43,384 nt of DNA from a virus (taxonomy: Duplodnaviria > Heunggongvirae > Uroviricota > Caudoviricetes), in the IMG/VR virus record IMGVR_UViG_2925908680_000005, positions 1 through 43,384 of that record, one strand, 5' to 3'. Below, one piece after another: positions 1 to 43,384 of the stretch (position 1 is the first letter of the stretch; each line of letters opens with the position of its first letter). The notes under the pieces were generated by a model. That model saw only the letters and a list, made by a program, of their open reading frames with translations, was not told the origin of the DNA and ran no database searches. The position numbers and the translations under genes are program-made.

Positions 1-1866
1 TCACGTAGTACCCAATATAGTCGTACCATCTATGGTTTCGACTCCCGCCGGGGCCAATAATTGCTGTATCCAGCCAATAGCATGCCCTCGCTCAACGCAC
101 TGGGAGAAAAACGCACGCTGCTTTGCTCTGGTAAAGGCAACAAAAAAAGTGTTTAGCTCTTCACCCCGTTGCGGCGTAAGGCTCCACCAAGTCTGATTGT
201 CGAGCCCATAAAATATCATCGTATGGAACTCAAGACCTTTGCTTTTATGGACGGTCATCAGAGCTACCTGGCCAATACCTTCGAACTCATCCAGCGCCTC
301 CGTCCAGCTGCTGCTGTGTTCTGCACACTCTTTCAGGAGAGTGACAAATCCACTCCACACCCTCTCAAAATCTCTTGCACGCTGGTAAGCGGGAAAGGAT
401 TGCCGAAGCCTAGGGGTCCCGACAAATTCAAGAAGCATCTCTGCAATCTCTTCCGCCGAATCCGGACTAGGCTGGCGATGCGCTAGCTCTGTCCTTAATT
501 TACGGACGAATGCTTCAAGCTTAACCAGCAATCGTTCCTGCGTGAGATCGTTATCCGGATCGGCAGCCTCCAAAAACAGATAGTTCTGCTGGGTCTGCTC
601 CCAGTTTTCCGGGCTTCGCTCCGTCGCTCCCAGGCGGAGTAAAGGAACAAATATACCGGTCAGCTCTTCACCAAGCAGATCCTGTATCTGAATTTCACCG
701 ACTGACCGGGCCGCATTTCTGATCCTGAGACCTCGTGCCGCAAAAGAGGGGGCTATTTCACCCTCAACCTGATCTGCCCGCATTCTGATCAGAATCGCTA
801 CATCATGTGGTGCAACACGCTCTGACTGAACCTCACGGCTCACCCATTCAGCCAGATAATTGTTCTCGTCATCTGCGCTCCGGAATTGCCAGATAGCAGA
901 AACCTCACCTTCGATTTCACGGGTCCCTTGTGCCTGCACTTCTTCCACATTATCGTCTATCCGGCGGGCAATCTCGTGCTGAATACGAACCAGATCCACA
1001 TGTGACCGCCAGTTAGAAAGCAGTGTTATGCGTCTGGCAGCAAAGTCGTTTTCAAACTGGTCAAAGGCGTCATTCATGGCTCCCGCCCATCCCATGATAC
1101 GCTGCTTATCATCGCCGACTGCCGTAAAGACAGCATCGCTACCATCGAATGCCGTTAGCAGCATGTCATACTGGGCATAGGTGGTGTCCTGGTATTCATC
1201 AAGAAAGACGATGGGATATGTTGCCTGTAAGGCCCGGCGGATATATGAATTTTCCTGAAGCAGCAGTTTTACAAGCCTGTTTATCATCGGGAAGGACAGG
1301 GATATCTCGTCGCCCCCGAAGAATTGTTCATGCCAGTAATCTGCTAACGCACGATGTACTTCAGATCCATTTGACAAGTCAATTGGCAGGTCTGTCAGAA
1401 GCAGTCTTCTCTCAAGCTGTTGAGCACTCACTCCGTGATAGCCATGTCGCTCAATAAAATCGTCATAATCCCTACGAAACGGATTAACAATCTGATACGT
1501 ACCGGGCGCATTGAACGGCTCAGGTAAAGCCGGACGAAACCGGTCCAGAAGCCCCTTGGTAAAGGCATCAAAAGTCATCGAATCAAAGCGCCGCGCCTGA
1601 TCTCTCGGGCAACGCTTTGCAACCCTTTCGGCGAGGTTTTGGGCGGCATCTTTTTTAAAGCTGATGGCCAGAATACGTTTGGGTGCCGGACAAATACCTG
1701 TCTGCAGAAGATAGGTCGCCTTCTGTGCCAGAAACTCAGTTTTTCCGGCACCGGCACCAGCGGTCACAAGGATGCTGCTATCGGTTTCACGTAAAGCCTC
1801 CCACGCTCTCCCTTCCAGACCACCGACACCCTGAGGTACCCAGTCGTCTCTGCTTACGCGGGTCAT
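1..1866 (-). CDS. UvrD/PcrA-like superfamily-1 DNA helicase (GajB-like partner of an OLD-family nuclease)
   Basis: 621-aa ORF ending at a stop codon at the window edge; helicase motifs visible in translation: AGAGAGKT (Walker A), DEYQDT (motif II), VGDDKQRI, TVHKSKGLEF, VAFTRAK; start overlaps upstream gene stop by 4 nt. Confidence 0.8.
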   Translation of the reverse strand: MTRVSRDDWVPQGVGGLEGRAWEALRETDSSILVTAGAGAGKTEFLAQKATYLLQTGICPAPKRILAISFKKDAAQNLAERVAKRCPRDQARRFDSMTFDAFTKGLLDRFRPALPEPFNAPGTYQIVNPFRRDYDDFIERHGYHGVSAQQLERRLLLTDLPIDLSNGSEVHRALADYWHEQFFGGDEISLSFPMINRLVKLLLQENSYIRRALQATYPIVFLDEYQDTTYAQYDMLLTAFDGSDAVFTAVGDDKQRIMGWAGAMNDAFDQFENDFAARRITLLSNWRSHVDLVRIQHEIARRIDDNVEEVQAQGTREIEGEVSAIWQFRSADDENNYLAEWVSREVQSERVAPHDVAILIRMRADQVEGEIAPSFAARGLRIRNAARSVGEIQIQDLLGEELTGIFVPLLRLGATERSPENWEQTQQNYLFLEAADPDNDLTQERLLVKLEAFVRKLRTELAHRQPSPDSAEEIAEMLLEFVGTPRLRQSFPAYQRARDFERVWSGFVTLLKECAEHSSSWTEALDEFEGIGQVALMTVHKSKGLEFHTMIFYGLDNQTWWSLTPQRGEELNTFFVAFTRAKQRAFFSQCVERGHAIGWIQQLLAPAGVETIDGTTILGTT

Positions 1867-3824
1867 TCATTCTCTCCTGACAGATTAAGCTTATCCGTAA
1901 CGTACTCAATGAGCGCCCTGAGCTCTACAGGAGCGGACGCAGTAACACCGCCGCCCGCGATACGGGAAAAAGCCGCAAGGTGAGTTTCGGGCTTACTGCG
2001 GCTCAGGAACAGATACGGATACCATTTGAAAGCGTCATCATAATGCGCGGTATACAAGGCAGGATTACCACCTGTTTTCAGCGTACTGACCTTTTTGGCT
2101 TGAATAGCAGCAGCACTACTCTGGGGTCCATTGCCACCTGGATTGGCAACCTGATAAGCGGTTGGAAAGGCGAGCAACATGGCAAAATCGAGATCAATGG
2201 GATAGGAAAAGAAAACTCCTTCCCTCCTGAATGCTTGAAGCCATTGACCTTGCAGGCCTTCATTATAAAGCTGTTGGTCGGTAAGCTGAGCAGCATTAGC
2301 ACCATTGGTGCTCCCCAAATTACTCCCGATAGCGGCCAAATTCTGAAGGCAGCTTCTCATGGCATTCGCCCCACCATGTCGGCGCCCCAGATCAAGATCG
2401 AGCAAAGTGGCATGTGGAATCTCAAGATCATTCAGCAGCCGCCAGAAATGCGCTACGAACCGTCCACCGAGCGGAACGACGGGAACGAATGATGGATCAA
2501 GGGAAACACCCATCTCTTCCGCAATTTTCGGAATAACTACTCGCTCTGAGTCTCCCTCACCCAGGATTACAAATCGCGCAAAATAAAGTTCGGGGTATGC
2601 CTTTACAGCCAGCCTGACATAAACGCTTGCCTCAACATCATCTTCAGGCAGGGTCAGTTCTCGGATCGATGAGCACCGAGCGCTCCGGTCCATACGAAAA
2701 TATCTCACTTCCTCCGGCTCTATCCGGCTCAGGATAGATGGGGAATGGCTAGATAGCAGAACCTGCGCGGAAGGCAGTGCGCCAATCTCTCTCGCCTGCT
2801 TGATGATGCGAGATAAAAAGAACGGTGACAGGCTGTTTTCTGGTTCTTCGATGGCAAGAATCGTCAGGTGAATACGGCGTAACTTATCCTGTTCAAATGA
2901 GCTGTCATCAGCAGGCAAAGAAAATGCTTCCCGCTCGGTTTCGAGCGTTGCCGCTGTAAGAGCGATATGGAACAGAGAGCGCTGACCGTCACTCAGCTCG
3001 GACAAACGACGCTCCTGACCTTCTTCATCAGGCGTAAAAGTAAATTCGGCTTTACGAACAAGCTCCTCAAAACGGTTCTCGATGAGCCTTAAACGCGGTT
3101 TACTGTCTGTATCGGCCTCATGGACCTGTTGCCAACGCTTCGAAAGACGCTCCAGCAGAAACTTCGACGGCTCCTCTTCCTCGAAACTGCTCTGGATCTG
3201 ACCGGCATTAACATAGCTTGCATCCCTAAATGCCGTCGACCATTTGGCAGCCTGCCATAACCGCCCTTTTAGAAGGGCGGTCACTTGAGTCGTCGCATCA
3301 CGATTTGCCGGTAAGTAAATAAACTGGATTGAAGAGCGCTCTACAGCCTGAACCCTGGAACAGTCATCCCATTCAAAATTATCATCCAGGGCTCTTATCC
3401 AGCGTATATCCTCCTCAATTGCTCCCTCCGGCGTACCGTCATCCGTCCATGTTGCTTGTAGTCGTATCCGGGCCTTAAGGGGCTCTCCCTCACCGGAAGC
3501 CGCCATCTGATTAAAGAACTCCGGAACGGCATCAAGAGGAGAAGCGTCTTGCTCTTCCAGTTCAGGGAAGGCAAGTACCGCTTCGACAAACAGACTGTCG
3601 CCAGACTGCAGCTCCTGCCGGTCAATAGGTATGTGAAAATCTCGACGCTGTACCGATCGCTGCGCTGATGTTGTACCAAACAACCTGGACACAGCTTGCA
3701 GCACTGCCGTCTTTCCGGAGCCGTTTCCGCCGACAAGTATTGTCAGTTCTTCCTCAAAATTTAGCTCGACCACCTCATGCCCGAAACAACGAAAATTCTG
3801 TAGCTTTATCTTCTCTATTTTCAT
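1863..3824 (-). CDS. OLD-family ABC ATPase with C-terminal TOPRIM nuclease domain (GajA-like / class 2 OLD)
   Basis: 653-aa ORF; N-terminus MKIEKIKLQNFRCF with Walker A GGNGSGKT; C-terminal TOPRIM-like glutamate (ILGEGDSE) and DxD (LLDLDLG); translationally coupled to the downstream helicase. Confidence 0.8.
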   Translation of the reverse strand: MKIEKIKLQNFRCFGHEVVELNFEEELTILVGGNGSGKTAVLQAVSRLFGTTSAQRSVQRRDFHIPIDRQELQSGDSLFVEAVLAFPELEEQDASPLDAVPEFFNQMAASGEGEPLKARIRLQATWTDDGTPEGAIEEDIRWIRALDDNFEWDDCSRVQAVERSSIQFIYLPANRDATTQVTALLKGRLWQAAKWSTAFRDASYVNAGQIQSSFEEEEPSKFLLERLSKRWQQVHEADTDSKPRLRLIENRFEELVRKAEFTFTPDEEGQERRLSELSDGQRSLFHIALTAATLETEREAFSLPADDSSFEQDKLRRIHLTILAIEEPENSLSPFFLSRIIKQAREIGALPSAQVLLSSHSPSILSRIEPEEVRYFRMDRSARCSSIRELTLPEDDVEASVYVRLAVKAYPELYFARFVILGEGDSERVVIPKIAEEMGVSLDPSFVPVVPLGGRFVAHFWRLLNDLEIPHATLLDLDLGRRHGGANAMRSCLQNLAAIGSNLGSTNGANAAQLTDQQLYNEGLQGQWLQAFRREGVFFSYPIDLDFAMLLAFPTAYQVANPGGNGPQSSAAAIQAKKVSTLKTGGNPALYTAHYDDAFKWYPYLFLSRSKPETHLAAFSRIAGGGVTASAPVELRALIEYVTDKLNLSGENE

Positions 3825-3872
3825 TCCTGATTACCTTTTTGTAAGAGATGCCTTTAAAAGTTAGCGAGCCCC

Positions 3873-5108
3873 CTAAATAACCCACTCATCAATCATATCA
3901 GCCCAGTCCTGCAACATAGATGTACGCTGATCACGATACTCGGCTTTGTTATATATCGCCCTCACACCTTTTTGCTCATGTGCCAGGCATTTCTCTATCC
4001 AATCGGTGTTGTAACCGGCTTCATGGAGTAAGGTACTTGCTGTACGCCTCAGATCGTGGGGTCCAAACTTGGCAAGGGACTGCCCTTCTTTCTGAGCCAG
4101 CTTGTAAGTCATCGTCATCACCCGGTTTAGCGTGGCACTGCTCATGGGCACGTCAGAATCGTAACGCGACGGCAGAACATAATCCGATCCACCGGAGAAC
4201 GTCTTCAAAGCGATGAGAATGTCCATGGCCTGCCTGGATAGAAACACCAGGTGAGGATTTCGCCGCTTCATCCTTTCTTTAGGGATCGTCCAGAGCGCTT
4301 CGCTGAAGTTGATCTCACTCCAGGTAGCATTCGTCAGCTCGCTTTTTCGCACCATCGTCAACAACAACAGTTTTACCGCTGCGCGGATCGATGGTGATGT
4401 ACCAATACGCCCCATGTACTGATACATGATCCTAATTTCTTCGGGCGTCAGGGTTCGATCTCTCGGCTCAAACCTGGCAATGCTTGCTGGCCGCACCAGG
4501 TCTGCTGGGTTCTCAACCTTCTGGCCTCGCTCAGTGGCCCAGCGGTATACCTGGAGTACAATCTCACGCGCATGAACCGCCGTAGCAGGCGCACCGCGCT
4601 CTACGATGGCGTCGGTAAGTGCTCGCAAGTCCTCGTGGGTGATTTCGGTCAGCTTCTGATTGCCGAATTTCGTTTCCAGCTCTCTCGTATAAACCGAGCG
4701 GCGCATATCACGGGTAGAGTCGGCCATCTGGTAGCCACGTAGCCACTTTTCCGCCCAGGCACCAAAGGTTTCAGCCCCTTTTACACGCGCCTTGTCCCGT
4801 GCCTTCTCCTTCGCTGGCGACTTTCCATCAGCGACCATCCGCTTGGCTTCACTAAGTCGCTCACGGGCTTCTGCCAGAGTGATACCCCCAACGCCATAGC
4901 GGCCAAAGGTGATTGTCTCTTGCCTGCCATTGATCGAGTAGTTGTAACGGAATGAGATAGAGCCGGCAGGAGTGACAGCCACATAGAGGCCATCCCGGTC
5001 ATTCACCTTGTAGAGTTTATCCCTCGGCTTGAGGTTGCGCAGCTTGGTATCGGTCAGCAAGAGTCTTATCCTTCTTCGATTCCAATACCATGCTGGAAGA
5101 TTACCCAA
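3873..5108 (-). CDS. int: tyrosine site-specific integrase (P4/CP4-57-like, DUF4102-type N-terminus)
   Basis: 411-aa ORF; N-terminal LTDTKLRNLKP...GLYVAV arm-binding-type domain; C-terminal catalytic region HDLRRTAST...AHE...Y typical of tyrosine recombinases. Confidence 0.9.
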   Translation of the reverse strand: MGNLPAWYWNRRRIRLLLTDTKLRNLKPRDKLYKVNDRDGLYVAVTPAGSISFRYNYSINGRQETITFGRYGVGGITLAEARERLSEAKRMVADGKSPAKEKARDKARVKGAETFGAWAEKWLRGYQMADSTRDMRRSVYTRELETKFGNQKLTEITHEDLRALTDAIVERGAPATAVHAREIVLQVYRWATERGQKVENPADLVRPASIARFEPRDRTLTPEEIRIMYQYMGRIGTSPSIRAAVKLLLLTMVRKSELTNATWSEINFSEALWTIPKERMKRRNPHLVFLSRQAMDILIALKTFSGGSDYVLPSRYDSDVPMSSATLNRVMTMTYKLAQKEGQSLAKFGPHDLRRTASTLLHEAGYNTDWIEKCLAHEQKGVRAIYNKAEYRDQRTSMLQDWADMIDEWVI

Positions 5109-5153
5109 AAATCGAGCAATAAAACCAATAAAAACAGATAGTTAAATAATTTC

Positions 5154-5242
5154 GATACCATGAACACACAGGATCAAGCAGCATGGTATCGGCTATCACT
5201 CATGGCATCATGTCTCGATAATACCACCTTGGATACCATGCT
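5154..5242. repeat. three copies of GATACCATG (two direct at 5154-5162 and 5234-5242, one inverted at 5182-5190) upstream of int; candidate integrase or regulatory binding sites
   Basis: read directly in the int upstream intergenic region. Confidence 0.4.
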
Positions 5243-5290
5243 CAAGCGGTGCTTCCCGCTGCCATCAGTTGCCAAATAATGCCAGACATA

Positions 5291-5320
5291 AAAACAAAAA
5301 AGCCCATCAAAACATGGGCT
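5291..5320 (-). terminator. intrinsic terminator ending the late (lysis) operon before int
   Basis: stem AGCCCAT/ATGGGCT with 6-nt loop, followed on the minus strand by a U-run (plus-strand AAAACAAAAA). Confidence 0.6.
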
Positions 5321-5492
5321 TGAGTGTAATTTAATGCCAGTTTGTACCAGCTAATGCCTAACGTGTGATCATTCCACTCAATTATTTACGACAACCATAA
5401 CCAATTGAGTGATAACATTTTTCCAAAACTTCATCTTTCTCATACCGTTTTATATACCGTCACCGGAAATCAGTACCATGAAAAATGCCATG

Positions 5493-5975
5493 CTATCTGG
5501 TCAAAGTGTCGTACTGTTTTTCGCAGACTCTTCCGGCTTCGGCTGCCCGGTCAGCATACTCTGCCAGTTGTCTATTTCTCTCGAGAGATTTGCTGAACAC
5601 GTCGGCAAGCAAAACTCCGGTATCTGCGGCTGACGCCCCAGCGCCGACAATGGCGTTATACTGCCTGAGCTGCTCACGGATGGCAACGAGCTGTTGCTGC
5701 AACCGGCCAGCGCGAGCGGCAGCATCAAGAGCATCATTGCGCGCCTGGTCGATCCTCTGCTGAGCTTCACGTTCATTGGTCGCTTTCTCCTGTTCGTAGT
5801 GCTGACGAACTCTCTCATCTTCGACTTTGCGGTCTTCCTTCGCCTGCGCATACCCGGCGTCGTACTGACGGCTGCCGTGTACATTCCAGGCAACAACTCC
5901 TGATATGACCAGAACAGCAAGCATCACCACGATAACCAACTGTTTCCAGTATGCTTTTACGAATGCCCAGATCAT
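5493..5975 (-). CDS. i-spanin (Rz-like lysis protein)
   Basis: 160 aa; N-terminal transmembrane segment ([18 protein letters not shown]) then charged coiled-coil-like region; last gene of lysis cassette. Confidence 0.6.
5501..5776 (-). CDS. o-spanin (Rz1-like outer-membrane lipoprotein) embedded in the i-spanin gene in another frame
   Basis: alternate-frame ORF with lipoprotein signal and lipobox ([26 protein letters not shown]) then Pro/Ser-rich short mature part. Confidence 0.5.
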   Translation of the reverse strand: MNVKLSRGSTRRAMMLLMLPLALAGCSNSSLPSVSSSGSITPLSALGRQPQIPEFCLPTCSANLSREIDNWQSMLTGQPKPEESAKNSTTL

Positions 5976-6601
5976 ACCGCCAGCACCTTACTGGCAGTGA
6001 TATACCGCGCGCGCCGGTCGTCGATGCCGTTCCTGCCACCATTGATAATCAGAGTTACACGTGCAATATCGCCGGTATACTTCATGCATCCTTTGCTAAC
6101 GAAGAACCACGCCGCGCTACGAGCCGCGTATTCGTCCTGCGCCAACAGTTCAGGATTCTCAAGCAGGTCCACTTTCAGGCCGTTTCCGCAATCACGATAG
6201 TTATTCAAACCGGTAATCTGGATAAGTCCACGCCCTCGGTAATTCCAGCCATCGCCGGGGGCATTATTCCCCATGCGTTTGCTGTACACCAGATTGGCGA
6301 TCGCACGCTGGCGCTCAAGTGGCAATGGTGGCTCGCCTGCACGACGACCCAATGCGTTAGCCTGTCCCTGAGTGAGACGACCGGCACGAACGAAGTTAGC
6401 CAGTCCGGTGACGCTGTAATTGAAATTCTCCTGCAACCTGGTGAAGCCACCAGACTCATGCCCGACCTGAGCAATAAACATTGCCTGATCTTCTGCTTTG
6501 CTAATACCAAACTCTTTCATCGCAGAAGTTATATGCGAGAACCAGCGTGCGGCCAGCGCCTCGCTAATACCAGCAGCTCGCTGGAATTGTTTAATCTCCA
6601 T
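5972..6601 (-). CDS. endolysin, glycoside hydrolase family 19 (chitinase-like lysozyme)
   Basis: 209 aa with GH19-type blocks ([27 protein letters not shown]); sits between holin-like genes and spanins. Confidence 0.8.
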
Positions 6602-6884
6602 GTTTAGACCTCGTTATCTTGAAAATTTGTACCACGTTCCCTTTTGTCCTGATGAGCGCAGCCAGGAACACAACTTTGATGATGACTTCTGACCAGTCGG
6701 CGCTGACGTAGTACCCGTAGAAGGTCCGGATAGGTACACTGGCAGCAACGACGATCAGCAGATAGGCGAGCCAGCCTCCCCACCAGCGATGGCGTGACCC
6801 GTCACGGCGGAACAGAAACGCTCGGATTGCAATGCCGCCGCAGATAGCGGCATTCAGGATGATAAGCAGCTCAGGACTGGTCAT
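6591..6884 (-). CDS. small membrane protein, holin/antiholin-like
   Basis: 97 aa, 2-3 predicted transmembrane segments, directly upstream of endolysin. Confidence 0.45.
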
Positions 6885-7284
6885 CGTCTTTTCTCCCCGG
6901 GATCAGGTCACGCGGATTTTCAGAACGGTGATACAGCCAGATGCCAATGCGGACAGCGACGATAGCCGACACGAACGCCCCGGCAGAAAACACAATCCCC
7001 TTTTCAAATGAGTCCTGCGTAATCGTAGGGATCATGCTGGCAATACCGATAAGAATGGATGCTGTCGCCTTATAAAAGAGAAGGCCGCAGAAGAAGCTGA
7101 GAAACGCCAGAAGTAACCGCCTCTTTATGGGATACTCCACCGCCGAGGTAACAAAAATTACCGCACCAGCAAGCGCCCCTAAAGCCACCTCCGGCGGCAC
7201 ACCCGCGACCACAGACATTAGCGCGCTCAGGCTAAGCCCCTGATTCAGCGATTCCGTGGTTAACGAGTGCGACATAGTGACCAC
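6871..7284 (-). CDS. holin-like membrane protein
   Basis: 137 aa with several hydrophobic helices; first gene of lysis cassette. Confidence 0.45.
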   Translation of the reverse strand: MVTMSHSLTTESLNQGLSLSALMSVVAGVPPEVALGALAGAVIFVTSAVEYPIKRRLLLAFLSFFCGLLFYKATASILIGIASMIPTITQDSFEKGIVFSAGAFVSAIVAVRIGIWLYHRSENPRDLIPGRKDDDQS

Positions 7285-7380
7285 CGTTTAATGTGCATAA
7301 AGAACCCCCTTAGTTGATGAGCTCATCATACACAATAAACCATATGTGGATTGACTTTGATCGGATAACCATTAACGAAA

Positions 7381-7395
7381 TTACCTTTTGGGTGA
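7381..7395. promoter_or_regulatory. imperfect copy of the TTACC-N5-GGTAA palindrome (TTACC TTTTG GGTGA) about 30 bp upstream of the acyltransferase start
   Basis: read directly. Confidence 0.35.
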
Positions 7396-7424
7396 TATAC
7401 TAATGGCAAATCAATGAGTAATAT

Positions 7425-8540
7425 ATGGACATCCTTTCAATGATAAAGAATGAATTAAAATCAATCCAAATTCTTAGAGGTTTGGCGGCACTTATGGTCG
7501 TTCTATACCACTTTAGGACCGTTCTTAATTATGATAATGTCAGGATGGGTGATTATCTTTTTGGTAAGGGGTTTATTGGTGTTGATTTATTTTTCGTAAT
7601 TAGTGGATTCATAATGGCTTACACGACCAACTTGACTCATGACGCTATTGCCGATGTAAAATCATTTGCAATTAAAAGGGTTAGTAGAATATATCCTGTT
7701 CTTTTTACTTCATTTATTATTGCGTCTTTATCATTCATGAATTTTGAAAGGGTATTATCACAGTCTTTTTTTGAAACACTAAGCAGCCTTGCCTTGATTC
7801 CTACAACAAGTTCTTTGCCGCCATTTTTTATAGATACACATTCAATACTTGGTGTTAGGTGGACTTTAAATTATGAGGTATATTTCTATTCTATTTTTGC
7901 GATATCTTTATTTTTTGGAAAGAGAAGGTATTATGTTCTACTGGCATGGATTATTATGACAGTATTTTTTACTCAAATACTAATTAATGGATCATTCAGT
8001 GCCAAGGCTGTAAGCCCTAGATTTGAAAGTCCATGGTTGTCAATGATTACAAACTCTATCGTTCTTGATTTTGCAATTGGCGTTATTGTAGCAATGGCAA
8101 TTGAGGCGGGAATAATAATAAATAGAAGATTATCAATTGCCTCTTTGGTTTTTGTTGCTTATGTTTCAATGAACCAGATAGCTGTAGTAAAGGGTCACGG
8201 ACTCTCAGAGTTTGGAATGTACGCAGCAATAATTGTTTATTTATGTGTTTGCCTTGAAAAAAATGGATTTAGTTTTAATTCGCCAGCGCTAGAGCATTTG
8301 GGTAATATTTCTTATTCTTTATACCTATTGCATCTGTCGGTAAGTACATTCATCGGAATAATAGTTACAAATCTCGGAGTTAGGGAATACTTTTCAAATG
8401 GCATTTATATGGTAACACTTGTAGCCATTAGTATAATGTCAGCACACATCTCGTATAAGTATATTGAGTTATCGCTATCGAGGAGGGTAAGAGGATGGAT
8501 GATGATAAAATCTGGCATCCTTGCCAAAAATAAAAATTAA
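7425..8540 (+). CDS. acyltransferase family 3 membrane protein (O-antigen acetyltransferase-like; likely lysogenic conversion gene)
   Basis: 371 aa, multi-pass membrane protein with family-3 N-terminus (RGLAALMVVLYHF...GVDLFFVISGF); strongly AT-rich relative to flanks; opposite strand to surrounding late genes. Confidence 0.8.
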   Translation: MDILSMIKNELKSIQILRGLAALMVVLYHFRTVLNYDNVRMGDYLFGKGFIGVDLFFVISGFIMAYTTNLTHDAIADVKSFAIKRVSRIYPVLFTSFIIASLSFMNFERVLSQSFFETLSSLALIPTTSSLPPFFIDTHSILGVRWTLNYEVYFYSIFAISLFFGKRRYYVLLAWIIMTVFFTQILINGSFSAKAVSPRFESPWLSMITNSIVLDFAIGVIVAMAIEAGIIINRRLSIASLVFVAYVSMNQIAVVKGHGLSEFGMYAAIIVYLCVCLEKNGFSFNSPALEHLGNISYSLYLLHLSVSTFIGIIVTNLGVREYFSNGIYMVTLVAISIMSAHISYKYIELSLSRRVRGWMMIKSGILAKNKN

Positions 8541-8541
8541 T

Positions 8542-16617: not shown

Positions 16618-18420
16618 TTAACCTCTCAAGAAACACGCCACAGCGACATCAAACAGGCTTGAATCCTGTATTGCCTGCTCACTTTCCCTGTTCGCTTCAT
16701 CCAGTACTTCACGCGCGCTGCGCGATTGTGGATTACCATCATCATCCAGCACGGTGATTATCATGTCAGGTGATTCAAGCAGCGAGTCTTCAGCTATGCG
16801 CAGATCAATATCTCCCGCCTGATCCGCCATCATTTTTTGTTCTGCCTGTTGCAATATTTTATCAGGCTCAAAAGGAGCTACTTCGTCTGGCGTCCTGACC
16901 TCTGCTGTTTTATAGAATGAAACAGCCTGAGCATTAAGTTCACTTTCTGCCTGCTGTCTCCGAGCCAGTTCTGCTCGAGCTTCAAAAAACTGACCGCCAG
17001 GCTCGTGCGGTGCCAACGCGTTACGGGAAAATTCTAGGCGTTCTTGTGCCTGCCGGATTCGTTGATCAATATCGCGAAGTCTGGCCTGTTTATCTGATCG
17101 AGCACGAGACAAAGCTTTACCGCTACCGGTTGGATCTTCTGCAAGAATTTGTGCACGCTGTTCAGTGAGATTTTCAATAATTCGTTGGCTATTAGCGATT
17201 TCAGACTGGTAAACCTGTCTATCTCCACGCGGCAAAAGCTGCGCAGCCTGTTCTTCAAGCAACCGATTTTCTATAGCGCGCGCCGTTACTCCATCATCTA
17301 CAGATGACAGAGCCTCATTAACTGCCTGAGACAGCAGACTCTTGCGCCCAGGAATTTCACTGAAAGATGCAGACTCAACAATGCTGGCAACGTCTACAGG
17401 TCTCCCCTGGCTAACATCAGACATGGCTTTTCGCAGAGCCTGAATGTGAGAATTGCGCGAAAGCACGTTGATAGGCACGCCTGGCGCAATATCAATTTCA
17501 GCATGATGAGCGGCATTCGCCGCCAGTGCAGCATCGATATCAACTGGTGAAAAATTTGGTGCGTTTATAGACTCGCCGCGAGAGTTAATAAATCTGCCGA
17601 CACCACCAAACGCCACCCCAAGAACAGCATCAATAGCAATTGCCTGTCGATCCAACACATCATACTGGTTAGCCATTTCGCTATAGCCACCATCACGAAG
17701 CGTTTTTGCAGTAAGCCCACGCTGTGCCATACCGAACGCAATATTTGTACCTGCGGCATAGGCAATATCTGGCGTTGCACGTACTGCTGTTGCTGCGGCG
17801 CGTCGCACTGAACTTTCACCCGTCCGCGCAAGCTGAGCCGCCACACCTTCCGCCAGCGCACCACCAGCACGTAACCCGAGGCTCATAGGGATCAGTGTTC
17901 CGGCACCAGCAGTAATACCCTGCACTAATCCCGCTTCCTGCGCCGTCCTGAAATCAACACCCTGTGCTGTCAGCCGTTCAAACTCAGAAAAACCCTGTAG
18001 CGAAGTTACCGCCGCTGCACCTCCGACAGGACCACCGAGCGTTGTACCGACAACAGCCTGCCCGCCCATATCGAACAACCCATAAAGGACCTGCCCGGCG
18101 GTTCCGGTTGTCGCGGCATCAGGCGTCAGCCGCTTAACCTGCTGCTCTGCTAGTTTTCTCTGCTCAGCAATGTATGAAACTGAAGTGTCATTGAGCGAGG
18201 TGTTTTCGTTAACAAACTGAGCAATCGGGGATACGATTTTATCCATCCCTGCCCATAGCAACTGATCTGGCTTTGCCACCAGCCCGGAGTACAAACCAGA
18301 CAATGCCGCTCCTACAGCATTTTCGAAAAAACCAACATCGCTGTTAAAGCCCGCTGGATTTGATGCTGCTTCGTCAAGCTGCTGATTCTGGTTTACTGGA
18401 TTAAGGCCAAAGTAACTCAT
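16618..18420 (-). CDS. internal virion / ejection protein (Gly/Ala-rich)
   Basis: 600 aa; translationally coupled to neighbours. Confidence 0.4.
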   Translation of the reverse strand: MSYFGLNPVNQNQQLDEAASNPAGFNSDVGFFENAVGAALSGLYSGLVAKPDQLLWAGMDKIVSPIAQFVNENTSLNDTSVSYIAEQRKLAEQQVKRLTPDAATTGTAGQVLYGLFDMGGQAVVGTTLGGPVGGAAAVTSLQGFSEFERLTAQGVDFRTAQEAGLVQGITAGAGTLIPMSLGLRAGGALAEGVAAQLARTGESSVRRAAATAVRATPDIAYAAGTNIAFGMAQRGLTAKTLRDGGYSEMANQYDVLDRQAIAIDAVLGVAFGGVGRFINSRGESINAPNFSPVDIDAALAANAAHHAEIDIAPGVPINVLSRNSHIQALRKAMSDVSQGRPVDVASIVESASFSEIPGRKSLLSQAVNEALSSVDDGVTARAIENRLLEEQAAQLLPRGDRQVYQSEIANSQRIIENLTEQRAQILAEDPTGSGKALSRARSDKQARLRDIDQRIRQAQERLEFSRNALAPHEPGGQFFEARAELARRQQAESELNAQAVSFYKTAEVRTPDEVAPFEPDKILQQAEQKMMADQAGDIDLRIAEDSLLESPDMIITVLDDDGNPQSRSAREVLDEANRESEQAIQDSSLFDVAVACFLRG

Positions 18421-20930
18421 TGCGGAATATCTCCGGAGAATCTCTGACGCTTCTGTGTCAGATTAAGAACAACGGGAGAACCATCATCTTTCAGCAGATA
18501 ACCAGTACCAAGTTTCACCAGGTACTGACTATCGCCGTAACTTTGCAAACCATACTGACCAGGCGGTGTTTTTATCCCAGAGCCGACAACTTGTTCATTC
18601 CAAGCCTGATTAACCTGCTTATCGAATTGCTCTGCAGACATTCCCCACGGCAAAAGGACATTCCCCATTCCGTTATAGTCATGCACGCCACCTGTAGCTA
18701 CGTTAACAGCCTGTTTCCAGACATCATTGTCAATTTCGCCTGATACCACGCCTTTTTTCGCCATCACACCAGCGTAATAATCCTTTGCGATCTCGTATGC
18801 CATTGATGCCCCCTGAGCGTCACCAGCAAATGCATCCTTCACCATGTCAGAAAACTCAAGGCGAAGATCAGCATCTTTAGGCATCGGAATACCTTTCGCA
18901 TCATCAGTACCTTTACGAGCCGCCGCGCCAGCAAGAATTGTCTGCGCAGCGGTTTCAGGAGACACGGAAACATCCGGATTAAACCAGTTTTTTTCTGCCA
19001 AAATACCACCAGGCTTATCCATCAGTATCCCGGCAACGGCAGCAGATGGAGCGTTGGCACTGATCTGCTGTAGTGCTGACATATACACCTGCCCACCACC
19101 AGTGCTCTGCCTGATGGTATCGAGATATGCTGCCTGTTGGGAAACTGGAGCATCACGAAAGAAAACACCGATCTGATTGGCCTCGTCTTTGGAAAAGAAC
19201 GTCAGTGGAGTGCCATATGACTTAGCAAGGTCACTGACCTGAGCGGCACGCAAGGCAACGCTCTGTCCAAAGTTATCCTTATTGCTCATGTCGATAGGCT
19301 TTGCCTGTCCGGAGGCAAGAGAGAACTGCACAGGATCCGACTGCCGCTGCTTTATCACCTGATTTGCAGCCGAAACAACGTTGTCATAAAGAGCTGCGCG
19401 AGACGCATAACCCTCCCCTGTCTCACCAGTATCCGGGCGTAATTGCTCAACATATGCGGTAATGCTGCTTGTCGGCATGTTGCGGAAAGAGCCTATATAC
19501 TGTCCGGCGATCTGCGTATTTCTGAACTCGGTATATCGCAGGTTTCCTTCTCTGACGCCATAAGCTGCAATAAAATCATCCTCACCAGGTGGGTTAGGAA
19601 ATTCAACGCCACGCATATACGCAGCCGTCGCATCGCGAACCTTGCTGTCAATTATCGTTTTATATTCAGCCTGCTGCTGCCGACGCAGTTGATCCGCCTG
19701 TCGCATAAAACTTGCCTGAGCCTCAGGAGATGCCGCATCGAATGCTGCATTACCGGTATAGCGTTTGGTCTTGGTTGGAATTGTTGATAAACCAAGTGCT
19801 GCACTGACACCAGCAGTTAACTGCTGATCACTGTATGGCTGACTACCGTTCTCATGATGGATAATGGCTGCACAAAGCGCCTTCAGGGTATCAGGATTTG
19901 ATGCATCGAGAGGCTCATCAGCAGAAACGCCAAGTTGTTCGCACACGGCTTTGATATACGACATAGTGTCATTTTTATCAGTAGGCGGTGCCCAGCGATT
20001 AATTATCTCGCTGACGGTATCAATACCCTGCCTCTGATACGACATCAGGTTTCGCCCTAATGCACGAATCCCGTGTTCAGGTGTTTCGAATTTAGCAAAT
20101 CGACCATCATCACCGGTCTGGCCTACCCACGGATTAGTTTTGCTGTATTCGAGATTTCCTGGGTTATTGTTGCGTATGCCACGGGCACGCTCGGAAGAGT
20201 CACTATCTGCTACAGCACGGCGAGCTCCAGCAGCAGTATCACTTAACTCGCCATTACTTTGGATGAATGCGGTCGCATTGTTTGCCGACCACTGGGACAA
20301 TGCGGCATCAGCAACCTTCTCTTTAAACTCGATTTTCTTGGCCTGGATTTGCTCGTCACTCCAGCCATGTGCAATGCCGTAATCCTCAATTTGCTGGAAA
20401 GTTTGCTTATTAACCAATACATATGCGGCGTTGTCGCCATACAATGCTGCGGCATTTTTACCATTGTTCAGCAGCGTAGCCTGAAACTGGCCTTCTTCGT
20501 AGGCATTTATTTGCCCTATCTCGTGCCGCCCGGCCTGCGTAGTGAACTGAATGCGCTGCTGCTGCGCCTGCTGCATGAAAGCATTACGGGCCTGTTCATC
20601 CGGCAGCGACATAGCCAGTTGTTCGACCTGAGCATCAAACTGCTGCGTATACTCATGGCCTTTTCCAATAGCATTTTTCCCTTTCAGGTTAAGCAATCCT
20701 GTTTCAGGATTATTCAGCAGATCACTGCTTATCTGACTGAGGTTAAGAGATGCCTCCTGAGCCAGAGCGATATTGGCACGCTGTTTTGCCTGTCCCAAAA
20801 CATCAATTGCCTCTGTCCCTGCCCGAACAAAAGCATCACCAATACCTGGCTGAGAAAACGTCTGCAAGCCTGCTGACTGAACTCCACGACTCTCAACCTG
20901 ACGTCCGGATACTGTTGGTACGACTGGCAT
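18417..20930 (-). CDS. internal virion protein
   Basis: start taken at the MPVVP methionine (GGAGG upstream, 1-nt overlap with upstream stop); about 837 aa. Confidence 0.45.
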   Translation of the reverse strand: MPVVPTVSGRQVESRGVQSAGLQTFSQPGIGDAFVRAGTEAIDVLGQAKQRANIALAQEASLNLSQISSDLLNNPETGLLNLKGKNAIGKGHEYTQQFDAQVEQLAMSLPDEQARNAFMQQAQQQRIQFTTQAGRHEIGQINAYEEGQFQATLLNNGKNAAALYGDNAAYVLVNKQTFQQIEDYGIAHGWSDEQIQAKKIEFKEKVADAALSQWSANNATAFIQSNGELSDTAAGARRAVADSDSSERARGIRNNNPGNLEYSKTNPWVGQTGDDGRFAKFETPEHGIRALGRNLMSYQRQGIDTVSEIINRWAPPTDKNDTMSYIKAVCEQLGVSADEPLDASNPDTLKALCAAIIHHENGSQPYSDQQLTAGVSAALGLSTIPTKTKRYTGNAAFDAASPEAQASFMRQADQLRRQQQAEYKTIIDSKVRDATAAYMRGVEFPNPPGEDDFIAAYGVREGNLRYTEFRNTQIAGQYIGSFRNMPTSSITAYVEQLRPDTGETGEGYASRAALYDNVVSAANQVIKQRQSDPVQFSLASGQAKPIDMSNKDNFGQSVALRAAQVSDLAKSYGTPLTFFSKDEANQIGVFFRDAPVSQQAAYLDTIRQSTGGGQVYMSALQQISANAPSAAVAGILMDKPGGILAEKNWFNPDVSVSPETAAQTILAGAAARKGTDDAKGIPMPKDADLRLEFSDMVKDAFAGDAQGASMAYEIAKDYYAGVMAKKGVVSGEIDNDVWKQAVNVATGGVHDYNGMGNVLLPWGMSAEQFDKQVNQAWNEQVVGSGIKTPPGQYGLQSYGDSQYLVKLGTGYLLKDDGSPVVLNLTQKRQRFSGDIPQ

Positions 20931-21475
20931 TATAATCCTCCGGGTAATCTGGTTCCTGCTGCAGCCCCGATTGGCGCAGGGGTGCTTTGAGTAAACGGAC
21001 TCCACGTCCCACCAAACATCTGGTACGCACCGTATGCCTTCAGAGGCGCAGTGAGCAATGTTGTTGCTGCTCCCACATTCCCCTGTTTACGGGCTGAACT
21101 GGCTTCTGCTTTATAGTTGGCAGCCTGAACCTGATAACCGTAAGCCTCGCGTTGCGCGTTATTCACCGTCGTCAGCGAATCAAGAGCGCCAAACTGAGCA
21201 GTGTCACCAAATATATCCAGCGCGTTACCGGTAGATAAATCAGCGCCGGTAGCCCCCATTGTCGCCGCTTGTGTGCCAAGCCGCTGTCGGGTCTCTCTGC
21301 GCCGTTGCTCAGCTTCAGCGTTACCTCTGTTTATTGCATCATTTGCCTGAGCAGTGGCTATATCTGCGTTCGCTTCTGCAACCTTCGAGGCATACTTTCC
21401 CTGTTGGTACTGGGTGTATGCCTGAATGCCACTCATGGCGAGCATTGCGCCACCAGCAATAACCGGATCGCACAT
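20930..21475 (-). CDS. virion protein (gp14-like position)
   Basis: 181 aa, Ala/Gln-rich, within structural operon. Confidence 0.4.
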   Translation of the reverse strand: MCDPVIAGGAMLAMSGIQAYTQYQQGKYASKVAEANADIATAQANDAINRGNAEAEQRRRETRQRLGTQAATMGATGADLSTGNALDIFGDTAQFGALDSLTTVNNAQREAYGYQVQAANYKAEASSARKQGNVGAATTLLTAPLKAYGAYQMFGGTWSPFTQSTPAPIGAAAGTRLPGGL

Positions 21476-21939
21476 TATTTTCTCTCCATGTGAAATCTGT
21501 GGAAATTAAGACCAAGAGCACCATAAGGCGCGGCTTCTTCAAGCCTGAATCCAAGCCAGTGCAGCCATGCTTTGGCAACATGGTTTCGCTCGTCGACGTA
21601 GTTTTCCAGGCGCGGATAAACTGCCAACATCTGCTGCAATACAGGTCGGCAGTGGCGAAGAAATGTCTTCTGATATTTTTCAATACGGCTGGTTCCGACC
21701 AGCCAGGGCGTACCATTGCCACCGATCATTGACGCCGGAGATACACCAAACATGGTTACCAGTTCTCCGTTTGCAAATCCTGACCAGGCCATAGTCGCAG
21801 TACGCAGACCAACACGCAGCGCATCTTCGGTAGTCATCAGTGATACCGCATACAGTTCGTCAATATCAGCCTGACGAACATCCGGCAAAATCATCTGAAG
21901 ATGCTCTTCGGTTGCGGGAATAATTTGAACATCGATCAT
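21475..21939 (-). CDS. virion protein (gp13-like position)
   Basis: 154 aa, within structural operon. Confidence 0.4.
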   Translation of the reverse strand: MIDVQIIPATEEHLQMILPDVRQADIDELYAVSLMTTEDALRVGLRTATMAWSGFANGELVTMFGVSPASMIGGNGTPWLVGTSRIEKYQKTFLRHCRPVLQQMLAVYPRLENYVDERNHVAKAWLHWLGFRLEEAAPYGALGLNFHRFHMERK

Positions 21940-24410
21940 CAGAATCCCCCAACAGTAAGGCGAGGAATAACGGCAAGAACAGACAGCGGCAACGGATCAA
22001 GCTGACGGATTTTTACACGTCCGTTTTTGCCCCAGTTACTGTCCAGTTTCACTTCTACTTTTCCGGTAGCATCATCAACAGGATCATCGTAGAACTCGAA
22101 TTCACGCTGTGGATATTCGTACCATTTACCGCCAGGCGTAGTCGCCCAGATGCCGCGACTGGCATTCACAACCAGAGTAACGGAGGGTATCACCTGTTTT
22201 TTGTCCAGCAGCGTTTCCTGTCCGTTAATGTTGATATCCAGTGTTTCGAATTCAGCAGTTATTGGCAGGCCGATGTGCACTACAGCCCCCGGAGATTCCA
22301 GTGTGACGGCACCTCCGGAAACCACTTTCTGTGGTTCCACGTTCGCATCAGAGAGAATGTTTACGGTCTGGCCTTCAAGATGAGACAGGCCTCCAAATGT
22401 CCGGCGCGCCATCTGCCAGTTCGTGGTGGCCGCATTCCTGAGGGATGGCGGGACGTTCCTGTTGGCACGAACCACTACAGCGGTATTGCTGGTTACAGAA
22501 ATAATGTCGCAACGTAATTCTTTTGACACTTCATCGCCAGTATCAGGATCAGTTCCGATATAAGGGAACTGTAGTTGCGCACCGACATCGCCACTGGTGA
22601 AGTACGCACCACCAGAAACACTGATTGTATATTCCGCACGGTAATCCCATTCACCAGAACCACCAGTGATGGTCATCGTTCTGTCAGACGTATTTCTTCC
22701 ATCATAGCTAAGGCCAGAATCAACAAAGAAAGCATCTTCATCGCTGGTAAATAAACGGCTGGACAGCCGCTCGATGTATCTCACTGTTTGCCCGTTAACG
22801 GTTCGGTTAACGACGAAATACACCGCATCTTCATTTCCTTCGCTGATACTGCATGTGCTTTCATATTTTCCGGTACTGGACTGTGGTGCCCATGCAAAAA
22901 CCTGTTGATCACGCAAATAGGTCATCACCAGTAATTTACCGTCATCACGAATGCAGAAGGCGCTGGAGTAAGGGACAATAGAGAAGCACCAGTCAACAAT
23001 GCTGTGCTTCTGAAAAAGATGATTGGCAAGGATGGTCAGGTCGTTCCCCTGATAGCCGTCAACATCGAATGAGTAGGCCAGATCACGGACAACACTGCCT
23101 TTCTCCTGAACGAACAGAGCAATATTCGCCACAGTAATTGGTGGGACGTTGCTTGAGCCATTTGATCCCTGAGAGCTGAATGCAAATGATGATGGGGTTA
23201 ACACTTTGTTCTGGTCGCCGGTGATGACGTACTCACCTCCGGAAGTCAGCGCCACCAGCGAACCAACATCAATCAGGTGGCGGATCTCATTAACCTGACG
23301 CCCGGCATAGGTGTAGATAATTCTGTCGTCATCCTGCGTAGGATTGCTTTTGCCAAAATCCTTATAATCCCCGGTACGGCTGGCCCAGATAGTCTGAGGG
23401 AACGCAGTCGATGCGGCGAAGTAAAGACGTTGTTGATAATAAACAACAGTGCCAGGATAACCATTAACACTGTGCCAGGCATATTTAGCCCATTTATAGC
23501 TGGCATTATCCTCACCAACGACCTGCGAAGGGATATAGGAAATCACCTCGGCAGTTGCAGTAGTGCCGTTTACAGCAGTGATACGGGCAATGCCAAACCC
23601 ACTGTGCAGATACTCCCACTCAATGCCAGTATCATCATCACCGGATCCGCCCCAGCCATCCCATGATGTGCCTTCTGTATGCGAAGGGCGCAAAGTGCCT
23701 GTTTTGCCTGCTGTAACGGCGCGATAGTAGTTACTGTCTGCACGGCGAATATCGCCAATAGACGTACTCTTACTGGTTTCCCATACCGGCACTGAATCCA
23801 CTGCAGGCTGTTCCAGATAGAACAATTTGCCTACCTGCTCCGCGCCAAAAATAGAGGCGCTTGCCGTTAACGTAATTGTCCCGGTGCTGGCGCTGGCATA
23901 AACCGTCACTGACTCGTCAATATTGATATCTTCAAATGGCCCGTTCTTCGTTACCACATCAACCAGTTGCCAGTTGTCATGCGCATAGCGGCGCAGCTCT
24001 TTCGGCGGGTATGCCGGGTGAACCAGCGTAAGCACGTCGGCGCTTTGCGTGAATTTAATTCGGAACAGATCGGCTTCAGTATATGGCGTGGCAATTTCAT
24101 AAATAACATTGCTGCTGTTCAGCACCAACGCACCATCTTTGATAACGCGCATGTACTGGTGTCCGAACTCCAGAGCATAGGTCTGAACCGTCGAGAACTG
24201 GAACGGGATCAGGCGGCATTTCCGATTTGGGTATTTGGCGGCACCGACAAAACGCGTACCAGGTCGATTCTCAACGCCGCCATACTGCCGCACGATAAAG
24301 TTATCGCACTTGCGCAATGCCACCTGGTACTTCGCCATGTCGATACGACCGTACAACGACGGTCCAATCTCACCACCGGCAAAGCTGGGCTGGATCCAAC
24401 TGATAGCCAT
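21939..24410 (-). CDS. tail tubular protein B-like (tail nozzle)
   Basis: 823 aa directly downstream of an about 200-aa tail tubular A-like gene, T7-like gene order. Confidence 0.5.
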   Translation of the reverse strand: MAISWIQPSFAGGEIGPSLYGRIDMAKYQVALRKCDNFIVRQYGGVENRPGTRFVGAAKYPNRKCRLIPFQFSTVQTYALEFGHQYMRVIKDGALVLNSSNVIYEIATPYTEADLFRIKFTQSADVLTLVHPAYPPKELRRYAHDNWQLVDVVTKNGPFEDINIDESVTVYASASTGTITLTASASIFGAEQVGKLFYLEQPAVDSVPVWETSKSTSIGDIRRADSNYYRAVTAGKTGTLRPSHTEGTSWDGWGGSGDDDTGIEWEYLHSGFGIARITAVNGTTATAEVISYIPSQVVGEDNASYKWAKYAWHSVNGYPGTVVYYQQRLYFAASTAFPQTIWASRTGDYKDFGKSNPTQDDDRIIYTYAGRQVNEIRHLIDVGSLVALTSGGEYVITGDQNKVLTPSSFAFSSQGSNGSSNVPPITVANIALFVQEKGSVVRDLAYSFDVDGYQGNDLTILANHLFQKHSIVDWCFSIVPYSSAFCIRDDGKLLVMTYLRDQQVFAWAPQSSTGKYESTCSISEGNEDAVYFVVNRTVNGQTVRYIERLSSRLFTSDEDAFFVDSGLSYDGRNTSDRTMTITGGSGEWDYRAEYTISVSGGAYFTSGDVGAQLQFPYIGTDPDTGDEVSKELRCDIISVTSNTAVVVRANRNVPPSLRNAATTNWQMARRTFGGLSHLEGQTVNILSDANVEPQKVVSGGAVTLESPGAVVHIGLPITAEFETLDININGQETLLDKKQVIPSVTLVVNASRGIWATTPGGKWYEYPQREFEFYDDPVDDATGKVEVKLDSNWGKNGRVKIRQLDPLPLSVLAVIPRLTVGGF

Positions 24411-25015
24411 CAGGACAACCTCGCAATGGTAAACTCGTCAACCGGTGGCTGTGGTTCCTGTGATTCATTCTGGCTATGCGAGCCAGCACTAAGAATCACG
24501 CGATTGTACATATTGAGGGCAAACGTACCGAGGTCTGCATTCCCAGTCAGCGCCATGTTAATAGCTGCCGCAAGACGCCAGGCCAACGCCTCCATAAAAA
24601 TGGCATCAAACATGTTCACATCTGAAACGCGAGAGACATACTTGAGCCATGCCTGCGGCTGGTCTGTGTAGATCAACTTTCCTGTTCCGTTGGTGTCTGC
24701 ACCAACTTCGTACTGAACGCGCATTGCTGCTGTTGGATTGCGTACACCAGGAAGCATAATTTCAGTAATGCGCAGACAATCGGACGGGTACTGATACGCA
24801 TACTCCCAGTCAGGCGGTGGATTGCTCGTATCTGCAAGCGCCACGCGTTTGGTAGCAAAGTTCCAGTCAAAATCAGAAAGCACAGCATCACGGCAGGCCT
24901 CAAAGTGCAGCGAACATTCCCCCGCTTCCTTGCTGGCTTCCGTCAGGCTGTTAATGCTGCGGCTATTGCCAATATTGGACAGCGCACGATTGCAGATCTC
25001 TACTACAGAGGCCAT
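24410..25015 (-). CDS. tail tubular protein A-like (tail adaptor)
   Basis: 201 aa, position and size. Confidence 0.45.
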   Translation of the reverse strand: MASVVEICNRALSNIGNSRSINSLTEASKEAGECSLHFEACRDAVLSDFDWNFATKRVALADTSNPPPDWEYAYQYPSDCLRITEIMLPGVRNPTAAMRVQYEVGADTNGTGKLIYTDQPQAWLKYVSRVSDVNMFDAIFMEALAWRLAAAINMALTGNADLGTFALNMYNRVILSAGSHSQNESQEPQPPVDEFTIARLS

Positions 25016-25344
25016 TACTCACCCCCATTGCCGTACAGAGTTTCAGCCGCTGATTTTTCTACATCCCCGGAAACAGGAGCGATCGCCATATCAGTGATCT
25101 GCAGATCGGCGCTGCGATTAACACCATCGTCAGTTTCTCTGGCAGACAGGCCTCGAATAACAGCCTTTGCAGTTATCATCACTTCTGTTCCAACGCCCTG
25201 AGTTTGCGCCTTCAGCTTATTCAATGTGTCGTTATTCAGCGTGATGCACAGCCCCCACGGGTATTCATCGCGAGTTCTGGTTTCTCCGCTCTCATCCTGG
25301 TAGCTGTCAGTGCCGGTTTTGAGGTTTACGAGTTCCATATACAC
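25015..25344 (-). CDS. small virion-module protein
   Basis: 109 aa ORF in structural operon. Confidence 0.35.
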   Translation of the reverse strand: MYMELVNLKTGTDSYQDESGETRTRDEYPWGLCITLNNDTLNKLKAQTQGVGTEVMITAKAVIRGLSARETDDGVNRSADLQITDMAIAPVSGDVEKSAAETLYGNGGE

Positions 25345-25355
25345 TCCTGCAATAA

Positions 25356-25371
25356 AGGGGCCGAAGCCCCT
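25356..25371 (-). other. GC-rich hairpin (AGGGGC-CGAA-GCCCCT) between structural genes; possible partial terminator or RNA stability element
   Basis: read directly; followed on the minus strand by TTATTG. Confidence 0.35.
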
Positions 25372-25388
25372 TGTCTGATCCGCGAGGC

Positions 25389-25733
25389 TTACACGCCCAG
25401 TTCTTTACGCTTATCTGCGATCTTCTCGCGGAGCGTTTCGGCTTTGGCGTTATGGTGTGGCTTCTCGTTAAAGAGCAATTCGTACTCTTCACGGAGCTTA
25501 TCCAGTTCACCATCATCTGACACATCGTTGATGATTTTGGTGCTGGTTGCTGCCATTGACACCTTTCCTGCAACTTTTGCTTTTGCCTGTCTGGCTGCAT
25601 CGTTAACAGGTTCCAGTGCGCTACCAGGCTCACCTTCGTATTCGATTTCTGCCCCATCCGGCCACAGAGTGTTATGGATATGAGAGAGGCGCAGAACGCG
25701 GTATCTTGGTTTCTCACCTGACATCGATATCAC
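25389..25733 (-). CDS. small virion-module protein
   Basis: 114 aa. Confidence 0.35.
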   Translation of the reverse strand: MISMSGEKPRYRVLRLSHIHNTLWPDGAEIEYEGEPGSALEPVNDAARQAKAKVAGKVSMAATSTKIINDVSDDGELDKLREEYELLFNEKPHHNAKAETLREKIADKRKELGV

Positions 25734-25734
25734 C

Positions 25735-26172
25735 TTAACCAGTTACTTTTGAGCGGATCGGATACGGCGTATTGGCATCAACATCAAGACTGATACCCGC
25801 AGTGAATTCGCCAGCCGTTAGTGGGCCAGTTGCGACGGAGTAGTTAACACGCAGATATCGCTGAACACCGGCAGGCACCTTTGCAGAAACAACTCGTTTA
25901 CCTGCTGTCAGGGCGGTCTTTGCCAGTGCGCCACTATCATAAATAGTGATCCATGAGCTGTTATCCTCACTCGTCTGCAACTGGATGTTTACAGTTGCCT
26001 CACCACTTGCCGTGGCGGCTTCGTTAACCAGCACCCAAAACTCAAGCGGGTAACCCACACCGATATCGCGACGGTTTCCGTCAATTGGACCGAGATCGAT
26101 TACGTCAGTAGAAGCCGCGGTATTCGTAACCGCCTGAGCTTCGGAGAACATCAACAGTTTGTCGGTGATCAT
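25735..26172 (-). CDS. head-associated protein (possible decoration/minor capsid protein)
   Basis: 145 aa directly downstream of major capsid gene. Confidence 0.35.
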   Translation of the reverse strand: MITDKLLMFSEAQAVTNTAASTDVIDLGPIDGNRRDIGVGYPLEFWVLVNEAATASGEATVNIQLQTSEDNSSWITIYDSGALAKTALTAGKRVVSAKVPAGVQRYLRVNYSVATGPLTAGEFTAGISLDVDANTPYPIRSKVTG

Positions 26173-26187
26173 CTTCTTTCTCCATTA

Positions 26188-26207
26188 GTGGGTCTGTTAC
26201 GACCCAC
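26188..26207 (-). other. stem-loop immediately downstream of the major capsid gene (GTGGGTC-TGTTAC-GACCCAC)
   Basis: read directly; no U-run, so likely attenuator or stability hairpin. Confidence 0.35.
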
Positions 26208-26223
26208 AGGTTAATAACAGGCG

Positions 26224-27216
26224 TTACACCACGCGGGCTTCTGTTTCCAGAAGCGCATCAGTTTCACGGATTGGTACACCACGGAATGACGTCCACCACT
26301 CGCCTTCAGTCTCTTTTACGCTAATCGCCAGAGATGTTTTCTCCAGAGACTGCAGATCAAGAGCCTGGCCTACAGTGCGGTTCATGTAGAACACCGGGCG
26401 ACCCATGCCACGGTTTGGAATGCGATGCAGTGCTTTAACCATCAACTTCGCAATATTTGCGGCAGAGGAAGGTTCTGAAAGATTGCTGACATCGATGTTT
26501 GCAATGCGAACAACATAACGCCAGTCACGCAGAGCAAGTCCGTTATCCCATTTGTAATGGGTGCGATAGCCTTCGTACTTGCCGCCATTAGCATCTTCCA
26601 GTGTCACCTGGCCTTTATCTTCCATCTGGATGCCAGCCTTCTGCCCTTTCGGGAAGATGCCATGCACGGTGTTTTCGCCCCACACCACTAACCAGATTGA
26701 GGTGTTATCTGTACCCGTGCCACCAGCATCAATGATGTTCTGAGCATTACCCGCCGACAGGCTGGAATAGCGGGAGGACAGTCCCATAAACTGCTGAGGG
26801 TTAACGCTGGAATCACCATAAAACAGCGTCTGCGCCATCTGCTGATTCATCGCTTCAATAAATGCGCGGTCTTCAGACAGGCGGAATTCGGCGGTATTAC
26901 CGTTCAGATCAGCCAGTGACTTATCGACTTCAGCATAGGTTTCCAGCATGCCAACGGAGTCGGTGACCTGCACTGTGGTTGATTTGCTTGGCTGTACGCC
27001 ATAGTTCAGCAAACGCCAGGTAGCTGAAGGTAAACCAGAACGAATGGTGGTTCGGTGTCCGGTAGGAAGGTTCCCTTCGACAAAAGGCATATCCTGAAGG
27101 ATCGGGTTAGTTTGACCGAGAAGCTCGATAATCTTATCGACTTTCCCGTTTGGATCGACGCGCTTACCCCAGTCAGCCAGCGTTAGCGCAGTTAAGCCTT
27201 TAACAGCCATTGTCAT
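26224..27216 (-). CDS. major capsid protein
   Basis: 330 aa, position after scaffold and portal, typical size and composition. Confidence 0.7.
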   Translation of the reverse strand: MTMAVKGLTALTLADWGKRVDPNGKVDKIIELLGQTNPILQDMPFVEGNLPTGHRTTIRSGLPSATWRLLNYGVQPSKSTTVQVTDSVGMLETYAEVDKSLADLNGNTAEFRLSEDRAFIEAMNQQMAQTLFYGDSSVNPQQFMGLSSRYSSLSAGNAQNIIDAGGTGTDNTSIWLVVWGENTVHGIFPKGQKAGIQMEDKGQVTLEDANGGKYEGYRTHYKWDNGLALRDWRYVVRIANIDVSNLSEPSSAANIAKLMVKALHRIPNRGMGRPVFYMNRTVGQALDLQSLEKTSLAISVKETEGEWWTSFRGVPIRETDALLETEARVV

Positions 27217-27224
27217 TTCCTCTC

Positions 27225-27926
27225 TTATTTGCCATAGAGCACTTCGGCCGCACTACGCTGGCCTTCATTACCACCGGTGACCATGCCATCTTCAGACATC
27301 GCCTTTCCGATTTTCACGAACGTTTTGACCAGGTCAGGGTGATTACCCAGTCCGGTGGTGTTCAGATATTCTTTGAGCTCAGGTGACCCGAACTGGTCAA
27401 GCGCACGCTGTGCGGCGCTAAGGTTAGAAATCAACTTGTCGCCACCGATTTCTTTGTCAGCTTTTACATCAGCAGCCCACTGCTCGGTCGTTTTCTGCCA
27501 GGCTTCTGCCTGACGCTGCTGCACACCTGCCAGAATCTTCGGATAAGCATCAACCAGCTTTTGCGCTTGCTCGTTGGTCAGGTTAAGTTCTCGCGCCACC
27601 GGCTCGAATTCCTTCAACGCTTCTGTATCCAGCTCTACGCCTTCGGCAGCCTGAAACTCGTACTTCTCCGGCGCACCATCCGGTTTATCGCCGTCCTTTT
27701 TTTCACCCTGCTTATCGCTTTCAGGCTTTTTGTCATCAGCAGGTTTATCGCCATCAGCAACAGGTTGCGGCTTATCACCTTCTTGTTGTGATGGATCACC
27801 AACTGGAGCAGGGTTATCACCTGCAGGCGCTGACGGTTCTGACGCAGCCGGAGCTGCTCCACCATCGACTGGTTGCTCATTGCAAAGACGGCGATACAGC
27901 AAACGCTCAAATAAATTCATGATCAC
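27225..27926 (-). CDS. scaffolding protein
   Basis: 233 aa, acidic low-complexity Pro/Ala/Asp/Lys-rich N-half and helical C-half; between portal and capsid. Confidence 0.6.
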   Translation of the reverse strand: MIMNLFERLLYRRLCNEQPVDGGAAPAASEPSAPAGDNPAPVGDPSQQEGDKPQPVADGDKPADDKKPESDKQGEKKDGDKPDGAPEKYEFQAAEGVELDTEALKEFEPVARELNLTNEQAQKLVDAYPKILAGVQQRQAEAWQKTTEQWAADVKADKEIGGDKLISNLSAAQRALDQFGSPELKEYLNTTGLGNHPDLVKTFVKIGKAMSEDGMVTGGNEGQRSAAEVLYGK

Positions 27927-28219
27927 TCCTGTTCACTGGCCTCTTTGGCCATCTTCAAATACTGTTCAGGGCAATGCGCCATAACGCGCTGAAACAGTTC
28001 CAGCGCCAGATTGCGTTGCCCCTCATTAAATGCCATTGCCATAGCGTCCATCGGTGAGATAGCGGAAAACACACGGCCTTTCTCCAGCACCGACCAGACA
28101 ACGCGACGCCCCTGTTCACTGCTCATGACAAAGCGAATGTCATCAATTTCACGCTGCGCCATGTCACGTTGCTTACGGGCGTTTTCTTCTTTCAGTTGAT
28201 CATCTTCGTAATCTGTCAT
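27923..28219 (-). CDS. small protein between portal and scaffold
   Basis: 98 aa, translationally coupled. Confidence 0.35.
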   Translation of the reverse strand: MTDYEDDQLKEENARKQRDMAQREIDDIRFVMSSEQGRRVVWSVLEKGRVFSAISPMDAMAMAFNEGQRNLALELFQRVMAHCPEQYLKMAKEASEQE

Positions 28220-29895
28220 TGTGATTGCCCACCCTGACCACTAACTGCATTCGCCATAGCTGACAAAACACTCGGATCCGAAGTTTTAGCTTCGCTTAGC
28301 GTCTTGGCACCCTGTGCCGCCGCCATCCCCATCGCCATCATTTGTTGCTGCTGTTGCTGCTGTGCCCGTTGCTGGCGAGCCTGCTCAACCTGTTCCTGAG
28401 GAACAATGACGGTTGGAGACACTCCGGACATATCAGCGAATGCATCGATCGCCTGATCAACGTTGAGTTTGTCGAGAGCTTCTGGTTTCGCTTGCGCAAG
28501 TTGACCAATGAAGTTAACCGTGGACGCCAGACTGGACAGGCCGATAGACTTCTGCGCCTGAGCCATGACGGAAATGTATTCGACCTTCAGGGGCATGCCT
28601 TCCATCGCGTCAGGCGGTGGCGGCAGCATGTTTTTACGCACCATCATCGAGAAAGCGCGGTCAATGAGAGGATTAAGACATTCGTCGTTCAGACGCTCCA
28701 GAACCGGCCCCAACATCAGAAGCTTTTCTTCTTTCATTTCGATCACCGCTTCAACAGGCATTGAGCGGGTATTGATGTTCTGCAACATCATGAACAGATC
28801 GACGAAGTAGGCGCTGTTGATGGTCTGCCGCGTATCCTGGATGTCGCTGATTAAATCCGCAGTGTTAGGGTTAACCTGATAAACAGGCCTTAATCCTTCC
28901 TGTCCAGTCAGTTGATCTACGTATGTGATGCCACCCGGAAGTAACGAAACACTCTGTGTTCTGAGAGTGGTAGGGGCAACCATCGGAGGGTTTGTCACTT
29001 TGTCGATGATCTGCGACTTGCGCTTCTGGAGAAGCTGCAATGCCTTAACAGGTCCAAGCGCCAGCATACCCGGGCATGATGATCCATAAACATCTTCGCC
29101 GTTAACTTCCCAGCGCGGAGCCATAATTGGAAACTCATCGAATCCGGACTCACGCAACAACTTGTCGTTATCGCCACCAACCTCGTAATAAACCGATTTG
29201 AATGGCTTGTTCTTGCTATCCAGCTTCGATGTATCGCGGTCAATGTTCGGGTAAACCGAGTGCATCACTTCAATCCACTTCTCGTAGGTGCCGCTTTCCC
29301 ACATGCTTTTTACGGATTCGCTGACGTTATTTAGCCCGAACTCCTGAACAAGCTGACGAACAGTCATAGAGAACTTGCGAAAACAGGTGTCCACACTGCC
29401 ACGAGGTGAGTTAGCCAGGTAGTAACTGCCTATCGGGAATGGCATTGTGCGAATAATGTCCTCGTCATCCTCCAGCACCGCCATTGCACCAGTGCTGTAT
29501 GTGCCGAGGCTTCCGTATAACTGCGGAAGAGACTGGTAGAGATTCGACTTATTGAACATATCGTTCATGCGGTTCTGCACCGCCTCAAGCCACAACTTAA
29601 CAGGGCCATAATCCATCATTTCAGGATCTGGCGTAGCCAGGCGAAACCACGGACGCACGGGGCTTGTGATGCCTGACATCATGCCGCTGGCGAGAGTGCG
29701 CGCCGCCATAGTCCCGGTCGAATCAATAATACGTGTATTGCGTCGATCGTTACGGTTGACCTCAGAAGTCAGAAAGCGGGAACCACGCGGGTTGATGTAA
29801 TCACTCAACTCGCGCCAGTGCGGATCGAACGATTGACGCTCGCTTTCAAGTTGTGCGAACTGTTTGTTCAATCGCTCTTTAGTTGTTTCCGCCAT
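28216..29895 (-). CDS. portal (head-to-tail connector) protein
   Basis: 559 aa, first large gene of head module, GGAG ribosome-binding site. Confidence 0.75.
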   Translation of the reverse strand: MAETTKERLNKQFAQLESERQSFDPHWRELSDYINPRGSRFLTSEVNRNDRRNTRIIDSTGTMAARTLASGMMSGITSPVRPWFRLATPDPEMMDYGPVKLWLEAVQNRMNDMFNKSNLYQSLPQLYGSLGTYSTGAMAVLEDDEDIIRTMPFPIGSYYLANSPRGSVDTCFRKFSMTVRQLVQEFGLNNVSESVKSMWESGTYEKWIEVMHSVYPNIDRDTSKLDSKNKPFKSVYYEVGGDNDKLLRESGFDEFPIMAPRWEVNGEDVYGSSCPGMLALGPVKALQLLQKRKSQIIDKVTNPPMVAPTTLRTQSVSLLPGGITYVDQLTGQEGLRPVYQVNPNTADLISDIQDTRQTINSAYFVDLFMMLQNINTRSMPVEAVIEMKEEKLLMLGPVLERLNDECLNPLIDRAFSMMVRKNMLPPPPDAMEGMPLKVEYISVMAQAQKSIGLSSLASTVNFIGQLAQAKPEALDKLNVDQAIDAFADMSGVSPTVIVPQEQVEQARQQRAQQQQQQQMMAMGMAAAQGAKTLSEAKTSDPSVLSAMANAVSGQGGQSQ

Positions 29896-29909
29896 TTCAA
29901 TGACTCCGG

Positions 29910-30116
29910 TTACTGACCAAGCAGCGTTTTACCGCTGGTATTAGCGGTTGATGTGTCGCCCTGAGAACCGGTAAGCAGCGTAGAACTACGACCAGCAGCA
30001 GCGCGACGGCGACGTGTTTCTTCGTCGCGGGCATCAACAACAGCGGCATCCTGCTCCTGTGGTGCTGCCTGAACTTCTGGTGTTGCAGGCACTGATGGTG
30101 AGCTACCCATGCACAT
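29910..30116 (-). CDS. small protein upstream of portal
   Basis: 68 aa; its ribosome-binding context (TCAATGACTCCG) is a 12-bp direct repeat of the portal gene's. Confidence 0.4.
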   Translation of the reverse strand: MCMGSSPSVPATPEVQAAPQEQDAAVVDARDEETRRRRAAAGRSSTLLTGSQGDTSTANTSGKTLLGQ

Positions 30117-30184
30117 ATCAATGACTCCGTACGCAATTAAATTATTACCAATTTAACCACATATGATTTATTTATCGTAGATAG

Positions 30185-30221
30185 TTGACATTTAACGCAC
30201 AAATTATTACCTTTCAGGTAA
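30185..30221 (+). promoter_or_regulatory. candidate promoter (TTGACA at 30185-30190) with perfect operator palindrome TTACC TTTCA GGTAA at 30207-30221, upstream of the tRNA leader
   Basis: read directly; -10 element is weak or ambiguous. Confidence 0.4.
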
Positions 30222-30543
30222 CTAAAGAGTTCATTCCGGTTACTAACCTGACTGGCTTGTCGTTAAATTGAACAGGTGGAGTGAGCTTTTGTTTTGAGCA
30301 GTACGGCGTATGGCACATGCGCCGATAGCGGTCTGGATACGTTTAAGGGGCACCCTCCCTTGCTCGGGCAAACGAACCAGGTAGCCGGAATGTGCAAGTC
30401 GAGCGGTTTTATTCCGCGCACGGGGATTCACCATCCCGGCGATTCGGTGTGACGCCTCGGAAGAGACGAGGGTACAACGATGAGAGCATTTATGGAGCCG
30501 CGACAAAGTGTGGCGCCTTAACAGGCTAAGTGCTCTCAGCGTT

Positions 30544-30620
30544 GTGGCATTAGCTCAGTTGGACAGAGCAACCGCCTTCTAAGCGGTTGGTCGCAGGTTC
30601 GAATCCTGCATGCCACGCCA
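30544..30620 (+). tRNA. tRNA-Arg (anticodon UCU), phage-encoded
   Basis: cloverleaf folded by hand: 7-bp acceptor GTGGCAT/ATGCCAC, D-arm GCTC-AGTTGGACA-GAGC, anticodon stem ACCGC/GCGGT with loop CTTCTAA, T-arm GCAGG-TTCGAAT-CCTGC, discriminator G, encoded CCA. Confidence 0.85.
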
Positions 30621-30663
30621 GAATCACGCCTAAGGACCGTGATGCCAGAAGTTCCAGGTGCTT

Positions 30664-30705
30664 GGCGGTGATGGTTTCCCTTGAAGGACTATCACCGCCC
30701 TTTTT
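30664..30705 (+). terminator. intrinsic terminator 1 downstream of tRNA
   Basis: GGCGGTGAT...ATCACCGCC stem followed by CTTTTT. Confidence 0.5.
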
Positions 30706-30783
30706 ACAGCAGGACGCCATTGCGATGACTTCATGCTGTAAACCAGTACAGCCACGGAAGGCATAACTCATTGCTTCCAGTTC

Positions 30784-30807
30784 GCCCGGTTCGCCGGGCA
30801 TTTTTTT
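30784..30807 (+). terminator. intrinsic terminator 2 downstream of tRNA
   Basis: GCCCGG-TTCG-CCGGGC stem then ATTTTTTT. Confidence 0.7.
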
Positions 30808-30850
30808 AAGGTGTGAATCATGAAATACGAATTCGATGGATTTTGATGTC

Positions 30851-30862
30851 GTGACATGTCAC
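30851..30862. repeat. palindrome GTGACATGTCAC (copy 2 of 3; 14-mer CGTGACATGTCACA)
   Basis: read directly. Confidence 0.7.
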
Positions 30863-30866
30863 AAAC

Positions 30867-30893
30867 AGCCAGCCGATGAGCTGGCTTTGTTTT
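30867..30893 (+). terminator. intrinsic terminator 3 downstream of tRNA
   Basis: AGCCAGC-CGATGA-GCTGGCT stem then TTGTTTTA. Confidence 0.55.
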
Positions 30894-30936
30894 ATCCTCA
30901 CCAGAGGATATCAGCAGCATTATCCCCTCCAGAGGA

Positions 30937-32412
30937 TTAAGCATAGGGATCGTAATCTGTAATGGCCTTGCCTTGCTGGTTCTGCTGACCGGGAATTCGC
31001 AGACGCTTCGACACCGGGAAAGCAAACGTCAGCAGTAGCGCATCGCCTTTACCCGGCGAACGCCCAAGCCGCTCCTTGATATCTTCCTTCGGTTCGATAA
31101 CGATTTTACCGTCCACGCGAACTTTGTACTCTGCCGCCGACAGGTCATCCGCTGTTTCCTGGTCATCCAGCATGCCGCCCAGCCTCAGCCATGTCTTGCA
31201 TGCATTGAACATCTCCCCACGCTTGTTAAGCATCTGCGGGTCAGTGGACGCACCGCCGAACGGAACAAGTTGCCATGTACGTCCCCAGCCATCACCGATT
31301 GACTTCAGACCAGTTCCGTAACCGAAGTCGATGAACACCGCGTCAGCCAGGTACTGGTCTTCAAAGTCAGCGATACGCTTCGCCATAATCAGATCGTCAG
31401 TGGTCTTGTTGCCAGTCCACAGCACCTTACTGTGCAGCCCCTGCCGCAGGTATATCACAGCGTCATCAACGCCGGAATATGCCGGGTCAACGCCGATTAT
31501 CACCGGAGCATGTGCAACCTGCGCAGCGGTTACCACCCGTTTCATTGCCTCGTCAGTAAGGCCGGTAGGGATAAACTGCAATTCAGATGCATCAGGGAAT
31601 ATGCCACGCACACGGATTTTAACGAAGTCGCTGTCTTCCCCGTAGTCATCAACCCATTTCTGCAACTGCTGTTTGTTAGTGCCTTCCACCGTCCGGCTGT
31701 CAATCTGCGCAGTTTTCCAGCGGTGTTTATATTTGCGGAAACATTCGCGAAAACGCCCGGTGTTACGTGTAGGGTTTCCGAACGCCACCCAGATAATCTC
31801 AGTGTCTTCGTCCGTAAGCGCACCCTCAGCGACTTCCCACACCAGATCCGCAATGTTCGACGCTTCATCGAATACCACGATGATGCGTTTGCGCTCGTTG
31901 TGTAGTCCGGCGAATGCCTCAGTGTTGTGCTCAGACCAGGGGATTGCGTCAGCTCGCCACCGCTTGTCGTGCCCAGGGTCATTGCTGTACATCGCGGTAG
32001 CGGTACAGGTAAACCAGTCTTTCGTGATAGCAAGGTTCGACCACTTGATAATTTCCGGCCAGGTCTTCGTTCGTAGCTGGTTGTCGGTGTTGGCGGTCAC
32101 CACGACCTTACAATCCTCGCAAGTGGACATGCCCCAGTTGATCAGCATTGAGATGAATGCGGATTTACCAATACCGTGACCAGAAGCACGTGCCAGCATA
32201 AGCGGCTGATAACGCGTCTCTGGATTCTGCAGGTGATCACGTATCTCTCGGAACGCATCAGCCTGCCACTGACGTGGGCCGGTGGCATGTGCCAGTTCAG
32301 TCCCCTCTTCCCCCCACGGGAACGCATAGAGGGCATAGCCAAGCGGATCGTGAGTGAACCCTGCAATATCCTCGATCAACTGCTCTTCAGGAGATAACGC
32401 TGTATCTGTCAC
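30937..32412 (-). CDS. terminase large subunit
   Basis: 491 aa with ATPase-type N-half and nuclease-type C-half; overlaps small subunit gene stop. Confidence 0.85.
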   Translation of the reverse strand: MTDTALSPEEQLIEDIAGFTHDPLGYALYAFPWGEEGTELAHATGPRQWQADAFREIRDHLQNPETRYQPLMLARASGHGIGKSAFISMLINWGMSTCEDCKVVVTANTDNQLRTKTWPEIIKWSNLAITKDWFTCTATAMYSNDPGHDKRWRADAIPWSEHNTEAFAGLHNERKRIIVVFDEASNIADLVWEVAEGALTDEDTEIIWVAFGNPTRNTGRFRECFRKYKHRWKTAQIDSRTVEGTNKQQLQKWVDDYGEDSDFVKIRVRGIFPDASELQFIPTGLTDEAMKRVVTAAQVAHAPVIIGVDPAYSGVDDAVIYLRQGLHSKVLWTGNKTTDDLIMAKRIADFEDQYLADAVFIDFGYGTGLKSIGDGWGRTWQLVPFGGASTDPQMLNKRGEMFNACKTWLRLGGMLDDQETADDLSAAEYKVRVDGKIVIEPKEDIKERLGRSPGKGDALLLTFAFPVSKRLRIPGQQNQQGKAITDYDPYA

Positions 32413-33005
32413 TGATTACCATCCTGACGTTCTTTGAGTCGCTTCCTGGCTGCTGCTATGCGATCAGCAATTGTCACATTCACATTAACATCCAGACGTT
32501 CTTTGAACGCGTTGACATCAACATGCTTACCAATCAGCTCAAGGTTCTTCACCTTGTCAGGCCATTTAATTTTTTTGAGGATTGTCTCTATCGAATCCTC
32601 GTTCATGTTCATGATGGTCGATGACAGATCAAAGCCGCTAAGCGTAGTGCGCCAGATTTTCGGCCACTCGCGGATTGGCTTAAGGCTCCCATCGTCGTTG
32701 AGGATGTCGATCACGTCCATCTGGTCGATCTCCACCAGGCGCCTGAGAACGTAATCAGCACTGACGCGCATTCGTTTGTTGCGCTCCTCCATCAGCTCGG
32801 CAATCCGTTTTTGAATGCGTTCATCGCGCATCATGACACTGGCTTTAACTGCCGCTGTATTTGGGGAGAATCCTGCGTTAATCGCTGCCTGAGTCTGGTT
32901 TTCAGGCGTTTTGATGTATGACTGGCAATAAGCCTCCTGCATTGCTGTTAGTGGCTTAAATTGCGTTGATTTACGTTTATAGGTTTTAGGTTCAGCAGGC
33001 ATCAT
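32409..33005 (-). CDS. terminase small subunit
   Basis: ORF track extends to 33083, but the first 26 codons are low-complexity and overlap a repeat/operator, so the start was taken at the internal Met pair (MMPAEPKTYKRK). Confidence 0.6.
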   Translation of the reverse strand: MMPAEPKTYKRKSTQFKPLTAMQEAYCQSYIKTPENQTQAAINAGFSPNTAAVKASVMMRDERIQKRIAELMEERNKRMRVSADYVLRRLVEIDQMDVIDILNDDGSLKPIREWPKIWRTTLSGFDLSSTIMNMNEDSIETILKKIKWPDKVKNLELIGKHVDVNAFKERLDVNVNVTIADRIAAARKRLKERQDGNQ

Positions 33006-33022
33006 AACCACCGTGGTAATAG

Positions 33023-33037
33023 TTACCGTTGTGGTAA
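33023..33037. promoter_or_regulatory. perfect operator palindrome TTACC GTTGT GGTAA at the head of the packaging/late operon, within a short direct repeat (GTGGTAATAGT x2)
   Basis: read directly. Confidence 0.55.
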
Positions 33038-33115
33038 TAGTACCATGCAAAATAAAGCCGCCATAGTTGGCGGCAGTATTCAAAACCCATCAAATTCATC
33101 ATGCATAATCTACTC

Positions 33116-33127
33116 GTGACATGTCAC
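33116..33127. repeat. palindrome GTGACATGTCAC (copy 3 of 3; 14-mer CGTGACATGTCACA)
   Basis: read directly, between the 33124 gene stop and terminase small subunit. Confidence 0.7.
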
Positions 33128-33465
33128 ACTATTAATTTCGTTTCATGCCAGCCTTTAGTCACCCAGCATTGCGAGTCACCATTGCACGGGAATGAATTCA
33201 CAGGAACTCTCTCGCCGCACTTACCGCAACGTTTTCTGCTGATCGATTTTATACGCCCGCGCACGCGTGCATCATCCTGGCGGATCAGTAACGCTATATA
33301 CTCACCAAATTCGTAAGGCGCACGCCCGGGGCGACGCGTGGCACAGTTACGCTCCAGCATTTCAATTTCCTGAGCATCAAGCACAATCTCCAGCTTACGC
33401 ACACCAGATGCAGCTTGTCTGGCTCTCTGAGCGGCTTTGCGCTCTGCTGCTGATTTAGCCATCAA
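33124..33465 (-). CDS. hypothetical protein with C-terminal Cys-rich zinc-ribbon-like segment (possible regulator)
   Basis: 113 aa; CGKCG...CNGDSQC; immediately upstream of terminase genes. Confidence 0.4.
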   Translation of the reverse strand: MMAKSAAERKAAQRARQAASGVRKLEIVLDAQEIEMLERNCATRRPGRAPYEFGEYIALLIRQDDARVRGRIKSISRKRCGKCGERVPVNSFPCNGDSQCWVTKGWHETKLIV

Positions 33466-33736
33466 TATTTACCTTTATCGCGAACACCTTTACCGGTTTA
33501 TCACCGAAGTGCGGATGTGTGATTGTCTTGATTTCATATCCGTCATACGGGACATCAATTCTGCGACTGAAGTCGTCGCGCTTCGGATATCCCTTTGTGA
33601 TAATCAGGCGGTCATACTCCCGGAACATAATTCGCTTATTCCAGTAGTCATTACACAGGCGATACTCTTCTGTTTTCTCCCCGCGAATCATGGCATCGAA
33701 GTATTCACCTTTGACAGCAAGCTGTAGGTTAGCCAT
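33455..33736 (-). CDS. hypothetical protein, possibly ASCH/PUA-like
   Basis: about 93 aa from MANLQLAVKGEYFDAMIRGEKTEEYR; family assignment is from memory only. Confidence 0.3.
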   Translation of the reverse strand: MANLQLAVKGEYFDAMIRGEKTEEYRLCNDYWNKRIMFREYDRLIITKGYPKRDDFSRRIDVPYDGYEIKTITHPHFGDKPVKVFAIKVNIDG

Positions 33737-33996
33737 TACCGCACCTCCAGTCTCCATACCGCCTGACCAATCCGGCTGGCATAGGTATCTTTGGATACTG
33801 TTCCGTCTTTAGCCATTTCCATAAGAATTTTGCGCAAATCTGCCGAACGCCATTCTTCATCAGGAAATTCCTTCTCCATTGCCAACCGCAGATTCCAGGT
33901 TGCTATCGTGAATGGATATTCCCCGCCGAGAGCTTTATCTTGCAGGGCAGCACGGGAACGCATCACCTGCAAAACCTTCTCTTTTACATCCATCAT
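33736..33996 (-). CDS. hypothetical protein
   Basis: 86 aa ORF in the same operon. Confidence 0.35.
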   Translation of the reverse strand: MMDVKEKVLQVMRSRAALQDKALGGEYPFTIATWNLRLAMEKEFPDEEWRSADLRKILMEMAKDGTVSKDTYASRIGQAVWRLEVR

Positions 33997-34568
33997 TTTG
34001 CCTCCTGCGGCGGTTCTGGTAACGGCATCCAGTGAGTTACGTCATCCAAGATATTTCCTGATAAATACGTGAAAGCCCTATATTTTTTGTAATCAATTGG
34101 ATTTACAACCCAGTTCCAATATGCGGCCACGATTTCACCTTGACTAAATGCCAGTAACATTTTGGTGTCTTCCGGCATTCGCTCACTACAGCTTATCCAA
34201 CCATCAGGAGTTACCGGAGAGTTGCCTGATAGCTCGTTCAACTTGTAAGTTTGGCTTACAGGTTCGGCTCCCAGTTCCGCTATGCGCTTTTTTGCTGTTT
34301 CCAGTTCGTTCAGCAGTGTTAGCACGGTAGCCGGATTGGCTGCGGCGATGAATTCAGCATTGGCCTGCTGTTCCATTTGGAAATCTTCATCGAAACCGCT
34401 TTCAGGATGCGCTCCTTCAATTCTGCAAATGGGGATATATCCAGCAGCCTCGCGATGAATTAGCGCATCATCACCATCAAATCGGCCCTCTCCATATTCG
34501 AGCGACCACTCGCCACACGTTGCTTTTTCTGCCTTAGCACGCAGTGCCTGATAGTCAATCTTGTTCAC
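33993..34568 (-). CDS. Ead/Ea22-like protein with C-terminal DUF551-like tail
   Basis: N-region DYQALRAKAEKATCGEWSLEYG...AAANPATVLTLLNELE is typical Ea22-like; C-terminus ends WMPLPEPP; probable GTG start at 34568 with GGGAGA ribosome-binding site (ORF track extends to 34649). Confidence 0.5.
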   Translation of the reverse strand: MNKIDYQALRAKAEKATCGEWSLEYGEGRFDGDDALIHREAAGYIPICRIEGAHPESGFDEDFQMEQQANAEFIAAANPATVLTLLNELETAKKRIAELGAEPVSQTYKLNELSGNSPVTPDGWISCSERMPEDTKMLLAFSQGEIVAAYWNWVVNPIDYKKYRAFTYLSGNILDDVTHWMPLPEPPQEAK

Positions 34569-34857
34569 TGGTTGTCTCCCTTGCTGGGCTTTCGAATGTA
34601 TCAAACTCAAACAACTTAACCACGTCATCAAACAGGACATAATCGCCATCAGAATCTTCAGTCATGTCAGCGCCACAATCCTGACCGAACGAGTCACAAC
34701 CATCCATATCAAGCTCGTATCGCTTGAGTTTTGCGATATTTGATAAATTCAGCGCCAGTACAGCCAGGTCATAAACCTCTTCGGCAGTGACATCGCTGTT
34801 CAGTCCCATTTCATGGCGATATATGATTTTTTCTACTCGTTGTTTTGTGATTGTCAT
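34555..34857 (-). CDS. hypothetical acidic protein
   Basis: 100 aa. Confidence 0.35.
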   Translation of the reverse strand: MTITKQRVEKIIYRHEMGLNSDVTAEEVYDLAVLALNLSNIAKLKRYELDMDGCDSFGQDCGADMTEDSDGDYVLFDDVVKLFEFDTFESPARETTSEQD

Positions 34858-35336
34858 TTTTGCTCGCCTCCCTGTTCTTCCAGAAAAATACGCATAGTCT
34901 CAAGCATCTCTTCGGTGTCATACGGTGACAACTTGTCACGCAGGATGTGTTCAATGCTGTTAATGAACTTGCGGATTGCTTTGCGTTCAATTTCAGCCAG
35001 GAAAGCATCGGTGGCTGGTGCTTCTGGTGCGTGCATAATTGCGACCACCATTGCGTCATGCATACAGTCAATGTTGCAACAGCCAACTGCTTCTGCTGTT
35101 TTGAACTCACGATACATGTTTTTGAACGCATCTGTTTTACACCATGCGTTTATGTCCTTAAATGCCGCATTCTCCGCCGCCAGCGCATTAGCACGCACCA
35201 GTTGCACTTCCAGTTGCGTTGCCAAATCGCTGATCAGCTTTGCCACACTACGCATATCAACGGCACCACATTCAGCTTTCAGTTCCGAAGCCATCTCATG
35301 CCCGGCGGCAACTAACCCTTTGATATTACTTTCCAT
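34854..35336 (-). CDS. hypothetical protein
   Basis: 160 aa. Confidence 0.35.
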   Translation of the reverse strand: MESNIKGLVAAGHEMASELKAECGAVDMRSVAKLISDLATQLEVQLVRANALAAENAAFKDINAWCKTDAFKNMYREFKTAEAVGCCNIDCMHDAMVVAIMHAPEAPATDAFLAEIERKAIRKFINSIEHILRDKLSPYDTEEMLETMRIFLEEQGGEQK

Positions 35337-35397
35337 CTTTACCCTCGCTTATCCACATAACTTATTGATTACATTGATAACTAAAAAGATCGTCGAT

Positions 35398-36006
35398 TCA
35401 TGCCGATCTATTTTTCATCAGTGATTCATAAAACTTTTGCCACTTATGCCGACCGAAATTAGCCTTCGAGTTACAGCTAGAACAAAGGCAAATAAGGTTC
35501 TCCTGACGACAGTCTTGCTTGTCGTAATTGATGTGATGAGTTGTTAGCCTTTTGTCTGTTCCATCACAACCTGGGTTCTGACAAGTAAAACCATCTCGCT
35601 CAATAACCCTCTTGCTCGTTTCTCGGAAATCCCACGGATACGGCAATCTCGATAATCCACCAGACCAGTTTGGATTTCCTTCCCCCTTCATCAGAGAAGA
35701 ACGCATTATGTTGGAACACTGTTTCGAGCAGCATTTATGACGCTTCTCATGACTCAAGAAAACGGAGAACGAAGATCCGCATACGCAGCATATTTTTAAT
35801 ACTCGCTTTAGTTCCCGATTTACCGTCTTGCCTCGCTGTGAAATTCCTACACACTGAAGTGAGCAGAACCTTGAAGATGAGTTGGCTCGCTTAACCTGAT
35901 ATTGCCTGCCACATACGGAGCAAACCTTTTCGATTTTCCCACCCTTCCAATTCGGGTTTTTATCACCGGATACAATCAATCCCGCAGCATTGGGCTTCTC
36001 GCTCAT
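35398..36006 (-). CDS. HNH endonuclease
   Basis: 202 aa, Cys-rich with HNH-like signature (HHINYDK...N...CxxCN); AT-rich codon usage. Confidence 0.65.
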   Translation of the reverse strand: MSEKPNAAGLIVSGDKNPNWKGGKIEKVCSVCGRQYQVKRANSSSRFCSLQCVGISQRGKTVNRELKRVLKICCVCGSSFSVFLSHEKRHKCCSKQCSNIMRSSLMKGEGNPNWSGGLSRLPYPWDFRETSKRVIERDGFTCQNPGCDGTDKRLTTHHINYDKQDCRQENLICLCSSCNSKANFGRHKWQKFYESLMKNRSA

Positions 36007-36356
36007 AGTTCCTCAACCTCCCATCCACCACCGAGCTTTTTAGGTTTTGGATAAGCAACCTGAAAGACAAACGGATAGCTGTCTGCCGCAACCTTCATCT
36101 TGACTCTCGCATCGTCAGTAAAGACTGACTTACTTCCCTTAACGTCCACCATCACCAACTGCCCGTCAGCCAACATCACGGCAAAATCTACAGTCAGGAA
36201 GCAGTTGTCAGCTAACCGCAGCTTGATACCCTCGAATCGATACCAGGCGATTTCCCCTGCACGTTTACGCTGCTCAAGGTGCTGGCAATACGCAGATTCT
36301 GTTTTGTTCATCTGTCCTGTTTTGAGTCGACCAAGAGCCTGTATCTGTTTTCTCAT
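36003..36356 (-). CDS. small PD-(D/E)XK-like nuclease fold protein (VRR-NUC/DUF1064-like)
   Basis: 117 aa with D...VDVKG...K pattern. Confidence 0.35.
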   Translation of the reverse strand: MRKQIQALGRLKTGQMNKTESAYCQHLEQRKRAGEIAWYRFEGIKLRLADNCFLTVDFAVMLADGQLVMVDVKGSKSVFTDDARVKMKVAADSYPFVFQVAYPKPKKLGGGWEVEEL

Positions 36357-36359
36357 GAT

Positions 36360-36436
36360 TTACCCTTGAGGTAATTAAAAACCACATAAGACACGAAATC
36401 AATAGAGTTTAGAATATTTTGTTACCCAACAGGTAA
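36360..36436 (-). promoter_or_regulatory. internal early promoter region bracketed by two perfect operator palindromes (36360-36374 TTACC CTTGA GGTAA; 36422-36436 TTACC CAACA GGTAA)
   Basis: read directly; the proximal site overlaps the ribosome-binding region of the 36003..36356 gene. Confidence 0.55.
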
Positions 36437-36448
36437 CTATCGAGGCGT

Positions 36449-36468
36449 AAAAAAATGCGCTATCGCGC
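36449..36468 (-). terminator. short intrinsic terminator after the P-like replication gene
   Basis: GCGC-TATC-GCGC stem followed on the minus strand by a 7-nt U-run. Confidence 0.4.
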
Positions 36469-36473
36469 TGGTA

Positions 36474-37274
36474 TTACTTGATAAATCCTGCCGCCTTTCC
36501 TCGCCTGTATTCCTCCATCAGCCACTGCGCCGGTGTTATTCCCCCCAAGGTGGCGGCGTTAGGCATACACCCGAAACTTCGCCCTGGTGGATGGTAAACG
36601 TCTCTCCCTGTGTCCGGAGGCGTACTCATGGGCTCTGGCTTTGCCTGTATGCTGATCACCGGATCGGGTATCTGCTGTCCGGAAGCCACCTTTTTCGCCC
36701 AATCATCGAGCAGCCTGCGCGCGTGTTTCTCAACCTCAATCTCGCTAAGCTGGCGCTGATACATTGCACGGCGGGTATCACATACGACCCAGTACATAAC
36801 CGGATGTCGCCACGGGAATCTTTCGGGACCACCAGGATATAAACTTTTTTCCTTGCTGTACCGGTGAAACTCCGCCATCACATCGTCAATGGTAACGCCA
36901 AGAACCATCTTGCTGTCTTTACACCACTTGATAAATTGCCCTGGCGACGGCCAGAACGGAGATTCACTGGCGCGGGCGTGGCGCATACCAGCAGAAACCT
37001 GTTCACGGGTTCGGATCCCCCCTTCGGCAAACGCAGCAATCCACTGCTGTTTTGCAGCAACTTCCTGCTCTGGCGTCTTCAGGTTGGTTACCACTGCCGC
37101 CGGAAACAGTTGTTTCAGCTGTTTGAAAAGGGCATCAACAAGCCTCTCTGCTGACATGTTCACCACATTGTCATTGTTGACGTATTGATGCTCATAACCT
37201 GACATGCGAGAAAGGGCTTCTCCGTCACGGTTTTGTATCGCGGTAAAAACGTTGTTCACAAGAAATCCTCCCAC
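36474..37274 (-). CDS. replication protein P-like (helicase loader)
   Basis: 266 aa; central region (FPAAVVTNL...QWIAAFAEGGIRTREQVSAGMRHARASESPFWPSPGQFIKWC) resembles lambda P as recalled from memory. Confidence 0.7.
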   Translation of the reverse strand: MGGFLVNNVFTAIQNRDGEALSRMSGYEHQYVNNDNVVNMSAERLVDALFKQLKQLFPAAVVTNLKTPEQEVAAKQQWIAAFAEGGIRTREQVSAGMRHARASESPFWPSPGQFIKWCKDSKMVLGVTIDDVMAEFHRYSKEKSLYPGGPERFPWRHPVMYWVVCDTRRAMYQRQLSEIEVEKHARRLLDDWAKKVASGQQIPDPVISIQAKPEPMSTPPDTGRDVYHPPGRSFGCMPNAATLGGITPAQWLMEEYRRGKAAGFIK

Positions 37275-38143
37275 GCTTCAGGGCTGTTCCAGTGCGGAAC
37301 GTTGTTATCAGGTAATGTTGATTGCTTCTGTCTGCTAATCTGCAGCCGCCTTGCCAGCTTCTGCTCCCACTGTGCCTGATGGTATGCCTTACCCTCAGCC
37401 ATCCAGTAAATTCTGAACTCTGCAAGTTCCTGTGCCGTTGGCAGACTGTCCAGGTAGATCCCCTGCAATGAGCTTTTCCGAAGAAAGTCATCTGATGGCT
37501 GCCATTGTTCATGCATGACAAATTTTCCTAATTGCCCTGGCCCACCAGGAGGAACAAAGTTATTCATCACGGCGTTGTTTGCGCCGGGGTCATGAGGCAC
37601 AGAATCCCCGGTTTTTGTCCTGCTCTCCCTCTCTTGGTTAAATGACTGGTTATATGACTGGTTCTGGATCCCGTTTTTGGGATCATTCAACATCCCGTTT
37701 TTGGGATCATTCAACATCCCGTTTTTGGGATCATTCAACATCCCGTTTTTGGGATCATTCAACATCCCGTTTTTGGGATCATTCAACATCCCGTTTTTGG
37801 GTATATTCCCGTTTTCGGTAACATTACCGTTTTCGGGTTCATTACCCCCTTCCCGGTTGCCTTTAATGTTCCCGTTTTTGGTTATATTAAGAGAGAAAAC
37901 CCGCACTCTTTTCGTCGCTCCCTTTCTCTCTCCGGTATCTGAAATAAGCCCCATTTTCATGAGCGATATAAGCCCGGCCTGCACGGTTTTTTTATTCAAG
38001 CAAGTGTCTTTAACGAGGCGTTCTATGCTGGGGTAGCAGAGGTTATATTCATCGGCTCTGTCAGCCATCGAGAGCAGTATGAGCTTTAATGATGAGCTGC
38101 CTGGATCTGTCTCCCAGGCCCAATCTGTTGCATGTCTGCTCAT
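37256..38143 (-). CDS. replication initiator O-like protein with in-gene iterons
   Basis: 295 aa; N-terminal winged-HTH-like domain; central GMLNDPKN x5 peptide repeat encoded by tandem 24-bp DNA repeats. Confidence 0.7.
   Translation of the reverse strand: MSRHATDWAWETDPGSSSLKLILLSMADRADEYNLCYPSIERLVKDTCLNKKTVQAGLISLMKMGLISDTGERKGATKRVRVFSLNITKNGNIKGNREGGNEPENGNVTENGNIPKNGMLNDPKNGMLNDPKNGMLNDPKNGMLNDPKNGMLNDPKNGIQNQSYNQSFNQERESRTKTGDSVPHDPGANNAVMNNFVPPGGPGQLGKFVMHEQWQPSDDFLRKSSLQGIYLDSLPTAQELAEFRIYWMAEGKAYHQAQWEQKLARRLQISRQKQSTLPDNNVPHWNSPEAWEDFL
37666..37881. repeat. iteron array (candidate origin of replication): five perfect tandem 24-bp repeats (37681-37800) flanked by degenerate 14-25-bp copies
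   Basis: unit GATCATTCAACATCCCGTTTTTGG repeated head-to-tail five times; degenerate CCGTTTT(C/T)GG-containing copies on both sides. Confidence 0.7.
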
Positions 38144-38158
38144 GATTAATCTCCGCTA

Positions 38159-38359
38159 TCAGCTTGAATGTTGTGGGGAGGAATTAATCATGATCTGCTT
38201 AATCTCTGCCCTGATGCGACGGTTTGATTCCATGGTGCACTCAACACAGTGTCCGTTGTAAACCCAGCGCTCACTGTCATGTCCGTGCTTACATGGTTTT
38301 CCGGTGTAGTAGCGTTTAAGTCCGCGCTTTGCGGCATCAATACGTGTAATGATTTCCAT
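38159..38359 (-). CDS. small zinc-ribbon protein in the cII position
   Basis: 66 aa from the MEIITR methionine; CKHGH...CVEC. Confidence 0.35.
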   Translation of the reverse strand: MEIITRIDAAKRGLKRYYTGKPCKHGHDSERWVYNGHCVECTMESNRRIRAEIKQIMINSSPQHSS

Positions 38360-38420
38360 GGTAAGCCCTGTTATTAGTATTGGGATTACGGTTATTTTGT
38401 GCTGACACAAAAAAAAGATC

Positions 38421-38454
38421 AACCAAATTTGGTTTTTTATTACCTTTAAGGTGC
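38421..38454 (-). promoter_or_regulatory. 14-bp perfect palindrome AACCAAATTTGGTT with adjacent T-run (tR1-like position) plus imperfect operator copy TTACC TTTAA GGTGC (38440-38454)
   Basis: read directly between cro-like and cII-position genes. Confidence 0.35.
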
Positions 38455-38509
38455 GAATAGATATGAAAAGACCGCCGGATGGCGGCCTACAGAGGGTTGT
38501 GGCTGGATA

Positions 38510-38740
38510 TCATGAGTAGAAGAAGTATGCCAGTTCTGCTTTTGAGCGCAGCCATTGTCTTGTTTTACAGGCTTTAAAAAGCCCATTCATCAATACCTTA
38601 CCTGGCATTTTGCGCTTACCTGTTAAGTGAGTCTGGATATAGTGACTCGTCGTTCCGGCTTCCTGTGCGAAGGCTTCACGCTCATCCGGAGTAAGTGCAA
38701 GCCAGTGCTTTTTGAAATCGAAATGTCCGTTATCGCTCAT
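38510..38740 (-). CDS. Cro-like small DNA-binding regulator
   Basis: 76 aa, divergent from repressor gene. Confidence 0.5.
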   Translation of the reverse strand: MSDNGHFDFKKHWLALTPDEREAFAQEAGTTSHYIQTHLTGKRKMPGKVLMNGLFKACKTRQWLRSKAELAYFFYS

Positions 38741-38776
38741 AGCTATTGCCTGATATTTATTTCAGATAATAAATAT

Positions 38777-38839
38777 TCACCCATAAGGTAACAAAAATCA
38801 AGGATAGTTACCTATGGGGTGCATTTACCTGTTGGGTAA
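38777..38839. promoter_or_regulatory. tripartite operator region between cro-like and repressor genes: TCACC CATAA GGTAA (38777-38791), TTACC TATGG GGTGC (38808-38822), TTACC TGTTG GGTAA (38825-38839)
   Basis: read directly; one perfect and two one-or-two-mismatch copies in 63 bp. Confidence 0.6.
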
Positions 38840-38894
38840 TATTGCTTTAAATTGAATCATCTACTGATTCATATATGAGGCGATTTTCCAGAAA

Positions 38895-39479
38895 ATGAAA
38901 AGTATCCAGGACGTCCGCAGGCAAAATCTCAACGACTTGATCGACCGTGAATTCAATGGTGTTCAGACGCGGATGGCAGAAAAACTTGGAACTCAGGCAA
39001 ATCTGGTAAACCGCTGGGCTCTTGGCAAGAAGGTTATCGGCGACCAGGTTGCGCGAAAAATTGAAGCTGCCGCCAATAAACCCCGTAACTGGCTTGATAT
39101 CGATCGCTCGCTTTCTCAAGAAGGTTTTCAGCCTGTCGGACCAAGCGACATTGGTCAGCTGGCGGCTCACAACCTGGAACGCTGGATGAGCGAAAGCCGA
39201 GACCTTTCAACGCAGGGAAAACTTCACCGCGCATCCGGCGTCGCCCAGGTGACAATCAGCCGCCTGTTAAACAATGAGGTCAGCGTTTCCATTTCCACCC
39301 TGGAGAATGTTGCATCCGCATTCGGGCGTCACGGCTATGAATTACTGATTCACCCGCACGACCCTGCGACTATCAACTATGATCGCTCGCGCTACGCATT
39401 GTTACCTGAAACAGAGAAGGCAAAGATCGAAAGTTACATTGAATTTGTCATCAACCAGAACGAAAAAAGCAAACAATAA
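38895..39479 (+). CDS. immunity repressor-like protein with two HTH domains and no recognisable LexA-type autocleavage domain
   Basis: 194 aa; two XRE-type HTH-like segments; no Ala-Gly/Ser-Lys peptidase motif seen. Confidence 0.6.
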   Translation: MKSIQDVRRQNLNDLIDREFNGVQTRMAEKLGTQANLVNRWALGKKVIGDQVARKIEAAANKPRNWLDIDRSLSQEGFQPVGPSDIGQLAAHNLERWMSESRDLSTQGKLHRASGVAQVTISRLLNNEVSVSISTLENVASAFGRHGYELLIHPHDPATINYDRSRYALLPETEKAKIESYIEFVINQNEKSKQ

Positions 39480-39500
39480 AACTATAGTTTTCAGAAAGTA

Positions 39501-39525
39501 AGCCGCCTCATGGCGGCTTTTTTAT
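39501..39525 (+). terminator. intrinsic terminator after repressor gene
   Basis: AGCCGCC-TCAT-GGCGGCT stem followed by TTTTTTA. Confidence 0.75.
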
Positions 39526-39536
39526 TGCCCATGAAA

Positions 39537-39613
39537 TTACCTTACGGGTAATTTTTTTAACTCATATCTATTGACAACAAACCAAATACGCATAATTATT
39601 ACCTCAACGGTAA
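39537..39613 (+). promoter_or_regulatory. PL-like early promoter (TTGACA 39571-39576, 16-bp spacer, ATAATT 39593-39598) bracketed by two perfect operator palindromes (39537-39551 and 39599-39613)
   Basis: read directly. Confidence 0.6.
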
Positions 39614-39632
39614 CAAGCCGAGGTAACAAGTT

Positions 39633-39785
39633 ATGCAGTGGAAAATCATCAACGGTTGGTACTGCGTTACTGCATGCGGATTCATGAGCTGGAAGTTCCG
39701 CACATTACAGGAAGGCATTAAGTGGGCTTTCGTCAGCAAAGAAGCTCGCGATGTGGCCAACGATAACGAGATATGGGAGGGCTGA
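39633..39785 (+). CDS. small Trp/Cys-rich protein, first gene of the rightward early operon (below the ORF-track size cutoff)
   Basis: 50-codon ORF MQWKIINGWYCVTACGFMSWKFRTLQEGIKWAFVSKEARDVANDNEIWEG found by hand translation. Confidence 0.35.
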   Translation: MQWKIINGWYCVTACGFMSWKFRTLQEGIKWAFVSKEARDVANDNEIWEG

Positions 39786-39787
39786 TA

Positions 39788-40087
39788 ATGAACGTTAATC
39801 AGCAGAAAAATCTTCAAAAAATCATGCTGGCATTCGACAAGGACTACCGCCTGTCAGAACAGCTATATGACCGACAAGTTGAACTGATTGAGAGCATCCG
39901 ACTTCATCAACTGTCCTCAACTTTCGACGTTGTAACAGGCAAAGGCGTTCGTCAGGAAGTGCTGGAGGCAGCTAAAGACAGCCCTGAGTTCGAAGAACTT
40001 ATGGATGCCTACCGGCGCGAGGCAATGGCAATTATCGCCCGCTGGGATCTGGCTGATCAGCTTGATGGGCAGAGGGACGCGGCATGA
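39788..40087 (+). CDS. hypothetical early protein
   Basis: 99 aa from the MNVNQQ methionine with GGGAGGG ribosome-binding site; stop overlaps next start. Confidence 0.45.
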   Translation: MNVNQQKNLQKIMLAFDKDYRLSEQLYDRQVELIESIRLHQLSSTFDVVTGKGVRQEVLEAAKDSPEFEELMDAYRREAMAIIARWDLADQLDGQRDAA

Positions 40088-40905
40088 AGCCGGGAATTTA
40101 TTTCGACATCAGCAACGAAGACTACCACGCCGGTGACGGCGTGAGTAAGTCGCAACTGGACATGGTTGCCAAGAATCCGGCGCTTCTCAAATGGGTTCAG
40201 GCAGCACCAGAAGACGAAGAGAAAAAGTCTGCACTGGATATGGGAACCGCATTGCACTGTCTGCTTCTGGAACCTGGAGAATTCGACAAACGCTTCATCG
40301 TTTCACCGAAATTCGATCGTCGGACAAAACAAGGTAAAGCTGACGAAGAAGCATTTCTTCGTGATGTGGCGGATATGGGTATTACGGTACTTGATGTCGA
40401 GCAGTGGCGAAAACTGGAGCTGATGCGTGATAGCGCAATGGCTCATCCGGCGGCACGCTGGATGCTGGAAGCACCTGGTTACTGCGAAGCATCAATGTAC
40501 TGGAACGATGAAGATACGGGTGAGTTGTGCCGAATTCGTCCAGACAAATGGCTGAACGAGCACAACGTGATCGTCGACGTGAAAAAGGTTGCAGATATGG
40601 ACCGTTTTGCACGCCACATCGAGGAATTCCGCTACCACGTGCAGGACGCAATGTACCGCGAAGGTGCAATGAGGGTTACTGGTCAGCCGCATGGTTTTTT
40701 CTTTCTTGCCGTGAGCGAAAGCATTGATTGTGGTCGGTATCCGGTACGCGTGTTCGAGCTGGATGCGCAGGATGTCGATGCCGGGCACGCTCTGTTCCGC
40801 CGGGATCTGAATACCTATCACGAATGCCGCATCAATGATGAATGGGGTGGTGTGGAAATCATTAAACGCCCTGAGTGGGCACGCAAACAGGATATGTACA
40901 TATGA
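40084..40905 (+). CDS. PD-(D/E)XK exonuclease (RecE-like nuclease domain)
   Basis: 273 aa; nuclease-like pattern (IRPD...IVDVKK); translationally coupled to annealase. Confidence 0.6.
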   Translation: MKPGIYFDISNEDYHAGDGVSKSQLDMVAKNPALLKWVQAAPEDEEKKSALDMGTALHCLLLEPGEFDKRFIVSPKFDRRTKQGKADEEAFLRDVADMGITVLDVEQWRKLELMRDSAMAHPAARWMLEAPGYCEASMYWNDEDTGELCRIRPDKWLNEHNVIVDVKKVADMDRFARHIEEFRYHVQDAMYREGAMRVTGQPHGFFFLAVSESIDCGRYPVRVFELDAQDVDAGHALFRRDLNTYHECRINDEWGGVEIIKRPEWARKQDMYI

Positions 40906-41843
40906 GCAACGACATCGCAAACATCAACGCACCAGTAGACACAGCAATCGCTGGAACTGCTGCAACTATTTTCAGCCCAGACGGCTTGAACCAACTGATG
41001 AAATTCGCCGAGGTAATGGCGCAAAGCCGCGTAACGGTACCGGCGCACCTCGCTGGGAAACCAGCTGATTGCATGGCCGTGGCAATGCAGGCTGCGCAGT
41101 GGGGAATGAACCCGTTTGCCGTGGCTCAGAAAACCCATGTTGTGAACGGCACGCTAGGTTATGAAGCCCAATTAGTAAACGCAGTTATCTCAACAATGTC
41201 GCCAACAAAAGATCGCATCAACTACGAGTGGTTCGGGCCGTGGGAACGCGTGATCGGTAAGTTTGTTGAGAAAACATCCAAAAACGGCAATCCGTATATC
41301 GCACCAGGCTGGACTCTAAAAGACGAAGAAGGTTGCGGTGTTCGCGTATGGGCAACCATGAAGGGCGAGGATCAACCTCGAGTGCTTGAGTTAATGCTGT
41401 CTCAAGCACAGGTAAGAAACTCCACACTTTGGGCCAGTGATCCGAAACAACAACTCGCATACCTTGCAACAAAACGCTGGTCTCGCTTGCACTGTCCTGA
41501 CGTAATCATGGGCGTCTACACACCAGACGAATTACAGGAAACGGCACCGCGCGTTGAGCGAGACATTACTCCGCAAACGACCACTGCTGCGGGAATGAAC
41601 AGTCTGATTAACGCTAAACAAGTGAAAAATCCTGATGAGCAAACGCGTAAAGCGGATAGCCGTGATCCAGAAGAAATGCTAATGGCCTTTACCAGCGCAG
41701 CGATGAATTACAGCACTGTCTCCGAACTGGATAAAGCTTACAAATACATTGCACAAAAACTTTCAGATGATGACGAACTGCTGGCAAAAGCCACCGACGT
41801 TTACAGCGTTCGTCGGGAAGAATTAAACGAAACATCTATGTAA
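40902..41843 (+). CDS. RecT/Red-beta family single-strand annealing protein
   Basis: about 313 aa from the MSNDIANIN methionine; C-terminal region (WASDPKQQLAYLATKRW...ERDITPQ) resembles lambda Bet as recalled from memory. Confidence 0.6.
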   Translation: MSNDIANINAPVDTAIAGTAATIFSPDGLNQLMKFAEVMAQSRVTVPAHLAGKPADCMAVAMQAAQWGMNPFAVAQKTHVVNGTLGYEAQLVNAVISTMSPTKDRINYEWFGPWERVIGKFVEKTSKNGNPYIAPGWTLKDEEGCGVRVWATMKGEDQPRVLELMLSQAQVRNSTLWASDPKQQLAYLATKRWSRLHCPDVIMGVYTPDELQETAPRVERDITPQTTTAAGMNSLINAKQVKNPDEQTRKADSRDPEEMLMAFTSAAMNYSTVSELDKAYKYIAQKLSDDDELLAKATDVYSVRREELNETSM

Positions 41844-41892
41844 CCACCACCGCGGCGCCACACGCGCCGCACTGCAACCAAGAGAGGTATTT

Positions 41893-42141
41893 ATGAAAGG
41901 TGCATTAGGTAAGAAGGAACTCCTGGCGGTGGTGCCACTGTCATGGAGCACTATCGACCGTATGGAGCGCGCAGGGGAATTTCCTAAACGCTGGTATATC
42001 ACCGATAAACGCTGCGCATGGAACCGCGATGAAGTTGAGCGTTGGCTTGATGAACGTCAGGCAGCAAGCCCGGCAGAGTTCCAGGGTAAAAAACCTCCTG
42101 TTCAGCAACGTGTATATCGTCCTGTGAGCAACGCGGCATGA
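41893..42141 (+). CDS. AlpA-family DNA-binding protein (excisionase-like regulator)
   Basis: 82 aa with AlpA-like HTH (LLAVVPLSWSTIDRMERAGEFPKRW...ERW). Confidence 0.6.
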   Translation: MKGALGKKELLAVVPLSWSTIDRMERAGEFPKRWYITDKRCAWNRDEVERWLDERQAASPAEFQGKKPPVQQRVYRPVSNAA

Positions 42142-42250
42142 GTGTGCTGCTAAGGCACTGGAGCAAATGGTCAGGATGGTACTTATTCCTGGCCTCTGTT
42201 TCAGCATGGCTTTATCTGCTGGCATTAATTTTCAGAGAGGGTTGGATTAA

Positions 42251-42550
42251 GTGAGAAAGTTAAGCCGACTTGAAAAATATCACATGAACAAGGTTTCAAT
42301 GCGCAGCCATTCAAAGGTTGTTGCCGTTACTCCTGCGGCGATAGAGATCGAAAAACGCGCGATTGAAAGAGAGAAAAAAGGGCAGTTCCGCATTGCCGCT
42401 CACCTTTGGCTTCAGTGTATGGATGTTGCTTCTGGTGATGTTGAGCGTGCAAGGATCGCGGTTCGCAGGGACCAATGTATCACAAAAGGTAACGGCCTTC
42501 GCCGTGGCGACTATAGCGGCATAGGATGTTGTGGGGTGGTTTATGACTAA
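42251..42550 (+). CDS. PerC/ANR-like small regulator (putative)
   Basis: 99 aa (GTG start, or about 88 aa from the ATG at 42284); central A.E.E..G.F..AA.LW motif. Confidence 0.35.
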   Translation: MRKLSRLEKYHMNKVSMRSHSKVVAVTPAAIEIEKRAIEREKKGQFRIAAHLWLQCMDVASGDVERARIAVRRDQCITKGNGLRRGDYSGIGCCGVVYD

Positions 42551-43193
42551 GAAATACACACTAATCTATGCAGATCCACCCTGGGTATACCGGGACAAAG
42601 CCGCAGATGGTAATCGCGGTGCCGGTTTTAAATATCCGGTTATGAGTGTGCTGGATATCTGCCGCCTTCCTGTGTGGGATTTGGCCGATGAAAACTGTCT
42701 GTTGGCCATGTGGTGGGTGCCAACACAACCACTCGAAGCGCTAAAAGTTGTTGAAGCCTGGGGATTCCGTCTGATGACCATGAAGGGCTTCACGTGGATA
42801 AAATGTGGTAGTCGACAACCAGATAAACTGGTTATGGGTATGGGACACATGACTCGCGCCAATAGTGAAGATTGCCTGTTTGCAGTAAAGGGAAAACTAC
42901 CTCCGCGCATTAATGCAGGGATCGTTCAGTCATTTACCGCACCGCGGCTTGAGCATTCAAGAAAACCAGATGTCGTTCGTGAAAAACTTGTGCAATTGTT
43001 AGGCGATGTTTCTCGCATTGAACTGTTCGCCCGCCAGACGTCTCATGGCTTCGATGTTTGGGGTAATCAGTGCGAAGACCCGGCAGTGCAACTACACCCT
43101 GGATACGCGTTGGATATTGGCGGATTAACAAATGCATTCAGCAATGCTCCGCTGTCACCAACAGACAACCAGGGGCGGGAGCGTGCAGCATGA
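42543..43193 (+). CDS. MT-A70 family DNA N6-adenine methyltransferase
   Basis: about 216 aa from the MTKKYTLIYADPPW methionine; DPPW catalytic motif. Confidence 0.75.
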   Translation: MTKKYTLIYADPPWVYRDKAADGNRGAGFKYPVMSVLDICRLPVWDLADENCLLAMWWVPTQPLEALKVVEAWGFRLMTMKGFTWIKCGSRQPDKLVMGMGHMTRANSEDCLFAVKGKLPPRINAGIVQSFTAPRLEHSRKPDVVREKLVQLLGDVSRIELFARQTSHGFDVWGNQCEDPAVQLHPGYALDIGGLTNAFSNAPLSPTDNQGRERAA

Positions 43194-43384
43194 ACAGGGC
43201 ATCACCAGCAGATTTAAGGAAATGCCTTGAAACTGCAAACATGCTTGCACACAGCGGGATCAGGTTTGTTCCAGTTCCCGCTGTCACTGATGCTGAATTT
43301 GCAACGCTGTCAGCAATATTCGCAGACAAAATTGAATCACTGGCAGCAGAAGCCGAGATGGAAGAAAATCAGCAGAATAATTAA
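43190..43384 (+). CDS. hypothetical small protein
   Basis: 64 aa from the MNRASPADL methionine; stop codon is the last triplet of the window. Confidence 0.4.
   Translation: MNRASPADLRKCLETANMLAHSGIRFVPVPAVTDAEFATLSAIFADKIESLAAEAEMEENQQNN

Follow-up and report, generated by a model that had tools for sequence, protein, structure and literature searches.

A Rep–Ant-type lysogeny switch predicted in a phiV10-like temperate phage genome with an IS2-split Bro-N antirepressor gene

Introduction

The closest described counterpart of the locus analyzed here is the Rep–Ant switch of the Salmonella-temperate phage SPC32H (Kim and Ryu, 2013, J Virol; Kim et al., 2016, PNAS; PDB 5D4Z and 5D50). PMC9986798, citing Kim et al. 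(2016), divides SPC32H Rep into three domains: an N-terminal one for DNA binding, a middle one for dimerization, and a C-terminal one responsible both for tetramerization and for binding the antirepressor Ant. Rep is described as binding DNA as a tetramer, in which each pair of DNA-binding domains is contributed by two separate dimers. A review groups the system of Kim and Ryu (2013) with other Salmonella prophages whose antirepressor is synthesized once LexA has cleaved itself and then inhibits the repressor by protein–protein contact (PMC7380047). The same logic, a non-cleavable repressor combined with a small LexA-repressed antirepressor, has been described for Tum of coliphage 186 and for the antirepressors of Gifsy-1/3 and Fels-2 (PMC7380047). 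Our comparison found no sequence relation between Ant and antirepressors of the Tum, Gifsy, Fels-2, or N15 type, and the repressor architecture of those systems differs too. AntC of N15 is another LexA-controlled antirepressor.

In Escherichia coli, close relatives of the repressor gene rep examined here are p40 of phage phiV10, already annotated in the phiV10 record as having “two helix-turn-helix motifs,” and ORF21 of phage vB_EcoP_ZX5 (ZX5). When the ZX5 repressor was overexpressed, free phage was abolished and the transcripts of lysis genes fell by > 99.9% (PMC9782041).

The window, i.e., the whole 43,384-nucleotide stretch of viral DNA analyzed in this study, contains rep, a small antirepressor gene, and a second antirepressor gene that encodes a Bro-N domain and is interrupted by IS2. 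An initial annotation, made from the raw sequence, had described a repressor with two helix-turn-helix (HTH) segments and no autocleavage domain, and had deduced from this that induction depends on an antirepressor. That reasoning was sound, and the observation of two HTH segments is confirmed here; however, it was already known, the answer was already available in the literature and the PDB, and the mechanism proposed there is essentially that of the published SPC32H Rep–Ant switch. We estimate a probability of roughly 85% for the following explanation as a whole: rep encodes the master lysogeny repressor, a non-cleavable member of the SPC32H Rep family, induction proceeds through LexA-controlled Ant, and the Bro-N gene is accessory.

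Genome Setting of the Repressor Gene

Judged by its sequence, the window is the genome of a temperate podophage of the phiV10/epsilon15 type (Uetakevirus). The 1.5 kb around rep shares 98% identity with Escherichia phage phiV10 and 97–98% with several other epsilon15-group Uetakevirus phages, and the gene order around rep agrees with that of phiV10, epsilon15, and SPC32H. On one flank, rep (38895..39479, plus strand) is accompanied by genes for a lambda-P-like replication protein and a DnaT-type replication initiator, by a small ORF, and by a divergent gene in the cro/cII position (38510..38740, minus strand), which encodes a 76-aa homologue of epsilon15 gp39 and matched phrog_35, “transcriptional repressor.” The other flank holds a predicted rho-independent terminator of rep (39500..39519, plus strand), annotated at the same place in phiV10, followed by an early operon that runs rightward and includes RecE/RecT and an AlpA-type excisionase. 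The window does not contain the attP core described for ZX5.

The 194-aa product of rep was assigned to the phiV10p40/ZX5 ORF21/SPC32H Rep family on the basis of the PDB, Foldseek, and its identity to relatives, which is 99.5% for phiV10 and ZX5 and 42.7% for SPC32H. A PDB sequence search (phmmer) with Rep returned only two entries, 5D50 and 5D4Z: 5D50_A (“Repressor”) aligned to aa 1–190 (E = 3.5e-42), and 5D4Z_A, a C-terminal fragment of Rep, aligned to aa 89–190 (E = 3.6e-20). Four of the features by which the SPC32H system is recognized were found in the window, namely a full-length homologue of Rep, a small homologue of Ant, a LexA-box sequence, and the operator palindrome with its spacing. 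Beyond the genus Uetakevirus, the two phages share gene positions, an Ant that is 87% identical, the place of the LexA box, and the operator palindrome and spacings. They differ in that Rep is only 43% identical, and in that the E. coli lineage has, in addition, an Ant paralogue fused to a Bro-N domain and preceded by an isrK/C4 leader, which is missing from SPC32H and whose copy in the window is disrupted by IS2.

The Antirepressor Gene ant and Its LexA Box

The gene at 11065..11322 (plus strand) encodes an 85-aa protein that we identify as the orthologue of SPC32H Ant. PDB chain 5D50_E (“Anti-repressor protein”) aligned to aa 2–84 (E = 1.4e-46), and tblastn gave 86.7% identity to SPC32H “ant.” The gene adjoins the tailspike gene, as it does in SPC32H, epsilon15, and phiV10. 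Ant matched no Pfam family, its only matches being phrog_450 and its own relatives, and an NCBIfam search of Ant and of the Bro-N protein returned no matches.

This small gene had been noted as SOS-box-associated, which proved correct. A near-consensus LexA (SOS) box, TACTGTATAAATATACAGTT, lies at 11026..11045 on the plus strand, with its core CTGTATAAATATACAG at 11028–11043, 21 bp before the ATG of ant. The pattern CTGT-N8-ACAG had three matches in the window, and only CTGTATAAATATACAG had an AT-rich spacer. The box was kept in 8 of the 8 aligned tailspike–ant intergenic regions, which came from phages of E. coli, Salmonella, Enterobacter, and Klebsiella. SPC32N, a sister of SPC32H, differs by one base inside the box (ACAG to AAAG), and one substitution in this box is reportedly enough to render SPC32N constitutively lytic. 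A consensus promoter scan found no promoter over the box, and two hand-picked sets of candidate hexamers were both weak. The same intergenic region contains a predicted Rep-type operator, TTACCTTTCGGGTAA, at 10974..10988, which occurred in all eight aligned phages and is labeled “repressor” in the epsilon15 record; in every relative aligned, it was about 40 bp upstream of the LexA box. Given this proximity, ant may be under repression by Rep as well, so that a trigger dependent on LexA only would be too simple a picture; the operator may instead serve the divergent tailspike promoter.

Following the SPC32H model, LexA bound at 11028–11043 would keep ant off, and the removal of LexA after DNA damage would allow Ant to be made. 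Ant would then bind the C-terminal region of Rep and take the tetramer apart, so that the operators would be released. Antirepressor-dependent induction, as first proposed for this phage, is thus supported by the full-length homology to the solved SPC32H Rep–Ant system, together with the conserved LexA box. The contact between Rep and Ant is assumed here, since Rep is only 43% identical to its SPC32H counterpart and Ant 87%. The corresponding identities of Ant and Rep were 87% versus 38% for SPC32H when Rep was compared over aa 88–194, and, for the whole of Rep, 83% versus 43% for epsilon15 and 64% versus 45% for a Klebsiella phage.

The IS2-Split Bro-N Gene and Its RNA Leader

The disruption of the Bro-N gene by IS2, already recognized in the initial annotation, is borne out by the structure of the insertion. 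The element, a member of the IS3 family, is 1,331 bp long (11905..13235, minus strand), is 99% identical to IS2 in other records, and contains insC (12779–13189) and insD (11916–12821), also on the minus strand, with ORFs of 136 and 301 aa. It separates a 5′ fragment of the Bro-N antirepressor gene, with codons 1–90 (11635..11904, plus strand), from a 3′ fragment with codons 91–228 (13241..13657, plus strand), and is flanked by a 5-bp target duplication, CTATC, at 11900–11904 and 13236–13240. When IS2 and one copy of the repeat were removed, an ORF of 228 aa was restored, with the insertion placed after codon 90. Because a convergent gene follows the insertion, no polar effect of IS2 on other genes is expected. 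None of 5,426 complete E. coli genomes contained the same IS2/Bro-N junction, from which we infer that the insertion is strain-specific.

The restored protein begins with a Bro-N domain (E = 5.2e-20) and ends with an Ant-like domain (aa 147–224); its last 78 aa are 41% identical to Ant (E = 2e-19), and phrog_450 matched both proteins. Ant had been regarded as a small paralogue of the Bro-N antirepressor, and these matches uphold the relationship, but not the order of importance attached to it. The restored protein is 81% identical to the anti-repressor ORF4 of ZX5, from which only two residues differ downstream of the IS2 insertion point. The gene was absent from this locus in SPC32H and epsilon15, and the phiV10 copy diverges after residue 174 and, at 195 aa in all, is without most of the Ant-like part.

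The region upstream of the Bro-N gene has a composite structure. A predicted Rep-type operator (11354–11368) abuts a promoter-like sequence of the isrK/Bro-N unit, TTTACA-17-CATAGT (11370–11398), the two together spanning 11354..11398 on the plus strand. They are followed, on the same strand, by an isrK-family sRNA with a terminator (11405..11481; Rfam RF01394, 74.7 bits against a gathering threshold of 50) and, in the Bro-N leader, by an element of the C4 antisense RNA family (11500..11586; RF01695, 79.5 bits against a gathering threshold of 45). The leader, of roughly 300 bp, had a mean column identity of 91% in an alignment that included Enterobacter phage Tyrion, a value above that of the coding sequence. 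No LexA box was found at the Bro-N gene. In the immI region of P1 (C4 RNA-icd-ant) and in isrK-orf45-anrP of Gifsy-1, isrK/C4 RNAs likewise stand directly upstream of a Bro-N antirepressor gene (PMC4825925). The locus in the window differs from these in that the antirepressor ends in a domain like SPC32H Ant, the promoter abuts a Rep-type operator, and the gene is split by IS2 and has no intact frame. The Gifsy-1 unit is transcribed, but its antirepressor-like product AnrP remains untranslated unless a short form of IsrK acts in trans (PMC4825925).

Based on position and homology, we consider the Bro-N protein a candidate second antirepressor that is accessory and gated by both Rep and RNA, since the gene is absent from SPC32H and epsilon15, is truncated in phiV10, has no LexA box, and is preceded by the operator and the isrK/C4 elements. 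With a promoter guarded by Rep and a leader of this kind, the protein would act only after derepression has started, or else in trans, and in the latter case its targets may be incoming or co-resident relatives. The initial annotation had ranked the two genes the other way around, with the Bro-N gene as the main antirepressor and the small gene as the only intact candidate left, and this ranking is not sustained, because the gene at 11065–11322 is the canonical Ant orthologue.

If the Bro-N protein were nevertheless the principal inducer and Ant only a weak substitute, the prophage in the window would be poorly inducible or not inducible at all. When the ZX5 homologue was overexpressed, prophage counts fell about 1,000-fold and repressor transcripts by 75% (PMC9782041), and the overall identity to this homologue, the two-residue difference after the IS2 point, and the homology of the C-terminal 78 aa to Ant would all fit an active inducer. 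We nevertheless regard this explanation as unlikely. SPC32H has no such gene, nor has epsilon15, and the relevant passages of PMC7380047 and PMC9638917 describe SPC32H as induced through Ant; phiV10 is a viable temperate phage with a copy that lacks the Ant-like end; and the gene has, instead of an SOS box, a Rep-type operator and an isrK/C4 leader like the one that prevents translation of the Gifsy-1 anrP mRNA (PMC4825925). Moreover, in the window itself, ant and its LexA box are intact, and Ant is 87% identical to the crystallized protein. The insertion would therefore be expected to knock out the Bro-N gene here without affecting ant, and SOS induction through Ant should survive it. As overexpression of the ZX5 homologue pushes the phage toward lysis, the loss of the Bro-N protein could lower the efficiency of induction. 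To judge from the ZX5 experiments, the Bro-N gene is a genuine modulator but probably not the SOS trigger.

One tentative possibility for the second Ant paralogue and its RNA leader, to which we attach considerably less weight than to the Rep–Ant switch itself, is that the phiV10 lineage has a previously undescribed two-stage circuit, in which SOS-triggered Ant starts derepression and the Bro-N-fused Ant follows only when Rep has left its operator and the isrK/C4 leader opens. The second protein would either lock the switch by positive feedback or act in trans, its targets being related phages that enter the cell or related prophages that share it. If such a circuit exists, the IS2-split copy in the window would be a natural knock-out of its second stage, and the far higher conservation of Ant (87%) than of Rep (43%) would be in keeping with antirepressors able to cross-react with the diverged repressors of related phages.

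Domain Organization and Predicted Operators of Rep

Pfam, PHROGs, and an AlphaFold model agree that Rep has two HTH-like segments, as had been reported from the sequence; a third module at the C-terminus (about aa 155–194) had been missed. The Pfam family HTH_3 matched Rep (E = 1.2e-9) in two stretches, the better at aa 106–147, and HTH_26, HTH_31, and the LacI-type HTH fell on the same segment. A Cro-like YdaS_toxin match covered aa 21–61 and was below the Pfam cut-off (E = 3e-4), and the NCBIfam matches to Rep were all sub-threshold. Repressor families of PHROGs matched the halves of the protein separately, at aa 1–76 (E = 2.8e-11 and 4e-10) and at aa 92–152. The AlphaFold model, built on 26 family members and with a mean pLDDT of 76, consists of two all-helical modules (4–59 and 83–151) joined by a low-confidence linker (74–84), each with an HTH pair (24–31/35–43 and 107–114/118–125); the C-terminus has low pLDDT at 157–166, followed by a long helix at 172–193. 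With this model, the top Foldseek matches were 5D50 (Rep–Ant complex) and 5D4Z (Repressor), “from Salmonella-temperate phage,” and DdrO and Stl were among the distant fold matches. An internal duplication was also considered, but BLASTP gave no alignment between the N-terminal and C-terminal halves, so this idea is unsupported, and Rep is better described as having two HTH folds that did not arise by recent duplication.

By homology to SPC32H Rep, we delimited three domains. The N-terminal HTH domain (aa 1 to about 70; 38895..39104, plus strand), identified by its YdaS/Cro-like and PHROG matches, has a recognition helix at about aa 35–43 and corresponds to the part of SPC32H Rep to which the passages in PMC9986798 ascribe DNA binding. 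The middle HTH_3-fold domain (about aa 88–152; 39156..39350, plus strand), supported by Pfam HTH_3, 5D4Z_A, and a Foldseek TM-score of 0.75 (target-normalized), is homologous to the dimerization domain of SPC32H Rep. The C-terminal module (about aa 155–194; 39357..39476, plus strand) aligned with 5D50_A and 5D4Z_A and is homologous to the tetramerization and Ant-binding domain (CAD), whose function is given in the corresponding passages of PMC9986798 and PMC9638917. The identity to SPC32H Rep was 53% in aa 1–72 and 38% in aa 88–194, for an overall value of 43%. Across 28 family members, N36, R40, and W41 of the recognition helix are invariant and L37 is kept in 27; in the second HTH, Q118 is kept in 26 and R123 in 28; and Y162, L170, and F184 of the C-terminal module are invariant. 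By analogy with SPC32H Rep, in which the second HTH fold is a dimerization domain, the phrase “two HTH domains” is probably misleading with respect to function.

The putative targets of Rep were identified with the palindrome TTACC-N5-GGTAA. Allowing at most one mismatch, we detected 13 matches in the window against 0.56 expected, and these were intergenic. Three of them form a predicted O_R-like operator triplet (38777..38839) in the interval between the cro-like gene and rep, at 38777–38791 (TCACCCATAAGGTAA), 38808–38822 (TTACCTATGGGGTGC), and 38825–38839 (TTACCTGTTGGGTAA). The spacings within the triplet are 31 and 17 bp, compared with 30/31 and 17 bp in SPC32H and epsilon15. The first site is overlapped by a promoter-like sequence of the minus strand (38794–38766). 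A predicted O_L-like pair (39537..39613, plus strand), with sites at 39537–39551 and 39599–39613 whose centers are 62 bp apart, flanks a promoter-like sequence of the rightward early operon, TTGACA-17-AATTAT (39571–39599). A second pair with 62-bp spacing follows the replication genes (36360 and 36422), further predicted operators are upstream of the terminase and head genes, and single ones are upstream of ant (10974) and the Bro-N unit (11354). The 62-bp pairs and the same relative positions of the palindromes were also found in SPC32H and epsilon15, and in the RefSeq record of epsilon15, seven of these palindromes are annotated as “repressor / lysogeny” binding sites.

In the proposed mechanism, the N-terminal HTH of Rep would read the palindrome ATTACC-N5-GGTAAT, the second HTH fold would serve for dimerization, and the C-terminal segment of about 40 residues would tetramerize the protein and dock the antirepressor. 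The 62-bp spacing corresponds to about six helical turns and, in our interpretation, fits one Rep tetramer bridging two sites. The invariance of N36, R40, and W41 and the near-invariance of L37, amid the divergence of Rep, fit a shared operator that is read by the N-terminal domain.

A different assignment of functions, in which both HTH domains bind DNA and the second, with its stronger Pfam match, is the real reader of the operator, appears very improbable to us. It would agree with the strength of the HTH_3, HTH_26, and LacI matches at aa 104–148, with the high conservation of Q118 and R123, and with the ZX5 paper, in which DNA binding is assigned, from annotation, to a C-terminal TreR-like HTH (PMC9782041). 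However, the passages on SPC32H Rep in PMC9986798 make the counterpart of this segment a dimerization domain and place the DNA-binding domain at the N-terminus, and the half-site TTACC is constant among phages in which aa 100–150 are only 31% identical, whereas N36, R40, and W41 do not vary.

Absence of an Autocleavage Domain

The initial annotation had found no autocleavage domain in Rep, and a domain search led to the same result: Peptidase_S24 (PF00717) gave no match to Rep even at E ≤ 1, and neither an Ala-Gly nor a Cys-Gly dipeptide occurs anywhere in the protein. The full length of Rep is taken up by modules other than S24. Peptidase_S24 was also absent from the precomputed Pfam lists of 86 Rep homologues from Escherichia, Citrobacter, Lelliottia, Serratia, and Raoultella. 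No M78/ImmA-type protease (Peptidase_M78) was encoded by the early-region ORFs that were scanned, and among ORFs of ≥ 80 aa in any frame, an HExxH motif was found only in one 202-aa protein without a Pfam match. S24 repressors of the lambda cI/LexA type are likewise encoded between divergent early operons and act on multiple operators with cooperative or looping geometry; Rep differs from them in that an S24 domain and a cleavage site are both missing and a dimerization domain with an HTH fold is added. Rep of SPC32H reportedly stays uncleaved during the SOS response. On the basis of its homology to SPC32H Rep and of the conserved LexA box, Rep, which has no protease domain, would be switched off by an antirepressor and not through cleavage stimulated by RecA.

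Inactivation of Rep by proteolysis, whether Rep cleaves itself in some cryptic way or is cut by a partner protease related to ImmA/IrrE (COG2856), is the least probable alternative: DdrO and Stl are among the distant fold matches, and other elements have ImmA-like metalloproteases that cut XRE-type repressors lacking S24 domains, but the S24 search and the dipeptide search were negative, the adjacent HExxH/M78 metalloprotease gene of ImmR/ImmA systems is missing here, with the sole HExxH in a Pfam-less protein and no M78 in the scanned early ORFs, and a complete and conserved alternative is present in Ant and its LexA box.

Distribution and Annotation of the rep–ant Pair

The two genes of the proposed switch co-occur. 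In the phage collection, rep and ant were found in 37 and 35 records, respectively, and the numbers for each host genus were almost equal. Among 5,426 complete E. coli genomes, the segment of the rep region was present in 555 and ant in 523, so that about one in 10 complete E. coli genomes carries the pair. In RefSeq, Ant is labeled “hypothetical protein” and Rep “helix-turn-helix domain-containing protein,” and in PHROGs the family of Ant is of unknown function; the practical value of the present analysis is the transfer of annotation to Rep and Ant. The ZX5 paper did not recognize the small Ant, which is annotated as hypothetical in the ZX5 record. Features that set the window apart from phiV10 and ZX5 are the IS2 insertion in the Bro-N gene and a Gabija pair that adjoins int.

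Repressor-type palindromes and the conservation of Ant

A scan of the window for the predicted operator of the prophage repressor Rep, the palindrome TTACC-N5-GGTAA, located sites at positions 7381, 10974, 11354, 30207, 33005/33023, 36360/36422, 38777/38808/38825, and 39537/39599. Many intergenic regions carry a repressor-type palindrome, among them regions that belong to late and cargo genes, and the 62-bp spacing of paired palindromes is kept in the phages SPC32H and epsilon15. This spread, together with the conserved spacing, suggests that one repressor directly guards many promoters. An operator-like site with one mismatch (7381-7395) was found approximately 30 bp upstream of the start of an Acyl_transf_3 family gene (7425-8540, + strand), which is of the O-antigen-modifying type known from phiV10.

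Between phages, the antirepressor Ant (11065-11322) is far more conserved than its presumed target, the repressor (38895-39479): the identity to the SPC32H proteins was 87% for Ant versus 43% for Rep.

Leader and remnant of the Bro-N antirepressor gene

The Bro-N antirepressor gene, which is split by IS2, has a conserved leader that holds both an isrK-family sRNA (11405-11481, + strand) and a C4 antisense RNA element (11500-11586, + strand), each scoring well over the Rfam gathering score. This isrK/C4 leader resembles the immI module of P1 and the isrK-anrP module of Gifsy-1. The portion of the Bro-N gene that encodes the Ant-like C-terminus is still an open frame downstream of IS2 (13344-13657, + strand), with an internal ATG at 13344.

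Cargo, replication, and recombination genes

A Gabija anti-phage defence pair occupies positions 1-3824 on the - strand and adjoins the integrase gene int (3873-5108). It consists of GajB (1-1866, - strand; PADLOC, 714 bits), with UvrD helicase domains, and GajA (1863-3824, - strand; PADLOC, 790 bits), with an ATPase and an OLD-type TOPRIM domain. The pair is an added cargo module in the window, because the DUF1382 gene and int are immediate neighbours in phiV10.

The DnaT-type replication initiator gene (37256-38143) contains a perfect 24-bp tandem repeat of 5.6 copies (37668-37801), which encodes the repeated peptide NGMLNDPK and probably represents the iterons of the origin. A RecE-like PDDEXK nuclease (40084-40905, + strand) and RecT (40875-41843, + strand) are encoded by separate overlapping ORFs (40084-41843), whereas in phiV10 RecE/RecT is annotated as a single fused CDS. 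A tRNA-Arg gene (anticodon TCT) lies at 30544-30620 on the + strand, and the genes around it are transcribed from the opposite strand.

Follow-up and report, generated by a model that had tools for sequence, protein, structure and literature searches.

The stretch of viral DNA analysed here, a window of 43,384 nucleotides, raises the question of what genetic unit its positions 40084-43193 belong to, and whether the methyltransferase encoded there targets DNA or ribosomal RNA. The segment very probably belongs to the early-left (PL-type) operon of a phiV10/epsilon15-like podovirus of the genus Uetakevirus that is integrated as a prophage, an assessment that covers the identity and overall logic of the operon and leaves the methyltransferase substrate aside. 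The operon is already known and ordinary, and the phiV10 record has been annotated likewise for years.

Identity, extent and control of the operon

Over its full length, this segment is 98% identical at the DNA level to phiV10, O157 typing phages 9 and 10, EC.W1-9 and others. Of the 5426 complete E. coli genomes, 566 carry it, almost always as a single chromosomal copy. Window positions 5368-43384 are collinear with phiV10 26735 to 28181, which indicates the layout of an integrated prophage. Its insertion site in E. coli is the 3' end of guaA. The phiV10 record and the PGAP annotation (NCBI pipeline) of E. coli PF9285 carry the identical gene order and labels, and in the latter int and guaA come after the operon genes. 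ZX5, a 95%-identical phage, integrates at the guaA 3' end, and the repressor function of its ORF21 was verified by overexpression (PMC9782041).

A sequence-only reading had placed an early operon at 40084-43193. The operon held up but its extent did not, and the unit really covers about 39571-43384. All reported ORF positions were exact and on the + strand, and the Pfam scores of the five reported proteins each exceed the curated cut-off. The gene identifications could be retained, but four small genes, all on the + strand, had been missed. A 50-aa ORF (39633..39785) upstream of the exonuclease gene is a homologue of phiV10 p39 and epsilon15 gp37 and gave no match in family searches. It is followed by a 99-aa ORF (39788..40087; phrog_856, 1.9e-55), with a 4-nt overlap between its stop and the start of the exonuclease gene. 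A 38-aa predicted membrane protein (42138..42254; phrog_17484, 4.7e-27; phiV10 p35) is linked to its AlpA-like and PerC-like neighbours by ATGA and GTGA overlaps. The last gene before the window end encodes a DUF1382 protein (43190..43384; PF07131, 8e-30) and is ATGA-coupled to the methyltransferase gene. The order MT-A70 then DUF1382 is also present in Stx phages, where the DUF1382 protein is 47% identical to that of the window and likewise accompanies the methyltransferase.

Upstream of the operon and outside it, a prophage repressor with two HTH motifs (38895..39479, + strand) is the probable controller. It matches Pfam HTH_3 (1.2e-9), a YdaS-type HTH and phrog_8 (transcriptional regulator), and is homologous to phiV10 p40 and epsilon15 gp38. 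An intrinsic-terminator-like hairpin with a T-run (39500..39519, + strand) would end the repressor transcript, and a terminator is annotated in phiV10 at the equivalent place. The early-operon reading is borne out by what follows this terminator, a sigma-70-like early-left promoter (39571..39599, + strand; TTGACA, 17 nt, AATTAT; 10/12 matches), which is one of only two promoter-like sites within 38400-43384. The operator-like palindrome TTACCTTACGGGTAA (39537..39551) lies upstream of the -35 hexamer, and a second, TTACCTCAACGGTAA (39599..39613), abuts the -10 hexamer at the likely transcription start. Both the promoter and the operators were called as consensus matches. Allowing at most one mismatch, the TTACC-N5-GGTAA palindrome occurs at 13 sites in the window against 0.56 expected, an approximately 20-fold enrichment, and the operator-like palindromes occupy identical intergenic positions in phiV10.

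Because two such palindromes flank the promoter, the operon is probably silent in lysogens. The two-HTH repressor would bind the palindromes around 39571-39599 and keep the operon off, and derepression would yield a single transcript from about 39600 to at least 43384 that carries nine ORFs. From 39788 to 43384 all junctions are 4- or 8-nt overlaps, which suggests coupled translation of the chained ORFs, save for one 49-nt gap. This sole real intergenic gap of the operon contains a conserved GC-rich stem-loop of 7 bp without a U-tract (41852..41870, + strand; fold energy -17.3 kcal/mol, z = -2.2). The stem-loop is also present in Tyrion and WGI31CT, and in SPC32N the stem is kept via one compensatory change, C-G to U-A.

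Recombination pair and AlpA-like protein

The exonuclease gene (40084..40905, + strand; 273 aa) encodes a RecE-type PD-(D/E)XK protein, a predicted 5'-3' dsDNA exonuclease consisting of the nuclease domain only. Its DUF3799 score is 79 bits against a cut-off of 26 (PF12684, 5.9e-22), and it matches the crystal-structure chain 3H4R of the RecE nuclease domain with E = 1.5e-77. It is 48% identical to the final 273 residues of Rac RecE, with the catalytic motif H58, D154, D165 and K167 conserved, and covers only positions 606-873 of the 877-position full-length RecE equivalog model, for which it scores far below cut-off. As had been read from the sequence, the gene is coupled to that of a RecT-family single-strand annealing protein (40902..41843, + strand; 313 aa), the ATG of which overlaps the exonuclease stop (ATGA). 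The RecT Pfam score is 151 bits against a cut-off of 24 (PF03837, 3e-44; phrog_561, 4e-147). BLASTP gave no similarity between this protein and Rac RecT, and by sequence it is placed in a RecT subgroup other than that of Rac; some records call it 'enterohemolysin 1'. The assignment as a minimal RecE nuclease domain with a RecT annealase is based on strong homology, from which activity is predicted. The exonuclease would resect double-strand ends 5'-3' and RecT would anneal the exposed strand, which would support recombination and late replication of the phage as well as the mosaic exchange of genes.

Downstream of the stem-loop, an AlpA-family winged-helix protein (41893..42141, + strand; 82 aa) was recovered as previously proposed, with a Phage_AlpA score (PF05930) of 24.2 bits against a cut-off of 21. 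It matches phrog_66, annotated 'excisionase and transcriptional regulator' (2e-16), and its best PDB match is 8c3t (1.8e-11). The protein probably regulates excision or serves as directionality factor of the P4-type integrase, and it would direct or activate excision by this adjacent enzyme. The AlpA family includes integrase-gene activators (CP4-57 AlpA) and an RNAP-binding antiterminator (P. aeruginosa AlpA). A role as a transcription factor of the phage programme, acting as int activator or antiterminator rather than as a DNA-bending excisionase, is accordingly a possible, if less probable, alternative. The PDB match is labelled merely 'AlpA family phage regulatory protein', and the island-type integrase in the window is only 54% identical to that of phiV10, although this figure has no bearing on the prophage's own integrase, which lies beyond the window. 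On the other hand, no further xis-like gene was found in any of the Uetakevirus loci examined, the PHROG annotation names both functions, and excision and transcription roles can coexist.

Methyltransferase target and the PerC/ANR-like protein

The MT-A70 (class beta, DPPW) adenine-N6 methyltransferase (42543..43193, + strand; 216 aa) scores 78.8 bits against a cut-off of 23.9 (PF05063, 6.1e-22), carries DPPW at residues 11-14, and matches phrog_359 (1.8e-120) and PADLOC MTase_II (3e-77). Its description as an orphan enzyme proved correct, as it is flanked by the PerC-like and DUF1382 genes and has no restriction gene beside it; in relatives the integrase comes next. Homologous methyltransferases stand alone in many phage modules with unrelated genes upstream. 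Whereas the gene identity stands, the proposed anti-restriction or epigenetic role was generic and has partly been overtaken by published work. Over residues 1-187 the protein is 83% identical to the enzymes of the Stx phages P13803 and 06-3462, whereas the C-terminal ~29 residues are unrelated. The latter enzymes share the gene position and the DPPW stretch of the phiPA8 enzyme, M.EcoPA8orf6770P, and P13803 also has the PNB-2 gene; no PNB-2 homologue was found in the window.

Gong et al. 2023 (PMC10810198) call M.EcoPA8orf6770P highly similar to M.EcoGV, and M.EcoGV methylates GATC in vivo when overproduced, according to the discussion of that paper and, for the GATC assignment, Table 3 of PMC6602927. 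In these two papers the phiPA8 enzyme is reported either as a DNA methyltransferase for GATC or, when a partner protein is present, as one for 16S rRNA. The window methyltransferase may well be an M.EcoGV-type DNA m6A enzyme with GATC specificity acting on replicating phage DNA, a reading that we hold somewhat above even odds; its GATC assignment is carried over from an overproduced 83%-identical enzyme as those places report it. GATC in the phage has an observed/expected ratio of 0.76, similar to other palindromes, and is neither unusually frequent nor rare.

Against this reading, Stx-phage relatives that contain PNB-2 are reported to prefer 16S rRNA. On its own, the Stx-phage enzyme had almost no activity in vitro and was non-specific, whereas together with PNB-2 the phiPA8 enzyme favoured RNA over DNA more than 13-fold, with 16S rRNA preferred, and raised prophage induction; the effect on induction and virulence was abolished by a DPPW-to-APPA mutation (PMC10810198). 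The window enzyme could, by analogy, be mainly an RNA methyltransferase that acts on 16S rRNA and tunes translation and hence induction frequency, with no part in DNA methylation or restriction evasion. Its 83%-identical catalytic core, the MT-A70/DUF1382 order common to both phage groups and its closest solved structures, the eukaryotic MT-A70 enzymes ciliate MTA1 and METTL3, are consistent with this. Yet the rRNA preference required PNB-2, variants without PNB-2 differ in the C-terminus, and the modified rRNA base was never mapped for the phiPA8 enzyme (PMC10810198). Moreover, the highly similar M.EcoGV gives sequence-specific methylation in the overproduction results cited above, and the window gene, unlike the Stx-phage gp6-gp5 unit, has neither a promoter nor a terminator to itself and is part of an early operon that is probably repressed. 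An rRNA target is thus considered unlikely, and the DNA enzyme remains the preferred reading. Sequencing the DNA of lysogens for methylation would tell little here, since the operon is probably repressed in them and GATC, the likely target, is already methylated by host Dam.

The gene in front of the methyltransferase encodes a small helical protein (42251..42550, + strand; 99 aa from GTG) for which the label PerC/ANR-like is fair. It passes Pfam PerC (PF06069, 5.6e-7; 30.2 bits against a cut-off of 22.6) and matches phrog_868 (1.8e-61), and its NCBIfam ANR_neg_reg score of 23.6 bits lies under the 32-bit cut-off. Among the start candidates GTG 42251, ATG 42284 and ATG 42299, the GTG is favoured by conservation with SPC32N and Tyrion from residue 3 on. 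During early lytic growth the protein may perhaps modulate a transcription factor by protein-protein contact.

Pch proteins, prophage-borne homologues of PerC, activate LEE1. The sequence-only reading had suggested, in equally generic terms, a host-gene regulator, and the match to Pfam PerC would fit a lysogenic-conversion factor that reprograms host genes, as PerC and Pch activate ler/LEE in EPEC and EHEC. Such a role is not favoured and is judged improbable. The match to the PerC model is limited to residues 35-80, and the gene is kept by members of the genus from Salmonella and Enterobacter, hosts that have no LEE. It also lies deep in the operon, where expression in lysogens is unlikely because the sole detectable operon promoter is bracketed by operator-like sites. 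In the only phenotype study found in the literature on such a 95%-identical phage, lysogeny by ZX5 left growth, biofilm, stress response, adhesion, invasion and virulence unchanged (PMC9782041).

An 8-nt overlap (ATGACTAA) joins the PerC-like stop to the methyltransferase start and suggests coupled translation of the two genes. This overlap, the in-frame fusion of both ORFs in two rare public sequences (P0003 and P0001) and the frequent occurrence of MT-A70 enzymes as heteromers (PMC10810198, PMC7544214) could be taken to indicate that the PerC-like protein is no transcription regulator but a specificity or stabilising subunit in the place of PNB-2; this is very improbable, as the PerC-like gene is no conserved neighbour of the methyltransferase and its product has no sequence similarity to PNB-2. 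Elsewhere in the genus one or two unrelated genes lie between them (Tyrion gp31 and gp30; SPC32N 032 and a DndB-like protein; DUF1317 in a Salmonella prophage), the Tyrion methyltransferase nevertheless having the same C-terminal tail as the window enzyme. Methyltransferase homologues elsewhere lack the PerC neighbour, and the fusions, seen in few assemblies, are explicable by single-base or short deletions.

Comparison with known phage systems

The equivalents of the window operon are genes p39-p32 of phiV10 (NC_007804) and the early-left region gp37-gp28 of epsilon15. The phiV10 labels read RecE/RecT, AlpA family, membrane peptide, PerC-family activator, adenine methylase and DUF1382, and a P4-type integrase follows the DUF1382 gene, whereas the window stops short of the integrase. 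In phiV10 and O157 typing phage 9 an extra A (CGCAAAACAGG) fuses the exonuclease and RecT into a 586-aa ORF, whereas in the window they are separate genes with an ATGA overlap. As in Rac RecE/RecT of E. coli K-12, a RecT-family gene directly follows and overlaps the exonuclease gene, but in contrast to Rac RecE the window exonuclease is the ~270-aa nuclease domain alone.

Phage lambda has the layout gam-bet-exo ... xis-int in a repressor-controlled PL operon. The window operon is also a leftward early unit under predicted repressor control, and it too combines an exonuclease and its annealase with small accessory ORFs and an excision function near int, but it yielded no homologues of gam, N or cIII. 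Its recombinases are of the RecE/RecT type instead of Red-alpha/Red-beta, the excision candidate is of the AlpA type and the phage integrase of the P4 type, and the repressor gene is located upstream and oriented like the operon.

With PerC (EPEC), Pch (EHEC) and ANR (Aar) the window protein has a helical core in common at residues 35-80, although it matches only about half of the PerC model and comes from a lytic early operon found in phages that infect, among others, Salmonella and Enterobacter. The DUF1382 family occurs in lambdoid phages, and a member is present at the Stx-phage locus. This M.EcoPA8orf6770P locus resembles that of the window in its position in the early-left region, at the end nearest the integrase, in the overlap of the methyltransferase start with a small upstream gene, in the DUF1382 gene that follows and in the DPPW motif. 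The small upstream gene is PerC-like in the window, where PNB-2 is absent, and unlike the Stx-phage pair the PerC-like and methyltransferase genes are not preceded by a terminator or promoter.

Organization and probable control of a known prophage operon

Nine ORFs follow one another on the + strand between 39633 and 43384. They encode a 50-aa protein (39633–39785), a 99-aa protein of phrog_856 (39788–40087), a 273-aa exonuclease (40084–40905), a 313-aa RecT (40902–41843), an 82-aa AlpA-family protein (41893–42141), a 38-aa membrane peptide (42138–42254), a 99-aa PerC-like protein (42251–42550), a 216-aa MT-A70 methyltransferase (42543–43193) and a 64-aa DUF1382 protein (43190–43384). From 39788 on, the junctions are 4-nt overlaps (ATGA or GTGA) or, between the PerC-like and methyltransferase genes, an 8-nt overlap (ATGACTAA); the single exception is a gap of 49 nt between recT and the AlpA-like gene. 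The sequence-only reading had described an early operon of five genes, from the exonuclease to the methyltransferase. This observation was confirmed, since all five exceed the curated Pfam cut-offs, the PHROG families concur, and the coordinates were exact for the first and the last gene. The gene list did not include the two small ORFs ahead of the exonuclease, the ORF for the 38-aa peptide or the DUF1382 gene, and the accompanying interpretation was supported only in part.

The final 3.7 kb of the window, starting at 39700, are 98% identical to phiV10, the O157 typing phages 9 and 10, EC.W1-9 and YDC107_2. Identity falls to 95% with vB_EcoP_ZX5 and phiv142-3, and to about 80% with phages of Enterobacter and Salmonella that belong to the genus Uetakevirus. 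The same stretch is present in 566 of 5426 complete E. coli genomes, nearly always as a single chromosomal copy with a P4-type integrase gene and then guaA downstream. The phiV10 record already labels its genes RecE/RecT, AlpA family, membrane protein, PerC-family transcriptional activator, adenine methylase and DUF1382, and the NCBI pipeline PGAP applies the same names in E. coli chromosomes. The operon is therefore already known, and finding it re-derives what has been annotated before for a prophage family common in E. coli.

Upstream of the operon lies a gene for a repressor with two HTH motifs (38895–39479), followed by a terminator-like hairpin (39500–39519). The best sigma-70-like promoter of the region (TTGACA, 17 nt, AATTAT; 39571–39599) has a 15-bp palindrome, TTACC-N5-GGTAA, on either side, at 39537 and 39599, and two further copies, at 38777 and 38825, lie where the repressor gene and a Cro-like gene diverge. 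With at most one mismatch allowed, the window contains 13 such sites against 0.56 expected (7381, 7553, 10974, 11354, 30207, 33005, 33023, 36360, 36422, 38777, 38825, 39537 and 39599), a number reached in none of 100 shuffles. The sites are frequently paired and mostly located in or near intergenic gaps between long ORFs. In phiV10 the palindromes are found at matching intergenic positions with different 5-bp spacers, and because the positions are kept while the spacers differ, the half-sites appear to be under selection. TTACC-N5-GGTAA is probably a repressor operator used throughout the genus and serving many transcription units.

A promoter scan found no internal promoter-like site within the operon. 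In ZX5, which is 95% identical, overexpression of the repressor shut down lytic transcription (PMC9782041). We infer an early-left operon under repressor control, silent in lysogens. An Rfam scan of 38000–43384 returned no RNA family match, and the literature search yielded nothing specific on the phiV10 methyltransferase, epsilon15 operators or PerC in Uetakeviruses.

Boundaries of the prophage and its neighbouring element

The window is not a complete or clean phage genome. Its left end carries, all on the − strand, the Gabija genes gajB (1–1866) and gajA (1863–3824) and a P4-type integrase gene (3873–5108). Positions 1–5382, including the att arm, are 99.9–100% identical to the end of a guaA-integrated integrative conjugative element (ICE) with Trb genes and a RepA helicase in five E. 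coli genomes, among them 203740 and A_5, and match no phage record. A hybrid att site at 5367–5382 joins the int-side arm of the ICE, a core of about 15 bp (ATCATTCCACTCAAT, with one C less than in the guaA core as published) and phiV10's att arm on the Rz side, which begins at 5368. Beyond this arm the sequence follows phiV10 collinearly from 26735 round to 28181, with only the int gene missing. The same tandem order, a conjugative element followed by a Uetakevirus prophage, is found in MS8345. As the window ends exactly at the stop codon of the DUF1382 gene (43384), the prophage's own integrase gene and guaA are expected immediately to the right of this position.

A circular phage with Gabija between DUF1382 and int was rejected as the likelier reading. 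The junction from DUF1382 to gajB occurs in no complete E. coli genome, an apparent 13-nt extension proved to be a BLAST artefact, and the ICE identity of 1–5382, the tandem in MS8345 and the collinearity with integrated phiV10 also count against it. Because positions 1–5382 correspond to the end of an ICE and to no phage record, the Gabija system probably belongs to the ICE in tandem with the prophage. It should not be credited to the phage, the left 5.4 kb being the neighbouring element.

Within the prophage, an IS3-family (IS2-like) insertion that is absent from phiV10 (11905–13227; orfB 11916–12821 and orfA 12779–13189, both on the − strand) interrupts the Bro-N antirepressor gene, p23 in phiV10. 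Since the Bro-N antirepressor of ZX5 promotes the lytic switch, this prophage may be poorly inducible. A tRNA-Arg gene (anticodon TCT; 30544–30620, + strand) stands between the ORFs on the portal side and those on the terminase side, oriented against the structural genes; ZX5 is likewise reported to carry one tRNA. A low-GC block at 7000–11000 (38–43% compared with about 50% elsewhere) contains a gene for an Acyl_transf_3 O-antigen acyltransferase-like protein (7425–8540, + strand) and, in the tailspike position, a 775-aa ORF with no Pfam match (8542–10869, − strand). The block can be aligned to phiV10 only in part, which suggests a swapped module for serotype conversion and receptor binding.

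The recombination pair and the AlpA-like protein

The exonuclease matches PF12684 (DUF3799) with 79 bits against a cut-off of 26, its residues 12–268 match the RecE nuclease domain (PDB ID: 3H4R) with E = 1.5e-77, and it shares 48% identity with the C-terminal 273 residues of Rac RecE. Aligned to RecE, the catalytic residues are conserved with the correct spacing in the motifs GTALH (H58), RPD (D154) and DVK (D165 and K167). The NCBIfam model for full-length exodeoxyribonuclease VIII (NF007259, 877 positions) was matched only at 606–873, with 309 bits against a cut-off of 1269. As judged from these alignments, the exonuclease is the RecE nuclease domain alone, a member of the RecE-type PD-(D/E)XK family predicted to act as a 5'-3' dsDNA exonuclease. 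The annealase covers model positions 2–188 of 198 in PF03837 (151.4 bits against 24), and by this profile it is a bona fide RecT-family protein. Orthology to Rac RecT was not supported, a BLASTP comparison with the K-12 protein giving no significant alignment, and the subgroup is still labelled 'enterohemolysin 1' in some records. Compact, and with an annealase unrelated to Rac RecT at the BLASTP level, the pair would offer a minimal recombineering module of natural origin, taken from a wild E. coli phage.

The proposed translational coupling of the two genes is borne out by an ATGA overlap at 40902–40905. Separate exonuclease and RecT genes are present in the window and, with the pairing kept, in EC.W1-9, the Uetakevirus Tyrion and the PGAP-annotated prophages, while in the Salmonella phage SPC32N an HNH endonuclease gene stands between them. 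At window positions 40880–40890, phiV10 (L001:5186) and typing phage 9 have CGCAAAACAGG instead of the CGCAAACAGG found in the window and most prophages. The extra A, 17 codons ahead of the exonuclease stop, creates a 586-aa RecE-like/RecT fusion ORF in both phages. Because it is present in two separately deposited records, it is probably a real variant and not a sequencing error.

The AlpA-like protein scores 24.2 bits against 21 for PF05930, and matches the 'AlpA family phage regulatory protein' PDB 8c3t at 1.8e-11 and phrog_66 at 2e-16. A P4-type int gene is located 1–2.5 kb downstream of the AlpA-like gene in phiV10, the E. coli chromosome PF9285, WGI31CT, Tyrion, SPC32N and a Salmonella prophage; in the window, the phage int falls beyond the right end. 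No other excisionase candidate was found in the Uetakevirus loci examined, every one of which has a P4-type integrase. Control of excision is the most likely role on this gene context, and the protein may exert it by bending DNA as a directionality factor or by activating int. Just upstream of the AlpA-like ribosome-binding site, in the operon's one real intergenic gap, lies a conserved GC-rich stem-loop of 7 bp without a U-tract (41852–41870). SPC32N keeps the stem by one compensatory change, from C-G to U-A. The element could serve in RNA processing or stability, or as an attenuator.

The methyltransferase and its candidate partners

The main question raised by the operon is the methylation target of its partner-less MT-A70 enzyme, a type encoded by roughly every tenth complete E. 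coli genome. The protein matches PF05063 over the whole model (positions 1–172 of 172; 78.8 bits against 23.9) and has the catalytic motif IV, DPPW, at residues 11–14. Among solved structures it comes nearest to ciliate MTA1 and human METTL3. PADLOC gave MTase_II as the sole match for the methyltransferase and left the exonuclease and the AlpA-like and PerC-like proteins without one. The enzyme had been described as an orphan, and indeed no restriction gene is adjacent; its neighbours are the PerC-like and DUF1382 genes, followed in relatives by int. Homologues were detected by tblastn in 517 phage records, including more than 100 Stx2a-converting phages with 83–84% identity over residues 1–187. 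The enzymes of the Stx phages P13803 and 06-3462 are 83% identical over the same residues, and the Salmonella relatives carry the gene with 77% protein identity. Hafnia, Klebsiella and other E. coli phages have it in quite different modules behind different genes, and on these comparisons the methyltransferase behaves as a mobile single gene.

Two relatives have been characterized. By itself the phiPA8 enzyme M.EcoPA8orf6770P shows weak activity without specificity; it pairs 1:1 with PNB-2, the product of the upstream gene, in a complex that prefers 16S rRNA, and it increases both virulence and spontaneous induction (Gong, Chakraborty and Koudelka 2023, PMC10810198). M.EcoGV, described in the same paper as highly similar to M.EcoPA8orf6770P, methylated GATC in vivo on overproduction (PMC10810198), and it is listed with GATC specificity by Forde et al. 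(PMC6602927, Table 3). The primers of Gong et al. map to L007:3781–3799 in 06-3462 and L006:2573–2590 in P13803 and tie the phiPA8 constructs to both loci. PNB-2 corresponds to the ORF from L006:2573 in P13803, with a TTG start 75 nt upstream of the annotated ORF08. In the 'PNB-2 + methyltransferase' construct, the reverse primer maps with its end at the stop codon of the DUF1382 gene; the clone therefore included this ORF as well, on which the paper is silent.

On the sequence comparisons, the enzyme is best read as a DNA adenine methyltransferase that stands alone, is of the M.EcoGV (GATC) type and would be made early in lytic growth. The GATC observed/expected ratio of the phage, 0.76, is comparable to that of other 4-mers and uninformative on the target. 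Methylation sequencing of lysogen DNA, the check suggested by the sequence-only reading, would be blind to such an enzyme, because the operon is probably off in lysogens and the host Dam already methylates GATC. The non-specific phage methyltransferases of the Hia5/Hin1523 type were rejected as relatives, being Dam-related DPPY enzymes and not MT-A70 proteins (PMC3299994).

Action on rRNA, as described for the phiPA8 complex, is a doubtful alternative. The catalytic subunit is clearly related, and tblastn of PNB-2-type proteins against the whole window gave nothing significant.

Far less probable is a role of the PerC-like protein as partner or adaptor of the methyltransferase. This protein matches PF06069 with 30.2 bits against 22.6, through residues 35–80 only (model positions 5–50 of 90), and the same core matches the NCBIfam ANR model (NF033650) below threshold, with 23.6 bits against 32 and E = 3.4e-5. 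It is thus related to ANR by profile and not a member by the curated threshold, which makes the label 'PerC/ANR-like' apt. A search of solved structures found no relative. Uetakevirus phages of Salmonella and Enterobacter encode the protein with 70–79% identity. The further proposal that it regulates host genes in lysogens is not favoured, because the operon is probably repressed there and ZX5 lysogeny changed no host phenotype examined (PMC9782041).

An adaptor role would fit the 8-nt overlap of the PerC-like and methyltransferase genes and two rare in-frame PerC-like/MT-A70 fusions in public assemblies, P0003 (297 aa) and P0001 (263 aa), which may be real variants or assembly errors. P0003 is consistent with the loss of one T in GGTTTATGAC, and P0001 has an internal deletion. 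However, the slot between the two genes varies among members of the genus. E. coli phages of the phiV10 type have nothing in it; it holds two unrelated genes in Tyrion, for a 59-aa protein and a 75-aa winged-helix-like protein (L009:3108–3511), a 52-aa ORF and a 355-aa DndB-like (DGQHR motif) protein in Salmonella phages of the SPN1S type such as SPC32N (L008:2282–3504), and a DUF1317 gene in a Salmonella prophage (L024:2825–3004). The methyltransferase of Tyrion nevertheless has the same tail as that of the window, and in the Hafnia, Klebsiella and other E. coli phages the enzyme stands behind other genes. This comparison inside and outside the genus rules out the PerC-like gene as an obligate neighbour of the methyltransferase, and the lack of any similarity to P13803 ORF08 (PNB-2) rules out the protein as a PNB-2 homologue.

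A combined scheme, in which the MT-A70 protein would not serve as a DNA methylase against restriction but would be an RNA (rRNA) adenine methyltransferase altering translation at induction, with the coupled PerC/ANR-like (or DUF1382) protein replacing PNB-2 as specificity subunit, is likewise highly improbable. If it were true, the 'PerC-like regulators' of many prophages would be methyltransferase adaptors and not transcription factors.

The last ~29 residues of the window and Stx-phage methyltransferases are unrelated, the alignment stopping at residue 187, and the C-terminal ~27 residues of the STEC type have been proposed as necessary for PNB-2 binding (PMC10810198). Of the M.EcoPA8orf6770P–PNB-2 holoenzyme, the window has a closely related catalytic subunit and lacks both the upstream PNB-2 gene and the STEC-type tail. 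For the Stx-phage relatives of the enzyme two conflicting activities have been published, methylation of GATC in DNA and methylation of 16S rRNA.
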